Positions 1 to 64,000 of a stretch of DNA of 64,000 bases are shown here, one piece after another. The stretch covers positions 211,050-275,049 of the forward strand of contig CAVVCK010000001.1 in assembly GCA_963746775.1 (NCBI GenBank), given 5' to 3'. This DNA is from an uncultured bacterium. GTDB taxonomy: Bacteria; Patescibacteriota; JABMPQ01; CAVVCK01. Under the pieces are notes generated by a model that was given only the letters and a program-made list of their open reading frames with translations, did no database searches and had not been told where the DNA came from. Within the stretch, counting starts at the first letter, position 1. The number at the start of each line of letters is the position of its first letter. A program made the position numbers and the translations under genes.

Positions 1-393
<393 letters not shown>

Positions 394-437
394 TTATTAG
401 TATAATTCGTATTAATTAGTATATTAGTATCGAATAC

Positions 438-728
438 TTATTTTACTATTGCTAATAAATCATCAATCCCAGCTACTAAATATTCTTCGTCTTCAATCTT
501 TATTTCGTCAGGACCATATTTTTTAAACAAGACTACATCGCCTTCCTTGACTGACATATCGGATTTATTACCATTTGATAAAGTTTTACCAAGACCAACA
601 GCAACGACTTCAGCTTTTTCTGGTTTTTCTTTCTCAGCTGTATCAGGTAAAATAATTCCTCCTTTAGTTTTTTCTTCTTTGGCAATTGGCTTTAGGATAA
701 CATTGTCTCCTAATGGTTGTAATTTCAT
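438..728 (-). CDS. groES: Co-chaperonin GroES
   Basis: 96 aa, MKLQPLGDNVILKP...GIILPDTAEKEKP..VVAVG..GDVVLFKKYG motif pattern of Cpn10; adjacent to groEL. Confidence 0.9.
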   Translation of the reverse strand: MKLQPLGDNVILKPIAKEEKTKGGIILPDTAEKEKPEKAEVVAVGLGKTLSNGNKSDMSVKEGDVVLFKKYGPDEIKIEDEEYLVAGIDDLLAIVK

Positions 729-757
729 ATTTTTCTTTATTAATTAATGATTATTTT

Positions 758-822
758 TTAGCAATCTTTTTGTTAGACTGCCAGTGTATCCTATAATTTA
801 TATTATGTAAAATTTAGTGTCA
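758..822 (-). promoter_or_regulatory. Putative groES heat-shock promoter (TTGACA at 822-817, -10 near 800-793) with degenerate CIRCE-like inverted repeat TTAGCAATC-N9-GACTGCCAG (758-784) between promoter and start codon
   Basis: Seen in sequence; CIRCE consensus is TTAGCACTC-N9-GAGTGCTAA. Left arm has 1 mismatch, right arm 3 mismatches. The position immediately upstream of groES is the classic HrcA operator location. Confidence 0.3.
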
Positions 823-832
823 ATATTTTATT

Positions 833-963
833 TCCTCCTCCTTTAATAAGCTTGCCGGCCGACGAGGCAGGGAGGGATGGGGAGTGGTTCCATTTTAATT
901 TAGTAATTACTTTTTCCACGAAACCCATCCTACCTCCCCTTATTAAAGGGGAGGATTATCTTT
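833..963. repeat. Long GC-rich imperfect palindrome overlapping the 3' end of the 930..1931 gene
   Basis: Outer arms CCTCCTCCTTTAATAAG (833-849) and CTTATTAAAGGGGAGG (948-963); inner arms GGGAGGGATGGGGAG and CCCATCCTACCTCCCC. It is conspicuously GC-rich in an AT-rich context and could act as a terminator-like structure. Confidence 0.4.
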
Positions 964-1931
964 TTTAAATTCTCTTCATAAACCTTCCTAAAATAATCCC
1001 TTCTATCCTTCTCATGAAATTTCAACATTTGATCAGTTATAATTACATCCGTATCGTCACGCTGCCAGCTATCACTATTTTTCTTCATTTTTCCTTCCTG
1101 GATCTTTTTAAAATATTTTTCTACCAAATCACCTATTTTCGTATTTAAAATAGCTTCAAGTGATTTTCTTAGGATATCAAAGATAAATATTTTATCAACC
1201 TTTCTTTCTAATAAATTAGGATTATATTTTATAAAATTAGGAACGTACTTTCGAACCCATTCATTTTCTTCAATAAATTGGCCATATGCACCCCTATCCA
1301 AAAGAGGATAAATAAAAGTAACCCAATAACAAAGCATGGGATCATATGGCTTCTTAGCTAACCATTCTAAATTTAAACTTTTATCAGTTACATAAAAAGA
1401 TAAACAAATTTTATTAGCAATATTACTTTTATGCCGCCACTGACCCAATAAGAAAACTAGAGCTGTTATAAAAAATCTCGTCTGCCACATCCGACCATCT
1501 TTTATAATTACAAAAACATCAATATCACTATCTTCTTTGATATCATTTAAAACTAAGGTATTGCAAGCCGCAAACATTTTAATATTAGGTATAATTTGCA
1601 ATATCGACGCAATTCTTCTTAATTTCTTCCATCTATCTTTCGCTAAATTATGTCTTTTTTTTCTTAGCTCAACTAGCTTTTCATTGCCTTTTAAATAATA
1701 AAATCCATTTTTGCATCCTATTATTTTCTTTAAGCTTTTACTTTCGTCTAAAGCTTTTTGAATATCAGATAGTTTTATATTCCAATCTTTGATCTTCGAT
1801 TCTTGATCTCTTGCATAAAGCCACTTATAAATCTCCATTAATGTTAATGGATATTTATGTACACTAAAATAAGCTAGAGTAGAAATGATAGCTTCCTCCA
1901 GATCATTTAACTTATCTAAAAATTGAGGCAT
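930..1931 (-). CDS. Hypothetical protein with possible minimal nucleotidyltransferase-fold motif (..NDIKEDSDIDVFVII..)
   Basis: 333-aa ORF, no recognisable family beyond a DhDh-like motif; the assignment is weak. Confidence 0.45.
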   Translation of the reverse strand: MPQFLDKLNDLEEAIISTLAYFSVHKYPLTLMEIYKWLYARDQESKIKDWNIKLSDIQKALDESKSLKKIIGCKNGFYYLKGNEKLVELRKKRHNLAKDRWKKLRRIASILQIIPNIKMFAACNTLVLNDIKEDSDIDVFVIIKDGRMWQTRFFITALVFLLGQWRHKSNIANKICLSFYVTDKSLNLEWLAKKPYDPMLCYWVTFIYPLLDRGAYGQFIEENEWVRKYVPNFIKYNPNLLERKVDKIFIFDILRKSLEAILNTKIGDLVEKYFKKIQEGKMKKNSDSWQRDDTDVIITDQMLKFHEKDRRDYFRKVYEENLKKIILPFNKGR

Positions 1932-1937
1932 ATAAAT

Positions 1938-3674
1938 CTAATTACAAATATCTTCTTCGGGAAATTTTTCACAAATTAATTCTTCAAGATTATCTATTTC
2001 TCCTTGCTGTTCTTTAATAACTTCTAATAAATATATTGCTACCCGATCATATTTTACACCATTAGGTAAATTATTCTCATCCATTACTACTAGGTCTGGT
2101 ATTATTTCATTTACATCTTCGGCAATCAAACCTATATCTTGGCGACCCGAATTTTTATATTTAAAGCTTACTGGATTTAATTCTAATACTTTAGCTGTTT
2201 CTACTTCTAAATCCTTAATATCTTCTTTGTAGCGCCTAGATGAAGTTACTTCTACTAAATTATTACCATCTATTTGAATATCATTTCCCGATCCATTCGG
2301 TAAATTTTCAATTGTAAAATCTCCATCCAATACTGCTAACTCAACTAGAAAGTCTCCTCCCACAAAATGGCCACTTCTAGCCACACTATTAGATACTTCG
2401 CCATATACAGCTTCGCCAAAGTTACCATTAGCTTCAAAATATCCACCAAAACGATCATCATTGCTACCAGTATTACTAGCATAACCATAAACACCTATAC
2501 CATCGTCACCAGCTGCTTCAAAATAACCTCCGTAATTTAATCCTACTGTTCCAGCGGCGCTACCATATACACCTCTTCCATTGGTACCATTAGCTGAAAA
2601 CCATCCTCCATACTTTGTGCTACCACCACTATCAGAGGCCTGAGATCTGACACCTATGCCAGTACTACCGCTTGCACTAAAATATCCCCCCCAATTTTGA
2701 CCAGAGCTATTAGTCGCAATTCCGTATACACCAACACCTCCACTTGCTGAAGCTATGCCATATAGAGCTCTGCCATTACTCCCAGAATTTGCTGCATATA
2801 GGGTATTACCACTTACAACAGCATCTGACACAACAATTTGATCACTGACAGTTAGGGCACCTGTCATAGTATCACCACTAGCATCAACATAATCTGTATC
2901 CAAGTCGCTACTAGTTACAGTCCCATTCTCTATTTTAGCTGAAGTAATTGCATTATTAGCTATTAAAGAATTAGATATACCGCCATCAGTTACCCTTAAA
3001 GTAACATCACCTTCATCTCCACCACCGCTAAGTCCGGTACCAGCTGAAACACCAGTGATATCTCCTATAGTAATTGTATTATCTCCAGAATCATTATTAC
3101 TATCATCACTACTACTAGATCCCACCGTCACCCATTCTAACTCACTACCGTTGTAGGATAGTATTTGATTAGAAGTGCCGGCGTTAGAAGTGGCTATATT
3201 ATCATAGTGAACTATGTCTGATCCTAATAAATTGCCTACAGTCAAGTTTCCTGAAAAATAGCCGTCTCTAAATCTATAAGTATCTTTACCAATATCATTA
3301 GAAGCATCTAATCCTGGATAAATATGATCTCCTATCTTCAAAGCTCTTTCATCACTATAGCCCAAAGATGGTCCTCCGAATAAATAGCCGTCTATTCTAA
3401 CATTATCTCCAAAAGTTACAGGCATATCTGCTCCCGTATCAACATTAGTGGTATTGTTAATGATAGTACCATTAAAGAAGGTAACACCACCTGCGCCTTG
3501 TTTACCAACGTAAATAGAATCAAATCTGGCAGTATTATTAACTACCAACTCATCATTATAATTAACAATGGAAGCGGGTTGAAGAATTTTTACATCATCA
3601 GCTAATACCGGCTTAGACAACAAAAAAACACTAAACACAAAAGCAAACGATATAAGTTTACAATATTTCAACAT
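1938..3674 (-). CDS. Secreted Gly/Ser-rich tail-fibre-like protein (paralog 1) with C-terminal peptidase S74 intramolecular-chaperone-like domain
   Basis: N-terminal signal peptide MLKYCKLISFAFVFSVFLLSKPVLA. Conserved module VGKQGAGGVTFFNGTIINNTTNVDTG..PVTFGDNVRIDG is shared with ORFs 27482..28777 and 45336..46382. It has ITSAKIENGTVTSSDL-type tail-fibre repeats and GGYFEA/GVYG repeats. The C-terminus SSRRYKEDIKDL..LNPVSFKYK..GLIAEDVNEIIPDLV resembles the endosialidase-chaperone auto-cleaving domain (S-D/S-x-R-x-K-x-(D/N)-I). Confidence 0.6.
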   Translation of the reverse strand: MLKYCKLISFAFVFSVFLLSKPVLADDVKILQPASIVNYNDELVVNNTARFDSIYVGKQGAGGVTFFNGTIINNTTNVDTGADMPVTFGDNVRIDGYLFGGPSLGYSDERALKIGDHIYPGLDASNDIGKDTYRFRDGYFSGNLTVGNLLGSDIVHYDNIATSNAGTSNQILSYNGSELEWVTVGSSSSDDSNNDSGDNTITIGDITGVSAGTGLSGGGDEGDVTLRVTDGGISNSLIANNAITSAKIENGTVTSSDLDTDYVDASGDTMTGALTVSDQIVVSDAVVSGNTLYAANSGSNGRALYGIASASGGVGVYGIATNSSGQNWGGYFSASGSTGIGVRSQASDSGGSTKYGGWFSANGTNGRGVYGSAAGTVGLNYGGYFEAAGDDGIGVYGYASNTGSNDDRFGGYFEANGNFGEAVYGEVSNSVARSGHFVGGDFLVELAVLDGDFTIENLPNGSGNDIQIDGNNLVEVTSSRRYKEDIKDLEVETAKVLELNPVSFKYKNSGRQDIGLIAEDVNEIIPDLVVMDENNLPNGVKYDRVAIYLLEVIKEQQGEIDNLEELICEKFPEEDICN

Positions 3675-3707
3675 TTTTATTTTATTTTACTTATATTATA
3701 GCCTATT

Positions 3708-6557
3708 TTATCTTTTATTAAAATATTTTTTCAAGTATTCTCCCGTATAACTTCCCTTAACTTTAGTAATATCTCTCGGCGTCCCTTCCGCTACCAAATA
3801 GCCTCCTTTATCTCCACCCTCCGGCCCTAAATCAATTATCCAATCAGCACATTTTATTACATCTAAATTATGTTCGATAATTAAAACTGTATTTTTCATA
3901 TCGGCTAATTTATTCAAAACATTTAGCAATCTTTTTACATCATCAAAATGTAGGCCAGTTGTCGGTTCATCTAAAATGTATAATGTTTTGCCCGTAGCTC
4001 TTTTGGATAGTTCGGAAGCGAGCTTTATTCTCTGCGCCTCTCCGCCCGATAACGTCGTTGCTGGTTGTCCTAATTGTATATAGCCTAGCCCCACTTCGGA
4101 TAGAGTCTTTAATTTTTGCTTTAGAGCTGGGATATTGGCAAAAAAGGTTAAAGCCTCATCTACTGTCATATTAAGCACTTCTGATATATCTTTATTTTTA
4201 TAATGGATTTCTAGAGCTTGTTTATTATATCTCTTGCCCTGGCATTCTTCACATTTTACATATATATCTGGCAAAAAATGCATCTCAATTAATACTTGCC
4301 CTTCTCCCTGGCAAGCTTCACATCTACCGCCTTTAACATTAAAACTAAACCTGCCCGGCTTATAACCTCTAATTCTAGCTTCTTGTGTTGCAGCAAATAA
4401 ATCTCTTATGTAGGTAAATATTCCCGTATAAGTAGCAGGATTAGAACGAGGAGTGCGGCCAATAGGAGATTGATCTATGCGCACTACTTTATCAATATTT
4501 TCAAAACCCTTTATTTCTTTGTACTTACCCGGCCTAGACTTCGCTCTATAAAATTTCTCAGCCAAAGCTTTACCTAATATATCATCCATTAAGGTACTCT
4601 TGCCCGAACCAGATACTCCTGTAATGCAAACAAACTTACCAAGTGGAATTGAAACATTTATATTTTTTAAATTAAATTCCGAAGCACCAATTATTTTCAA
4701 AGATTTTCCATTACCAGACCGAAATTTCTTAGGCACGCTAATCTTTTCCCTACCCGAAAGATAAGCGCCCGTTAAAGATTTTTTGGATTTTTTAATAGCT
4801 AATATTTTCCCCTGAGCTATAACTTCACCGCCAAATTTACCAGCCCTGGGTCCGATATCTATCACTTCATCAGCAGCTTCCATCATGCTCTCATCGTGTT
4901 CAACCACAATTACTGTATTACCTAGGTCCCTTAAATTCTGTAATGTTTTAATCAACCTGTTATTATCTCTTTGGTGTAAACCAATTGATGGCTCGTCTAA
5001 TATATATATTACTCCAGATAATCCCGAACCAATTTGGGTAGCCAACCTTATCCTTTGAGATTCTCCACCAGACAAAGTCGCTGAGGACCTGTCTAACGTT
5101 ATATATTCTAAACCTACATTTTTAAGAAAACTTATCCTTTCCCTAATTTCTTTTATAATTTGTTCGGCAATTTTTAGTTCTGTTTTATTTAAATTATCTT
5201 TAGTACCTAATTTATTGAAAAAATCCAGAGATTTCTCTACACTCATAGCTCCCACTTCAGATATTGATTTGTCCAAAACTTTTACCGCTAAAGCCTGAGG
5301 GCTTAGCCTTTGACCATGGCAAGCAGGACATTTTTCTATTCTCATATACTTTTCTATTTCTGATCTGATATAGTCCGAATCTGTTTCTTTATATCTTCGC
5401 TCTAAATTTTTTACAATCCCTTCAAATGAAGTTCTGAATTGTGATACCTTTCCACTACCCGTAAAATTCTCCACCATGTAAATATTATTTCCCGTACCAT
5501 TTAATATTTTATCTAAATCTTCCTCTTTCAAATCTTTAATAGGGGTATTAAGTGAAAAATTATTTTCACGAGCTACAGCTTCCAATATCCTATAATACCA
5601 AGTCTGCCTGCCACTAGATGACGACCATGGGCGAATTGCACCTTCAGCTATGGTTAACCTCTTATTAGGAATAATTAAATCTGGATCAATCTTCAGCCTA
5701 TTACCTAACCCTTGGCACTCTGGACAAGCGCCATGAGGAGAATTAAAAGAAAAGTTTCTGGGATTTAATTCTCGAAAACTAATTTTACATTTTGGACAAG
5801 CAAAAAGTTCAGAAAACAGTATTTCCTTATCTTCTTCTAATAAGTAGACCATAACTACTCCATTACCTAATTCTAAGGCCGTCTCTAGAGAATCAGCCAA
5901 TCTTGATTTAATATCTTTCTCAATTACTAATCTATCAACTACCACATCTATAGAATGTTTTTTCTTTTTATCTAAATCCAAATCTTCTGCCTCTTCAATC
6001 GGATAAATTTTACCATCTATGCGAACTCTGACATAACTAGCCTTTCTTATCTCTTCTAAAACGTGACGATGTTCTCCTTTTTTATCTTGAATAATAGGGG
6101 AGAGTAAATTAATTTTAGTCCCTTTTTTTATTTCTAATATTTGATTCAAAATTTGATTGATGGTTTGTTTTTGAATTTTCTGCCCGCAGCGAGGACAATG
6201 AGGCTGACCAATACGCGCAAAGAGAAGCCTTAAGTAATCATATATTTCCGTAATAGTCCCTACTGTCGATCTTGGGTTTTTGGTTACACTTTTTTGATCA
6301 ATAGAAATAGCTGGTGAGAGCCCCTCTATCTTATCTACATCAGGCTTCTCCATTACTCCCAAGAATTGCCTGGCATAAGAAGATAGGCTTTCTACATAGC
6401 GTCTCTGCCCTTCCGCGTAAATAGTATCAAAAGCCAGTGATGATTTGCCTGAACCAGATAGTCCAGTTATTACTATTAATTTATTCTTAGGGATCTTGAT
6501 ATCAATATTTTTGAGATTATGAACCCTGGCGCCCTTAATGGTTATATAATCAGTCAT
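3708..6557 (-). CDS. uvrA: Excinuclease ABC subunit A
   Basis: 949 aa; N-terminus [67 protein letters not shown]; two ABC ATPase modules with zinc-finger Cys clusters. Confidence 0.95.
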
Positions 6558-6700
6558 TTTATATTTTTTAAATAGAAATTAATAATTAGGCATTAGGCAT
6601 TAATATTATTAGATTATTTTTTCTCATAACTAATATTCGATGTCTAATATATTTTGTTATTTAAGTATTATACTACCAATTTTAATTCAAAACAACCTAA

Positions 6701-6733
6701 AAAGAGCTTTAAAAGCTCTTTTTATTTTTTTTA
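6701..6733. terminator. Rho-independent terminator-like hairpin AAAGAGC-TTTAAAA-GCTCTTT followed by T-run
   Basis: Seen in sequence downstream of minus-strand gene 6769..7482. Confidence 0.5.
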
Positions 6734-6768
6734 TTCAATTTTAAATCTTACATTATAAATTATACGTC

Positions 6769-7482
6769 CTACTCAGCCTTAAAAGATTGAATTAATTGAT
6801 CGAATACTCCATCATCCTGGTGCTTATTATAGACATCAGTCATTTCCACAAATGAATCATTTAAAACAAAAACACCAACAGTCGAAGAAGTATAGCCAAT
6901 TAAATCCTTAAATAAATATAATGTGTTGCTGCCTTCTTCTTTTTTTTCAAATCCGCCAGAGGCATCTTCAAATAAATTTATATCATTTAAACCATCATAA
7001 TATCTCTCAATGGGAACTTTATTGTCATTTTCTTTATAGGCAATAATAATATCTCCCTGGTATTCAGCAACAATAGCTTGACCTTTTGGCCCAAAAGAAA
7101 ATTTATTTTCTTCCTCTAATTGATTAGCCTGCCAAGTATCTGGATATGTAAAAGATACACTCTGACCAGCTAAAATAGTTTTATATATATTTATATTTTT
7201 TTGATTCTCTTGATCTGTTTCTGCTTCACTGCTTTTTTCATCCTTCGTAACATCCGCTACGTTAATTTCCTGATCTATTATTTCATTTTTTTTATTAACT
7301 GCTGCAATTTCACTATTATTATCTTTTTCTTCACTATTTTTTACTTCCGCTACTGGAGAAGTTTCTTCTTTAATTTTATTATTTTGTATCACATTATAAA
7401 CTATTACAACAACAAAACTTACAAAAATCAGCAAGGCTATCATTTTTATAGTTTTATATTTTCTTTTTTTTCTTCTAGACAT
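6769..7482 (-). CDS. Hypothetical membrane-anchored acidic protein
   Basis: N-terminal basic stretch plus TM helix (IALLIFVSFVVVIVYNVI), acidic low-complexity linker, C-terminal globular domain; no family recognised. Confidence 0.5.
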   Translation of the reverse strand: MSRRKKRKYKTIKMIALLIFVSFVVVIVYNVIQNNKIKEETSPVAEVKNSEEKDNNSEIAAVNKKNEIIDQEINVADVTKDEKSSEAETDQENQKNINIYKTILAGQSVSFTYPDTWQANQLEEENKFSFGPKGQAIVAEYQGDIIIAYKENDNKVPIERYYDGLNDINLFEDASGGFEKKEEGSNTLYLFKDLIGYTSSTVGVFVLNDSFVEMTDVYNKHQDDGVFDQLIQSFKAE

Positions 7483-7500
7483 TTTATTTTATATTAAGAA

Positions 7501-8568
7501 TTATTCCTCTCCTTTATTATTTAAAAGTAATTTTAAATATTTAGGATCATTAGCATAAAGAATAGCGTTTTCTTCTGTTATCTCGTTATTTTTAACTAAA
7601 TCCAATAAAGATCTTTCTAATATTATCATACCTTCTTTGACGCTTGTCTGCATAACATTTTCTATCTGATAGGTTTTTTCTTCTCTAATTAAATTTCTTA
7701 TGGCTGGTGAGCTTTTTAAAATTTCACAAGCTACGATTCTACCACCTTTGATTCGCGGAAGAAGCCTCTGTGAGACCACTCCTAATAAAGTGCTCGCCAA
7801 TTGATATCTAATTTGCTTCTGTTGATGTGGAGGAAAAATATCAATCATACGATCCAAAGTTTGGGAAGCATTATTAGTATGCAGAGTAGACATAACCAAA
7901 TGACCAGTTTCAGCTAATGTAATTGCGGTTGAAACTGTTTCCAGATCCCTCATTTCCCCAACAAAGATAACATCTGGATCCTGCCTCAGAGCTGAGCGAA
8001 GCGCCTTTGGAAAAGATTTGGTGTCATTGTGCAACTCTCTTTGGTTTATTAAGCATTTGTCGGGTTTAAAGGTATATTCTATGGGATCTTCTATGGTAAT
8101 TAAGTGTTCTGCTCTGGTGTGATTAATAATATCTATTAAAGCAGCTAGAGTTGTTGTTTTACCATGACCGGTTGGACCTACCATTAATAGTAGTCCTTGC
8201 TTAGCTCTAGTGAAATCTGCTAACTGAAGAGGCAAATTTAACTCTTTTAGTGTTTTAATTTTCATTGGCAAAAAACGAAAAGCGCCACACATTGTTCCTT
8301 TTTGAAAATAAATATTGATTCTAAATCTGCCAATCTCCCCAAAAGCATAAGAGAGATCTATTTCTTTTTCTTGGTAAAGCTTTTCTTTCTGATCACTATT
8401 TAAGATTGATAGAACCATCTCCTCTACTTCCCTTGCACTTAATTTTTTTTCTTTATAGGAAGTTAATTTTCCATCAAAACGAAAAATAGGAGGCTCATCC
8501 GCTGTTAAATGCAAATCGGAAGCATTTTTATCTATAGCATGTTTTAGCAATTCATCTATTTTCATCAT
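7501..8568 (-). CDS. pilT: Type IV pilus retraction ATPase PilT
   Basis: 355 aa; Walker A GPTGHGKTT, PilT-type N-terminus MMKIDELLKHAIDKNASDLHL, length typical of PilT rather than PilB. Confidence 0.85.
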   Translation of the reverse strand: MMKIDELLKHAIDKNASDLHLTADEPPIFRFDGKLTSYKEKKLSAREVEEMVLSILNSDQKEKLYQEKEIDLSYAFGEIGRFRINIYFQKGTMCGAFRFLPMKIKTLKELNLPLQLADFTRAKQGLLLMVGPTGHGKTTTLAALIDIINHTRAEHLITIEDPIEYTFKPDKCLINQRELHNDTKSFPKALRSALRQDPDVIFVGEMRDLETVSTAITLAETGHLVMSTLHTNNASQTLDRMIDIFPPHQQKQIRYQLASTLLGVVSQRLLPRIKGGRIVACEILKSSPAIRNLIREEKTYQIENVMQTSVKEGMIILERSLLDLVKNNEITEENAILYANDPKYLKLLLNNKGEE

Positions 8569-8580
8569 ATTTTTTATTTA

Positions 8581-8679
8581 CTACGTACGAAAGCCTCTAA
8601 TATTATAATGGTCAAAGGCTTAAAAAAATTTTAATAAAATTATTTACTACACACAAAATACCTTTCGTATGCAGTTTAT
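8581..8679. repeat. Inverted-repeat motif pair (site 1): CTACGTACGAAAG ... CTTTCGTATGCAG flanking a roughly 68-bp AT-rich spacer
   Basis: Seen in sequence; same motif family as 15507..15617 and 23866..23938; lies 13 bp upstream of pilT start codon. Confidence 0.55.
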
Positions 8680-8710
8680 TTATCTTGTTAATTTTAGCAA
8701 ATTTTAAGGT

Positions 8711-9178
8711 TTAATTCAATAAATTAAGTTCTTCTAGAATTTGCCAAATAATATTTTCTGAAAAACCTTTTCTATTTAAATATTGACCTATTTTAGTAAT
8801 CTTATCTTTTTTCGTCTTACTTTTAATCATTCTTTCTTTTGCTTTGGCTAATTTATAAGCAAGTTTTATTTCCTCCTTTTCAGAAAAATTTTTCTTTAAT
8901 GTTTTTTCTACTAAATCTTGATCTAATCCTTTCTTAACCATTTTATTTTTACACAGAATCCTTCCTACTGGCCTATATTTAATTTGATTTTCTAAAAACA
9001 TTTCAGCATACTCTTTATCTGACAAAAGTTTATGTTTTAGAAAAAAATTTACTGTTTTATCTATTATTTCATCGTTATATCCTTTTTTAGCTAATTTATT
9101 TTTTATTTCTAAAACAGTCCGTGGATATTGAGATAAAAGTTTTGTGACGAAACTGCAGGCATTTTTAAAATGATCCAT
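8711..9178 (-). CDS. recX: RecX-like regulatory protein
   Basis: 155 aa, three-helical-repeat composition and RecX-like pattern (..LLSDKEYAEMFLENQIKYRPVGRILCKNKMVKKGLDQDLVEKTL..EKEEIKLAYKLAKAK..GFSENIIWQILEEL). Confidence 0.55.
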   Translation of the reverse strand: MDHFKNACSFVTKLLSQYPRTVLEIKNKLAKKGYNDEIIDKTVNFFLKHKLLSDKEYAEMFLENQIKYRPVGRILCKNKMVKKGLDQDLVEKTLKKNFSEKEEIKLAYKLAKAKERMIKSKTKKDKITKIGQYLNRKGFSENIIWQILEELNLLN

Positions 9179-9194
9179 AATAAAATTATGATTT

Positions 9195-9488
9195 CTACTT
9201 AAAAGGATTTTTTACCTGCTCAATTTCTGAAATTATATCTTGATTAACTTCTTTTCTTTTATTTAACTTTTCTAGCACCCCTTGGTCTACTTTGATTCTA
9301 ACATATTTATAATCTTTATTATCTACAGAAAGATTACTGGGACTAAGTACGGCTATATAAAAAATAACTGATACAAAAATAGCATTAGCTAGCGTTACAA
9401 ATAAAATAATTACTACCGCAGCTTGATCTAATTGGTCTTTGAAGTATGAAACTATTTTTGATTTTATATTTCTAATATCAATTTTCAT
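9195..9488 (-). CDS. Small single-TM hypothetical protein in pilus locus
   Basis: 97 aa with central hydrophobic helix AAVVIILFVTLANAIFVSVIFYIAVL. Confidence 0.4.
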   Translation of the reverse strand: MKIDIRNIKSKIVSYFKDQLDQAAVVIILFVTLANAIFVSVIFYIAVLSPSNLSVDNKDYKYVRIKVDQGVLEKLNKRKEVNQDIISEIEQVKNPFK

Positions 9489-9541
9489 TAACTTTAATTA
9501 TTTAACTATTAATTTTTTATTTAAAAAATTTGAATACACTT

Positions 9542-10174
9542 TCACCGAGTAAAAGCTCTAATTTCTAAAGTAGTCTTAACTATTTCTGCATTTGATAATT
9601 CCTCTTCTCCAAAAGGCTTAGTGCCCGATACAGGACTAGCGCTATTTGATTTTATTTCCATAGACACAACATCAGTATATACGCCTACACTTTCGAGCTC
9701 AGCTAAATATAAAAGAAGATTTTTGTAACTTCCCTGCAATTTTACCCTAAAACGTAGAGAGTTAATACTTTCTAAAGGATCCCTAATAGATTCTGTCTTA
9801 GAGTCTGTATTTCCATCTTTTTTATTTTTACTGCTCTCCTCTAATGTATTAATTACTTCTATTGTCTGGCTATTTGAAGTTTTTTCAGCTATATTTTCTA
9901 ATAAAACAATAAATTCTAGACCATTCTCTTTTGAAATTAAAGCTTTAGATAAATTATTCAAAGTTGATTTTGCTTCCTCTTCATCTTCTTTTAACTTTTT
10001 AAAATTATCTTTTTTTAAATCAAAATCTGCTATACCTGATTTTTGCTTTTTTATATCATCCGATAAAGCAAAAATATCCTTAACATAAGGGGCAATCACC
10101 AATACACCAAATACTACCAGTCCGAGACAAGTTGAAATAGTAATCAGGTAGATATTTTTTTTATTTGATATCAT
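9542..10174 (-). CDS. PilO-like type IV pilus assembly protein
   Basis: N-terminal TM helix followed by coiled-coil and C-terminal domain; position after PilM/PilN-like genes. Confidence 0.5.
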   Translation of the reverse strand: MISNKKNIYLITISTCLGLVVFGVLVIAPYVKDIFALSDDIKKQKSGIADFDLKKDNFKKLKEDEEEAKSTLNNLSKALISKENGLEFIVLLENIAEKTSNSQTIEVINTLEESSKNKKDGNTDSKTESIRDPLESINSLRFRVKLQGSYKNLLLYLAELESVGVYTDVVSMEIKSNSASPVSGTKPFGEEELSNAEIVKTTLEIRAFTR

Positions 10175-10180
10175 TATTTT

Positions 10181-10741
10181 TTAATCCTGGCTTATTAAAT
10201 ACTGGCTATTTAAATTAGTTGTTATCTCAAAGGGAATATTTCCCTGGCTTATTAAATAGTCAGATGGTAAATCAATATTTCTAAAATACTTGAATTTATT
10301 TAGTGCTTCTATATATTGTAATAACTGATCACGTTCTTCCGCTTTGCCAGTAATCTTAACTTCATTTTTTTCTTTGTTTAAAATCACATCACTAATAACA
10401 ATTCTATCGGGAGTAATAGCTGTTAAATCTAATAAGATATTTGACCACAAAACTCTATTCTTCTGGATTTTATCAATATTAATAAACATTACATTAGCAT
10501 TTTTAATAGTTGTTTCTATCTCTTGATTTTTATCTGAATCAAAATAGTTTTCAAAAGCTTTGTTCTGATCTTCTAAAGATTCCAAATTATTAGTAAGTAA
10601 CCTTTTAGTCGCAAATAAAAGTTCATAAGTAAGTCCCAATATTATAAAAGATAGGATAAACATGCCAACCACAGAAATACTGGCTTTTTTAGTTTCTATT
10701 TTTGTCTTTAATTGTTTAGGTATCAAATTTAGTGTTATCAT
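10181..10741 (-). CDS. PilN-like type IV pilus assembly protein
   Basis: Short cytoplasmic N-terminus, single TM (ISVVGMFILSFIILGLTYELLFA), periplasmic domain; overlaps pilM stop by 4 bp. Confidence 0.55.
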   Translation of the reverse strand: MITLNLIPKQLKTKIETKKASISVVGMFILSFIILGLTYELLFATKRLLTNNLESLEDQNKAFENYFDSDKNQEIETTIKNANVMFINIDKIQKNRVLWSNILLDLTAITPDRIVISDVILNKEKNEVKITGKAEERDQLLQYIEALNKFKYFRNIDLPSDYLISQGNIPFEITTNLNSQYLISQD

Positions 10742-11820
10742 TTGGTTTGAAAGGTTTTAAGATCAGCGCCTCTTAGGGCTAGACCGATCGCTTCAGTATA
10801 TGTTAATGAGTCTTCATGGTTTAATCCCAAGGGTTTATTTAAATGTATATTAATCCAGGGATTTCCTAATCTTACTTTCTGTTTTGTTTTTAGAGAAAGG
10901 TAGGGAACTATACCAAAGAAAGAAGCTCCCCCGCCACAAATTAAAATCTCAAAATTTATATTTTTATTTTCTATATCTTGATAAAAATAATTTTCAATCT
11001 TCTGTATTTCACTTGCCAAATTATCTAAAACAGAATGAATAGAATCTAATATTTTTCTTTCTTTTTCTGAAATTTGAGGACTACAACAATTAACTTTTAT
11101 TTTTTCTGCCTCTGCCTCTTTAATATTCAAAATATCAGCAATTGTCTTAGTAAATAAATTGCCCGAAACAGTAAAAATACTAGAGCTGAAATATATCCTA
11201 TCATCTATTATAATATCAAAAACAGTCTTAGAAGCGCCAATATCTATAATCAAATATGCTTCTTTTTTATTTTTATCTCTTACTTCAGTGATTAAAGCTC
11301 GACTCTTAGAAGCAGTGCAAGGCTCCAGTACTTGTGTTTTAAGTTTGGCTTTATTGAAAACACTTAAATAGCCATCAATTAAATTTTTTGGAGCTGCTGC
11401 TAATAAAAGTTTTATTTCCCTACCTTCTTTATTTAATATTTGCCAATCTAGATAAGCATCATCAATTGACATAGGAATATGATTTTCTGCTTCCCACTTC
11501 ACTGCTTCTTCTAAATCAGATTTACCCATTTGAGGTACTTTTATAACTCTCACAAATGTTTTATTCTCAGGCAAAGAGCTAACAACATAAGGAGTAGTAA
11601 TTTTTTGCGGTTTGGCAAAACTTATAAGCTCTTGAACTAATAAAGCTACTTCACTTTCTTTTTTAATTTCTCCCTCTACTACTAAACCTTTGGGCAAACG
11701 CAAACGATTATAACCTGCTATTTCATAATTATTTATTTTTTTTCTTAACCAAAAAGCTTTAAGTGAAAAATCACTTATTTCCAAACCAAAAGCCTTTTTG
11801 TTATCTATGAAATCAAACAT
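10738..11820 (-). CDS. pilM: Type IV pilus assembly ATPase-fold protein PilM
   Basis: 360 aa actin-like ATPase fold signatures (IIDIGASKTVFDII, GGGASFFGIVPYLS), PilM-like N-terminus. Confidence 0.75.
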   Translation of the reverse strand: MFDFIDNKKAFGLEISDFSLKAFWLRKKINNYEIAGYNRLRLPKGLVVEGEIKKESEVALLVQELISFAKPQKITTPYVVSSLPENKTFVRVIKVPQMGKSDLEEAVKWEAENHIPMSIDDAYLDWQILNKEGREIKLLLAAAPKNLIDGYLSVFNKAKLKTQVLEPCTASKSRALITEVRDKNKKEAYLIIDIGASKTVFDIIIDDRIYFSSSIFTVSGNLFTKTIADILNIKEAEAEKIKVNCCSPQISEKERKILDSIHSVLDNLASEIQKIENYFYQDIENKNINFEILICGGGASFFGIVPYLSLKTKQKVRLGNPWINIHLNKPLGLNHEDSLTYTEAIGLALRGADLKTFQTK

Positions 11821-12064
11821 ATTATTTAATTCACCTTATGCAAAATATTAAAGTTTTATTAATTATTTTAAAAAAATAGCAATAAATTAACAGATATACA
11901 ATTGAAATATAATAGAAATAAATAGCGGTGTAATCAAAGCAACTTATTTCAATGTACTTCTATGTATTTCTACCATATTTCAGTTAATAATTTACACATT
12001 ATTGTTTTCCCTAATAAGCTTATTTTTAAAAATATTATTGCATAACATTAGTTAGTTCTTTTTG

Positions 12065-13462
12065 TTATTTTATTTCTCTCCAGGTAATCACCTCATATTC
12101 GCCCACGGTAGGAAATTGTGGAGGAGGGCCATAAGTTAAATAAGGATCATAAGTTGTTTCTGTCTGACTATAACCAGATATTATTGAGCCTCCGGAATCA
12201 ACCCAGCTCCAAGTCCAAATATTATTAGATATTACACTGCCCCAAATTTCTATTCTATCTTTTACGGCATGCTGCTCATATTTACTATCTGTATAATAAT
12301 ACCTAAAGCAATGCCCACCTTGAGCAAGCATAGCCGCATCAATCTCTAATTGTTCAGGGCTATATAAAGGAATTAAAACATCTTTTTGAGCTATTAACCC
12401 TATAGCAGTGCTTCCATCTTTGTCTCTATAAGTAATATTACCATTAATCATTATGTTAGTTTCAACTCCAGAATCACTAAAATCAGCCGAGGCTACAGTT
12501 AATCTTTCATCCGCTTCACCATCCACCCAAACATTATCTTCTACAAAGATAATTCCATTATTTGGTAAATTATATGTTTCTTCGGGACCTTCAGTCTTGA
12601 TATCAATTCCTCTCCATTGCCAGCCATCAGTAAAATCCCAGCCATAAGTCCAATATACATCGGAAACCTTATAAGCTTTAAAAGTATTTGAATTATAATC
12701 AAAGGTGATATGCCAACCATAACCACCCGAATTTCCTAAATAAACTCCATCATCCAAAGCTTCGTCACTTAGACCATCTAGATCGAGAATTATACTATTG
12801 AAATCAACTGTTGTTATTTCATGGGTTGGCGGAAAACGCCATAATTGTTGAATTTCACCATCTCCCCAAACTCCCGGGTGATTCTCATAATTACAACCAT
12901 GCTCTGGACCACATATGTAATTCGATAAAGGAGTATCCACAGTAGAATCAGATTCACCATCAAAACGTACACCACCATTTGAATGCATCTTACCAACTAT
13001 TTCTTCACCTTCACCTACCCAAGCATTACTATTAGTCAAAAATGCATAATCAGACAATGAGGGGATAGCTAATTTTGCCTCTATAATTCGCTCTACTCCA
13101 GGATCAACACCTATTTCCCCTGTTGATTTTATCGTCACTACTGTAGAGCCTAAGGGTGGCTCTGTTACTTCTAAATAAAACTGCCCAACCACATTGCCCG
13201 AAGCATCTTTATAATCATAATACTGATTCCCGCCAGAGTAGTCGTCAGAAGAATGTGCCAATCTCCATTTATAATAATTAATTCCTGCTTCAGCCACTTG
13301 GAAAGCACGCTCTAAATTTTGTTTTTTCAGGGCTGCTTTATGCAATAAAGACATTATTTCAATCAAAGAAATAGCAATCATCATGGATACAACACAAAAA
13401 ACTAAGACAATAACCAAAACATGTCCACTTTCTTTTTTTTTATTATTTTTTATCTTTATCAT
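12065..13462 (-). CDS. PilX-like pilus-associated protein (large minor pilin/tip protein)
   Basis: N-terminal hydrophobic segment followed by ..QNLERAFQVAEAGINYY.. matching PilX N-terminal domain pattern; 465 aa with Trp/Tyr-rich C-terminal domain. Confidence 0.55.
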   Translation of the reverse strand: MIKIKNNKKKESGHVLVIVLVFCVVSMMIAISLIEIMSLLHKAALKKQNLERAFQVAEAGINYYKWRLAHSSDDYSGGNQYYDYKDASGNVVGQFYLEVTEPPLGSTVVTIKSTGEIGVDPGVERIIEAKLAIPSLSDYAFLTNSNAWVGEGEEIVGKMHSNGGVRFDGESDSTVDTPLSNYICGPEHGCNYENHPGVWGDGEIQQLWRFPPTHEITTVDFNSIILDLDGLSDEALDDGVYLGNSGGYGWHITFDYNSNTFKAYKVSDVYWTYGWDFTDGWQWRGIDIKTEGPEETYNLPNNGIIFVEDNVWVDGEADERLTVASADFSDSGVETNIMINGNITYRDKDGSTAIGLIAQKDVLIPLYSPEQLEIDAAMLAQGGHCFRYYYTDSKYEQHAVKDRIEIWGSVISNNIWTWSWVDSGGSIISGYSQTETTYDPYLTYGPPPQFPTVGEYEVITWREIK

Positions 13463-13513
13463 ACTGATTATTGTTGAAGCACATACAAATATTATATGGA
13501 AATTAAAATTTTT

Positions 13514-14122
13514 TTATAAATTTTCTTTTAAATTTCTTAGTTGAGCTTCAGTACTAACATTAATAGGTTCTGGTAATCTCTGTGTGTCAACATCTATAGT
13601 TAAATTAAGCCTAACTAATTTAATAACACTTTTATTTACTGGAAATGATAACGGATTCCTGGTACCTTCATAGTCCTGATCATAATAGGAAAAGACATTA
13701 TCAGGATTAGTTATATATTGTGCTAAGGTGTTAACTTGTTCTACATCATCATAGTTAGGAGGATCTCCCTGAGGTTCAATTACTCCTCTTTTTAATTCAC
13801 TACCCTCTGTATAATATCTTACTCGCTCAGCATTAATATCTCCATCTATATTAGTGTAAAAAGTTATTGAATTGGCTGTAGCATCAACAATAGGATATGC
13901 ACCTGTATCAGAATACATACTGCTTCTAATTTCACTGGCAGTAATTGATAAAGCTTTTCTAGCACTATTTTGAGCCAAAATATGTTTAACACTTTTATTT
14001 TGTGCTCTTAAGCTCATCCAGGCATAAACAGTAATACTAACTAAAACCATAGAAAAAATACCTAAAACTACCACCATTTCAATTAAAGTTATACCGGCTG
14101 ATTTATTTTTATTTAATACCAT
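13514..14122 (-). CDS. Prepilin-type N-terminal cleavage/methylation domain minor pilin
   Basis: MVLNKNKSAG|ITLIEMVVVLGIFSMVLV class-III signal peptide. Confidence 0.65.
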   Translation of the reverse strand: MVLNKNKSAGITLIEMVVVLGIFSMVLVSITVYAWMSLRAQNKSVKHILAQNSARKALSITASEIRSSMYSDTGAYPIVDATANSITFYTNIDGDINAERVRYYTEGSELKRGVIEPQGDPPNYDDVEQVNTLAQYITNPDNVFSYYDQDYEGTRNPLSFPVNKSVIKLVRLNLTIDVDTQRLPEPINVSTEAQLRNLKENL

Positions 14123-14155
14123 TTTGGTATAATTAAATTTTTCCTATTTTTATTA

Positions 14156-15490
14156 TTAATTAGGTTGCACAGCCATTGAGATTTCTCTTGTAGTTTGCCC
14201 AGCAACTTCAATCACATCACCAAAATCAACATAGCCATCTTTCTGAACTTCTAGCGTATAGCTTTCTTGTAACAATGGTGTAAAAAATACTTGTCCAACT
14301 GAATCAGTTGACTGGGTTTCATCATAACTATTGCCAATTATTCTAACACTAGCTTCAGACAAAGGATTATTTTCACTATCTAGGATTATCATTCTTAAAG
14401 TATTGCCGGCATGCTCTGTTAGAGAAATAGTAATATTTTTATTTTCACCAGCTGATAAATTTACCGGATCTGGAGGATCGATTTTAGCAATATCATAATC
14501 TTGATTATCTTCAGTAATAGCATAATTATCCCATTCAACATTATTAATAGTAAGCTGACCTGAACCATTAGTAGTAATATTTTCAAACTTATTTCTAATT
14601 ACCGGCTGATTTTCTCCATCAAATCCTAATCTTCTCTTTCCAGTTAAATTTAGTTGGATATCACCAATAGGTGCCGGCACTTCATTGTTATCTTGCGTTA
14701 AAATGTTAATGGTACTCACTAAATCAATTACAAAACTAATCTCTGTTATACCTCCATCATAAACTGATTGGTGAGGTAAATCAGGATCAGGCAAATCATT
14801 ATTAATTGCTGAAGTATAATCAGAAGTAAAGCCCGCTTTAGAAACATTAATAGCATAATCAGGATTAATATCCGGTGTAACTGAATAGAACATTCTCTTT
14901 CCTTCAACATTAGTAGTACCTGAAAAATTTATACCTAAATTACTATTACTTACATCTATGTTGGCATTAGAAACAGGCTCATTGCTTTTATTAAAAACTT
15001 CAATGGATAAAACACCGCCTGGCTGTTCCGCCTCTTCTACTCCCCTAGGAGAAATATCAGTATAGAGCTCTACTGGGTTACCGCTCTCATATTTATCCCA
15101 AGTTACTTCTACTTTTACCTTTTTATAATCAGAACCTAGCGTATCAATCGGTACTAAACTATCATAGGGATCATCATAATAATTTACTTCTGTTTTAATG
15201 GTATAATTAATATTATCAATCTCCTTAACCTGCTCGCTGGGAATATCTCCCTGTGGCCAACCATTGGTTGTAGCTATATCACTGTAGGGAAGATTGTGAA
15301 TCATCTCTAGCTGTTGATTAGCTAAACCTACGGCTGTTGTTCTAGCTTCGCTGATAGCAGAATTTTTAAATACTACCCTAAAAATAGCAAAAATTGCTGT
15401 AAAAAAAATACCCATAATTGCAAGAGCAACTAGTGTTTCAACTAAAGTAAATCCCTGCTTTCTTTTTGTGTTTTTTTTATTTAATAACAT
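14156..15490 (-). CDS. Large type IV pilin-like protein with Ig/carboxypeptidase-regulatory-like domains
   Basis: Prepilin signal KRKQG|FTLVETLVALAIMGIFF; 444 aa with beta-sandwich-like repeats (..GQVFFTPLLQESYTLEVQKDGYVDF..). Confidence 0.65.
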   Translation of the reverse strand: MLLNKKNTKRKQGFTLVETLVALAIMGIFFTAIFAIFRVVFKNSAISEARTTAVGLANQQLEMIHNLPYSDIATTNGWPQGDIPSEQVKEIDNINYTIKTEVNYYDDPYDSLVPIDTLGSDYKKVKVEVTWDKYESGNPVELYTDISPRGVEEAEQPGGVLSIEVFNKSNEPVSNANIDVSNSNLGINFSGTTNVEGKRMFYSVTPDINPDYAINVSKAGFTSDYTSAINNDLPDPDLPHQSVYDGGITEISFVIDLVSTINILTQDNNEVPAPIGDIQLNLTGKRRLGFDGENQPVIRNKFENITTNGSGQLTINNVEWDNYAITEDNQDYDIAKIDPPDPVNLSAGENKNITISLTEHAGNTLRMIILDSENNPLSEASVRIIGNSYDETQSTDSVGQVFFTPLLQESYTLEVQKDGYVDFGDVIEVAGQTTREISMAVQPN

Positions 15491-15506
15491 GCACTTACTT
15501 TTATGC

Positions 15507-15617
15507 TTTTACCACGTACGAATTTCCGAATAAATAAATATTGTTTTTTTTCTTTTTAAGTAGTTTTATTAATCAGAAAAATATAATTTTAAACATTAGA
15601 AATTTGTACGTGGTTCA
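15507..15617. repeat. Inverted-repeat motif pair (site 2): TTTTACCACGTACGAATT ... AATTTGTACGTGGTTCAT flanking a roughly 77-bp AT-rich spacer
   Basis: Seen in sequence; arms ACCACGTACGAA / TTTGTACGTGGT are reverse complements with one mismatch; located between pilin start (15490) and pilC stop (15621). Confidence 0.6.
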
Positions 15618-15620
15618 TAT

Positions 15621-16823
15621 TTAAAAATTTTCCATAAGTGAATATATAGGTGAGATCACCGAAACTGCCACCACACCTACTACTAACCCTAATATTACCA
15701 TAAGTACAGGCTCTAGAATAGAGGAAAGATTGTTCATAGTTTCTGTTACTTCTTTTTCATAAAAATCTGCAATTTCATTTAATATTTCATCTAAGGATCC
15801 TGTCTCTTCACCTACCATGATCATTTGTGTTACCAGCGGAGGAAATAAATTTTTTTCTTTCTCTAATATATCTACAATTTTTATGCCCTTTTTAACTTTA
15901 TCAATTGCCTCTTTCATTACTTTTTTATAATAAATATTTCCTAAAACATCACGGGTAATCTGAAAGGCTTTAGTTATAGGAATACCACTACGTAATAGCG
16001 TACTCATGTTTCGGGCAAATCTAGCTATATTGATCTTTCTAATAATAGGACCTAAAATAAACATTTTAACATTAAAAGCATGCGTTATTTTCTTACCACC
16101 ACTGGTTCTTGATAAGAAAAATATTCCCATAATTAGTGCACCTGCCCCTATACCAGCAAAAATACCATATACCTGAATGAAATGAGAAAGACCAATTAAC
16201 ATTCTCGTAGTTAGGGGGAGTTCTACGTCAAAATCTGTAAATATTGCCGTTAACTGCGGCAAAACAAAAATCACCATTAATACACCTACTCCTACCATAG
16301 TTAGTAAAACTACAATAGGATACATTAAGGCTCCCCTTACTTTTACTATTAATTCTCTATCTTTTTTCATTTGAGTAGCCAATTCATTTAACACTTTTTC
16401 TAATTGGCCACTCATTTCTCCCATCCTGATCATACTGATATAAAAAGGAGAAAATATTTTTGGATAAGCTCCCAAGCTATCTGCAAACATAGAGCCCTTT
16501 TCTATCTTTTTCTTTATATCTGTAATTATTCTTCTAAATCCATTTTTATTTGTTTGTTTTGCTAAAATATCCAAAGCACGCACAATAGATAGTCCAGCTT
16601 TTATCATTAAAAATAAATTTCTAGTTAGCATTATTTTTTCAACAGTAGAAATTTTTTCAGAAAATATTTTAAATTTACTTTTTTTCTCCTCAGCTTCGGC
16701 GAATGTTAAAAGCAGCCCCTGCTCACGTAAAATATGTGCTAATTCTTTTTTTGAGCTCACTAAAATTTCGCCTTTTTTTTCAAGACCTTCTTCATTGCGC
16801 GCTGTATAAGAATATTTTGGCAT
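15621..16823 (-). CDS. pilC: Type IV pilus inner-membrane platform protein PilC
   Basis: 400 aa, two T2SS-F domains, three TM segments, typical PilC/GspF architecture. Confidence 0.85.
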   Translation of the reverse strand: MPKYSYTARNEEGLEKKGEILVSSKKELAHILREQGLLLTFAEAEEKKSKFKIFSEKISTVEKIMLTRNLFLMIKAGLSIVRALDILAKQTNKNGFRRIITDIKKKIEKGSMFADSLGAYPKIFSPFYISMIRMGEMSGQLEKVLNELATQMKKDRELIVKVRGALMYPIVVLLTMVGVGVLMVIFVLPQLTAIFTDFDVELPLTTRMLIGLSHFIQVYGIFAGIGAGALIMGIFFLSRTSGGKKITHAFNVKMFILGPIIRKINIARFARNMSTLLRSGIPITKAFQITRDVLGNIYYKKVMKEAIDKVKKGIKIVDILEKEKNLFPPLVTQMIMVGEETGSLDEILNEIADFYEKEVTETMNNLSSILEPVLMVILGLVVGVVAVSVISPIYSLMENF

Positions 16824-16866
16824 AAATTTATTAAATTCTAAATCCTAATATAGAGATATTAAAATA

Positions 16867-18597
16867 TTATTCTTTAGTTATTCTCAAAATCTCCTCTATA
16901 GAAGTAATTTTAGTTATAGCCTTAGCAAATCCATCTTGGATCATAGTAAGCATACCATCTTTAACTGCCTGAGCCTGAATTTTTTCTGAAGAAGATGATG
17001 CTACCACCAAATCCTTAATAGCTTCATTTACATCCAAAACCTCAAAAATACCAACTCGTCCCTTGTAACCTTGCATATCGCAATGATCACAACCCTTCCC
17101 TTTATAAAAACTTATTTCCGCTAAAGATTTTTCTTTTTCTATAACTTTTTCCCTAACTAAAACCTTAATTATCTCTGCCATATCATATTGGCTTTCTAAC
17201 ATACCAATAGCAACTTTATCCAGCTTATATTCTTCTATACAATTAGTACATATTTTACGTGCTAATCTCTGAGCAACTACCACATTAACTGTTGAAGAAA
17301 TCAAAAATGGCTTAACCTGCATATCTGATAAACGAGCAAATGCTCCAGCAGAATTCATGGTATGCAAGGTAGATAATACCAAATGACCAGTTAGCGCTGA
17401 ATGTATAGCCATTTCAGCTGTTTCTTCATCACGTATTTCCCCAACCATAATTATGTCTGGATCTTGACGAACGAGAGACCTTAATCCATTAGCAAAAGTA
17501 AAGCCAATTTTAGCTTTCACCTGGCTCTGATTTATACGGGGCATTCTATACTCTATAGGATCTTCTATGGTTGCAATATTTACCTTAGTAGTATTTAAAA
17601 TATTTAAAACTGAGTACAAGGTGGAGGTTTTACCAGAACCAGTAGGACCTGTTACCAAAATCATTCCGTTAGGTTTTTGGACATTTTCCATAATTGTTTT
17701 CAACCCTCCTCCTCTTAAACCTAACTCTTCTAAAGATAATATTCTGCCTGACTCTATCAAAAGACGCATTACTATTTTTTCACCATCAAAAACTGGTAAA
17801 ATGGAAACACGAAAGGATATTTTCTGATCATCTTTTTCTATTTTAAACCTGCCATCCTGAGGCAACCGATGCTCATCTATTTTTAAGTTGGATAAAACTT
17901 TGATACGAGCCACAATACCAGCCATAATTTCCTTCGGCAAAACAATTACATCACGCAAGATGCCATCAATTCTATATCTCACCACAATATTTTTTTCTAA
18001 AGGTTCAATATGAATGTCAGAAGCTCCCTGTAAAACTGCATGTTCAACTAAAGTACTCACGATTCTCACAATAGGCATATTTTCAGCTAGTTTTTTTAGA
18101 TCTTTTTCTGGATTTCTGGAAACAACTAAACTTTGATCAATGATGTTTTTAAATTCTTGGCGTAAACCACGCTTGTACTGTTTCAAGACAGATCTAATAC
18201 CTGACTTAGTGGCTACATAAACTTTAACATTTCTGCCTATTTTCTTTTTAATAAATTCCAGAGTTTGCAGATCTCCTGGATTAGACATAGCTATTTCCAA
18301 AGTACCTTTTACCTCACCAAAAATTACAATTTCATTTTTTTGAGCTATTTGTTCTGGAATTTGAAAAAGTAAATCTTTTCTGATAACTTGCTTAGTTAAA
18401 TCTATAAAAGGAATTTTAATTTGTCTGGACAGTTCCTTAGATAAATACTCTTCATTAACTATATTTTTTTTTAAGAGTAAACTCTCCATATCTACTTTCT
18501 TCTTTTGCGCTTCTTTCTCAAACTTTTCAAAATCTTTCACATTCAAAATAGCATCCTCGGACAATTTATTTTTTAATTCTTTTGGATCCAAAGGCAT
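16867..18597 (-). CDS. pilB: Type IV pilus assembly ATPase PilB
   Basis: 576 aa; Walker A GPTGSGKTST, Asp/His boxes, tetra-Cys zinc motif CTNC...CDHC, N-terminal GspE-N domain. Confidence 0.9.
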   Translation of the reverse strand: MPLDPKELKNKLSEDAILNVKDFEKFEKEAQKKKVDMESLLLKKNIVNEEYLSKELSRQIKIPFIDLTKQVIRKDLLFQIPEQIAQKNEIVIFGEVKGTLEIAMSNPGDLQTLEFIKKKIGRNVKVYVATKSGIRSVLKQYKRGLRQEFKNIIDQSLVVSRNPEKDLKKLAENMPIVRIVSTLVEHAVLQGASDIHIEPLEKNIVVRYRIDGILRDVIVLPKEIMAGIVARIKVLSNLKIDEHRLPQDGRFKIEKDDQKISFRVSILPVFDGEKIVMRLLIESGRILSLEELGLRGGGLKTIMENVQKPNGMILVTGPTGSGKTSTLYSVLNILNTTKVNIATIEDPIEYRMPRINQSQVKAKIGFTFANGLRSLVRQDPDIIMVGEIRDEETAEMAIHSALTGHLVLSTLHTMNSAGAFARLSDMQVKPFLISSTVNVVVAQRLARKICTNCIEEYKLDKVAIGMLESQYDMAEIIKVLVREKVIEKEKSLAEISFYKGKGCDHCDMQGYKGRVGIFEVLDVNEAIKDLVVASSSSEKIQAQAVKDGMLTMIQDGFAKAITKITSIEEILRITKE

Positions 18598-18748
18598 TAT
18601 CTTTTAAATTATTTTTTGTAGTTACCCCTTGTATATTCTAGTTTCTTTTAAAATTTAATCATATTATACCAAATTTTTATAAAAATACTATATTTAACAA
18701 TTGATATTTTAAATATAATTTAATACTATTTAGGTATAATTACATCTT

Positions 18749-20563
18749 ATGAATAATTCAAAAATTAAAAACAGACTGTCACAACTTCCTCAGAAACCAG
18801 GTATTTACATCTTCCAGAACAAAAAGGGCATTATTTTATATGTTGGCAAAGCTAAGAATCTAAAAAAAAGAGTAAGCTCGTATTTTATAAAAAATAAAGA
18901 ATTAGCTCCTGACAAAGAGCTAATGCTACCCAAAATATCTAAAATAGACTACATAGTAGCCGATTCCGAATCAGAAGCACTACTACTAGAATCAAATTTA
19001 ATAAAGAAAGAAAGACCAAAATATAATGTAGTTCTAAAGGATGATAAGCAATATCAATATATAAAGATAGACTATAGCGATGATTTTCCAAGGATTTATA
19101 CAACTAGGGAAATAAAGAGGGATAAATCCTCACACTATGGACCTTTTACTGATGGCTTTGCTGTCAAAAATACACTTAATCTATTAAATAAACTCTTCCC
19201 CTACAGAGAATGTAGCCTAGAGATTTATGAAAATTCCAAGAAAAGAAGAGTATGCCTCAAATATCATATCAAAAGATGTTTAGGTCCTTGTGCCGGTTAC
19301 ATATCTAGGAATGATTATAATAAATTAATTAAACAGTGCGAACTTTTTCTACAAGGGAGACAAGACAAAATATTATTAGAAATGAAAAAGGAAATGAGAA
19401 ATGAAGCTAGTAATAGAAATTTTGAAAAAGCAGCCATCCTCCGCGATCAAATTCTTAACTTAGAAAAAATAATTGAAAAACAAAAAATTATTTCGACGAC
19501 GAAAATTGATCAAGACATAATTTCATATTTTCAAGGCGAAGACGTAACTATAATTAATCTCTTCATAATCAGAGAAGGTAAATTAATTGGTAAAGAAAAT
19601 TTTTATTTAAACACAAAAGGCAAAGACATCAAAGAAATACTGTCCACCTTCGTAAAGCTGCATTACCTAAATCAAAATATGATTCCCCGAGAAATAATAA
19701 TACAAAAAGATATAGAAGATAAACACTTGATAGCAGCAAGTCTATCTAAAAAAACGAATAGAAAAATTAATATTATAATCCCTGCCAGAGGTAAAAATTT
19801 AAAATTAATTCAGTTAGGTGAGAAAAATGCTAAGCTTTACTATCATAATGTATTAGCAAAAGAAAAGCCTAAGCAAACAGATAGCAGACAAATAAAGGTA
19901 TTAGAAAATATTAAAAAATTATTTAAGCTCGCAGATATCCCTCATCGAATTGAATGTTATGATATTTCTAATATTCAAGGAACTTCAGCCACTGGCTCTA
20001 TGGTAGTTTTTCAAAATGGCAAACCTGCTAAATCAGAATACCGCCGCTTTAGGATAAAATTCGGCTCAATTAGTGATACCGATATGATGAAAGAAATGTT
20101 AGCAAGAAGATTCAAACACAAAGATACTTCTCAGAAAAAATGGCCTCTGCCTAATTTAGTAATTATTGATGGGGGACAAGGACAGCTAAATGCTACAGTA
20201 AAAATTATAAAAGAACAAAAGTTAGACATACCAATAATCTCCATTGCCAAAAGATTAGAAGAACTCTACTCACCCAATTCAGATAGGCCTATTAGGTTAT
20301 CTAAAGATTCAAAGGAATTACAGTTAATTCAAAATATTAGAGATGAAGCTCATAGATTCGCTATTACCTATCATAAGAAAATACGAGAAAAGAAATTATC
20401 TGCTTCGGAATTAGATAGTATTAAGGGTATAGGTGATAAAAGACGTAAAGAGTTGTTAAATAAATTTAAGACTGTGAATAATATTAAGAAGGCTGAATTT
20501 AAAGAACTAAAAAAAATACTTGGAGAAAAAACAGCTCAAAAAATAATTATTAAATTAAAATAG
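18749..20563 (+). CDS. uvrC: Excinuclease ABC subunit C
   Basis: 604 aa; GIY-YIG N-terminus (PGIYIFQNKKGIILYVGKAKNLKKRVSSYF), UvrBC-interaction region, RNase H-like endonuclease and C-terminal HhH. Confidence 0.9.
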   Translation: MNNSKIKNRLSQLPQKPGIYIFQNKKGIILYVGKAKNLKKRVSSYFIKNKELAPDKELMLPKISKIDYIVADSESEALLLESNLIKKERPKYNVVLKDDKQYQYIKIDYSDDFPRIYTTREIKRDKSSHYGPFTDGFAVKNTLNLLNKLFPYRECSLEIYENSKKRRVCLKYHIKRCLGPCAGYISRNDYNKLIKQCELFLQGRQDKILLEMKKEMRNEASNRNFEKAAILRDQILNLEKIIEKQKIISTTKIDQDIISYFQGEDVTIINLFIIREGKLIGKENFYLNTKGKDIKEILSTFVKLHYLNQNMIPREIIIQKDIEDKHLIAASLSKKTNRKINIIIPARGKNLKLIQLGEKNAKLYYHNVLAKEKPKQTDSRQIKVLENIKKLFKLADIPHRIECYDISNIQGTSATGSMVVFQNGKPAKSEYRRFRIKFGSISDTDMMKEMLARRFKHKDTSQKKWPLPNLVIIDGGQGQLNATVKIIKEQKLDIPIISIAKRLEELYSPNSDRPIRLSKDSKELQLIQNIRDEAHRFAITYHKKIREKKLSASELDSIKGIGDKRRKELLNKFKTVNNIKKAEFKELKKILGEKTAQKIIIKLK

Positions 20564-20585
20564 AGGCACACAGAACGCATGCCTC
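20564..20585. terminator. Hairpin GAGGCA-N10-TGCCTC at convergent junction uvrC/ferredoxin gene; T-rich tract follows on minus strand
   Basis: Seen in sequence. Confidence 0.35.
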
Positions 20586-20605
20586 CAGACTAAAAGAACC
20601 CCCTC

Positions 20606-21589
20606 CTATTTGCTTCCTTTAAAAAACTTTTTCCCAGCTCTTTTGTAAAATTTTCTATTGAGCCTAGGAAAATCCTCTGTGCCGCTTATTTCCTGTTGAT
20701 TAGAGATAATAAAAGAATTAGGGCACATATTCACACACATCTGGCAGGCAACACAGCGTCCCTTATCAAACACTAGTTTACCGTCACCTGCCTCTACCCA
20801 TGCGTTTTGCGTACATTTTAATGCTACGCATTTTTTGCCACACTTATTGCATGGTTCTCTAAATTTTATTTTGTGCATTTCTTCTTCGGTCTTATCCAGA
20901 AAATTAATCTGGAGCCACCACCAAAAGATCATTAATAATTTTTTAGGCTTGGGTTTCTTGATCTTGATTCCATCCGAAACAATAATTCTGCAAATATCTT
21001 TAGCCATTCCTTTGACTAATTCCAGGGCACCCCTGCCTCCGCACAATGTACCACCAATAGAATTAGCAAAATTTCGAAATACTCCAAAGTCATCACCCTC
21101 TCTTTTTCTTTTCTTTATTACTACATTCAAATCTGTCCCCGGAGCAATTAACTCCACGAACCCTCCCACGAGGATGTTTTTTTCTTCCAGCAATTTAATC
21201 AGTTCCAGAGTGGCATCACCAGAAACACCACTCTTGGTCATGAAGGTGTACGCCCTCATTGGTGCATCAAATCTAGCCAGCCTAGACACGAATTCAGCCA
21301 TAGGCTTCGGTGGCATCATCCTATAAACGGGACAGCCGAATATTAGCATATTGAATTTCAATATATATTCTTGTAAATCAGAATCCGACATGTCTACAAT
21401 CAAGTTAGAATCAACCCCCACGATTTCCACCTCGAAATAGAGTCTTAGCATTCTAGCTAAGACCTCAGCTACCAGGCGAGTCCCCCCAACTCCACTGTAA
21501 TAAAAAACCACTACACTTTTTTGTTTTTCAATGTGCATGTTATCTCTTTCCTCCGGAAAATTTATTTCCGAAAATTTATTTTCAACCAT
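20606..21589 (-). CDS. Flavodoxin-like domain protein with C-terminal 4Fe-4S ferredoxin domain (EFR1-family-like)
   Basis: N-terminal flavodoxin-like fold (VVVFYYSGVGGTRLVAEVLA..), C-terminal CxxCxxCxxxCP cluster motifs (CVACQMCVNMCP, CNKCGKKC); locally elevated GC compared with neighbours. Confidence 0.55.
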   Translation of the reverse strand: MVENKFSEINFPEERDNMHIEKQKSVVVFYYSGVGGTRLVAEVLARMLRLYFEVEIVGVDSNLIVDMSDSDLQEYILKFNMLIFGCPVYRMMPPKPMAEFVSRLARFDAPMRAYTFMTKSGVSGDATLELIKLLEEKNILVGGFVELIAPGTDLNVVIKKRKREGDDFGVFRNFANSIGGTLCGGRGALELVKGMAKDICRIIVSDGIKIKKPKPKKLLMIFWWWLQINFLDKTEEEMHKIKFREPCNKCGKKCVALKCTQNAWVEAGDGKLVFDKGRCVACQMCVNMCPNSFIISNQQEISGTEDFPRLNRKFYKRAGKKFFKGSK

Positions 21590-21766
21590 ATTTAGCTATT
21601 TGTCAACCCAAAAGCAGATATTTACTCAAATGTTAATATAGATACTTACTAAAAAAACAAATATTGACAAATTTACCCTATTTGGTATTCTAGTAAGTAC
21701 TAAATAATTACCTCTAGGTAAGTTTTTTAAGTATAAATAAGTAAATTTAAATTATTAATAAATCTA

Positions 21767-21985
21767 ATGGAGTTAGCTCTAAGCATAATCCAAATTATAA
21801 GTTCAGTCATTTTAATAGTTTTGATAATGATTCAGAATAAAAGCGGCGGTCTATCTGAAGCTTTTGGAGGCGGAGGATCTGAAGTTTATCATACCAAAAA
21901 AGGTGCTGAAAAATTCATTTTTATTGGTACTATAGTTTTTTCTGTTATGTTTTTGGGTACCGCTTTGGTTAACCTCTTCTTTTAA
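21767..21985 (+). CDS. secG: Preprotein translocase subunit SecG
   Basis: 72 aa; two TM helices separated by Gly-rich loop KSGGLSEAFGGGGSEV typical of SecG. Confidence 0.6.
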   Translation: MELALSIIQIISSVILIVLIMIQNKSGGLSEAFGGGGSEVYHTKKGAEKFIFIGTIVFSVMFLGTALVNLFF

Positions 21986-21991
21986 AATTTC

Positions 21992-23848
21992 ATGTTCAAA
22001 AAAATTTTTTCAAAGAATAAATCTCAAAATATTTCAATAGAAGATCTTAGAAAAAATAAATTTTTTAGTATTTTTAAAAAAATAAATCTAAAAAAGTTTA
22101 TTAAAAAAATAAAAAATATAATTTTTATTCCTAAAGTTCTCTCTAAACCTGAGAAAATTATTATATTATTAGCTTTTATCTGTATTTTTTGTTCTACTAT
22201 TTATCTTAGCGTTACAATAATACCCAACTATATTCAGGAAAAACCAGCTTTTGGCGGGACATATACAGAGGGTGTAGTCGGTCAACCGCAGTTTATTAAT
22301 CCCATACTGGCTCCAGCCTCTGATAGTGATTCAGATATCACTCGCTTAGTATATTCAAGTTTGCTTACTTATAATGAAAATCAAGAGTTAGTCCTAGATT
22401 TAGCTGAAAATTACGAAATTTCCGAAGATCAAAAGAATTATACTTTTTATCTAAAAAAGGGTGTTAAATGGCATGATGGTGAGGAAGTAACCGCCGATGA
22501 TATAGTTTTCACAATACAGACCATTAAAAATCCAGAATACCAAAGCCCTTTGCGAACGAGTTTTTCTGGCGTAGCTATTGAAAAAATAGATGATTATGCT
22601 ATTAAGTTTACCTTAACTGGTGATGCCTTTTCTCCTTTTCTGAAAGAAAATACCACTTTTGGTATTCTACCTAAACATATTTGGCAAGATATTTCTCCTA
22701 AAAATGTAACTTTATCTGAATACAATTTAGAACCAGTCGGATCAGGTCCGTATAGTTTTAAAGAATACAAAAAAGATAAAAAAACAAGCTTTATAAATTC
22801 TTATACCCTAACTGCTTTCGAAGACTATTTTGACAAAAAACCATATATAGAAGAAATTGTTTTTAGATTTTATGATGAATACGAACCTCTTATAACTGCT
22901 TATAATAAACATGAAGTTGAAGGAATAAATTTTCTACCTGTAGATGAAAAAGAAAATTTAAAAAAAGATATTAATGAATACACCTTAAATCTTCCCAGAT
23001 ATTACGCTGTCTTTTTCAATGAAGCTAAAAATAATATTCTAGCTAATACAAAAGTAAGACAAGCTATAGCCTACGGCGTAGACAGACAAAAAATAATAGA
23101 TGAGGTTTTAATGGGACAAGCAAATTTAGTGGATTCTCCTATATTACCTGGATTTTTAGGATACAATCCAGAGGTAAAAAAATATGAATATGATCCAGAA
23201 AAAGCTAAAACAATTTTAGAAGAAGAAGGTTGGAAAATGGAAGATCAGTCAGTAGAAGATACCGAAGACAAAGCAACCGAAGAAAATGCTGTTGAGCTGG
23301 GAAATTATAGGCATAAAGATAATACTGAGTTAAATATTACCCTAACCTATGCCATGCAACCAGAATTTTCTCAAATATTTCAAATTATATCTGACAATTT
23401 AAAAGAAATTGGTATTAATGTTATTCCACAAGAAATAGATTCTACTAACTTACAATCAGAGTATATCAGGACGAGAAGTTACGAAGCCTTAATATACGGT
23501 CAGCTTATTTCACATGATCCTGACCCTTACGCTTTTTGGCATTCCAGCCAAAGAGAAGATCCTGGCTTAAATTTAACTTCTTTTAAAAATAAATCTGTAG
23601 ATAATTTATTAGAAGAAGCCAGAAAAACTTCTAATGAAGAGGATAGAATTACAAAATATTTGAACTTTCAAAATATTGTAGCCGAAGAAGAACCTGCTTT
23701 ATTTTTATATTCCCCTACTTATTTGTATGGAGTGAATAAAGAAATAAAAGGAATTACTTTAGAATATATTTCAATACCCAGCGATCGATTTGCTAATATA
23801 AACAATTGGTATATCAAAACTAACAGGTATTGGAAAAAATCAAATTAG
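21992..23848 (+). CDS. ABC transporter substrate-binding protein, family 5 (oligopeptide/nickel type), membrane-anchored
   Basis: 618 aa; N-terminal TM anchor, SBP_bac_5-like core (..GGTYTEGVVGQPQFINPILA..). Confidence 0.7.
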   Translation: MFKKIFSKNKSQNISIEDLRKNKFFSIFKKINLKKFIKKIKNIIFIPKVLSKPEKIIILLAFICIFCSTIYLSVTIIPNYIQEKPAFGGTYTEGVVGQPQFINPILAPASDSDSDITRLVYSSLLTYNENQELVLDLAENYEISEDQKNYTFYLKKGVKWHDGEEVTADDIVFTIQTIKNPEYQSPLRTSFSGVAIEKIDDYAIKFTLTGDAFSPFLKENTTFGILPKHIWQDISPKNVTLSEYNLEPVGSGPYSFKEYKKDKKTSFINSYTLTAFEDYFDKKPYIEEIVFRFYDEYEPLITAYNKHEVEGINFLPVDEKENLKKDINEYTLNLPRYYAVFFNEAKNNILANTKVRQAIAYGVDRQKIIDEVLMGQANLVDSPILPGFLGYNPEVKKYEYDPEKAKTILEEEGWKMEDQSVEDTEDKATEENAVELGNYRHKDNTELNITLTYAMQPEFSQIFQIISDNLKEIGINVIPQEIDSTNLQSEYIRTRSYEALIYGQLISHDPDPYAFWHSSQREDPGLNLTSFKNKSVDNLLEEARKTSNEEDRITKYLNFQNIVAEEEPALFLYSPTYLYGVNKEIKGITLEYISIPSDRFANINNWYIKTNRYWKKSN

Positions 23849-23865
23849 TTTATATATTTAATCTT

Positions 23866-23938
23866 TTTTACCACGTACAAAATTTTGTGGATTATATTAA
23901 ATTTTATAAATATTCTTGAAATTTCGTACGTGGTTTAC
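23866..23938. repeat. Inverted-repeat motif pair (site 3): TTTTACCACGTACAAAATT ... TTTCGTACGTGGTTTAC flanking a roughly 37-bp spacer
   Basis: Seen in sequence; right arm exactly fills the 17-nt spacer of a TTGAAA-N17-TATATT promoter-like element (23916-23944). Confidence 0.6.
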
Positions 23939-23944
23939 TATATT
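23916..23944 (+). promoter_or_regulatory. Sigma70-like promoter TTGAAA-N17-TATATT upstream of rnj, spacer occupied by the TTTCGTACGTGGTTTAC motif
   Basis: Seen in sequence; roughly 310 nt upstream of rnj start, implying a long leader. Confidence 0.35.
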
Positions 23945-24107
23945 CTCTAAAAAATAAAATCTTATTAAAATAAATTTATTTGTACTCATTAAACTTATTT
24001 TATTTAGCAAATAAATACTTTTTCATATTTATTAAATCTCGCTCAGTATAAAATACGAGCAAAACGTATATACAAACGTAATCACGTTATAATATAAATT
24101 ACAAATT

Positions 24108-24149
24108 ATTATCCGCAATATCCGCTATAATTCACTTATCCGCAATATT
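24108..24149. repeat. Cluster of three TTATCCGC(A/T)AT repeats (GCGGATA on the opposite strand), DnaA-box-like (TTATCCACA) with a G at position 7
   Basis: Seen in sequence: TTATCCGCAATAT, ATCCGCTATAAT, TTATCCGCAATAT; 110-150 nt upstream of rnj. Confidence 0.5.
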
Positions 24150-24256
24150 ACAATAAGCGAATTTGGCAAATTCATAAAGATAAACGGAAAAATATATAAG
24201 AAATTTCGTAATTCGCATTAATATACACTCAATTTAATTTTTTAACAATTTATCAA

Positions 24257-25939
24257 ATGATTATCAAAAAAGAAAAATCAAAACTAAAAATCATACCTTT
24301 AGGAGGATTAGAAGAAATCGGCCGCAATATGATGTTAATTGAATATGAGCGAGACATTATCATTATTGATGCTGGACTTCAATTTCCCGAAGAAGATATG
24401 CCTGGAGTAGATTATATTATTCCCAATATTTCTTACTTGCAAGGTAAAGAAAACTTCATTAGAGGAGTTATTATTACCCATGGTCATTTCGATCATATCG
24501 GTGCTATTCCGCACATAATGAAAAGAATTGGCAACCCTACTATTTTTACAGCCAAATTAACTCGTGCTATTATTGAAAAAAGGCAAGCAGAATATGAGAC
24601 CAAGGAAAAACTAAACATTTACACAGTTGATTCATCTGATGTCTTGCAGCTGGGTATTTTTAAAGTAGAATTTTTTCGGGTAAATCACACTATCCCTGAT
24701 GGTATCGGCATAGCTATCCATACTCCCCATGGCACAATTGTTCATACTGGAGATTTCAAATTCGATCCTACACCTATTGGCGATAAGCCAGCCGATATGG
24801 CTAAAATAGCAAGGCTTGGCGGTCAAAAAGTTTTAGCTCTATGTTCAGATAGTACTGGTGCAGACAAACCAGGTCATTCTATTTCAGAAAAAACAATTAA
24901 AAAAAATTTAGAAGATGCTTTTAAACAAGCTGAAGGTCGAGTTATAATATCTACCTTTTCTTCTCTGATTACTAGAATTCAACAAGTATTTTCTATAGCA
25001 GAAGAAACCGGACGCAAAATTGCCATTGATGGCTTTAGTATGAAAACCAATGTAGAAATTGCTCAGAAATTAGGTTATCTGAAAGTAAAAAAGGGATTAT
25101 TAATCAGTACTAAAGAAATAAAAAATGTTCCAGACAATAAGGTCATAATTCTTTGCACTGGAGCTCAGGGTGAAGAAAGGGCAGTCCTAATGAGAATTGC
25201 TAATGGTGAACATAGAGACTTAGAAATAGAACCCGGCGATACTGTTATGTTTTCCTCTTCGGTAGTACCTGGCAATGAACGAACCGTACAAAGACTCAAA
25301 GATACTATAACTAGGCGAGGCGCTAAAATATTTCATTACCAAATGATGGATATACACGCTGGCGGACATGGTTATGAAGAGGATCTGAAAACCATGATAG
25401 ATTTAGCTAAACCAAAATATTTTATTCCCGTTCATGGCAATCGTTACATGTTAAAAATCCATGGTGATATTGCTCAAAGTGTCGGTATCCCAGAAAAAAA
25501 TATTTTTATAGCTGACAACGGTCAAATTATGGAATTTGATGAAAACAAAGGAGAACTTACTAAAAGAAAGGTTCCTGCTGATCATGTAATGGTAGATGGT
25601 CTGGGCGTAGGTGATGTTAGTAATATAGTTTTACGCGACAGAAAAATGTTGGCCGGAGACGGCATGTTCGTTGTCATTGTTACTATTGATGGCAAAACAG
25701 GTCAGTTGATCCAAAATCCTGATTTAATATCTAGAGGCTTTATTTATATGAAAGAACAAAAAGGATTAGTTGAACAAACAAGAAAAAAAGTAAGACAAAT
25801 AATAGAGAGACAGGATTCTAAATCTATAGCTAATAACTATGTTTATATAAAAAATAAACTAAGAGACGAAATAGGACAATACCTATACAAAAGAACTGAG
25901 AGAAGACCAATGATTTTACCAGTTGTGATTGAAGTATAA
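24257..25939 (+). CDS. rnj: Ribonuclease J (beta-CASP metallo-beta-lactamase RNase)
   Basis: 560 aa; N-terminus IIPLGGLEEIGRNMMLIEYERDIIIIDAG, metal-binding HGHFDHIG motif, beta-CASP and C-terminal domain. Confidence 0.85.
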   Translation: MIIKKEKSKLKIIPLGGLEEIGRNMMLIEYERDIIIIDAGLQFPEEDMPGVDYIIPNISYLQGKENFIRGVIITHGHFDHIGAIPHIMKRIGNPTIFTAKLTRAIIEKRQAEYETKEKLNIYTVDSSDVLQLGIFKVEFFRVNHTIPDGIGIAIHTPHGTIVHTGDFKFDPTPIGDKPADMAKIARLGGQKVLALCSDSTGADKPGHSISEKTIKKNLEDAFKQAEGRVIISTFSSLITRIQQVFSIAEETGRKIAIDGFSMKTNVEIAQKLGYLKVKKGLLISTKEIKNVPDNKVIILCTGAQGEERAVLMRIANGEHRDLEIEPGDTVMFSSSVVPGNERTVQRLKDTITRRGAKIFHYQMMDIHAGGHGYEEDLKTMIDLAKPKYFIPVHGNRYMLKIHGDIAQSVGIPEKNIFIADNGQIMEFDENKGELTKRKVPADHVMVDGLGVGDVSNIVLRDRKMLAGDGMFVVIVTIDGKTGQLIQNPDLISRGFIYMKEQKGLVEQTRKKVRQIIERQDSKSIANNYVYIKNKLRDEIGQYLYKRTERRPMILPVVIEV

Positions 25940-25975
25940 ATAGTAGATGGTAGCTGGTACTTTGTATTTAGTATT

Positions 25976-26347
25976 ATGAATAAAAATAAAATAGAATCCT
26001 TTACTGATTTATATGCCTGTAAAGTAGAACATGAATTGGTTATGTTAATATATAAAGAAACAGAAAATTTTCCTAAAAAAGAAACATTTTATTTAGTCAG
26101 TCAAATGAGACGTGCCATAATTTCTATTACATCAAATATAGCTGAAGGTTTTAGCCATAATTCGCCTAAAGAAAAATTTCAATTTTATAATATAACTCAA
26201 GAATCAACCACAGAACTGCAAAATCAAATTTTAATAGCTCGGGATGTAGATTATATTAATAGAAATGTATTTAATAATATTGCTCAACAAACAATAACAG
26301 TTGCAAAATTATTATATGGTTTAAAAAAAATAAAATCTAAACATTAA
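25976..26347 (+). CDS. Four-helix-bundle protein (23S rRNA intervening-sequence protein family)
   Basis: 123 aa; pattern ..YKETENFPKKETFYLVSQMRRAIISITSNIAEGFS.. typical of TIGR02436-like four-helix-bundle proteins. Confidence 0.65.
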   Translation: MNKNKIESFTDLYACKVEHELVMLIYKETENFPKKETFYLVSQMRRAIISITSNIAEGFSHNSPKEKFQFYNITQESTTELQNQILIARDVDYINRNVFNNIAQQTITVAKLLYGLKKIKSKH

Positions 26348-26411
26348 CTACTCTACATTACAAAATACTATATACTATATACTAAATATTAAATACTAAC
26401 TCCTAAATACT

Positions 26412-27383
26412 ATGTCAAAAATATTTTCCGGCATTAGACCTTCAGGTAAACTCCATCTAGGCAACTACTTAGGTGCTATAAAAAACTGGATAGAATTGCA
26501 AGACAAACATAAATGCATTTATGGAATAGTTGATTTACATGCTATTACAACTCCTTTTGAACCTAATAGTTTAAAGCAAAATATAAAAGATACTATTTTA
26601 GATTATTTAGCCCTGGGTCTTGATCCTAAAAAAAGCACATTTATGTTACAATCTATGGTTCCAGAACATTTAGAGCTTGCTTGGTACTTTGGATCATTAG
26701 TTAAATTAACAGAACTAAATAGGATTCCTACTTTTAAAGAAAAAATCAAAGAACATCCTAAAGATATAACTTCTGATTTATTAAATTATCCTATACTAAT
26801 GGCAGCGGATATTTTAATATATAAAGCTGATTTAGTGCCTGTAGGAGAAGACCAAGTACCTCATATTGAATTTGCTAACGACATCGGACAAAGGTTTAAT
26901 AAAAAATTTGATTATACTTTTCCAAAAGTTAAACCGCTACTGACTGAAGGAGCACGCATAATGTCACTCAAAGACCCTTCCAAAAAAATGAGTAAAACTG
27001 GAGATGAAGGAATAGCACTAAATGATTCAGAAGAAGATATAAATAAAAAAATTACTAAAGCTGTAACAGACACAGGAACTGATATTATTTATGATAAACA
27101 AAAAAAGCCAGCTATTTCAAATTTACTGACTATTTATAACTTATTATCAAATAATTCAATCAAAGAATTAGAAGAAAAATATAAAGGAAAAGGTTACGCT
27201 GATCTTAAAAAAGATTTGGTTCAGGTTATAATTAATTTTCTTAAGCCATTTCAAAAAAGAAGGAAGGAATTAGAAAGTAAACCAAATTATGTAGAGAAGG
27301 TTATTCAAGAAGGAAGTGAAAAAGCGAGAATTGAAGCGAAAAAGAATATTTTAGAAATTAAGGAAAAAATAGGATTAAAATAA
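26412..27383 (+). CDS. trpS: Tryptophan--tRNA ligase
   Basis: 323 aa; class I HIGH-like (LHLGNYLGAI) and KMSKT motifs. Confidence 0.9.
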   Translation: MSKIFSGIRPSGKLHLGNYLGAIKNWIELQDKHKCIYGIVDLHAITTPFEPNSLKQNIKDTILDYLALGLDPKKSTFMLQSMVPEHLELAWYFGSLVKLTELNRIPTFKEKIKEHPKDITSDLLNYPILMAADILIYKADLVPVGEDQVPHIEFANDIGQRFNKKFDYTFPKVKPLLTEGARIMSLKDPSKKMSKTGDEGIALNDSEEDINKKITKAVTDTGTDIIYDKQKKPAISNLLTIYNLLSNNSIKELEEKYKGKGYADLKKDLVQVIINFLKPFQKRRKELESKPNYVEKVIQEGSEKARIEAKKNILEIKEKIGLK

Positions 27384-27395
27384 AAATATTTAAAA

Positions 27396-27430
27396 AAAGA
27401 CTGCTTTAAAAAACAGTCTTTTTTTATTTT
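27396..27430 (+). terminator. Rho-independent terminator AAGACTGCTTT-AAAAA-ACAGTCTT + T-run after trpS
   Basis: Seen in sequence. Confidence 0.6.
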
Positions 27431-27481
27431 AAATTATTTTTAAAAATAATTTAATAATCTTTTCTACACTTGAAAAATATA

Positions 27482-28777
27482 TTAAGAACAACTTCCGACA
27501 GCATCTATCGTCTTCCAGGAAGCACTATTACAATAACATGGTTTATCTGCACTAATATCATAATAGATAGCACCCTTATTTGTTCCATCACATGTGCCAG
27601 GATCATCAGTAATATTCAGTTTCAATAACCCGTCACTGATTTCTACATTACCATTAAATCCACCCGCTACTGTTGCTGATCCTGCAGCTATTCCATACAC
27701 ACCAACTCCAAACGTTCCCGTAGCTTCTCCATAAACACCAACACTCCCACTATCTGAACCGTTTGATATAAATCTTCCCCCAACACCTTGGCCAGATATA
27801 CCGCTAGCCCTACCATAAACTCCAACACCAGCCGTATTCGAATCTGTTTTAAAATATCCTCCATAATTAACTCCTGAGGTACTATTAGCATAACCATAAA
27901 TTGCTTTTACTCCACTACCTGAATTAGTAGCTGAAATCAAACTAGTAGGCGAACCGCTCACCGTAATACCAGTACTAGTTCCAGAGCTTACTGTTAGAGT
28001 ATTATTAATAGTCAATGACCCCGTCATTGTCTCATTCGTATCATCATTTAAAAACCGTGAATCATAAGCAGAACCTGATTGATAAGTTGATGTCAAATCA
28101 GCACCTGCTATTGTTCCGTTTAAAATTTTAGCCGTTGTTATAGTATTATCAGCTATATCAGCCGTAGTTATAGTTCCATCAGTGATCATACTAGATGTGA
28201 CACCAGAAACACTAAGAATCACAGCACCTGATGTTCCACCACCACTAAGTCCTGATCCTGCAGTAATTTCTGTAATTTCACTACTAGATCCAGAGCTACC
28301 ATCTATCCACTCTAGTGCTCCACTCGAATTAAGTGATAATATTTGCCCTGATGATCCAGTATTAGATGTAGTTAGTTGACTTACTCCTATCAAATCTGAT
28401 CCTTGAATGGTACCTAATATTTCTAGGTTATCATTGATAACAAAAGGAGTATTCCCGTTAGCTTCTGGGCCAGAAGTTGCTCCACGCCAAACTTGGCCAT
28501 CTATTCTAACATCATCACCAAAGGTTACAGGTATTTCTGCTCCTGTGTCTACATTGGTAGTTTCATTGATAATCGTTCCATTAAAATAAGTAACGCCACC
28601 ATGTCCTTGGGTTCCGACTCGAAGAGAATAAACTCTGGCAGTACCTAAAACTTGTAATTCTTGATCAATAACTTGCGTATTCGCTGGTTGTATTTGATTA
28701 GTTACTGACGCAGACACAGAATTAGTAAAAATAAATACAAAAAAAGCGATTGCAATAGAAATTAAAATATTTTTCAT
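27482..28777 (-). CDS. Secreted tail-fibre-like protein (paralog 2) with Cys-containing C-terminal domain
   Basis: Signal peptide MKNILISIAIAFFVFIFTNSVSA; shares N-terminal module (VGTQGHGGVTYFNGTIINETTNVDTGAEIPVTFGDDVRIDG) with 1938..3674 and 45336..46382; ITTADIADNTITTAKILNGTIAGADL repeats; C-terminus has 5 Cys (..PGTCDGTNKGAIYYDISADKPCYCNSASWKTIDAVGSCS). Confidence 0.55.
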   Translation of the reverse strand: MKNILISIAIAFFVFIFTNSVSASVTNQIQPANTQVIDQELQVLGTARVYSLRVGTQGHGGVTYFNGTIINETTNVDTGAEIPVTFGDDVRIDGQVWRGATSGPEANGNTPFVINDNLEILGTIQGSDLIGVSQLTTSNTGSSGQILSLNSSGALEWIDGSSGSSSEITEITAGSGLSGGGTSGAVILSVSGVTSSMITDGTITTADIADNTITTAKILNGTIAGADLTSTYQSGSAYDSRFLNDDTNETMTGSLTINNTLTVSSGTSTGITVSGSPTSLISATNSGSGVKAIYGYANSTSGVNYGGYFKTDSNTAGVGVYGRASGISGQGVGGRFISNGSDSGSVGVYGEATGTFGVGVYGIAAGSATVAGGFNGNVEISDGLLKLNITDDPGTCDGTNKGAIYYDISADKPCYCNSASWKTIDAVGSCS

Positions 28778-28870
28778 TTGTTTTATTATTATCTATACCA
28801 TAACACAAAAATAAAAAAATAAGAATATCATTTCTTATTTTTTTTTATTAATTTAAGCTAAAATTATACC

Positions 28871-30292
28871 TTAATCAAGCACTTCAGTATTTACTCCTTC
28901 TGAAAAATCTATTTCACTATATTTTTGTAATATTTTTTTTATTTGTTTCTTTAAAATATCATATTTCTGTTTTTCCCTAGCTTCAAACTTTACAGTTAAA
29001 TAAGGTCCATTCTGAGAAGCTCTGATAACAAACATTTCATTATCAGTATCCATACGAATTCCATCAATCTCTATATAATCTGCCTTAGGATATAATTTTT
29101 TAATATCTTTACCTATTTTATCACTAATTAATTTAAATTTTATATTATCAGGACAGCCAACTTTTATCTCCGGACTAGAAATATACTGGGGCAGTTTCTG
29201 AATTGCCTCACCTAAAGATTGTCTGGTCCTAGTTAAATAAGATAAAAGTCTTAGGGTTGCCATAGCGCCATCATCATGACCATAAAAATTATCCACAAAG
29301 AAAAAATGACCAGATAACTCTCCGCCAAAGATAGCTCCACTAGAACTTACTTTTGCTTTTATGAAAGAATGACCAGTTTTCCACATAATAGGCACTCCGC
29401 CAGATTTTTTTATTACTTCATCTACTTGTTTTGAACATAAAACATTATAAACTATTTTTCCTCCCGGAAGGAAATCCAAAACATCTTTAGAAAATAACGA
29501 TACCAGAGCATCATTCCAAATCATATTGCCTTTTTCATCAACTATTCCTAATCTATCACCATCAGTATCATAAGAAAATCCCATATCAGCTTTTTCTTTT
29601 ATTACTCTCTCAGCTAATCGCTTTTGTACTTTCTCTTCTGTTGGATCAGCTACGCCAACCGGAAAAGTTGGATCAGGCTTAGTATTCTGCTCGATTACTT
29701 CCAGGCCAGCTTTTCTTAAAATTTTCGGCATAAATAATCCTGGTGTGGCTGCACAAGCATCAACTACTACTTTAAAATTTTTAATTTTATCTACCCTTTT
29801 TAAAATATCTGCTTCATAAATACTGAATATATCTTTTTTTATATGTTTTCCTACTACCTCTTTCGTTCTAAATTTACCTGAATTAACCAATTCTCTAAAA
29901 TCAATAATTTCTTCCTGCACCATTGTCTCAGAATATCCCGTGCCAAATTTAAATCCATTATACTCTCGGGGATTATGAGAAGCTGTAATCATAATTGCCC
30001 CCTTTGTCCTGAAATAATAAGGTGCAAAATAAACAATTTGAGACAAAGTCATCCCAATATCATAGACTGTAATACCTGATTCCGTTAATCCTTTTATTAA
30101 GGCTTCACAAAAAATAGGACTCGACTCTCTTGAATCATAGCCCACTATACATTCATAAATTCTTCTATTTAGAAGCCAGGTGGCATAAGCTTTTCCTAAA
30201 ATCTCTACCTTTTCTTTATCTAAATCCTTACCCACTACACCACGTAAATCATAGCCTCTAAATATTTCTTTGTTTATTTTTATATTTTTCAT
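28871..30292 (-). CDS. Phosphoglucomutase/phosphomannomutase
   Basis: 473 aa; active-site TASHNP motif (IMITASHNPREYNGFKF), metal-binding DTDGDR motif. Confidence 0.8.
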   Translation of the reverse strand: MKNIKINKEIFRGYDLRGVVGKDLDKEKVEILGKAYATWLLNRRIYECIVGYDSRESSPIFCEALIKGLTESGITVYDIGMTLSQIVYFAPYYFRTKGAIMITASHNPREYNGFKFGTGYSETMVQEEIIDFRELVNSGKFRTKEVVGKHIKKDIFSIYEADILKRVDKIKNFKVVVDACAATPGLFMPKILRKAGLEVIEQNTKPDPTFPVGVADPTEEKVQKRLAERVIKEKADMGFSYDTDGDRLGIVDEKGNMIWNDALVSLFSKDVLDFLPGGKIVYNVLCSKQVDEVIKKSGGVPIMWKTGHSFIKAKVSSSGAIFGGELSGHFFFVDNFYGHDDGAMATLRLLSYLTRTRQSLGEAIQKLPQYISSPEIKVGCPDNIKFKLISDKIGKDIKKLYPKADYIEIDGIRMDTDNEMFVIRASQNGPYLTVKFEAREKQKYDILKKQIKKILQKYSEIDFSEGVNTEVLD

Positions 30293-30307
30293 GGAAAAAT
30301 TAAAAAG

Positions 30308-30526
30308 CTATCTTTCAGCACAAGGTAACAATGCCAAAAATCTTGCTCTCTTAACTGCTCTAGTTACCATTCTTTGATGTTTTGAACAATTTCCACTTCT
30401 CTTGCCAGTCACAAGTTTACCATAAGTAGATACAAATCTTCTTAGAAGAGTAACATCCTTATAATCAACTTGTTTGATTTGTTCAGCACAAAGCTCACAT
30501 CTTTTCTTAATTATTTCATTAGCCAT
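30308..30526 (-). CDS. rpsR: 30S ribosomal protein S18
   Basis: 72 aa; conserved ..YKDVTLLRRFVSTYGKLVTGKRSGNCSKHQRMVTRAVKRARFLALLP.. Confidence 0.9.
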   Translation of the reverse strand: MANEIIKKRCELCAEQIKQVDYKDVTLLRRFVSTYGKLVTGKRSGNCSKHQRMVTRAVKRARFLALLPCAER

Positions 30527-30544
30527 ATAAATTTATATTATATA

Positions 30545-31075
<531 letters not shown>

Positions 31076-31096
31076 TTAATAATATTTTAAATTTTA

Positions 31097-31543
31097 TTAA
31101 TCAGTTAAATCCTTACCTAAAGCTTCTTCTAATCTTGCATCAAAATCTTTTTTTACGTCTTCTTTTTTCCTTTCAATTTTTACGTCTTGCACCTTATTCT
31201 TTTTAACCTTATCATCCTCTGTTACTTCTTTATTTTCTTCCTTTGGTTTTTCAACTTTTATCACTTCTTGCTTGATAATTAAAAATCTAATAATTTTTTC
31301 TTCTAATTTTAATTTGTTGTCAATCTTACCTATCATTACAGGCGCTAACTCAAAATTATATTGAACATAATAACCATCAAAAAACTTTTCTATCGGATAA
31401 GCTAACTCTTTCTTGCCCCAGACATTTTTCTCAAAATTATCTACTTTATTTTCAGATAAAATTTTATCTATTTTTCCAATTTCCTGTTCAACTTCCTGAT
31501 CATTAATTTTTGGAGAAAGAATACAAACTAGTTCATAATTCAT
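31097..31543 (-). CDS. rpsF: 30S ribosomal protein S6
   Basis: N-terminus MNYELVCILSPKINDQEVEQEIGKIDKIL.. typical of S6; rpsF-ssb-rpsR arrangement. Confidence 0.85.
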   Translation of the reverse strand: MNYELVCILSPKINDQEVEQEIGKIDKILSENKVDNFEKNVWGKKELAYPIEKFFDGYYVQYNFELAPVMIGKIDNKLKLEEKIIRFLIIKQEVIKVEKPKEENKEVTEDDKVKKNKVQDVKIERKKEDVKKDFDARLEEALGKDLTD

Positions 31544-31680
31544 TGATTTATCTTAATTTAAGTTATTTTATAAAGCATAGCTTAACATACTTTAAAAATT
31601 ATTGCAATATTGAAATAATTAGTAAGATAATATATATTAAATGCATTATCCTGCTACTTATTATTTTATAATTTAAAAAA

Positions 31681-32244
31681 ATGCTTACTATGAATGACTT
31701 AAAACCTAATCAAATGATAGAATTAGAGAGTCATCTCTACCAAGTTTTATCAAAAGATTTTATTAGAAATGCTCAAAGAAGACCGGTTATGTCAACTAAA
31801 CTAAAAGATTTAATTTCTGGTAAAATAGTCAAGCATACCTTCCAACAATCTGATGTTATTAAAGAGGTAGATCTTGAAAAAAACATAGCTCAATTTCTTT
31901 ATAAAGACGGAGAAAAATATTTCTTCATGGATAATACGACCTTTGAACAATTTTTCTTACCAAAAAAACTAATAGGCTCTAACGAAAAATTTTTAAAAGA
32001 AAATACAGAGGTCTCTGTCTTAAAATATGAAGAAACTTTTATAGGCATTAGCCTACCCGTCAAAATGAATTTTAAAGTAATTTCCGCTCCACCAGACACA
32101 AAAGGAAACTCAGCCCAATCAAGTGATAAGGAAATAGAGCTAGAAACTGGTTTCAAAATAAAAGCTCCGCTATTCATTAAAGAAGGCGATATAGTTAAAA
32201 TCAATACGGCCAAAGAAATTTATATTGAAAGAGTATCTAACTAA
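31681..32244 (+). CDS. efp: Elongation factor P
   Basis: 187 aa; KOW-like N-domain and two OB domains; 3' end overlaps recA stop by 4 bp (convergent). Confidence 0.85.
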
Positions 32245-33266
32245 TTATTTTTTCTTTCCTTCATAACTTCTTCCCAAACTTTCTTTTCTATTTCAGAAGA
32301 TAATTTTGGATTTTCTCTTAAGTATTTTTTGGCTGTCTCTCTACCTTGACCTAATTTATGACTGCCAAACATGTACCAAGATCCTTTTTTATTGACAATT
32401 TTATATAAAACTCCGGTATCAATTAAATCTCCTTCTCGTGATATTCCCTCATTATACATAATATCAAATTCAGTAGTCTGAAAAGGAGGAGCAACTTTAT
32501 TCTTAACAACTTTAACTTTCACTCTATTGCCAATCACCTTATCACCCATTTTGATTTGAGCTGCTCTTCTTAGATCAATTCTAACAGATGAATAAAATTT
32601 TAGGGCCTTGCCGCCGGTAGTTTCTTCGGGATTTCCAAACATAATCCCTATTTTCATTCTAATCTGATTTAGAAAAATAACACAAGTCTTTAACTTATAT
32701 ATAGCCGCTGTTAACTTTCTTAGGGCTTGTGACATTAATCTCGCTTGCAAACCCATATGAGAATCACCCATATCACCTTCAATTTCAGCTCTGGGAGTAA
32801 GCGCTGCTACAGAGTCAATTACAACAACATCAATAGCATTAGAACGAACAAGCGTTTCTACAATCTCTAGGGCTTGCTCTCCTGTTTCTGGTTGCGAGAT
32901 AAGAAGATCATTAATATTAACCCCTATTTTTCTAGCATAGTCAGGATCCAGTGCGTGTTCAGCATCAACAAAAGCAGCCAATCCTCCTTTTTTTTGAACA
33001 TTAGCAATGATATGTTGGGTTAGAGTAGTTTTTCCCGAAGACTCAGGACCAAATATTTCAATTACTCTGCCTCTAGGTACACCACCAATACCTAAGGCAA
33101 TATCTAGCGATATCGAACCAGTTGGAATAGAATCTATTTGTTGAATTCTAACTTCTCCTAATTTCATAATTGAACCGTCGCCAAATCTATCTTTTATCTC
33201 ATCTATAGCATGTTGAGCTGCTTTAACTTTAGCATCTGAATTATCAGATTTAATTTTTTGTGACAT
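32241..33266 (-). CDS. recA: Recombinase RecA
   Basis: 341 aa; Walker [11 protein letters not shown]1/L2 loop regions, canonical RecA core. Confidence 0.95.
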
Positions 33267-33319
33267 TTTTTAATTGTTATTTATAAATTATCGGTTATTT
33301 AATACTATAATAGTTTATT

Positions 33320-34348
33320 TTAATTTTCAAGAACTAAATCTCTAGTAAAAGCCATTTCCCTAATAACTTCTCCAGTATTACCCAAAGCTCCTAAATCTTC
33401 GCCATTAAAATTTACATAAGTAGTATCAGCCTTTCCCGAAGATATGGTTATATTTTCTTTGGCTCTGAATTCTTGTTTCGAATCTGGCAACATAGTTCCA
33501 GAATAGGCTATTTTGTTATCTTCTTTTACGTAAATCCAGGTTGCCCTATCTTTTATGGAAACTGTCAAATAAATTTCTTTATTATTATTTTCTACATTAT
33601 TTTTAGAAGATTCTACTTGCTCATTTTCATTATTATCTTTTTTAGCTACTAATTCTTCCGGAGCATCATACATAATTTTTCTTTCTACAACATTTTCTTT
33701 TTCAAATCTATTAGTAGCCACAATTCTTAGAATGTTAACTCCCGACTGTAAACTAACAGTTTCTTTAAAATTTCCCTCTGAATCAACAAAAATTGGCTGA
33801 TCATTAATTGTCAGATCAGAATCTAAATCAGATTGACCAAAAACTGTAATAGTTTCATCGTTAACAGTTTTATCTTGATCTAAATTATAAACAACTAATT
33901 TTGGAGGGCGAGATAAGCCACTTACTTGATACCATAAATAAAAAACAATTCCAAACGTTACTAAAACAATAAAAAATATTTGAATCATACGCGGAGTTAC
34001 TACAATAGGAACCGAAGTAATAAATTTTTTTTTATCTTGTTTGAAATTAGTAATTTTATTTTCTATATTTCTTTCTTTATTATAAATTTTAAGAACTGAA
34101 GATAAGTTTATTTTTAAAAACTTAGCATAACTTTTTAAATAGCCATGAACATAAACATCTGCCGGTAGTTTATCGTACTTGCCTTTCTCCAAATAATATA
34201 AATATTCTCTTTGAATATTTATTTTTTTTGCTATATCTTCTAATGATAAAGAAGTCCTTCTTTTCCTGGCAGCTTCTAATTTCTCACCCAAAGACTGAGT
34301 AGATTTTACTTTTCTAATTTTAAAATTATTATTCATAAAACATCTCAA
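33320..34348 (-). CDS. RodZ-like cytoskeleton protein with XRE-family HTH
   Basis: N-terminal HTH (LGEKLEAARKRRTSLSLEDIAKKINIQREYLYYLEKGKYDKLPADVYVHGYLKSYAKFL), single TM, extracytoplasmic C-terminal domain. Confidence 0.6.
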   Translation of the reverse strand: MRCFMNNNFKIRKVKSTQSLGEKLEAARKRRTSLSLEDIAKKINIQREYLYYLEKGKYDKLPADVYVHGYLKSYAKFLKINLSSVLKIYNKERNIENKITNFKQDKKKFITSVPIVVTPRMIQIFFIVLVTFGIVFYLWYQVSGLSRPPKLVVYNLDQDKTVNDETITVFGQSDLDSDLTINDQPIFVDSEGNFKETVSLQSGVNILRIVATNRFEKENVVERKIMYDAPEELVAKKDNNENEQVESSKNNVENNNKEIYLTVSIKDRATWIYVKEDNKIAYSGTMLPDSKQEFRAKENITISSGKADTTYVNFNGEDLGALGNTGEVIREMAFTRDLVLEN

Positions 34349-34351
34349 AAT

Positions 34352-36655
34352 TTAATTAACTGAGTCAAAATTTTGTTCATTCTCATCTTTCGATTCCTTA
34401 TCTTGACTTTCCTGGTTAAAACTATCAGCTAGAATATCTCTCGGCTTAGCACCATCGGCCGGCCCAACTATACCTTGATCTTCTAATATATCTAGCAACC
34501 TGGCAGCTCTAGCATAACCTATTCTGAGACGCCTTTGTAAATATGAAGCTGAAGCTTTACCTGCTTGTATTACTATCATTTTAGCATCATCGTAAAGATC
34601 GTCTTCTATATCATCACTAGATAATCCATTAACTAAAGATGATTTTTTTTCTAGAATTTCTTCCCTATATTCAGGCTCTCCTTGCTCTTTAATCCAACCA
34701 GTAACATTTCTAATTTCTTTCTCTGAAACATAAACACCTTGTATTCTTCTAGGCTTGCCAATTTCAGAATCTATATACAACATATCACCATTGCCTAATA
34801 ATTTTTCAGCACCCGACATATCTAGGATTGTTCTTGAATCTATTTGAGAAGCTACAGCAAAAGCAATACGAGAAATAATATTAGCCTTAATTAACCCAGT
34901 AATTACATTAACCGAGGGCCGCTGGGTTGCCAAAATCAAATGTATGCCGGAAGCTCTAGACATCTGGGCTAATCTTACAATACAAGCTTCAACTTCGTTA
35001 GAAGCTACTGCCATCAAATCAGCTAATTCATCAATAATTAAAACTAAATAAGGTAACTTTTTGTCTTTTAATTTATGATTATATGAAGCGATATCTCGAC
35101 TACCTCTCTCGGAAAATAATTTTAATCTTCGCTCCATTTCAGCTACTAGCCATTTTAGCGAATTAACAATTTTATCTACTTCAGTAACAACTGGTGTTAG
35201 TAAATGAGGTATACCATTATAGCTAGTCATTTCCACTTTTTTAGGATCAACTAAAATAAATCTTAAATTATCCGGAGAATTTTGATATAAAAAGGATAAT
35301 ATAATTGAATTTAAGCAAATAGATTTTCCAGAACCGGTAGCCCCAGATATTAATAAATGAGGCATTTTAAGCAAGTCTGAAATAATTACTCTACCAGAAA
35401 CATCTCGCCCCAAAGGCATAGTTAAAGAAGATTTTCTATTGGTAAATTCATCACTTTCTAACATTTCTTTGAAACGTACAATGGCTACATTTTGATTAGG
35501 GACTTCAATGCCTACCAAAGACTTGCCAGGGATAGGTGCTTCTATTCTGATTGGATGTGAAGCCAGCGCTAAGGCCAAATCATTCTGCAGAGCAATTATT
35601 TTACTAAGCTTAACTCCCTCCGCCGGCCTTAGAGTATATTGAGTAACAGTCGGTCCAACATTAACCCCTTCCATAGAGACATCTAAGCCAAAATTTTCAA
35701 AGGTATTTTTTATGACATCAACATTTTCATTAATATTTCCACTGGTTGGCAGAGAGGTTTGTTTATCTAATAAATCTGCTGAATAGGGCTTCCAATTACT
35801 TGTTTTTGTCATTTCTTCAGTATTAACATCTTCACTTTCATCAGTTAATTTTTTAGTTTTTAAATCAATATTTGGCTCCCTTTTGTTTTTTAAAGTAAAT
35901 TCATCAATATTTTGGTCAGAATCACTATTTGTATTAGTAGTACTATTATTAAAAGAAAGTCCTGTAATTTCTAATTTTTTATCTAAAAGCATTTTTGATT
36001 TAACTTTGCCTAATAAAAGGATAATATTATCTTTTATTAATAAAATACTCTTCCAGATATCCGAAAAGGATAAATTAAATATTAAAATTAAACTTATTGT
36101 AAATAGGGTTAAAAACAAAAATAAAGTAGCCCAGAATCCCATTAATGCCTGAAATGGATAAGTAAAGCCTAACCCTAAATATCCTCCTCCTCTGCCCTCA
36201 CTAGCCGCCAAATGAGCCTGTTCGGATGAATAAAGTAAGTGTAATAAAGAAGAAAGGCTAATTACAAATAAAAACAAGCCAACTAATCTTGTCCAACGAT
36301 TACTATATTTGTAACTTCTTTTTGGTTGTTCTTCATTCTCCTCTTCATTATTATCATCCTCATCTTTCACTTTTTTAGGTTTTTTTTCTCTTCCTTCTCT
36401 GAATAAAAAAAGACAGATACCCAGAGATATAAGTGGCATAATATAGGCTTGATATCCTAATCCATACCTTAAGTATTCTTTCAAAAAATCTCCTAGCCTA
36501 CCAGCAATATTTATCATTGAAAGAAATAGTATGCAAGATAAACCAAAAAAAAGAACAATCAAAATATCTTTTTTTTGTTTTTGATTAAGTTTAAAAAATG
36601 ATTTTCTCCTTCTTCGACTATAATTTGAACTATTATTCCTTTTTCTTTTAGCCAT
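34352..36655 (-). CDS. ftsK: DNA translocase FtsK/SpoIIIE
   Basis: 767 aa; N-terminal TM segments, motor domain with Walker A GATGSGKS and C-terminal gamma (winged-helix) domain. Confidence 0.9.
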   Translation of the reverse strand: MAKRKRNNSSNYSRRRRKSFFKLNQKQKKDILIVLFFGLSCILFLSMINIAGRLGDFLKEYLRYGLGYQAYIMPLISLGICLFLFREGREKKPKKVKDEDDNNEEENEEQPKRSYKYSNRWTRLVGLFLFVISLSSLLHLLYSSEQAHLAASEGRGGGYLGLGFTYPFQALMGFWATLFLFLTLFTISLILIFNLSFSDIWKSILLIKDNIILLLGKVKSKMLLDKKLEITGLSFNNSTTNTNSDSDQNIDEFTLKNKREPNIDLKTKKLTDESEDVNTEEMTKTSNWKPYSADLLDKQTSLPTSGNINENVDVIKNTFENFGLDVSMEGVNVGPTVTQYTLRPAEGVKLSKIIALQNDLALALASHPIRIEAPIPGKSLVGIEVPNQNVAIVRFKEMLESDEFTNRKSSLTMPLGRDVSGRVIISDLLKMPHLLISGATGSGKSICLNSIILSFLYQNSPDNLRFILVDPKKVEMTSYNGIPHLLTPVVTEVDKIVNSLKWLVAEMERRLKLFSERGSRDIASYNHKLKDKKLPYLVLIIDELADLMAVASNEVEACIVRLAQMSRASGIHLILATQRPSVNVITGLIKANIISRIAFAVASQIDSRTILDMSGAEKLLGNGDMLYIDSEIGKPRRIQGVYVSEKEIRNVTGWIKEQGEPEYREEILEKKSSLVNGLSSDDIEDDLYDDAKMIVIQAGKASASYLQRRLRIGYARAARLLDILEDQGIVGPADGAKPRDILADSFNQESQDKESKDENEQNFDSVN

Positions 36656-36796
36656 AATTAAAAATTACCTCTCTTTTCATTAATTTTATACTTAAAAGAC
36701 CTGATAGTCAACTTTTGTAAATTTTAATAAGTGCTGTTTTTGTTTATAAATTTGGTTACAATTTTTATAAAAAAATCTCTATCTTATTACCTAAAC

Positions 36797-36829
36797 AAAA
36801 ATCCCCTCTTAAACTAGAGGGGATTTTTA
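36797..36829 (-). terminator. Rho-independent terminator AAAAATCCCCTCT-N7-AGAGGGGATTTTT downstream of rpoC
   Basis: Seen in sequence; T-run on minus strand follows hairpin. Confidence 0.6.
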
Positions 36830-36847
36830 AATCAAATATTGAATCAA

Positions 36848-39800
36848 TTACTTTCTAAAACCAGTTCCGGCTGGAATTAATTTACCAATAATAACATTTT
36901 CTTTGAGTCCTTTTAGTTCATCTTGCTTACCAGTAATAGCTGCATCAATTAATATTTTTGCAGTTTCTTGGAAAGAAGCAGCAGATAAGAAACTCTCTGT
37001 AGCTAATGATGCCTTAGTTATACCAAGTAAAACTTCTACACCTTCTGGCGGAATTTTTCCAGCTTCTGTTAATTCTTCTTTAGATTTCCTAAATTTAATT
37101 CTATCAATAACATCTCCAGATAAAAAATTACTATCACCTGCTTTAACAATTCTTACCCAAGAAAGCATTCTTCTAATAATTAGCTCTACGTGTTTGTCAT
37201 TCAAATCTTGACCCTGGCTTGAATAAATATATTGAACCTCTTTTAAAATATATTTTTGAACAGCAGATCTGCCACCTAACTGAAAGAGTTTTTGTATATC
37301 AACCCTTCCTTCGGTCATTTGCTGACCACTAATTACTTCGTCTCCTGACTTAACCCATAATATTGCCTGAGCAGAAAGAACATACTTTTTCTCAATAACT
37401 CCATCATACTTAACTACTAATTCATCTTTATTTAATTTTACTCTACCGTCAGTTTTAGCTTTTATTTTCTCTCTTCCTTTAACTAATAAAATTTTCCCTT
37501 CAGTTACTTTTTCATTATCTTTAATTTTTATTTTATCATTTTTCTCTATTTGCACTATGTCATCTTTAACTCTAGAAGATACTATTCTAACTATTTTATT
37601 GCCTTTATCATCCTCAATATGCACTTTCCCGCTTATTTCAGCAATTAAAGCTGGCTCTTTTATTCCCCTAGCTTCAAATAACTCCTCAACTCTGGGTAAA
37701 CCTTGAGTAATATCACCCTCGCCTGCTACACCACCAGTGTGAAAAGTACGCATAGTAAGCTGTGTTCCAGGTTCACCAATAGACTGAGCCGCTATAATAC
37801 CTACTGCTTGTCCCAAATCTACTACTTTATTTCGACCCAAATCCCAGCCATAACATTTCTTGCAAATACCAGATGCTAATTTACAATTCATTACTGATCT
37901 TACTTTTACAGAATCGATTCTTTTTTCATCTATCTTGATTGTAGTTTCTTTATTAATCATTTCCCCTCTTTTTATAATAACTTCTCCCTTATCATCAACA
38001 ACATCAGCCGCTGCATATCTTCCTAAGATACGTTCAGACATTTTTTCATTCATCTCTTCATCATCTGCTCTGGATATCTCTGCTCCTTCTAAATCGCCAC
38101 AATCTTCTTCGTGAATAATCATGTCCTGAGCTACATCAATCAAACGACGAGTAAGATATCCAGCATTAGCAGTACGAAGAGCTGTATCAGTTAAACCTTT
38201 TCTGGCACCATGAGTAGAAATAAAATATTCTAATACACCTAATCCTTCTTTAAAACTATTTTTAACCGGTAGCTCAATAGTCTTTCCAGATGGTGCAGCC
38301 ATCAATCCTCTCATACCGCACATCTGAACAATCTGAGGCCAAGAACCTCTTGCTCCAGATTCAACCATATAATGTACTGAACCATAGTTATCCAGTGTAT
38401 CTGTAACATGATCTGAAATATCATTTTTAACTTTAGCCCAAGTTTCAATAATCTTGATATATCTTTCCTCATCTGTTAAAAGACCAGCCTTGAACTGTTG
38501 CCTTAATTTTTCAACTTCCTTACTAGCAATATCTATAAGACTTTTCTTTTCATCAGGTATTACTAAATCATCCATTCCCCAAGATAATCCAGCATAAGAA
38601 AGATATTTAAAACCAATTTTCTTAATATTATCAACCAACCTAACAACAATCTCTTTATCAAACTTAAAGATCATTTCACTAATCAATTTGGATAATGTTT
38701 TTTTATCTAAAAGTTTATTTAAAAAAGGATATTCTTTCGGTAAAATTTTATTAAAAATAACCCGACCTACACACGTTTCAATATATTCATCATTAATATT
38801 AACTTTAACTTTAGCCCTAACATCCACAAATCCATTCTCATAAGCCATAATAGCCTCATCAGCATTACTAAAACATTTTCCTTCTCCGCAAACTCCCGTT
38901 TTTATATTAGTAATATAATAGCAACCAAGAACTATATCTTGAGAAGGAGTGGTAACAGGAGCACCAGTGGCTGGCTTTAAAAGATTTTGGACAGAAGCCA
39001 TAATATTCTTTGCTTCTTCTTGCCCTTGCGGAGTTAGAGGAAGATGAACAGCCATTTGATCACCATCAAAATCAGCGTTGAAAGCACTACAAACCATTGG
39101 ATGAATCATTATTGCCTTGCCTTCAATTAACCTCGGACGAAAAGCTTGAATTCCAAGTCTATGTAGAGTAGGAGCACGATTTAATAAGACATATTTATTC
39201 TGAATAACTTCTTCTAATATATCCCATACTTCGTCTTTACCTTCTTCTATTAATTTTGAAGCAGATCTTACATTGTGAGCCGAACCAGATTGTATTAATT
39301 TATTAATAACAAAAGGTTTAAATAGCTCTAGCGCCATAATTTTTGGAATTCCACATTCTGATAGATCTAAGTCTGGACCAATTACAATAACTGAACGTCC
39401 AGAATAATCTACTCTCTTACCTAAAAGATTCTGTCTAAATCTACCTTGTTTACCCTTTAACATATCCGCTAGGGATTTTAGTGGCCTCTTCTGAGCTGTA
39501 GAGGTAATTTCTTTTCCAGATCTTGAAGTGTTATCAATTAAAGCATCAACCGCTTCTTGTAACATTCTCTTTTCGTTACGACAAATAACTTCAGGAGCAT
39601 TAAGTTCTATTAATCTCTTTAGACGATTATTTCTATTAATTACTCTTCTATATAAATCATTCAAATCTGAAGCAGCAAATCTTCCACCATCAAGCTGAAC
39701 CATTGGTCTCAAGTCTGGCGGAAGAACCGGAATAACGGTCAAAATTGTCCATTCTGGCCGAACACCCGCTCTAATCATATTACGAACAAGGTTGAGTCTT

Positions 39801-40627
39801 TTTTTAATTTTTTTCTTTTCTTGGGAATATGTATTTCTGGCTTTTTCTTCTAAAAATTTAGCTAATTTTTCTAAATCGATTTCTTTTAAAACTTTATAAA
39901 TAGCTTCCGCTCCAATACTAGCCTGAAAAACATGACCATACTTCAGAGACAAATCTCTAAAAAGAATTTCTGAGATAATGGCTAATTTCTCAATCCCTTC
40001 TAAATTTTTCTTTTCTTCATTAAAAGATTTTTCTAGCCTTTCAACTTTAGCAATTTTTTCTTCGCTCAGAGTAACTATTTTATCATCAATCTTATTGCCC
40101 CCTTCGGTTTTTAACTTATTAATTTTATCATTATATTCTTTATCAATGATTTTCTTTTTAGATTTTAATTCTTCTTTTATTTCATTTAAAGCTTTTTCTT
40201 TGGCATCATAATCTACTTGCGTAATTATATAACTACCAAAATAAATAATTTTCTCTAAATTCTTAACTGATAGATCTAATAATAAACCAATTTTAGAAGG
40301 TACTCCTCTTAGAAACCAGATGTGACTAACTGGCGCTGCTAATTTTATATGGCCCATTCTCTCTCTTCTAACAATAGCACGGGTAACTTCAACTCCACAT
40401 TTATCACACACTATTCCTTTATAACGTATTCTTTTATATTTACCGCAATAACATTCCCAATCCTTAGTGGGACCAAAAATTCTTTCAGAAAAAAGTCCGT
40501 CTTTTTCTGGCCGTTGAGTTCTGTAGTTTATTGTTTCAGGCTTTTTTACCTCACCGTGAGACCACGATAAAATAACTTCTGGTGAAGCAAGTTTTAATTT
40601 TAAAGCTTTAAAATCTGTTGGATACAT
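36848..40627 (-). CDS. rpoC: DNA-directed RNA polymerase subunit beta'
   Basis: 1259 aa; zinc-binding CxxC..CxxC N-terminus, NADFDGD catalytic motif, trigger loop and bridge helix regions. Confidence 0.95.
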   Translation of the reverse strand: MYPTDFKALKLKLASPEVILSWSHGEVKKPETINYRTQRPEKDGLFSERIFGPTKDWECYCGKYKRIRYKGIVCDKCGVEVTRAIVRRERMGHIKLAAPVSHIWFLRGVPSKIGLLLDLSVKNLEKIIYFGSYIITQVDYDAKEKALNEIKEELKSKKKIIDKEYNDKINKLKTEGGNKIDDKIVTLSEEKIAKVERLEKSFNEEKKNLEGIEKLAIISEILFRDLSLKYGHVFQASIGAEAIYKVLKEIDLEKLAKFLEEKARNTYSQEKKKIKKRLNLVRNMIRAGVRPEWTILTVIPVLPPDLRPMVQLDGGRFAASDLNDLYRRVINRNNRLKRLIELNAPEVICRNEKRMLQEAVDALIDNTSRSGKEITSTAQKRPLKSLADMLKGKQGRFRQNLLGKRVDYSGRSVIVIGPDLDLSECGIPKIMALELFKPFVINKLIQSGSAHNVRSASKLIEEGKDEVWDILEEVIQNKYVLLNRAPTLHRLGIQAFRPRLIEGKAIMIHPMVCSAFNADFDGDQMAVHLPLTPQGQEEAKNIMASVQNLLKPATGAPVTTPSQDIVLGCYYITNIKTGVCGEGKCFSNADEAIMAYENGFVDVRAKVKVNINDEYIETCVGRVIFNKILPKEYPFLNKLLDKKTLSKLISEMIFKFDKEIVVRLVDNIKKIGFKYLSYAGLSWGMDDLVIPDEKKSLIDIASKEVEKLRQQFKAGLLTDEERYIKIIETWAKVKNDISDHVTDTLDNYGSVHYMVESGARGSWPQIVQMCGMRGLMAAPSGKTIELPVKNSFKEGLGVLEYFISTHGARKGLTDTALRTANAGYLTRRLIDVAQDMIIHEEDCGDLEGAEISRADDEEMNEKMSERILGRYAAADVVDDKGEVIIKRGEMINKETTIKIDEKRIDSVKVRSVMNCKLASGICKKCYGWDLGRNKVVDLGQAVGIIAAQSIGEPGTQLTMRTFHTGGVAGEGDITQGLPRVEELFEARGIKEPALIAEISGKVHIEDDKGNKIVRIVSSRVKDDIVQIEKNDKIKIKDNEKVTEGKILLVKGREKIKAKTDGRVKLNKDELVVKYDGVIEKKYVLSAQAILWVKSGDEVISGQQMTEGRVDIQKLFQLGGRSAVQKYILKEVQYIYSSQGQDLNDKHVELIIRRMLSWVRIVKAGDSNFLSGDVIDRIKFRKSKEELTEAGKIPPEGVEVLLGITKASLATESFLSAASFQETAKILIDAAITGKQDELKGLKENVIIGKLIPAGTGFRK

Positions 40628-40687
40628 AATATATAAATTAATTTTTATTAATTTAATTAGGAAACAGCTATGAAAAATAATTAATTT

Positions 40688-43600
40688 TTATTTTTCTTCA
40701 ACTAGATTTTCATTTTTATCTTTCTCTTCAACTTCTTTAATCACTTTTTGACCTACCATTTCTACATCTAGGGCTAAACTCTTTAATTCTTTAATCAAAA
40801 CTCCAAAAGATTCTGGAATATTTGGCGGTTTTATAGTTTCACCTTTAATTATTGATTCATAGGTTTTAGATCGGCCTAATACATCATCAGATTTAATTGT
40901 TAATACTTCCTGTAAAATATGTGCTGCACCATAAGCTTCCAGAGCCCAAACTTCCATTTCTCCGAATCTCTGACCACCAAACTGCGCTTTACCACCAAGA
41001 GGCTGTTGAGTAACTAGAGAATATGGACCAATTGATCTTTGATGAATTTTTTCTTCTACTAAGTGATGTAGCTTTAAAATATACATAACACCAACTGTTG
41101 TTTTTTCAGTAAATTTTTCTCCAGTCCTACCATCTTGCAATTGTACTTTGCCATCTTCAGGAAAACCCGCTTTTACTAATTCTTCTTTAATTTGTTCTTC
41201 TGACACACCTTCAAAAACAGGGGTAGCTACTTTATAACCTAATTTTTTAGCAGCCCACCCAAGATGAGTCTCCAATATCTGACCAAGATTCATACGAGAG
41301 GCTACACCTAAAGGATTTAAAATAACATCAACTGGAGTTCCATCTAATAAATGAGGCATATCCTCTACTGGAACTACCTTTGAAATAACACCTTTGTTAC
41401 CATGACGACCAGCCATTTTATCTCCTACCTGAACTCTTCTAGATTGAGCTATGGATATTTGAAGTGTTTTTATTACCCCAGCTGAAAGCTTATCACCATT
41501 TTTACGTGAAAATTCTTTAATATCTACTACTTTCCCTCTTTCCCCATGTTCGAGATATAGTGATGTATCCCTAACATCACGAGCTTTTTCTCCGAATATT
41601 GCTCTGAGCAATCTCTCTTCAGCTGTTAATTCAGTTTCGCCTTTGGGAGTAATTTTACCTACTAAAATATCTCCCGAGGAAACTTCTGCTCCGACACGAA
41701 TAATTCCTTCCTCATCTAAATCTTTTAATTTTTCTTCTCCAACGTTAGGAATATCACGAGTCACAACTTCTGGCCCAAGCTTTGTATCTCGGACATCAAC
41801 AGAAAAATCTGAGATATGAATAGAAGTATAATAGTCTCCCTGAACAATTTTTTCAGAAATTAATATAGCATCTTCGAAATTACCTCCACCCCAAGACATA
41901 AAAGCAACTACCATATTTTGTCCTAAAGCTAATTCTCCATGATCTGTCATGCCATCAGCTATAACCTGATCTTTTTTAATAATATCATCTACATCGACTA
42001 GAGGACGTTGATTTATACAAGTTGAAGTATTAGAACGATTAAAATTATGTAATTGGTATTCTTTAACATTACCACTATCTTCCAATATTTTTATATGACT
42101 AGCATCAACTTCCAACACTTTTCCAGAGGCATGAGAAATAACTAAAGCTCCAGAATCATAAGCAGCCTTTTCTTCTATACCAGTACCTACAATTGGAGAA
42201 TCAGGATTTACGCATACTACTGCCTGCCTCTGCATATTTGTACCCATCAAGGCTCTGTTAGCATCATCATGTTCTAAGAAAGGAATTAAGGCTGTAGCTA
42301 CTGAAACAATTTGTTTTGGAGAAACATCTACATATTCTATTTTACCTGTAGCCTCAATAGCCGGTTCTCCTTTAATTCTGACTTCAGCTCTGCTGTTAAT
42401 AAAATAGCCATTTCCATCAATAGGAGTAGTAGCTGGCGCGGTTACTTTATTTTCTTCAGTTGGAGCATCTAAATATTCTATATCATCAGTTACTCTAGAT
42501 CTTAATTGAATAGCGTCTATATCTAATCTCTTTATAATTTTAACATCTTGAGCAGTTAATTTGGTATCACCTTTAATTACGGTCTTACCTGACTTTGGAT
42601 CAATTACTCCTTTTTTATAAATAATTTCTCCCTCTGCTTTATCAAAATCCTTTTTCTTAATTTCTCTTAACACTTTTCTATAAGGAGTTTCAATAAAACC
42701 ATATTTATTTAATTTGGCATAGCTGGCTAAATGGTTTACTAATCCGATATTTGGACCCTCAGGAGTTGCAATTGGACATATTCTGCCATAATGAGTTCGG
42801 TGCACATCACGAACATCAAAACCAGCCCTCTCACGAGATAGACCTCCAGGACCCATAGCTGATAATCTTCTCTTGTGCTCAAGCTCAGACATTGGATTAG
42901 TCTGATCCATGAATTGCGACAACTGAGAAGTCATAAAAAATTCTCTAATAGAAGCAATTATTGGTCTAGCGTTTACAATTTGAGCTGGAGTAATTGTATT
43001 AATATCTATAGTACTCATTCTATCTTTCACAATTCTAGCCATACGTGCTAGCCCAATTCTCATTTTATTTTGTACTAACTCTCCAACTGCTCTAATCCTT
43101 CTGTTGCCCAAGTGATCAATATCGTCTGGTTCACCTTGAGTAATATTAAGTCGAATAACTTCTTTTAAAATAGCTACTAAATCTTCCTTTTTAAAAATTC
43201 TATTTTTTTCATTTATAACAATATCTTGTTCAAGTCTCTGGTTCATTCTAAATCGTCCCACTTCACCCAAATCATAACGATCCAAATTAAAAAACATTCC
43301 TTGTACTAATGATTTAGCATTGTCAGCTGTTGCTAAATCGCCTGGTCTAATTCTCCTATATATTTCAATAAATCCTTCGTCTGAATTATGGGCCACATCT
43401 TTCCCAATAGTTGTTTTAATATATTTTCTATTAGGATCAGTATCTATATCTTTAAAAATTTGTAAAATTTCTTTATCAGTTCCATAACCAAAAGCACGCA
43501 ATAGTGAAGTTGCGGGAACTTTTCTCTTTCTATCTATTTTTACATATATTACTCCATTAGAATCAGTTTCAAATTCAAGCCAAGCACCACGATTTGGAAT

Positions 43601-44068
43601 CACTTTTGCCCCAAAATGTTTTTCTCCTTTGGAAATATTGGAAGTAAAAAATACTCCTGGAGATCTTATAATCTGACTCACCACTACTCTCTCTACTCCA
43701 TTAATAATAAATGTTCCTCTCTCTGTCATTAAAGGAAATTCACCCAAATATACTTCCTGCTCTTTGATTTCTCCTGTTTGTTTATTGGTAAGCTGTACTT
43801 TCACGCGCAAGGCTGCTTCAAAAGTTGCATTTCTTGATTTGGCTTCTACTTCATCGTACTTTGGATCATCGAAAGAATAATCTAAAAAATTAAGTTCTAA
43901 GGCTTTTTCAGTAAAATCTAAAATTGGCGATATCTCTGAAAATAGCTCTTTTAATCCTTCTTTCAAAAACCAGTCATAAGAATTAAGTTGAACCTCAATT
44001 AAATTAGGTAGATCAAAGATTTTTTGATTACTTTGATTTAAATACTTACGTTTTGTTTCTTGAAGCAT
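40688..44068 (-). CDS. rpoB: DNA-directed RNA polymerase subunit beta
   Basis: 1126 aa; canonical beta-subunit conserved regions; directly upstream of rpoC. Confidence 0.95.
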
Positions 44069-44126
44069 TAGATTATAATAAAGAAATAAATAAACTAAAT
44101 TAGGAAGTTTGGGGATACTAAAAAAT

Positions 44127-44152
44127 AGCGCAAATATAAAAAGCGCTTTTTC
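44127..44152. promoter_or_regulatory. Hairpin AGCGC-N11-GCGCT with flanking A/T runs in the rpoB leader region
   Basis: Seen in sequence; possible attenuator-like structure roughly 75 nt upstream of rpoB. Confidence 0.25.
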
Positions 44153-44313
44153 TGATGTAAATTATTTAACAAAAAAGGAAGGCGATATTACTTTTCGCAT
44201 GCTTATATAATATATAAAATAAAAAATGTGTCAATAAAAAAATAATACTATTTCCCAAAAGTAAAATTATGTGATAAAAATACCTTAAATTTCTAATTAC
44301 TAATTACTAATAA

Positions 44314-45288
44314 ATGACTAAAACTCAATATAAAATTTCTAATAATAACTTACCTCCGCTTATTGTTATTCTAGGACCTACCAGCTCTGGCAAAACCAGC
44401 CTTTCTTTGAAATTGGCTAAAAAGTATAATGGAGAAATTGTATCAGCTGATTCTAGACAGATTTATAGAGAAATGGATATAGCTACTGGTAAAATTAGAA
44501 TCGAGAATCATGAATCGAGAATCATGAATCAAGACATCGATAAATTTTATTATGGCGATGTAAATAGCATACCCCACTACATGATCGATATAATAAATCC
44601 TGACACAGAATATTCAGTGGCAAATTATAAAAGAGACACTCTAAAAGTAATTAATGATATTTTGAATAGAGGTAAGGTTCCTTTTCTAGTTGGTGGTACT
44701 GGATTATATATTAAGACCCTAGTTGATAATTTAAATATCCCTAAAGTGAAGTCTGATATGGCTCTAAGAAAAAAGTTAGATGCTATGAGTAAGGAAAAAT
44801 TATTTTCTATTCTTAAAAAATTAGATCCCGAGGGTGCAAGAAGAATAGATAAAAATAATAAAAGAAGACTGATTAGAGCTATCGAGATCTGTAAACAGAC
44901 TGGCCAGAAATATTCCGAACAAAATAAAAAGGGCAAACAATTATTTAATGCCCTACAAATTGGAATAAAACTGCCCAGGAAAAAACTTTATAAAAAAATT
45001 GATAAGCGCGTTGATGAAATGCTAGGGAAAGGATTAATTAATGAGACTAAAAAATTAATGAAAAAATATCCATCCAATTTACCTGCTATGTCTGGCATTG
45101 GATATAAAGAAATAGAGGAATATTTAAATAAGAAAATAACTTTAAAAGAAGCTATTCAAAAAATAAAATATAGGACTCATCAATATGTTAGGAGACAAGA
45201 TACTTGGTTTTTGAAGAATAAAAGGATCAAATGGGTAGAAAATTATAAGGAAGCTGAAAAACTAGTGAAAATATTTTCAGACAAATAA
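44314..45288 (+). CDS. miaA: tRNA dimethylallyltransferase
   Basis: 324 aa; P-loop GPTSSGKTSLS, DSRQIYREMDIATGK motif; contains an insertion built from GAATCNN heptamer repeats (44498-44538). Confidence 0.85.
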   Translation: MTKTQYKISNNNLPPLIVILGPTSSGKTSLSLKLAKKYNGEIVSADSRQIYREMDIATGKIRIENHESRIMNQDIDKFYYGDVNSIPHYMIDIINPDTEYSVANYKRDTLKVINDILNRGKVPFLVGGTGLYIKTLVDNLNIPKVKSDMALRKKLDAMSKEKLFSILKKLDPEGARRIDKNNKRRLIRAIEICKQTGQKYSEQNKKGKQLFNALQIGIKLPRKKLYKKIDKRVDEMLGKGLINETKKLMKKYPSNLPAMSGIGYKEIEEYLNKKITLKEAIQKIKYRTHQYVRRQDTWFLKNKRIKWVENYKEAEKLVKIFSDK

Positions 45289-45291
45289 AAA

Positions 45292-45318
45292 ACACAAGAC
45301 TGTAGTCTCGTGTTTTTT
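45292..45318. terminator. Bidirectional terminator hairpin ACACAAGAC-TGTA-GTCTCGTGT with T-runs on both strands between miaA and 45336..46382
   Basis: Seen in sequence. Confidence 0.5.
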
Positions 45319-45335
45319 CAATTAATCAGGAATAT

Positions 45336-46382
45336 CTACGGAAGAGGATTATCAACTGTATAACTAATTGTAACACCACCTAACCGCATATCTGCACTCG
45401 AAGCACTAAAATTTACAAATATATAATAAGAATATTGGCTATTATCAATAATGGCATTAGAAATGGAAGTAGCTGAGGCCTCTCTCCATGATCCTAAATT
45501 AGTAGTAGGAACAATAGAGGCTATTGTCTCAGTAGTACTTTTATTATTACTTCTTGCTAACGCAAAATTCATATTCTCATCTGGTACGTTATTATAATAA
45601 TCTACTGTCATCCCCGTTATAATAGCTCCATTAGGAAAATCTACAGGCGACGAAAAAGAATCATCTGTTGTACTAAGAACACCACTTGCTTTAGCATAAG
45701 TATCAGTCTCATTATTAGGTATAAAGCCATACCCGGAAACAGATAAATACCTCGTCTGTGCAGAATTATAAGAATAAGAAGCTGCAGTTATATTAGAATT
45801 ATCAGCAATTTTATCACCAGTTACAGCATCATCAGCAAGCCTAGCAGTATTTATCCCTCCATCAGCTACTGATACAATAGCATCACCAGAAGATCCATTA
45901 GATACAGAAATACCATCACCAGCTAAAACTGAAGTAATATCACCAACAGTAACTGTACTAGTATCATCACTATTATTGGCTAAGGTTAGAGTTCCAGTTA
46001 TCTGCACATCATCATTAATAATAAAAGGCATATCATCTCCCAGGCCTGGTCCATAGTTCAAACCACGAAATACACGGCCATCTATTCTGACATTATCACC
46101 AAAGGTAACAGGATTATCCACACCATCATTAGTAGTACTATTTACAATAGTACCATTAAAGAAAGTAACACCACCTGTACCCTGTTTACCAATATAAACA
46201 GAATTAAAGCGACCAGTATTATTAACTACCAACTCTTCATTGTAAGTAATACTAGAGGCAGGTTGTAATTGGCTTATGGTTGAAGTAGCTTGGTCTATTC
46301 CACTAAGTGTGGCAGCCGAAGCTGAACCTATGGTAGCCAACAAGCCCAAAGTTACTGCTATAACAAAAGCTAATTTTTTCAT
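45336..46382 (-). CDS. Secreted tail-fibre-like protein (paralog 3)
   Basis: Signal peptide MKKLAFVIAVTLGLLATIGSASA; conserved module IGKQGTGGVTFFNGTIVNSTTNDGVDNPVTFGDNVRIDG; INTARLADDAVTGDKIADNS repeat; divergent C-terminal domain. Confidence 0.55.
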   Translation of the reverse strand: MKKLAFVIAVTLGLLATIGSASAATLSGIDQATSTISQLQPASSITYNEELVVNNTGRFNSVYIGKQGTGGVTFFNGTIVNSTTNDGVDNPVTFGDNVRIDGRVFRGLNYGPGLGDDMPFIINDDVQITGTLTLANNSDDTSTVTVGDITSVLAGDGISVSNGSSGDAIVSVADGGINTARLADDAVTGDKIADNSNITAASYSYNSAQTRYLSVSGYGFIPNNETDTYAKASGVLSTTDDSFSSPVDFPNGAIITGMTVDYYNNVPDENMNFALARSNNKSTTETIASIVPTTNLGSWREASATSISNAIIDNSQYSYYIFVNFSASSADMRLGGVTISYTVDNPLP

Positions 46383-46449
46383 TATTTTTTTATTTTATTA
46401 ATTAATTATTTTTATTATAACACATACGTATTTGAAAAGTTATCCACAA

Positions 46450-48573
46450 TTAATTTAATAAATCCTTCTTAATATTCTCTGCTACTTTAAACCCTATTAT
46501 TTTACCTAAAGTTTGATTATCAACTTTTCTTATATCAGACGGTTTTTTAATTCCAGTATTAAATAATTTTCTGGCTCTTACTCGACCAATATTTTTAATT
46601 TTAACTAATGGTAATAATTCTTCTCTAATTCCATAAAGTATCCTCGTTCTCATTTTCCGTAACTCTTTGCTCCATAAAAATCCCGGCAGCATTCTACTAA
46701 ATTCAGTGGCAGCATAGAAAAGCCAATCGAGAGTTTCAATCCTAGCTCGCAGTTCTCCCGGAGTCATCCCAAATTTCTCTAACAGAAAATCCTCTGACCT
46801 TTCATCAATCCACTCAGAAAATAATTGAGCAGTCTTAATACCTTCTAAATAATTTCCATACTCTTCAGAAAAAGTATCCGGTGCACTTTGTAGTAACCAG
46901 GGTTCTTCTTTTAGTAAAGCTTTCTCTATCCACTTCCAATCTTTTTTATTAATATGCAGCAGGGGAGAAGCCTCTACGCAACCTGACATCATATGTAGCC
47001 AAGCAAAATCAGAAATTGCTTCTCTGCTTGAAGCTTTTTGAAAATTAAATATTATATGATTAGCCGATACCGGATCAATATACAATTCTGAGACTCTCTT
47101 GCCTATTTTTGTAGGGGATAAACCTGTCTGGTCTCTACAAATAAATCCGAATTGTTCTAATTGCTCTAATATACTATCTAAATTTTCTTCAAAAGAATAC
47201 ATATCAGTCGCTTGATGAGCTAAAAATGTTTTCTCAAAAAATCCTGATAAATCTTCTCTGGTTTTTATAACTTCCCCAGCAATTAGAGCTAATACATGAG
47301 TACGCAAAATCGATGGATCCCCTAACTGAGAATTTATCTTTTCTGTTTCTCCATTGATATAATTTTCCCAAATATAATCTGTATCTCGATCATTTTTAGC
47401 CACTAAAATAGCTTGCCCTTCGCTATCATATTGAGGTCTACCCGCCCGACCACACATTTGTTCCACATCCATCACTGGAATCCAAGCCATACCATAACCC
47501 ATGCTAAATCGCTTTAGATCTCGAATTATAACTCTCGAAGCTGGTAGATTCACTCCCCAGGCTAGCGTTGGTGTCGAAACAATAATTTTTATTTTTTTAT
47601 TTTTAAAACTATCTTCTACTAATTTTTTTTGATTATATAATAATCCTGCATGATGAAAAGCTGTACCCATTCTAATACACTTAGCTAATCTTCTACATTG
47701 TTTACTAGATTTTTCTAATGATCTTTGAGCCGTTCCAGCAATCTTTTCTAATTCTTGATTTCCATCTAATTTCAAATTTTCTACTACAATTTGACCAAAC
47801 TGCTCAGCCGCACTTTCCGCATTTCTTCTTGAGGAAACAAACACTAGGGCTTGCTTACCTTGCTCGACTGTATCCTTTATTAAACCAAAAATACCTTCCT
47901 CTCTAATATTCATCGTATATTCCGGTTTGAAATCTACTACCTTACCATAAGACACACCTTTATATAATTTTACCGGTCGCCAGTCGGATTTTATTGGTTT
48001 AGCCGATAACCACGAAGCTAGCTCTTCATAATTACTAATAGTAGCAGATAGGCCCAAAACTTCTGGTGAAATTTTCTGGCGAAGTCTAGTTAAAACCATT
48101 TCTAGTGTTGCCCCTCGCCCGGAAGTGCCCAATAAATGAATTTCATCAACAATAACTAATCCGATGTCACTAATCCATTCTAACCCATGCCGCAACAGTG
48201 AATCTAGTTTCTCTGAAGTACAAATAATTAAATCAAAATTAGCTAACCAAGTTTCACCTCGATCATAATCGCCAATAGACATAGCCACTCGTAAACCAAG
48301 TGATTCATATTTTTTCTTAAAATCTTCAAATTTCTCTGAAGCTAGGGCCTTAAGGGGCATAATAAAAACAACTTTTTTGCCCCGCCGAACTGCATTCAAA
48401 GTAGCAATTTCCGCTATTAATGTTTTACCAGAAGCAGTTGAAGCTGAGACGACTTGATTCGCACTATCCAGCAAACCATTATCAACTGCTAATTGCTGCA
48501 CTGGATTAAGCTTAGCAAAACCAGATCTTTTTAATATTTCCGGAACTATATTTTCACTATCTAAATTTTGCAT
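46450..48573 (-). CDS. Ski2/Hel308-like superfamily 2 DNA helicase with C-terminal helix-hairpin-helix domain
   Basis: 707 aa; Walker A ASTASGKT, DEIH box, Ski2-type motif VI QMCGRAGRPQYDSEG, C-terminal HhH (..NIGRVRARKLFNTGIKKPSDI..); length and architecture match archaeal Hel308. Confidence 0.6.
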   Translation of the reverse strand: MQNLDSENIVPEILKRSGFAKLNPVQQLAVDNGLLDSANQVVSASTASGKTLIAEIATLNAVRRGKKVVFIMPLKALASEKFEDFKKKYESLGLRVAMSIGDYDRGETWLANFDLIICTSEKLDSLLRHGLEWISDIGLVIVDEIHLLGTSGRGATLEMVLTRLRQKISPEVLGLSATISNYEELASWLSAKPIKSDWRPVKLYKGVSYGKVVDFKPEYTMNIREEGIFGLIKDTVEQGKQALVFVSSRRNAESAAEQFGQIVVENLKLDGNQELEKIAGTAQRSLEKSSKQCRRLAKCIRMGTAFHHAGLLYNQKKLVEDSFKNKKIKIIVSTPTLAWGVNLPASRVIIRDLKRFSMGYGMAWIPVMDVEQMCGRAGRPQYDSEGQAILVAKNDRDTDYIWENYINGETEKINSQLGDPSILRTHVLALIAGEVIKTREDLSGFFEKTFLAHQATDMYSFEENLDSILEQLEQFGFICRDQTGLSPTKIGKRVSELYIDPVSANHIIFNFQKASSREAISDFAWLHMMSGCVEASPLLHINKKDWKWIEKALLKEEPWLLQSAPDTFSEEYGNYLEGIKTAQLFSEWIDERSEDFLLEKFGMTPGELRARIETLDWLFYAATEFSRMLPGFLWSKELRKMRTRILYGIREELLPLVKIKNIGRVRARKLFNTGIKKPSDIRKVDNQTLGKIIGFKVAENIKKDLLN

Positions 48574-48620
48574 AGAAAATTATATTGTAGTACCAGCCTC
48601 TCTAGACTGGCATATTTAAA

Positions 48621-48666
48621 AATTAAATTAAAAATCTCTTGCTAGGTTCTCATTATAACAAGAGAT
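48621..48666 (-). terminator. Rho-independent terminator ATCTCTTG-N17-CAAGAGAT followed by T-run (minus strand) after gatB
   Basis: Seen in sequence. Confidence 0.55.
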
Positions 48667-48693
48667 ATAAAAATTAAAATGTTAATTACTTTA

Positions 48694-50208
48694 TTATTCA
48701 GCCAGCTTTTCCTTTAAAATTTTAGCAGCCACCGCTGGATCAGCTTTTCCTTTCGTTCCCGCCATTACCTTACCGATTAAAGCCTGAATAGCATTTCCAT
48801 TACCAGCCTTATAATCTGCTACTGGTTTTTCGTTATCACGTATAACTTTTTCAATTATTTGATCTAACTCTCCTTCATCACTTACCTGAGATAAACCTTG
48901 TTCTTCAACAACTTGCGATGGATCAGAGCCTTTCTCAAACATAATTTTTAAAACATCTTGTGCTACCTTACTGCCTATTTTATTAGTATAAAGTAGAGAG
49001 ATCAGTTCAGCAAAATTTTCCGGAGTTACTTTGCAATCGGCTATATCCTGGCCAGATTCATTTAATGAAGCTAGCAGCTTTGAAGAAAGCCAGCCAGAAA
49101 TTAATTTAGCTAATTTAAAATATTCTTCCTCAGGCATATCACTTTTTCCTTCTCTGCTTGTGTACCATTCTCTAGCTTCACTTAAAGAATTTTCAAAAAA
49201 ATCTGCTAATAAGATACTAGAAGTTAAAACCTGAACTTCTTTTTCATTTAATTTAAATTGTTCTATAAATCTTTTTTCTTTTTCTTTTGGCAATTCTGGT
49301 AAATCTTTTTTTAATTTTTCTAAATAATTTTTATTAAATTCGAAGTAGGGGAGATCTGGTTCTGGAAAATACCTATAATCTGCTGCCCCTTCTTTAGTTC
49401 TCATCTCTACTGTTTCTCTCAAGGCATCAACCCAACCTCTCGTTGCTTGCACACTTGGAATATTACCCTCTTCCCACATACCTTCTTGCCTCTTTAATTC
49501 ATAAACTAACGCCTCATAAACAGCCTTAAACGAGTTTATGTTTTTTATTTCCGTCTTTGGATATAATTTTTCTTCACCTTGCGGTCGCAGTGATATATTA
49601 GCATCGCAACGCAATTGCCCTTTTTCCATATCAGCGTTAGAAACGTTTAAATAGCGTAATAATTTTCTTAATTCTTGTAAAAATAATTTAGCCTCCTCTG
49701 GATTTCTAAAACAAGGTTTGGTAACAATTTCCATTAAAGGTACTCCGCCTCTATTATAATCAACTAGACTTTCACCATTGTTAGAGTGCATTAATTTGCC
49801 CGCATCTTCTTCTAAATGAATTCTCTCTAGCTCTAGTTTTCTGACCTTATCACCTATTTTTATTTCTAATTCTCCACCATTACAAAGTGGCATATCATAC
49901 TGGGATATCTGATAGCCTTTGGGTAAATCCGGATAAAAATAATTTTTTCTATCAAATTTAGAAATGACAATATCATCTTCATTTTTTTTAGGCTTGCCAA
50001 TACTACAACCTAACGCCTGCCCTGTCATAATAGTCCAATCAATGGCTTGTTTATTAGCTCGCGGCAGAGTTCCTGGATGACCCATGCAAATAGGACAAAT
50101 ATTTGAATTTGGTTCTGCTTCTTTATTGGCACAGCTACAAAACATTTTCGATTTTGTTTTCAGCTGCACGTGAATTTCTAGGCCTATAATTGTTTCGTAT
50201 TTTGACAT
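48694..50208 (-). CDS. gatB: Asp-tRNA(Asn)/Glu-tRNA(Gln) amidotransferase subunit B
   Basis: 504 aa; N-terminus MSKYETIIGLEIHVQLKTKSKMFCSC, GatB catalytic and YqeY-like C-terminal domains. Confidence 0.9.
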   Translation of the reverse strand: MSKYETIIGLEIHVQLKTKSKMFCSCANKEAEPNSNICPICMGHPGTLPRANKQAIDWTIMTGQALGCSIGKPKKNEDDIVISKFDRKNYFYPDLPKGYQISQYDMPLCNGGELEIKIGDKVRKLELERIHLEEDAGKLMHSNNGESLVDYNRGGVPLMEIVTKPCFRNPEEAKLFLQELRKLLRYLNVSNADMEKGQLRCDANISLRPQGEEKLYPKTEIKNINSFKAVYEALVYELKRQEGMWEEGNIPSVQATRGWVDALRETVEMRTKEGAADYRYFPEPDLPYFEFNKNYLEKLKKDLPELPKEKEKRFIEQFKLNEKEVQVLTSSILLADFFENSLSEAREWYTSREGKSDMPEEEYFKLAKLISGWLSSKLLASLNESGQDIADCKVTPENFAELISLLYTNKIGSKVAQDVLKIMFEKGSDPSQVVEEQGLSQVSDEGELDQIIEKVIRDNEKPVADYKAGNGNAIQALIGKVMAGTKGKADPAVAAKILKEKLAE

Positions 50209-50213
50209 AAAAA

Positions 50214-50774
50214 TTAATTTATTTTATTTCTTATCTCTTTAAATATTTTATTATAATTCATCTTGCTAAAATCAGTCGTATCTATTTCCAAAATATCACC
50301 GCTAATATCTAGCTTCTTGTGCTTCCCTTTTAATAAAATATCTTTAAATTCATCGTAATTTTTATTATCAACATGACCAGGATGTCTTTCTACTGACTCA
50401 GATCTCTTTTTAAACCTTTCTAATAAAACACTATCTTCTGTCATACATAACATTTGTAAAATTTGAAAATTATATTTTGCTTTTAACTCTTCAAATTTTT
50501 TATTATCAAACTTTGGCTTAAAATTACTTTCAATAATAAAAGGTATATTAACTTTTAGTAATGACTCAATTAAATAATACAAAATACCATAACTCGTCCT
50601 ACCTAATTTCTTTGACCATTCTCTGTCGCTCCAACCTAAATTATCAAATAACAATTCCTTTATGCTATCTTTATTAATAAAGGGTATATTAAATTCTTTA
50701 GCTATTTTTTCTCCCAAAGTTGTTTTGCCGGTACAAGGTGGTCCTGAAATGATTATTAAAGAAGCCTGAGACAT
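50214..50774 (-). CDS. P-loop NTPase/kinase-family protein (predicted nucleotide or small-molecule kinase)
   Basis: 186 aa; Walker A ISGPPCTGKTTLGEKIA at the N-terminus and adenylate-kinase-like size; last gene before gatB in the thyA-folA-tmk operon. Confidence 0.4.
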   Translation of the reverse strand: MSQASLIIISGPPCTGKTTLGEKIAKEFNIPFINKDSIKELLFDNLGWSDREWSKKLGRTSYGILYYLIESLLKVNIPFIIESNFKPKFDNKKFEELKAKYNFQILQMLCMTEDSVLLERFKKRSESVERHPGHVDNKNYDEFKDILLKGKHKKLDISGDILEIDTTDFSKMNYNKIFKEIRNKIN

Positions 50775-50777
50775 AAA

Positions 50778-51491
50778 TTAAATTACTTTTCTAACTTCTT
50801 GCCAAACCTTTTCGTGTATATCTTTTTTACTTAATAATTTTTTATTTTCAATACAATTAATTAATTCCCAATATTTATATTTATTGCACAAGTATTTACT
50901 ATTTTTAACAACTTTTTTTTGATATTCAAAACTACTTTCATGCTTATCAATTTTTCTATTTTTATTTTCACTTGCTCGTCTTTCTAATAAATTTTTAGAA
51001 ATTTCTACTGGTACAAACAAATATATCATTAAGTCTGGTTTCGGCGATTTTAATATTTCATATTCAAATTTATTTATCCATTTTAAATATTCTTCTTTTT
51101 CTTCTTTATTATTTAATTTTGCTCCTTGATAAATTTCATTAGAAGCTACGTATCTATTAGTTAAAACTACTCTGCCTTCTTTTAAAGCTTTATCAATTTT
51201 TTCTCTATATAAAAAACGATCCAAGGCATAAGGAAAAGAAGAATAATAGGGATTTAATCTTTTGGGATCACCAAATTCTCCATATAAATATTTTTTTATA
51301 AATTTACCAAAAAAACTTTTGTATATAGGAAAATCCACTACAAAATAAGGTATTTTCTCTTTTTTAAACCTCTTTTTTAATAAATCCCATTGGGTTGTTT
51401 TACCCGAACCATCCGAGCCATCAATCACAATTAATTTTCCCTTATTCTTTTTCATTTTATTTAAATTTATCCGCCCAATCCGCATATTCAT
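50778..51491 (-). CDS. tmk: Thymidylate kinase (alternative start Met at 51455 likely)
   Basis: P-loop LIVIDGSDGSGKTT typical of dTMP kinase; the canonical N-terminus would begin at MKKNKGKLIVIDG (51455). Confidence 0.8.
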   Translation of the reverse strand: MNMRIGRINLNKMKKNKGKLIVIDGSDGSGKTTQWDLLKKRFKKEKIPYFVVDFPIYKSFFGKFIKKYLYGEFGDPKRLNPYYSSFPYALDRFLYREKIDKALKEGRVVLTNRYVASNEIYQGAKLNNKEEKEEYLKWINKFEYEILKSPKPDLMIYLFVPVEISKNLLERRASENKNRKIDKHESSFEYQKKVVKNSKYLCNKYKYWELINCIENKKLLSKKDIHEKVWQEVRKVI

Positions 51492-51500
51492 CCGCTTTAT
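51461..51500 (-). repeat. Four GCGGAT(A/T) direct repeats at the folA/tmk junction
   Basis: Minus-strand reads CGCGGATAA-AGCGGATGAAT-ATGCGGATTGG-GCGGATAAA; same core as the cluster upstream of rnj. Confidence 0.5.
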
Positions 51501-51973
51501 CCGCGTATTAATTCCAAAAATTTATACTTATAATTATCATCACCAGAATCACGTTCATAAACAACTTTGTTAAATTCAGAATAATCCGGAAAATAAGTAT
51601 CAGCATCAGACACGCTAGCTTCTACCTCAGTAATATACAGTTTATCAGCATAGGGAAGTGACAATTTATAAATCTGTCCCCCACCGATTACAAAAATTTC
51701 TTCGTCCATTTTTTTTGCTTCTTTCAAAACTTTTTCCAAAGAATATCTAGTTTCACAGCCCTTAGCTTTATAATTTTTATTCAAAGTTACCACGATATTT
51801 TTTCTATCAGGCAAGGGTTTTCCAATCGACTGAAAAGTCTTCTCACCCATTACTACCGTACGACCTCTAGTTACATCCCTAAATCTTTGCATGTCTTCTG
51901 GAATATCAAAAAGCAGCTGGTTTTTCCTACCAATTTCTCTATTTTTTCCTACAGCAACAATTATACTGATCAT
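51497..51973 (-). CDS. folA: Dihydrofolate reductase
   Basis: 158 aa; MISIIVAVGKNREIGRKNQLLFDIPEDMQRFRDVTRGRTVVMGEKTF DHFR N-terminal signature. Confidence 0.8.
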   Translation of the reverse strand: MISIIVAVGKNREIGRKNQLLFDIPEDMQRFRDVTRGRTVVMGEKTFQSIGKPLPDRKNIVVTLNKNYKAKGCETRYSLEKVLKEAKKMDEEIFVIGGGQIYKLSLPYADKLYITEVEASVSDADTYFPDYSEFNKVVYERDSGDDNYKYKFLELIRG

Positions 51974-52056
51974 AGATTTAATATTAGCAAAAGATTAAAC
52001 TGATTTAACAGATAAATAAAGATATTTTATTCTGTTTAATTTGCTAAATCTGCGGC

Positions 52057-52929
52057 CTATACTGCAATCTTAAATTTTATAGTCGGATAACTTTCATAAT
52101 TTAAAATCTCTGTATCATCAGCCTTCCAATCAAAAATTGAAGAAAAATTATCTGTTTTTATTTCCGGCAATGAATATTTTTCAGGATTCCGAGATAGTTG
52201 TTCTTTTAAACCATCAATATGATTTAAATAAATATGCGTATCACCCAAAAAACCTGTTAAAATTCCTTCTTCAAAACCACCCTCCAAAGCTAGCAGATGT
52301 AGGAGAGTAGCATAACTAGCAATATTAAAAGGAAGACCCAAAGCAATATCAACTGATCTCTGATTCCAAAGTAAATTTAACTTATCATTTATAACTACTA
52401 CCTGAAATCCGTAATGGCAAGGAGGCAGAGCCATTCTTTTTAAATCTAGCGGATTCCAAGCCATCACAATCATTCTGCGATCGGTAGGATTTTCTTTTAA
52501 TTTTTGAACTAAATCCCTTAACTGATCAACTCCTTTGCTCCTAGGATTTTTATCAAATGATTCATAATTTGCACCAAAATTTCTCCACTGATATCCATAA
52601 ATAGGTCCAAGCTCTCGCTCATTTGCCATTTTTTTCTTAGTTTCCTCATCAGTACCATAAGAAACCTTGTCAGGAGAACACCATTCATCCCAAATATGAT
52701 TATTCCGATCCTGAAGCCATTTCTTATCTGTAATACCTTTTATGAAAAATTCCAATTCTGAAGAAATTAAACGATAGGGTATTTTCTTAGTCGTTAACAA
52801 AGGAAAGCCCTGAGACATATCGTGTTGAAACATCATCCCCGGAATAGATATAGTACCCGTACCAGTCCGGTCTTCTTTTCTTTGCCCTTTTTCTAAAACT
52901 GTTTTGACAATACACAAATATTCCTTCAT
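52057..52929 (-). CDS. thyA: Thymidylate synthase
   Basis: 290 aa; conserved ThyA motifs (..RRMIVMAWNP..PPCHYGFQVVV.., DIALGLPFNIASYATLLHLLA). Confidence 0.9.
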   Translation of the reverse strand: MKEYLCIVKTVLEKGQRKEDRTGTGTISIPGMMFQHDMSQGFPLLTTKKIPYRLISSELEFFIKGITDKKWLQDRNNHIWDEWCSPDKVSYGTDEETKKKMANERELGPIYGYQWRNFGANYESFDKNPRSKGVDQLRDLVQKLKENPTDRRMIVMAWNPLDLKRMALPPCHYGFQVVVINDKLNLLWNQRSVDIALGLPFNIASYATLLHLLALEGGFEEGILTGFLGDTHIYLNHIDGLKEQLSRNPEKYSLPEIKTDNFSSIFDWKADDTEILNYESYPTIKFKIAV

Positions 52930-52982
52930 TTTTTATTTTTATTATTCACCTAACATATATACGTATATAATTGCGTACGGCA

Positions 52983-52990
52983 TTATACAT
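52983..52990 (-). promoter_or_regulatory. Extended -10 element TGTATAAT upstream of thyA
   Basis: Seen in sequence roughly 55 nt upstream of thyA start; followed by CGTACG-containing segment. Confidence 0.3.
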
Positions 52991-53019
52991 AATTGATTTA
53001 CCCAAAAAATATTCCTGCA

Positions 53020-53123
53020 CCCCCCCCCTCGTACAGATAGGTTTCAAACCTGTCTCAACTACATTTCAAACCTGTCTCAACTACATTTCAAACCTGTCTC
53101 AAGAAATACAGGTTTAATACCTG
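53020..53123. repeat. C9 homopolymer, palindrome AGGTTTCAAACCT, 2.8 tandem copies of a 22-bp unit TTTCAAACCTGTCTCAACTACA (53042-53103) and palindrome ACAGGTTTAATACCTGT
   Basis: Seen in sequence in the rplA-thyA intergenic region. Confidence 0.8.
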
Positions 53124-53126
53124 TAT

Positions 53127-53807
53127 CTACATTTTTACACGCACCCCAGGTCCCATAGTAGAGCAGATAGTTACACCTTTAATATATACTCCTTTTGTTC
53201 TCTCTGGTTTAGCTCTATTAGCAGCTTCCATAAAAGCTTCATAATTTTCTTTTAAGGCTTTTTCATCCAAGGATACTTTACCAATCATTTGGTGTAAAAC
53301 ACCAGCTGGATCAGCTTTAAAACTTATTTTCCCAGACTTTAATTCTTTGACTGTTTTAGCCGGATTATCTGAAACAGTTTCTGATTTTGGATTAGGCATT
53401 AGCCCTTTCGTTCCTAATATTTTCCCAAGCTTTCCCAAATACCTCATCATTGAAGGTTCAGCAACAGCTACATCAAAATCAGTTTTTTCAGTTTTCTTAA
53501 TTTCTTCAATTAGACTTTCTCCACCAACAATATCAGCCCCTGCTTCTTTTACTTCTTTTTCTTTAGAACTATCAACAAAAGCAGCTATTCTAATTTTTTT
53601 GCCTGTAGAATGGGGGAGAGTTACTGTTCCTCTTACTTGTTGATCTCCTTTTTCAGAATCAATCCCTAAATTAATATGAACTTCTACTGAAGAATCAAAT
53701 TTAGTATTAGCATTTTCTTTAACAATTTTCAAAGCTTCATCAATAGAGTAGGTCGTACTCTCTATTTTCTCTTTTAATTCTTTGTATCTCTTACTTCTTC
53801 TTCTCAT
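53127..53807 (-). CDS. rplA: 50S ribosomal protein L1
   Basis: 226 aa; conserved L1 N-terminus MRRRSKRYKELKEKIESTTYSIDEALKIVKENANTKFDSSVEVHINLGID. Confidence 0.9.
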   Translation of the reverse strand: MRRRSKRYKELKEKIESTTYSIDEALKIVKENANTKFDSSVEVHINLGIDSEKGDQQVRGTVTLPHSTGKKIRIAAFVDSSKEKEVKEAGADIVGGESLIEEIKKTEKTDFDVAVAEPSMMRYLGKLGKILGTKGLMPNPKSETVSDNPAKTVKELKSGKISFKADPAGVLHQMIGKVSLDEKALKENYEAFMEAANRAKPERTKGVYIKGVTICSTMGPGVRVKM

Positions 53808-53887
53808 TTTTTTATTCCTTTAGTGGTATTAGCGTTCTAATTGACATACTAGAACTCCCACTCATTAATTTAATATTATATTTATTC

Positions 53888-54511
53888 TTAATTCTTAATT
53901 TCCACTCTGGGCAAACTAGTCTTGGATTGGTTAGATTCTAAATTCTTCCCCGGTTGATTCATTATGATAACTGAGATTATATGAATTATCAACACTAAAC
54001 TATCTAATACTATTTCTACTTTAAAAAATAATTCGAGTTGATTTAGTAATGCTCCATAAGGCAGAAGATAAACAACATTTGGCAACCATTTTATATGTTT
54101 AAAATTTTTAAACTCAATAAAATAAGTGTGTATATATGAAAGCGCTTCAATAAATAAAACCAAAAAGGCAAGTTCAAAACTAATGACTCCCCCGTAAGCG
54201 AGCGCAATCAACCAGGGGAGACGCACTCCCCTATCTGTTATCAAATCGTAAAAAGCACCTATTTTTGTCTCTTTACCTAAGTAGCGTGCTAACCTACCAT
54301 CTAGCCCATCAAATAAAAAATCCAAAGCAACAAATATTCCACCAATCACTACCTCCCCTTTTATAAAGTAATAAAATGCTATAACAGCGGATATAATAGA
54401 TAATATGGTTAAGCGGTTAGGAGTTAATTTTAATTTGACAAGCACAACAAAAAAATTTAAAGGAACAATCTTGTCCGTAAATTTTTTGAATTGATTAACT
54501 AGCATAATCAT
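53888..54511 (-). CDS. CDP-alcohol phosphatidyltransferase family protein (head-group transferase)
   Basis: 207 aa multi-TM protein with the D-G-x2-A-R-x8-G-x3-D-x3-D signature: DGLDGRLARYLGKETKIGAFYDLITDR; inserted between rplK and rplA. Confidence 0.7.
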   Translation of the reverse strand: MIMLVNQFKKFTDKIVPLNFFVVLVKLKLTPNRLTILSIISAVIAFYYFIKGEVVIGGIFVALDFLFDGLDGRLARYLGKETKIGAFYDLITDRGVRLPWLIALAYGGVISFELAFLVLFIEALSYIHTYFIEFKNFKHIKWLPNVVYLLPYGALLNQLELFFKVEIVLDSLVLIIHIISVIIMNQPGKNLESNQSKTSLPRVEIKN

Positions 54512-54530
54512 TAAAACACTAGAACGTTAA

Positions 54531-54610
54531 AATCTGCCTCTCCGCCTCCAATGGCAGATGCGCTATTAAAGGCGCATATTGGCAGATTCGCCGTCAGAGG
54601 TGGACAAAAA
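54531..54610 (-). promoter_or_regulatory. GC-rich structured element (hairpins TCTGCC..GGCAGA and ATGCGC..GCGCAT, TGGCAGAT direct repeat) between rplK and the CDP-alcohol phosphatidyltransferase gene
   Basis: Seen in sequence; possible ribosomal-protein (L1-type) autoregulatory leader or other structured RNA. Confidence 0.3.
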
Positions 54611-54627
54611 AATAAATTTTCAATTCA

Positions 54628-55050
54628 TTAACCCTCAACTGTTACTCCCATACTCTTAGCTGTACCAGCAACTATATTAATAGCAGCCTCAATATCTTTA
54701 GCATTCAAATCTTCCATTTTTTTCTCAGCAATTTCTTTTAATTGAGCGTGTGTTATTTTACCAACCTTATTCTTTTGTGGCTCTCCTGACCCTTTTTGTA
54801 AATTAATAGCTTTTTTAATTAGCTCAGCTGCCGGAGGAGTTTTTAAAACAAAATCAAAGCTTCTATCCTCGTAAATATTTATAATTACTGGAATTATATC
54901 TCCCATTTTATCCTTTGTTTTATCATTAAAGGCAGTACAAAATTCCTGGATATTCAACCCATGCTGTCCTAGAGCTGGTCCAACTGGAGGCGCAGGATTA
55001 GCTTTTCCTGCCTGAATTTGTAACTTTACTTGCGTTTTAAGTTTTTTCAT
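54628..55050 (-). CDS. rplK: 50S ribosomal protein L11
   Basis: 140 aa; [33 protein letters not shown] canonical L11 N-domain. Confidence 0.9.
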
Positions 55051-55106
55051 TTTGTTACTTTATTATAAGATTACTTTAATTTATATATCCACATATTAAT
55101 TATGAC

Positions 55107-55195
55107 TGAAATTGGTTATATGGAAATTTGAAAATGGTAATAGAAAATAGAAATTAGAAATTTGTTAACTATTTTCTAAACAGTTAATTTCTTAA
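55107..55195. repeat. Direct repeat copy A (about 88 bp) immediately upstream of rplK
   Basis: GAAATTGGTTATATGGAAATTTGAAAATGGTAATAGAAAATAGAAATTAGAAATTTGTTAACTATTTTCTAAACAGTTAATTTCTTA matches 56858..57000 with about 5 mismatches. Confidence 0.85.
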
Positions 55196-55196
55196 T

Positions 55197-56243
55197 TTAC
55201 TTACTTCTCTCAACTACGTAATCCAAAACTTCCATAAATATCCCCTTATAATCTGAATCTTCCAGTACATCATCTATATCATCTTTGGCTGATAAAATCA
55301 AATTTTTGGCATAATTTGAAGCTTTTTCAAAAGATTTATATTTTCTCAGAATTTTTATAACTTTTTTAATCTCTAACTCATTTTTAGTACCAGAAGATAA
55401 AATATTTCCCAATATTTCCTTATCAATATCTTTGGCTCTTGAAAAGAAATCGCAAACCAGATAAGTTATTTTTCCTTCAGTAATATCCTCACCTGTTTCT
55501 TTTCCCCACTTGGTACCTGGCTTTAAATTTAAAATATCATCTTGAATCTGAAATGCTATACCCATCTTTTCTGAAATACTTTCAATTTTTTCCAATATTT
55601 TCTTATCAGCTCCAGCTAAAATTGCACCAATTTTCAAGGCTACATTTAGTAAAGCGCTTGTCTTGTAAGCTGCCATTTGCAAATACTCATCATAAGATAT
55701 ATTAAACCTCTTTTCCTTACTCCATAGAATATCCATCCCTTGCCCCAAATGAACTTTAGTCAATTCATTTACTATGACATTATACAAAACTGATTTTTGA
55801 AAATGTGGTAAATTGCTATTTTTAATAATCAGCTGTGGAAAAAAATGAATAAATACTCCGGCATTAATAGCAATTTCTTGGCCATAAATTTTATGCACTG
55901 CTTTGTCTCCCCTTCTCATATCCGAATTATCTTCTATGTCATCAATTATTAATGTGCCTGTATGAATTATTTCTGAAATTACAGAAAATTTATAAATATC
56001 TTTAAAGCTACCACCTAAGGCATCATGTATTAGACAACATAAGACTGGTCTCATTCTTTTGCCGCCTCTATTAAATAATGTATAGAAAGGTCCGCTAAAA
56101 GCTTTTTGCCAAACATTATAATCAAACTTATATTTAAAATTTCCTATATTTTCCTTAACCCATTTGTTATCTATACTTTCTGGAAAAAATTCTTTGATTT
56201 CTTTTTCAATTTCTAGAATTGTTTTTTTAAAATAATCTTTCAT
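55197..56243 (-). CDS. Polyprenyl diphosphate synthase (geranylgeranyl diphosphate synthase-like)
   Basis: 348 aa; FARM LIIDDIEDNSDMRRG and SARM FQIQDDILN aspartate-rich motifs; small residue at -5 of FARM consistent with a C20 or longer product. Confidence 0.75.
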   Translation of the reverse strand: MKDYFKKTILEIEKEIKEFFPESIDNKWVKENIGNFKYKFDYNVWQKAFSGPFYTLFNRGGKRMRPVLCCLIHDALGGSFKDIYKFSVISEIIHTGTLIIDDIEDNSDMRRGDKAVHKIYGQEIAINAGVFIHFFPQLIIKNSNLPHFQKSVLYNVIVNELTKVHLGQGMDILWSKEKRFNISYDEYLQMAAYKTSALLNVALKIGAILAGADKKILEKIESISEKMGIAFQIQDDILNLKPGTKWGKETGEDITEGKITYLVCDFFSRAKDIDKEILGNILSSGTKNELEIKKVIKILRKYKSFEKASNYAKNLILSAKDDIDDVLEDSDYKGIFMEVLDYVVERSK

Positions 56244-56284
56244 TATTTTACTACTAACTACTCACTAAACCCTATTTTCTAAAC

Positions 56285-56827
56285 TCACCACTTCGTCTTC
56301 TGAATCCCCAAATAATACCCGATATGATTAGTCAAAACATGTAAAGCAGGAACAAATAATATTAAAAATATATAAACTTGCCAAGATGGCCTAAAAACAA
56401 TTGAGGTCAGAACTAGAAAACCCAGAACAAAATCTACTTGATCAAAAGGGAAAAATCTTTTACCCGGCACAACATTTACTCGCCTTTTAAAGAAACTTTT
56501 AATCAAATCCCCTGACAACGCTCCAAAACCCATTAAAAATCCCAGCAAAAAAAAGTTATGTCCACTATAGGGCACTATTGATATCTTTCTAAAATTTTCA
56601 AAATTATTATAAAGAACAGTTTGAATCAGAACTATTAAAATACTTGTCAATGTTCCAAAAATAATTCCTCGCCAAGTTTTGTTTCTTCCTAATAAAGGCT
56701 TACCTCTAAAGATCATCCCACCATCAACCGGAATATCTAAAAATTTAAAATATTGCCTCATAAAAACAGGCATCATATTAGCAATGCCAGCCGGAAGAAA
56801 AAACCATAAATACTCTAATATAAACAT
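56285..56827 (-). CDS. CDP-archaeol synthase (CarS)-like CTP:2,3-di-O-geranylgeranylglyceryl-phosphate cytidylyltransferase homolog
   Basis: 180 aa, 5 predicted TM segments; remembered CarS-family signatures LPAGIANMMPVF, GRNKTWRGIIFGTL, GFGALSGDLIKSFFKRR and FDQVDFVLGFL; adjacent to a GGPP-synthase-like gene. Confidence 0.6.
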   Translation of the reverse strand: MFILEYLWFFLPAGIANMMPVFMRQYFKFLDIPVDGGMIFRGKPLLGRNKTWRGIIFGTLTSILIVLIQTVLYNNFENFRKISIVPYSGHNFFLLGFLMGFGALSGDLIKSFFKRRVNVVPGKRFFPFDQVDFVLGFLVLTSIVFRPSWQVYIFLILFVPALHVLTNHIGYYLGIQKTKW

Positions 56828-56857
56828 ATTTGATAATAATAATTCTTAAACCAAAAT

Positions 56858-57000
56858 CGAAATTGGTTATATAGAAATTCGAAGATGGTAATAGAAAATA
56901 GAAATTAGAAATTGGTTAACTATTTTCTAGTTTCCAATTTCCATTACTTCTACGAAGCTCGTAGGGCTAATATCTATTTTCTAAACAGCCAATTTCTTTA
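56858..57000. repeat. Direct repeat copy B upstream of the CarS-like gene (same as 55107..55195) carrying a 45-bp internal insert flanked by 9-bp direct repeat TATTTTCTA
   Basis: Seen in sequence; insert contains palindrome CTACGAAGCTCGTAG. Confidence 0.85.
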
Positions 57001-57009
57001 TCAATATAT

Positions 57010-57555
57010 TTATATCTTTTTTATCTGTAAGAAATCTAATTCTACCGGAGTCTCTCTGCCAAACATAGAAACTAATACCTTTATTTTTCCTTTTTCCTCA
57101 TCAATAGCACTAATTTTACCATCAAAATCTTTAAACGGCCCATCAATAATTCTAACAGATTCTCCCGGTGTAACATCAATTTTATATTTAGGTTCTTCTT
57201 CACCAGTTTTCTTTTGTAATGATTTAAATTCATCAGCCGATACCGGAGATGGAATTGTACCCGAACCAATAAAACCAGTTACATTGGGTGTATTGCGAAC
57301 AACATACCAAGATTCATCAGTTACAATCATTTCCACTAAAACATACCCGGGATAAATTTTTTCCTCGACTGTTTTTCTTTTACCGTTTTTAATTTTAATT
57401 TTCTTCTCTTTAGGAACTAAAACATTAAAAATTTTATCTTCCATTCCAAGTGTTTCAATACGCTGTTTTAAATTTTTACATACATTCTCTTCGTAACCAG
57501 AATAAGTATGTAGCACATACCAGTTACGTTCTTTTTCTCCAATTTGTTTAGGCAT
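57010..57555 (-). CDS. nusG: Transcription termination/antitermination factor NusG
   Basis: 181 aa; NGN domain NWYVLHTYSGYEENV, C-terminal KOW (..GPFKDFDGKISAIDEEKGKIKVLVSMFGRETPVELDF). Confidence 0.9.
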   Translation of the reverse strand: MPKQIGEKERNWYVLHTYSGYEENVCKNLKQRIETLGMEDKIFNVLVPKEKKIKIKNGKRKTVEEKIYPGYVLVEMIVTDESWYVVRNTPNVTGFIGSGTIPSPVSADEFKSLQKKTGEEEPKYKIDVTPGESVRIIDGPFKDFDGKISAIDEEKGKIKVLVSMFGRETPVELDFLQIKKI

Positions 57556-57747
57556 AATATGTTTAATTTAAATGAGTTTTTTTAAATTATAAACTTTATT
57601 ATTAATTAATTTACTCATACTTTAAATTTTATCAAAATTACCAATTTCCAAAATACAATTTCCAAACAAAATCTAAATTATAAATACCAAATTCCAAAAA
57701 ATATTAAAACCATAACTCTTAATTCATGATTCATAATTCTAGATTCT

Positions 57748-57936
57748 CTAAATAACTTTTTCCAACACTGTTAAAAAAGCAAAATCAAATATTCCTAAAA
57801 ATAAAGCTACTCCTAAACTTACACCAATTACAATTAAAGTATGTTTATATACTTCATCCTTTGATGGCCAAATAACTTTTTTTAATTCTACTTTTGATTC
57901 TTTGAAATAAGCAATAATTTTATTTATCCATTTCAT
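57748..57936 (-). CDS. secE: Preprotein translocase subunit SecE
   Basis: 62 aa, single C-terminal TM, conserved position upstream of nusG, KESKVELKKVIWPSKDEV motif. Confidence 0.7.
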   Translation of the reverse strand: MKWINKIIAYFKESKVELKKVIWPSKDEVYKHTLIVIGVSLGVALFLGIFDFAFLTVLEKVI

Positions 57937-57953
57937 TTTTTTCTATTTTAAAA

Positions 57954-58007
57954 AGACCTTTTGGGGGTCTTTTTTTATTATTAATAGCTTATCACTATCC
58001 CCCAAAA
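57954..58007 (-). promoter_or_regulatory. Terminator-like hairpin AGACC-TTTTGGG-GGTCT + T-run immediately upstream of secE, with upstream TTTTGGGGG able to pair alternatively with CCCCCAAAA (attenuator-like)
   Basis: Seen in sequence: G5/C5 runs at 57963-57967 and 57999-58003 in an AT-rich region. Confidence 0.35.
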
Positions 58008-58266
58008 TGTCAAATAATTTTAATTTAATTTTTAAATAACATTTAATATTTAATCACCAATAATCAATTTTCAATCATCAAATAAATTTGAATAACCAAT
58101 TATTTAATAACCAAATTTTTTACAGTTTTGTTTGATGTCTATTTTATTCTTTTATTTGATTATTATTTGGAAATTGTTCTCCTCTTTCGACGAATCCGCC
58201 GTTGGAGGTGGATAATTTGGTTATTGATTATTATTTGTATCTTTAACTATTCTATATAAAACTTAA

Positions 58267-60213
58267 TTAAATATCCAAATTCTTCACTAGCTTGGCATTC
58301 GTTTGAATAAACCTTCTCCTGGGCTCTACCTCATTACCCATTAAAATATCAAATATTTCATCAGCTTTAGCCGCATCTTCAACATTTACTTTATACATCA
58401 TTCTGTTTGCAGGATCCATAGTGGTATCCCAAAGCTGCCTAGGATTCATTTCACCAAGACCCTTGTATCTTTGAATAACTACATTTTTACCTTTCATATT
58501 ACTTATTATTTCATTTTTATCTTCTTCCGTATAAGCATATTCTGATTCTTTGCCGGCTGAAATTTTATATAAAGGTGGCTGTGCAATATATAAATATCCT
58601 CCTGCTATTACTTCCGGGAAATATCGATAGAAAAATGTTAAAAGCAATGTCCTAATATGAGCTCCATCAACATCAGCATCAGTCATAATAATAATTCGGT
58701 GATAACGCAGTTTGCTTATATCTTTTCCTTCACCTACTCCAATACCCAAAGCAATTATTAAGGCTTTAATTTCTTTTGAGGTTAAAATTTTATCTAAACG
58801 CGCTCTTTCTACATTTAATATTTTACCACGCAAAGGCAGTATCGCTTGAAAACCTCTATCTCTTCCTTGTTTAGCAGAACCACCAGCCGAATCTCCCTCT
58901 ACTATATATAGCTCACAATCCTCAGCCTTGCGAGACGAACAATCAGCTAATTTTCCAGGAAGAGTTAAACCTTCCATCGCCCCTTTTCTAATTACGGTGT
59001 CTTTAGCAGCCTTAGCTGCTTTACGAGCCTTACAGGCTAATAGGCATTTACCAATAATTTGTTTAGCATCTTGAGGATGCTCTTCTAAAAAATTAGACAC
59101 GGCACCAGCTACTACCGAGCTTACTACTCCTCTTACCTCAGCATTGCCAAGCTTAGCTTTAGTCTGTCCTTCGAATTGCGGCTCTCTTAATTTTATAGAA
59201 ATAATAGATTGCAATCCTTCTCTAATATCTTCGCCTGTTAGATTCTCTTCTTTTTCTTTTATATAATTATTTTTTCTGGCATAATCATTTATCACCCTAG
59301 TCAAAGCTGTTCTAAAACCCATCAAATGCGTTCCGCCTTCTATCGTATGGATATTATTAGCAAAACTCATTTCAATTCCTTTAATTTCATCAGTATATTG
59401 AAAAGCCGCTTCTACAAAAATACCATCTTCTTCTTTTTCTACATAAAATGGCACCTCGTGAATTAACTTTTCACCGCGATTTAAATAATTTAAATAAGAT
59501 ACTATTCCACCTTCAAAATAAAAACTATATTTAGGAGCTAACTCCCTAGGTAATTCACGCTCATCTGTAATGGTAATTTTAACTCCTCGAGTAAGATAGG
59601 CTTGCTGACGTAAGTGCGTTAAAATCTTATCCCAGCTAAATTCAATTTCTTTAAATATTTCCGAGTCAGGTTTAAATATTATAGTCGTACCTGTCCCACT
59701 AGCTTTACCATTCTTTCCTAATTTACAAGTAGGCTTGCCTCTTTTATATTCTTGAAAATAAATATTTCCATCACGTATTACTTCCGCTCTGGCATAAACT
59801 GATAAAGCATTAACCACACTGACACCAACACCATGCAAACCACCAGAAACTTTATATCCAGATGATCCAAATTTACCACCAGCATGCAAAGTAGTTAGCA
59901 CAGTCTCTAGGGCTGATTTTCCTGTATCTTTATGTTTTTCTATTGGAATACCACGACCATTATCATCAACTCTCACCGTATTATCTTTCATTAAAAAAAC
60001 TTTGATTTCATTACAAAAACCAGCCATAGCTTCATCAATTGAATTATCAACTACTTCCCAAATCAAATGATGAAGACCCTCAAGGCTAGTTCCACCAATA
60101 TACATACCGGGACGTATGCGAACTGGATCTAACCCTTTTAAAACAGTTATATCTTTAGCACCATAATCATTAGTTTTTTTAGAAGTCTCTAATTTATTTT
60201 TAGCTTTAGTCAT
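58267..60213 (-). CDS. gyrB: DNA gyrase subunit B
   Basis: 648 aa; GHKL ATPase N-domain, TOPRIM (EGDSAGG), C-terminal tail; canonical GyrB motifs throughout. Confidence 0.95.
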   Translation of the reverse strand: MTKAKNKLETSKKTNDYGAKDITVLKGLDPVRIRPGMYIGGTSLEGLHHLIWEVVDNSIDEAMAGFCNEIKVFLMKDNTVRVDDNGRGIPIEKHKDTGKSALETVLTTLHAGGKFGSSGYKVSGGLHGVGVSVVNALSVYARAEVIRDGNIYFQEYKRGKPTCKLGKNGKASGTGTTIIFKPDSEIFKEIEFSWDKILTHLRQQAYLTRGVKITITDERELPRELAPKYSFYFEGGIVSYLNYLNRGEKLIHEVPFYVEKEEDGIFVEAAFQYTDEIKGIEMSFANNIHTIEGGTHLMGFRTALTRVINDYARKNNYIKEKEENLTGEDIREGLQSIISIKLREPQFEGQTKAKLGNAEVRGVVSSVVAGAVSNFLEEHPQDAKQIIGKCLLACKARKAAKAAKDTVIRKGAMEGLTLPGKLADCSSRKAEDCELYIVEGDSAGGSAKQGRDRGFQAILPLRGKILNVERARLDKILTSKEIKALIIALGIGVGEGKDISKLRYHRIIIMTDADVDGAHIRTLLLTFFYRYFPEVIAGGYLYIAQPPLYKISAGKESEYAYTEEDKNEIISNMKGKNVVIQRYKGLGEMNPRQLWDTTMDPANRMMYKVNVEDAAKADEIFDILMGNEVEPRRRFIQTNAKLVKNLDI

Positions 60214-60361
60214 ATAGACTTAATTTTTAATATAAAATCAATAAATATTTAAAACAACCCCGTTAAGGATCTTATTACTAGATTATCATTTTTTTATTTT
60301 AAAAACAAGTAGAAAATATCTAAAAGAGTATTCATTTGCCTAAATTTAGCCAAATATGAAC

Positions 60362-60856
60362 TTAGAGAATTATGGCTATTATAAAAATAATAATCATTAA
60401 TAAAATAATAACTAATTTTACAATATTACCGCTTAAAAACCCCATTAAAGCCCCACTACCAGATTTTAATGATTCTTTAATATCTTTTCCCTGTATTAAT
60501 TCACCAAAAACAATTCCTAAGAAAAAACCGATTATAAATCCTAAAATAGAAGATATGAAAATACCAATTATTCCGCCAACCATTCCATATATAAGCCCCC
60601 AATAAGAGACACCAAATTTACGAGCCCCAATTATAGTGGCTAGATAATCGATAATCACTACCACTAAAGCTAATCCAACTAATAAAAAATAAGTCCAAAA
60701 GCCAACCTTTTCAAACCCATCATAAATTCCATAAACAAAAAAAGCTAAAATTATAAAAAAGACATCAGGAATAAAGGGTATAAAAATTCCAACAATACCT
60801 GTGATTACTAAAGCTATAACAATAATAAAAACTAAAATTGTAAGTACTAATTCCAT
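60362..60856 (-). CDS. DUF456-like small polytopic membrane protein
   Basis: 164 aa, 4-5 TM helices, Gly-rich segments. Confidence 0.5.
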   Translation of the reverse strand: MELVLTILVFIIVIALVITGIVGIFIPFIPDVFFIILAFFVYGIYDGFEKVGFWTYFLLVGLALVVVIIDYLATIIGARKFGVSYWGLIYGMVGGIIGIFISSILGFIIGFFLGIVFGELIQGKDIKESLKSGSGALMGFLSGNIVKLVIILLMIIIFIIAIIL

Positions 60857-60941
60857 GATCTAAACTTAAAGCAGGACTAAAATCCTGCTTTTGTATTTTA
60901 TAATCTGTTATTTTGTTCTTGTGTTATATTGTTATTTTGAC

Positions 60942-63350
60942 TTATCCTCTAATTTTTGCTCCCAATTCACTCTCTAATCTTTTAATAATTTTATTTTGAG
61001 TTTGTCTAGCTTCTTCATCTTTTAGCGTCCGATCATCTGCTCTATACATTAAGTGAAAAGCTAAGCTTTTAGTATTGGGTTCCAATCCTTTACCTGCATA
61101 AACATCAAATAACTCTAACTCTTTTAGCAAATCGCCGCCAGTTTTTTTAATTAAATCCTCTACTTCTTTTGCTTTTACGGATTTATTCAATACAAAAGCT
61201 AAGTCCAAGGTAATGCTGGGATATTTTGGCAAGGGTTTAAATTGCTTATTTAAAGTAGCCCTCGAAGATAATTGATCTATAGAAAAATTAAAAAAAGCTA
61301 CTTTTTTATTTTTTAAATTAAAATTATTTATAACTTGGCTATTACACATACTCATCGTGCCTAATATATCTTTTCCAAACAAAAATTGAATAGCCTGTCT
61401 TTCGGCATACATATTCCAGTATTCACAATCTTTTGTTTTTTCTAGCTCTTCAATTCTATATTTAATATTTAATTTTTCTAACAAAAATTCCAAAGTACCT
61501 TTAGCTTTATAAAAGACATCTTCGCGATTTCCAACAACTATTCCCGATAAAGATTTACACTCTATAGCACTATTAAAATATACATGCCCTATTTCAAAAA
61601 TTTTAAATTCATCATAATTTCTAAAATTAGTTTCCGCATTCTCTAATAATCGAGGAATTAATATTGTTCTTAAATATTTTAAATCTTGCGAACCGGCATT
61701 AGAAACTATTAAATGATCTTTAGTTGATAGTAAACATTTCTTTAATAATTTCTCTCCATAAAAAGAATAATTATAAACTTCAGAAAATCCTGCCCCTTCT
61801 AAATATTCCTCAATTTTTCTTCCCCAAAATAAATCAGGAAGCTCTGCAATCGGCTTCAAAACTCCTTTAATTTCTTGGGGTTCAATATCATCATAACCAT
61901 ACACACGAGCAATTTCCTCTACCAAATCCTCCTCTGCTTTAATATCAGTTCTATAAATTGGTACTTCAATATTTAAATATTCTTTTGATTGAGTAACGCC
62001 AAATTCTAAACTTTTTAAAATATTAACTATTTTAGCTTTAGGAATTTTAATTCCGATCAATCTTTCAATATAATCTAAATCGAGCTTAATTTTAATTTCT
62101 TTGGGTTTACTTTTTAAAGTATCAACGATATTGCTAGAAACCCTAGCTTCAGCATATTTTTCAAATAATTCACAAGCTCTATACAAACCATATTCTGGTA
62201 AATCTACGCTTTGTCCTTTTTCAAATCGCAATACTGCTTCCGAGCGTAAACCTAATTTCTGTGAAGTTTTTCTAACAGAAGTCCCATCAAAATTAGCTGC
62301 TTCTAGTAAAATGGTTTTAGTTTTTTCATCTACTTCAGAATTTAATCCTCCCATCACACCAGCAATTGCAATTGGCTCTCTCTCATCCGCTATCGCTAAC
62401 ATACTCTCATCTAAATTTCTCTTCTTATTATCTATAGTTACAATTGATTCATTTTTTTTGGCACTTCTTACAATAACTCTTTTTAATTTGTTCTGATCAA
62501 CCTTTGGATTATTATTGGCAAAAGCTATATTTTTAATTTTATTAAAATCAAAAGCATGTAAAGGCTGACCATATTCCAACATTACATAATTAGTAATATC
62601 AACAATATTATTAATTGGTCTCATGCCAGCTGCATCAAGTCTTGCCTGCATCCATTTGGGTGACTCCCTTATTTCAATATTATCCAATACTACTCCCATA
62701 TATCTAGGACATAATTTCTTATCTTTAACTTCAATTTGTATTTTATAATCACTGCCTGCTTTGGGTTTTTTTAATTTTGTTAAATTTAATTTTAAATTCA
62801 ACAAAGCCGATAATTCACGAGCAATACCAATATGACAAAATAAATCTGCCCTATGAGTAAGTGATTTATTATCAATATCTAAAATAATATCATCCAATCC
62901 CATATAGACACTAAATTTCTGACCCACTTTGGCATTTTCATCCAATACCATTATTCCCTCCGATTTTTTTGCCAAACCCAATTCTTCTTCAGCGCAAATC
63001 ATACCATTTGATTCCTCTCCTCTGATTTTAGCTTTTTCTATTTTGAAATCACCTGGCAATATAGCGCCAACCAAAGCTACAGGAACTTTTTGTCCCTTTT
63101 CCAAATTAGAGGCACCACATACTATATTCAACTTTTCTTTGCCAATAGAAACTTGCGCTTTAGATAATTTATCAGCATTAGGATGTTTTTCTTTTAATAA
63201 AACTTCACCGACAATAATATTTTTATACTTATCGGCTAAATCGATTACATCTTCCACTTCCGCAATTCCCATAGTTAAGCTATCCGCAATTTTTTTCGGC
63301 GATTGTTTTATATTTATATAATCTTTTAGCCAGTTGATAGATATCTTCAT
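60942..63350 (-). CDS. pheT: Phenylalanine--tRNA ligase beta subunit (start revised to internal Met)
   Basis: ORF as drawn starts at 63425, but the canonical PheT N-terminus MKISINWLKDYINI begins at 63350; tRNA-binding, B3/4, B5 and FDX-ACB domains recognisable. Confidence 0.85.
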   Translation of the reverse strand: MKISINWLKDYINIKQSPKKIADSLTMGIAEVEDVIDLADKYKNIIVGEVLLKEKHPNADKLSKAQVSIGKEKLNIVCGASNLEKGQKVPVALVGAILPGDFKIEKAKIRGEESNGMICAEEELGLAKKSEGIMVLDENAKVGQKFSVYMGLDDIILDIDNKSLTHRADLFCHIGIARELSALLNLKLNLTKLKKPKAGSDYKIQIEVKDKKLCPRYMGVVLDNIEIRESPKWMQARLDAAGMRPINNIVDITNYVMLEYGQPLHAFDFNKIKNIAFANNNPKVDQNKLKRVIVRSAKKNESIVTIDNKKRNLDESMLAIADEREPIAIAGVMGGLNSEVDEKTKTILLEAANFDGTSVRKTSQKLGLRSEAVLRFEKGQSVDLPEYGLYRACELFEKYAEARVSSNIVDTLKSKPKEIKIKLDLDYIERLIGIKIPKAKIVNILKSLEFGVTQSKEYLNIEVPIYRTDIKAEEDLVEEIARVYGYDDIEPQEIKGVLKPIAELPDLFWGRKIEEYLEGAGFSEVYNYSFYGEKLLKKCLLSTKDHLIVSNAGSQDLKYLRTILIPRLLENAETNFRNYDEFKIFEIGHVYFNSAIECKSLSGIVVGNREDVFYKAKGTLEFLLEKLNIKYRIEELEKTKDCEYWNMYAERQAIQFLFGKDILGTMSMCNSQVINNFNLKNKKVAFFNFSIDQLSSRATLNKQFKPLPKYPSITLDLAFVLNKSVKAKEVEDLIKKTGGDLLKELELFDVYAGKGLEPNTKSLAFHLMYRADDRTLKDEEARQTQNKIIKRLESELGAKIRG

Positions 63351-63537
63351 AAATTTTTGTATATATTTACCCGCCCAGGACAGACTAACGTACTTACGTT
63401 CGTATATACTATCGTAAGTACACATTGATATTTTAGAATTTTTTTTTTAAAATTTATTTAAGCCACAAATTTGATCAAACTGTTAGAAAATTAGTTATTG
63501 GTCATTAGGAATTAGAAAATTATTCCTAATTCCCTTT

Positions 63538-64000
63538 CTAGAATTGATTAATAAACCTCAAATCCCCAGACATAAAATGTCTATTATCAGTAATTCCATA
63601 TTTCAACATTACTAATCTACTCAATCCCATACCAAAAGCAAAACCAGTGTATTTGCCCTTCGGATAACCGGCTGATTCTAAAACTTTAGGATGAATCATA
63701 CCACAAGGGATTAATTCTATCCAACCAGTATGCTTGCAAACACGGCACCCCTTACCTTCACAAAAAACACAACTCGAATCTAGCTCAAAGCCAGGTTCCA
63801 CAAAAGGAAAATAACCAGGACGCAAGCGTACTTTGACTTCTTTACCAAATATTTTACTCAATAAAGTTTTCTGAGTATAAATTAAATTAGCAATCGAAAT
63901 ATTTTCATCTACCATAAAGCCTTCCATTTGATAAAAGGTGTGATCATGCGACGCATCTGTTGCTTCATTGCGAAAACATCTACCAGGAACAACAACTCGA
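63538..64000 (-). CDS. pheS: Phenylalanine--tRNA ligase alpha subunit, C-terminal part (continues beyond window end)
   Basis: Minus-strand frame open to 64000: ..[28 protein letters not shown].. class II motif 2 and motif 3 ([14 protein letters not shown]). Confidence 0.85.

Follow-up and report, generated by a model that had tools for sequence, protein, structure and literature searches.

The question raised by this locus is what three lipid genes are doing inside the ribosomal and transcription gene block of a bacterium, and whether they belong to a partial archaeal-like lipid pathway, as had been proposed in a sequence-only reading. The window analysed here is the whole 64-kb stretch of DNA, part of a contig of at least 547 kb. 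On the minus strand, the gene order is gyrB, secE, nusG, a CarS-like gene, a polyprenyl diphosphate synthase gene, rplK, a CDP-alcohol phosphatidyltransferase gene and rplA (Table 1). The ORFs of the three lipid genes, all on the minus strand, match exactly the coordinates given in the sequence-only reading, every motif that it quoted is present in the translations, and its three gene identities hold at the family level (Pfam). The uninterrupted order secE-nusG-rplK-rplA-rplJ-rplL-rpoB-rpoC is broken in the window, since nusG and rplK are separated by the CarS-like gene and the synthase gene, and rplK and rplA by the transferase gene. Between rplA and the putative rpoB and rpoC, which are ORFs of 1126 and 1259 aa (40688-44068 and 36848-40627) assigned by size and position only, lie about 9 kb with thyA, folA, tmk, a kinase gene, gatB, a helicase gene, an unknown gene and miaA. 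Neither rplJ nor rplL was found in the 64-kb window. The GC content is uniform across the region (0.28-0.33), and the same gene order is found in independent assemblies (L001, and L083 from another run with 70-77% identity); two MAG contigs from CPR (L002 and L010) have the same order but lack the synthase at the corresponding position.

Table 1. Features of the locus, in coordinates of the 64-kb window
Feature	Position	Strand	Evidence or remark
gyrB	58267..60213	-	Upstream anchor of the conserved block; ORF; the identical gene in L001 has gyrase B domains (Pfam)
secE	57748..57936	-	PF00584, 61.8 bits
nusG	57010..57555	-	PF02357, 101.5 bits, and KOW
nusG-CarS spacer, 182 nt	56828..57009	-	One 71-nt repeat copy (56859-56929) and TAGAAAATAG motifs
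CarS-like CTP:lipid-phosphate cytidylyltransferase, 180 aa	56285..56827	-	PF01864
trans-Isoprenyl diphosphate synthase, 348 aa, DPANN/CPR subfamily	55197..56243	-	PF00348
Second 71-nt repeat copy, IDS-rplK spacer	55108..55178	-	94% identical to 56859-56929
rplK (L11)	54628..55050	-	PF03946 and PF00298
GC-rich long hairpin followed by UUUU, rplK-transferase spacer	54523..54595	-	Predicted fold
CDP-alcohol phosphatidyltransferase, 207 aa, divergent CPR subfamily	53888..54511	-	PF01066
rplA (L1)	53127..53807	-	PF00687, 205 bits

The spacers around the lipid genes are 41-182 nt long; they contain a conserved element upstream and, behind rplK, a hairpin that resembles a terminator. The nusG-CarS spacer, which is partly conserved in the relative L083, is predicted to fold stably as RNA with an MFE of -36.8 kcal/mol (z = -4.9), and the TAGAAAATAG motif is confined to these spacers. 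The two copies of the 71-nt repeat are 1751 nt apart and bracket the CarS-like gene and the synthase gene; within the window, the 45-nt core of the repeat has no match outside these two sites. For the 131-nt rplK-transferase spacer, fold prediction gave -36.7 kcal/mol (z = -2.2). Its hairpin, which is absent from the corresponding spacers of L083 and L002, is possibly a terminator or attenuator.

The assignment of the CarS-like protein to the CarS family is solid. As the HMM comparison shows, it matches the CarS family over its full length (residues 2-180) with 113 bits against a cutoff of 22, while the CdsA family PF01148 gives 33.8 bits over a 70-aa stretch only (residues 49-119). The NCBIfam equivalog NF003114 is narrowly missed (138.1 bits versus 148), and some CPR homologues carry the NCBI name CarS. 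The profile matches the CarS of A. pernix (5GUF) with E = 6e-24. Five transmembrane helices are predicted, and 5GUF is the only significant PDB match (Foldseek) of the AF2 model (pLDDT 93.7), with a probability of 1.0, TM 0.71/0.81 and an rmsd of 2.7 A; the model thus predicts the five-helix fold with cytoplasmic CTP-binding loops seen in 5GUF. The motifs KTWRG (50-54), GDLIKSFFKRR (106-116) and DQVDF (129-133) are invariant in alignments, and the polar-cavity residues P33, D35, K50, T51, R53, G54, G106, D107, S111, K114, R115, D129, Q130 and D132, invariant in 23 CarS sequences, align to the sequence of 5GUF. The protein thus resembles CDP-archaeol synthase (EC 2.7.7.67; A. fulgidus AF1740; 5GUF) in family, in fold and in the shared motifs PxD, G..KT.RG, GD...SF.KRR and DQ.D. 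It differs in its bacterial host, in its identity of only 27% to 5GUF, in the missed equivalog cutoff and in having no core ether-lipid genes nearby.

The transferase belongs to the CDP-OH_P_transf family (60.8 bits versus a cutoff of 22) and has the complete signature D68-x2-D71-G72-x2-A75-R76-x8-G85-x3-D89-x3-D93, whose D68, D71, G72, A75, R76, G85, D89 and D93 are invariant in 26 members of its subfamily. When the transferase was compared with the known subfamilies, the best NCBIfam model was archaetidylinositol-phosphate (AIP) synthase (NF040950), and its 73 bits fall far below the equivalog cutoff of 180. In all 26 members, ranking by best E-value placed AIP synthase before PIP synthase and DIPPS, always below threshold. 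Profile matches to PDB entries gave 1e-15 for PIPS/AF2299, 1e-7 for PssA and 1e-6 for PgsA. The subfamily is narrow and restricted to CPR, with only 37 cluster representatives at E<1e-10 among 1.84 billion. By sequence, the transferase is therefore a narrow, divergent relative of the AIP/PIP synthases (NF040950, NF045883; 5D91, 6H59, 6WM5; AF2299 4O6M), sharing their DxxDGxxAR...G...D...D signature and matching them best at the subfamily level; unlike for these enzymes, its acceptor alcohol is only predicted.

The pairing of the two genes was examined in 80 GTDB loci with CarS (23 CPR and 57 DPANN). A CDP-alcohol transferase is adjacent to CarS, or within a few genes of it, in 58 of the 80 loci, and one protein (P0097) is a CDP-OH::CarS fusion; this adjacency and the fusion support a functional coupling between CarS and CDP-alcohol transferases. 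Several CPR lineages keep the pair in the gyrB-secE-nusG-rplK-rplA block, where it has two layouts, and the gyrB anchor is also found in seven CPR loci (L002, L010, L019, L022, L035, L069 and L073). The partner of CarS varies: an AIP-like transferase in CPR of the ribosomal-cluster type, a PgsA-like enzyme in the Falkowbacteria type, an AIP/PIP-like enzyme with a PHP phosphatase in Saccharibacteria, and PssA with PS decarboxylase in DPANN. The CDP-OH-PHP-CarS cluster of Saccharibacteria offers a candidate for the PIP/AIP phosphatase, which is still without a gene. Taken together, these comparisons of gene content indicate that the arrangement in the window is not unique and that the module is widespread and conserved in lipid-auxotrophic CPR and DPANN lineages.

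The synthase lies 41 nt downstream of the CarS-like gene, a pairing retained in L083. It matches the polyprenyl synthase family with 219.6 bits, and its FARM DDIED (101-105) and SARM DDILN (235-239) are invariant in the alignment. The sequence-only reading had called it geranylgeranyl-type, which is more than the sequence supports. Every NCBIfam equivalog cutoff is missed, including those of the best match, the M. mazei-type IdsA model IdsA_Meth (NF040698, 217.7 bits versus 468), and of GGPP synthase (NF041003, 166.3 bits versus 500). Its closest structural relatives are the archaeal type-I GGPP synthases 5JFQ and 1WY0, the best PDB matches. These have Phe and Tyr, respectively, at position -5 before FARM, whereas the synthase (HTGTLIIDDIED) has a Gly there that is invariant in the DPANN/CPR subfamily; the aromatic residue that limits the archaeal type-I product to C20 is thus missing. 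The protein also has a conserved N-terminal extension of about 50 aa, and its FARM context LIIDDIEDNS..RRG resembles that of eukaryotic type-III GGPP synthases. Judged from the sequence, the product is likely short-chain (C15-C20).

The archaeal affinity of the CarS-like protein and the synthase was confirmed, with relatives of both in DPANN. For CarS, the closest ones outside CPR are Woese-, Pace- and Nanoarchaeota (44-54% identity), and the best relatives of the synthase are Woese-, Aenigm- and Pacearchaeota (up to 55% identity). The CPR CarS sequences were monophyletic in 0 of 100 bootstraps. These data document that at least two lipid genes passed from archaea to CPR.

The three genes had also been read as consecutive steps of archaeal phospholipid synthesis, and this did not hold. 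GGGPS and DGGGPS act between GGPP synthesis and CarS, and a search of the 64-kb window, and of the flanks up to about 10 kb from CarS in the 80 CPR and DPANN loci, gave no candidate for GGGPS, DGGGPS or G1PDH. Likewise, no UbiA-like, PcrB-like, G1PDH-like, UppS or CdsA gene was found in the window or in the flanks of the related loci. The proposal of a partial archaeal-like lipid pathway therefore stands for the gene families, their archaeal affinity and the coupling of CarS with the transferase, and de novo synthesis finds no support in the window or the related loci. The wide distribution of the module in lipid-auxotrophic CPR and DPANN lineages suggests that head groups are rebuilt on acquired lipids, rather than that a cryptic de novo archaeal pathway exists. 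CPR have been reported to lack complete lipid pathways and to have fatty-acid polar lipids, and the scavenging and modification of lipids has been proposed for them (PMC7242380). Genome-reduced archaea without isoprenoid synthesis retain CarS, PgsA and PssA for head-group attachment (PMC12411855).

Our preferred explanation, to which we give an even chance as a whole, is that the locus of this small-genome CPR (Parcubacteria-like) bacterium is a head-group activation and attachment module, with its key genes derived from DPANN-type archaea, and that the module acts on lipid phosphates of unspecified tail type which are scavenged or in part made by the cell itself. The CarS-like membrane enzyme, judged by its family, fold and motifs, would activate a lipid phosphate, of the archaetidic-acid or the phosphatidic-acid kind, with CTP to give a CDP-lipid. 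The transferase would then move the lipid phosphate onto an alcohol, as the conserved adjacency, the natural gene fusion and the intact catalytic signature suggest; the sub-threshold profile ranking (73 versus 180 bits) points to inositol-1-phosphate as the most likely acceptor, giving an (archaetidyl/phosphatidyl)inositol-phosphate-type lipid. The lipid-phosphate substrate would come mainly from partner organisms, because no core-lipid genes lie beside the module in the window or in related loci and because lipid synthesis in CPR is reportedly incomplete. The synthase would supply short-chain FPP or GGPP for polyprenyl-phosphate carriers, and could feed isoprenoid tails given unseen prenyltransferases. 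An FPP/GGPP-type product is required for such carriers in every peptidoglycan-making cell. The position of the synthase next to CarS, here and in L083, speaks against scavenging and hints at a self-made isoprenoid link. The strong preference of characterised archaeal CarS enzymes for DGGGP (PMC9385802) also weighs against this explanation where bacterial host lipids are the substrate.

It is also conceivable, though unlikely, that the CarS-like enzyme has simply displaced CdsA in CPR, so that phosphatidic acid of bacterial hosts, purely in diacyl or lyso-acyl form, is converted to CDP-diacylglycerol for phosphatidylinositol- or PG-type lipids, and the synthase is unrelated and serves only the cell-wall carrier. 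This agrees with the fatty-acid-based polar lipids of CPR (PMC7242380), with the pairing of CarS with PgsA-like and PIP-synthase-like enzymes in the Falkowbacteria type and in Saccharibacteria, and with the lack of a canonical CdsA in any flank. The CarS of M. thermautotrophicus is indifferent to ether versus ester links and to backbone chirality (PMC9385802), and the closest archaeal relatives, the Woesearchaeota, carry bacterial lipid genes (PMC8204110); a bacterial-type Dxr lies near CarS in one DPANN locus. However, characterised archaeal CarS enzymes strongly favour DGGGP over phosphatidic acid, so that bacterial host lipids as a substrate would need an altered specificity, and the A. fulgidus enzyme discriminates against phosphatidic acid and does not make up for the loss of cdsA in E. 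coli (PMC9385802). In addition, the adjacency of synthase and CarS would be left unexplained.

We regard it as rather improbable that this CPR lineage uses CDP-archaeol chemistry proper, with isoprenoid (archaeal-type or hybrid) phospholipids made through its own DPANN-derived GGPP synthase and unrecognised prenyltransferases, or with archaetidic acid from archaeal hosts being re-activated. If this were true, head-group activation would be the point where the membrane of a natural bacterium crosses the lipid divide, and the placement in a ribosomal operon would make this step constitutive. Somewhat more doubtful is the model of the sequence-only reading, a complete archaeal-type pathway with GGGPS- and DGGGPS-like enzymes elsewhere by which the bacterium makes archaeal-like ether lipids itself. 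The intact fold and motifs of CarS, the DPANN affinity of the adjoining synthase, the specificity of characterised CarS enzymes for DGGGP (PMC9385802) and the GGGPS and DGGGPS homologues reported in one Parcubacteria genome (PMC7852524) are consistent with it. Against it, the lipids that lipidomics linked to CPR were all of the fatty-acid type, and every ether isoprenoid was attributed to archaea (PMC7242380). The lack of a candidate prenyltransferase or G1PDH in the 64 kb and beside CarS in the 23 CPR and 57 DPANN loci, the related CPR loci without the synthase, and the presence of CarS in Saccharibacteria also argue against it. In genomes of about 0.5-1 Mb, an isoprenoid precursor pathway is rarely found together with four more lipid enzymes.

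CarS, CdsA and the CTP-dependent polyprenol kinases form one superfamily, and the CarS-like gene, with its weak PF01148 overlap, adjoins a prenyl synthase gene; it is nevertheless very unlikely that the protein acts not as a cytidylyltransferase but as a polyprenol or lipid kinase dependent on CTP (dolichol/phytol-kinase-like) and recycles polyprenol from the synthase product. The full-length sequence and the structure match CarS itself and no other PDB fold, the synthase is a lineage-specific neighbour, and the partner kept in 58 loci, and fused with CarS in P0097, is a transferase that needs a CDP-activated donor. An assembly chimera of archaeal DNA in a bacterial contig, or decaying functionless relics, would account for the archaeal affinity of the genes but is extremely improbable and was rejected, since the arrangement recurs in independent assemblies and related species, the GC content is uniform, and the ORFs are intact with all catalytic residues invariant across diverged homologues.

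CarS is regarded as one enzyme that separates archaeal from bacterial lipid synthesis, by its preference for DGGGP and its inability to substitute for CdsA, and our literature search found no paper on CarS in CPR. Several CPR lineages have a conserved, intact CarS paired with head-group transferases, among them the Saccharibacteria, some of which are in culture, and the module offers a testable approach to the way in which ultra-small, lipid-auxotrophic bacteria acquire and adapt their membranes. Activity of the CPR enzyme on diacyl lipids would show that CarS specificity is plastic, and activity on isoprenoid lipids would mean that archaeal-type or hybrid lipids are present in CPR.

Among known systems, the module resembles the head-group-only gene sets of genome-reduced archaeal symbionts (DPANN; Panguiarchaeum, PMC12411855), in which CarS and CDP-alcohol transferases are clustered and kept without isoprenoid or core-lipid synthesis, and the nearest sequences to the CarS and synthase of the window are from DPANN. 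In contrast to the DPANN sets, where CarS is found with PssA and PS decarboxylase, the window has an AIP-like enzyme, and its lipid genes are embedded in a block of bacterial ribosomal and transcription genes. The FCB-group Ca. Cloacimonetes, with archaeal GGGPS and DGGGPS (PMC7852524), are likewise bacteria whose archaeal-type lipid genes blur the lipid divide; they have ether-forming enzymes but no CarS, whereas the CPR module has CarS and no ether-forming enzymes were seen with it.

Between gyrB and rplA, the minus strand carries secE, nusG, the CarS-like gene (hereafter CarS), the polyprenyl diphosphate synthase gene, rplK and the CDP-alcohol phosphatidyltransferase gene, and Pfam identified the neighbours of the three lipid genes as SecE, NusG, L11 and L1. 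This order, in which the sequence-only reading had seen an archaeal ether-lipid module, is borne out, with every ORF present and all on one strand, and the cited motifs are present in the translations and invariant across aligned, diverged homologues of CarS, the synthase and the transferase. An assembly chimera was rejected because the order recurs elsewhere: it is the same in a separate short-read assembly of this organism (L001) and in a contig from another sequencing run (L083, 70-77% protein identity), and it is kept without the prenyl synthase in two MAG contigs (L002 and L010). In addition, the longest contig is equally long for homologues of CarS, synthase and transferase (10,384 bp), for those of CarS and synthase (4,844 bp), and for those of CarS and transferase (3,251 and 7,644 bp), which suggests that more contigs hold these genes side by side.

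Coordinates of the features discussed, in the window unless a related locus is named
Feature	Position	Strand	Length
23S rRNA intervening-sequence protein gene	25976-26347		
Signal-peptide protein, first	27482-28777		
Stretch between rplA and the ORFs taken as rpoB/rpoC	44069-53126		
Signal-peptide protein, second	45336-46382		
DEAD/Hel308-like helicase	46450-48573		707 aa
Tandem repeat, rplA-thyA spacer	53042-53107		
gyrB to rplA block	53127-60213	minus	
rplA	53127-53807	minus	
CDP-alcohol transferase	53888-54511	minus	207 aa
Hairpin, rplK-transferase spacer	54523-54595	minus	
rplK	54628-55050	minus	
Direct repeat, copy before rplK	55108-55178		71 nt
Prenyl synthase	55197-56243	minus	348 aa
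CarS	56285-56827	minus	180 aa
Three-way fold, nusG-CarS spacer	56850-56990	minus	
Direct repeat, copy in nusG-CarS spacer	56859-56929		71 nt
nusG	57010-57555	minus	
L084, DPANN synthase homologue	10001-11089		
L008, PS decarboxylase-PssA-CarS cluster	9400-10540		
L068, transferase-PHP-CarS cluster	8653-10528		
L052, YdjM-like::CarS ORF	9485-10528		
L054, Dxr	400-1587		

The GC content is 28-36% throughout the window, which also carries genes for a type IV pilus, RecA, UvrC and further housekeeping proteins. Neither tRNA genes nor, at gathering score, Rfam families were found in the 64 kb, where a 23S rRNA intervening-sequence protein gene is present, and a 5.4-kb region searched against Rfam at E<=1 gave no match except one chance viral one. 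rplJ and rplL are not at their usual place; the roughly 9 kb between rplA and the ORFs taken as rpoB/rpoC hold thyA, folA, tmk, a P-loop kinase gene, gatB, a helicase gene, a gene for a secreted protein of unknown kind and miaA. The helicase, which is kept in L083, matches the Pfam family 'Archaeal helicase, domain 4' with 81.9 bits and is by this domain a further gene of archaeal flavour in a bacterial window. Two signal-peptide proteins with no Pfam match have the N-terminal motif ..VTFGD[DN]VRIDG[QR]V[WF]RG.. in common and are likely paralogues within a surface-protein family not yet described.

The HMM comparison of CarS with CdsA agreed with the initial assignment, as the protein scored 113 bits over its full length with the CarS-like family PF01864 versus 33.8 bits with CdsA; its score with the NCBI isofunctional model (138.1 bits) is slightly below the cutoff of 148. 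The sole PDB match of a profile built from 23 CarS homologues was the A. pernix CarS chain (E = 6e-24), and a Foldseek search of the PDB with the AlphaFold2 model (pLDDT 93.7) gave one significant match, 5GUF (TM 0.71/0.81, rmsd 2.7 Å). Given the score margin over CdsA and the profile and Foldseek matches, membership of the CarS family, as distinct from substrate specificity, is well founded from sequence and predicted structure. A polyprenol-kinase role for the CarS-like protein was rejected, since CarS itself is the full-length match in sequence and structure and the partner is a CDP-alcohol transferase. Proteins identical to those of the block lie on a contig of 547,309 bp. The nearest named homologues belong to 'Parcubacteria group bacterium', so that the source is taken to be a probable CPR/Patescibacteria genome, and some NCBI Patescibacteria records already label these proteins 'CDP-archaeol synthase'; a full-text literature search, with most subscription journals outside its coverage, returned no paper that deals with this enzyme in CPR, Patescibacteria or Saccharibacteria.

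The synthase matches polyprenyl_synt (Pfam, 219.6 bits) with both FARM and SARM intact; among solved structures it comes closest to 5JFQ and 1WY0, both GGPP synthases of archaea. Its top database relatives are from Woese-, Aenigm-, Pace- and Nanoarchaeota (identity up to 55%), plus a few Patescibacteria. Methanogen IdsA, which ranks first in NCBIfam, is matched at less than half its cutoff, and the position -5 from FARM, where 5JFQ and 1WY0 have an aromatic residue (Phe or Tyr), is a Gly that is invariant in the DPANN/CPR subfamily. With this Gly and the sub-cutoff scores, the name 'GGPP synthase', like the 'geranylgeranyl-type' description, is only a reasonable guess. The closest archaeal homologue (56% identity, at the DPANN locus L084) likewise directly adjoins a cluster of ribosomal-protein and RNA-polymerase genes (S13-S11-RpoD-L13-S9-RpoN).

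The transferase matches CDP-OH_P_transf (Pfam, 60.8 bits) with a complete catalytic signature. Because a word-indexed search found just 13 close relatives, an exhaustive HMMER search was used for its subfamily, which is narrow (37 cluster representatives at E<1e-10 among 1.84 billion). All 26 of the 26 members compared match archaetidylinositol-phosphate (AIP), PIP and DIPP synthase, with the best E-values in that order, while PgsA and PssA matched fewer of the 26 at lower scores. Against structures, the subfamily profile gave about 1e-15 for PIP-synthase and AF2299, 1e-7 for PssA and 1e-6 for PgsA. AIP/PIP synthases thus rank first among the CDP-alcohol transferase subfamilies, but all profile scores are below the equivalog cutoffs. 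Judged by sequence and structure, the block encodes three intact enzymes: one of the CarS family, a CDP-alcohol transferase and a short-chain-type prenyl synthase.

All genes of the block read in one direction; from nusG to rplA the spacers measure 182, 41, 146, 116 and 80 nt, and co-transcription of the lipid genes with the ribosomal genes is possible. The DNA is AT-rich, and a scan for promoters and terminators told little: its terminator-like matches on the minus strand lie within coding regions. The nusG-CarS spacer is predicted to adopt a stable three-way fold (-36.8 kcal/mol, z = -4.9) with no Rfam match, and its sequence is partly kept in L083. The direct repeat in this spacer has its second copy (94% identity) ahead of rplK, which places CarS and the synthase between the two copies. 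All 6 occurrences of the decamer TAGAAAATAG in the 64 kb fall in the nusG/CarS/synthase/rplK spacers; repeat and decamer suggest a duplicated spacer or regulatory element linked to cassette insertion. Between rplK and the transferase gene, a long GC-rich hairpin followed by UUUU may act as a terminator or attenuator; it is missing from the short L083 and L002 spacers. Taken together, the spacer features suggest local regulatory signals and lineage-specific rearrangement. The rplA-thyA spacer holds three tandem copies of the 22-nt unit TTTCAAACCTGTCTCAACTACA.

Scanning GTDB at one genome per species with the CarS alignment as query gave at least 80 loci (40-54% identity), the CPR groups among the matches listed being Patescibacteria group, Falkowbacteria, Kerfeldbacteria, Peribacteria, Roizmanbacteria and Saccharibacteria. 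Flanking genes of the 80 listed loci were clustered and recurrent clusters annotated; 58 of these 80 have a CDP-alcohol transferase gene no more than a few genes away from CarS, and one 278-aa protein (P0097) is a natural transferase::CarS fusion. Four CPR layouts were found: gyrB-secE-nusG-CarS-(synthase)-rplK-transferase-rplA, as in the window; gyrB-(transferase)-CarS-secE-nusG-rplK-rplA; transferase(PgsA-like)-CarS beside metG and tatD; and, in Saccharibacteria, transferase(AIP/PIP-like)-PHP phosphatase-CarS. By gene content, CarS and the CDP-alcohol transferase form a conserved pair, sometimes fused, in organisms where no core-lipid genes were seen nearby. DPANN loci among the matches listed are mostly PS decarboxylase-PssA-CarS, a tight cluster common in Woese- and Nanoarchaeota (L004, L008, L060), with a PssA above the TIGR00473 cutoff and, in many cases, a DUF212 divergent-PAP2 protein alongside. 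At five Saccharibacteria- or Roizmanbacteria-type loci (L068, L049, L055, L077, L079), the PHP-domain metallophosphatase between the AIP/PIP-synthase-like transferase and CarS is a candidate (archaetidyl/phosphatidyl)inositol-phosphate phosphatase. In one ORF (L052) CarS is fused to a YdjM-like membrane domain, perhaps through an ORF-calling artefact.

In a neighbour-joining CarS tree (100 bootstraps, rooted on A. pernix CarS), CPR sequences fall into several groups interleaved with DPANN, but the deeper branching is unsettled in this tree. Monophyly of all CPR CarS was recovered in 0/100 bootstraps and a Falkowbacteria-type clade in 99/100; a clade of all ribosomal-cluster CarS genes is in the point tree with 2/100 support, which does not demonstrate single-origin inheritance of the ribosomal location.

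We give about an even chance to a salvage model in which CarS would use CTP to re-activate a lipid phosphate, mostly acquired from partner organisms, and the transferase would then add the head group (most likely inositol phosphate) to a lipid with either isoprenoid-ether or acyl-ester tails. CPR genomes lack complete lipid pathways, yet the cells contain polar lipids built on fatty acids and are likely to take up lipids from elsewhere and modify them (PMC7242380). That CarS is a strict CdsA replacement working on diacyl lipids is unlikely: the CarS enzymes characterised so far favour DGGGP over phosphatidic acid, while the M. thermautotrophicus membrane activity showed no selectivity for ether versus ester links or backbone chirality (PMC9385802). 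Core-lipid partners were sought around CarS. No recurrent neighbour in the 80 listed loci resembles GGGPS, DGGGPS or G1PDH, and phmmer searches of all flanks and the window with UbiA, UppS and CdsA from E. coli gave nothing but weak CdsA-to-CarS cross-matches. This negative carries little weight, as the E. coli UbiA is only distantly related to the DGGGPS it was meant to detect. A polytopic UbiA-like ORF is likewise absent from the window, in line with the earlier statement that these homologues are missing from it. Set between a synthase with archaeal relatives and these searches, a full de novo archaeal lipid pathway is quite improbable.

The closest archaeal relatives here, the Woesearchaeota, have bacterial isoprenoid and fatty-acid genes (PMC8204110). 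In keeping with this, the DPANN locus L054 encodes, a few kb away from CarS, a bacterial-type Dxr of the MEP pathway that scores 318 bits against the E. coli protein. What stands of the proposed 'part of an archaeal-like lipid pathway' is the conserved head-group module in a bacterium, but this module alone does not show that the bacterium has archaeal-type lipids. Its interest is moderate and lies in opening the origin of CPR membranes to experiment. Genome-reduced archaea without isoprenoid synthesis keep CarS, PgsA and PssA for attaching head groups (PMC12411855), and the block described here is a real, conserved bacterial case of a known archaeal head-group module.
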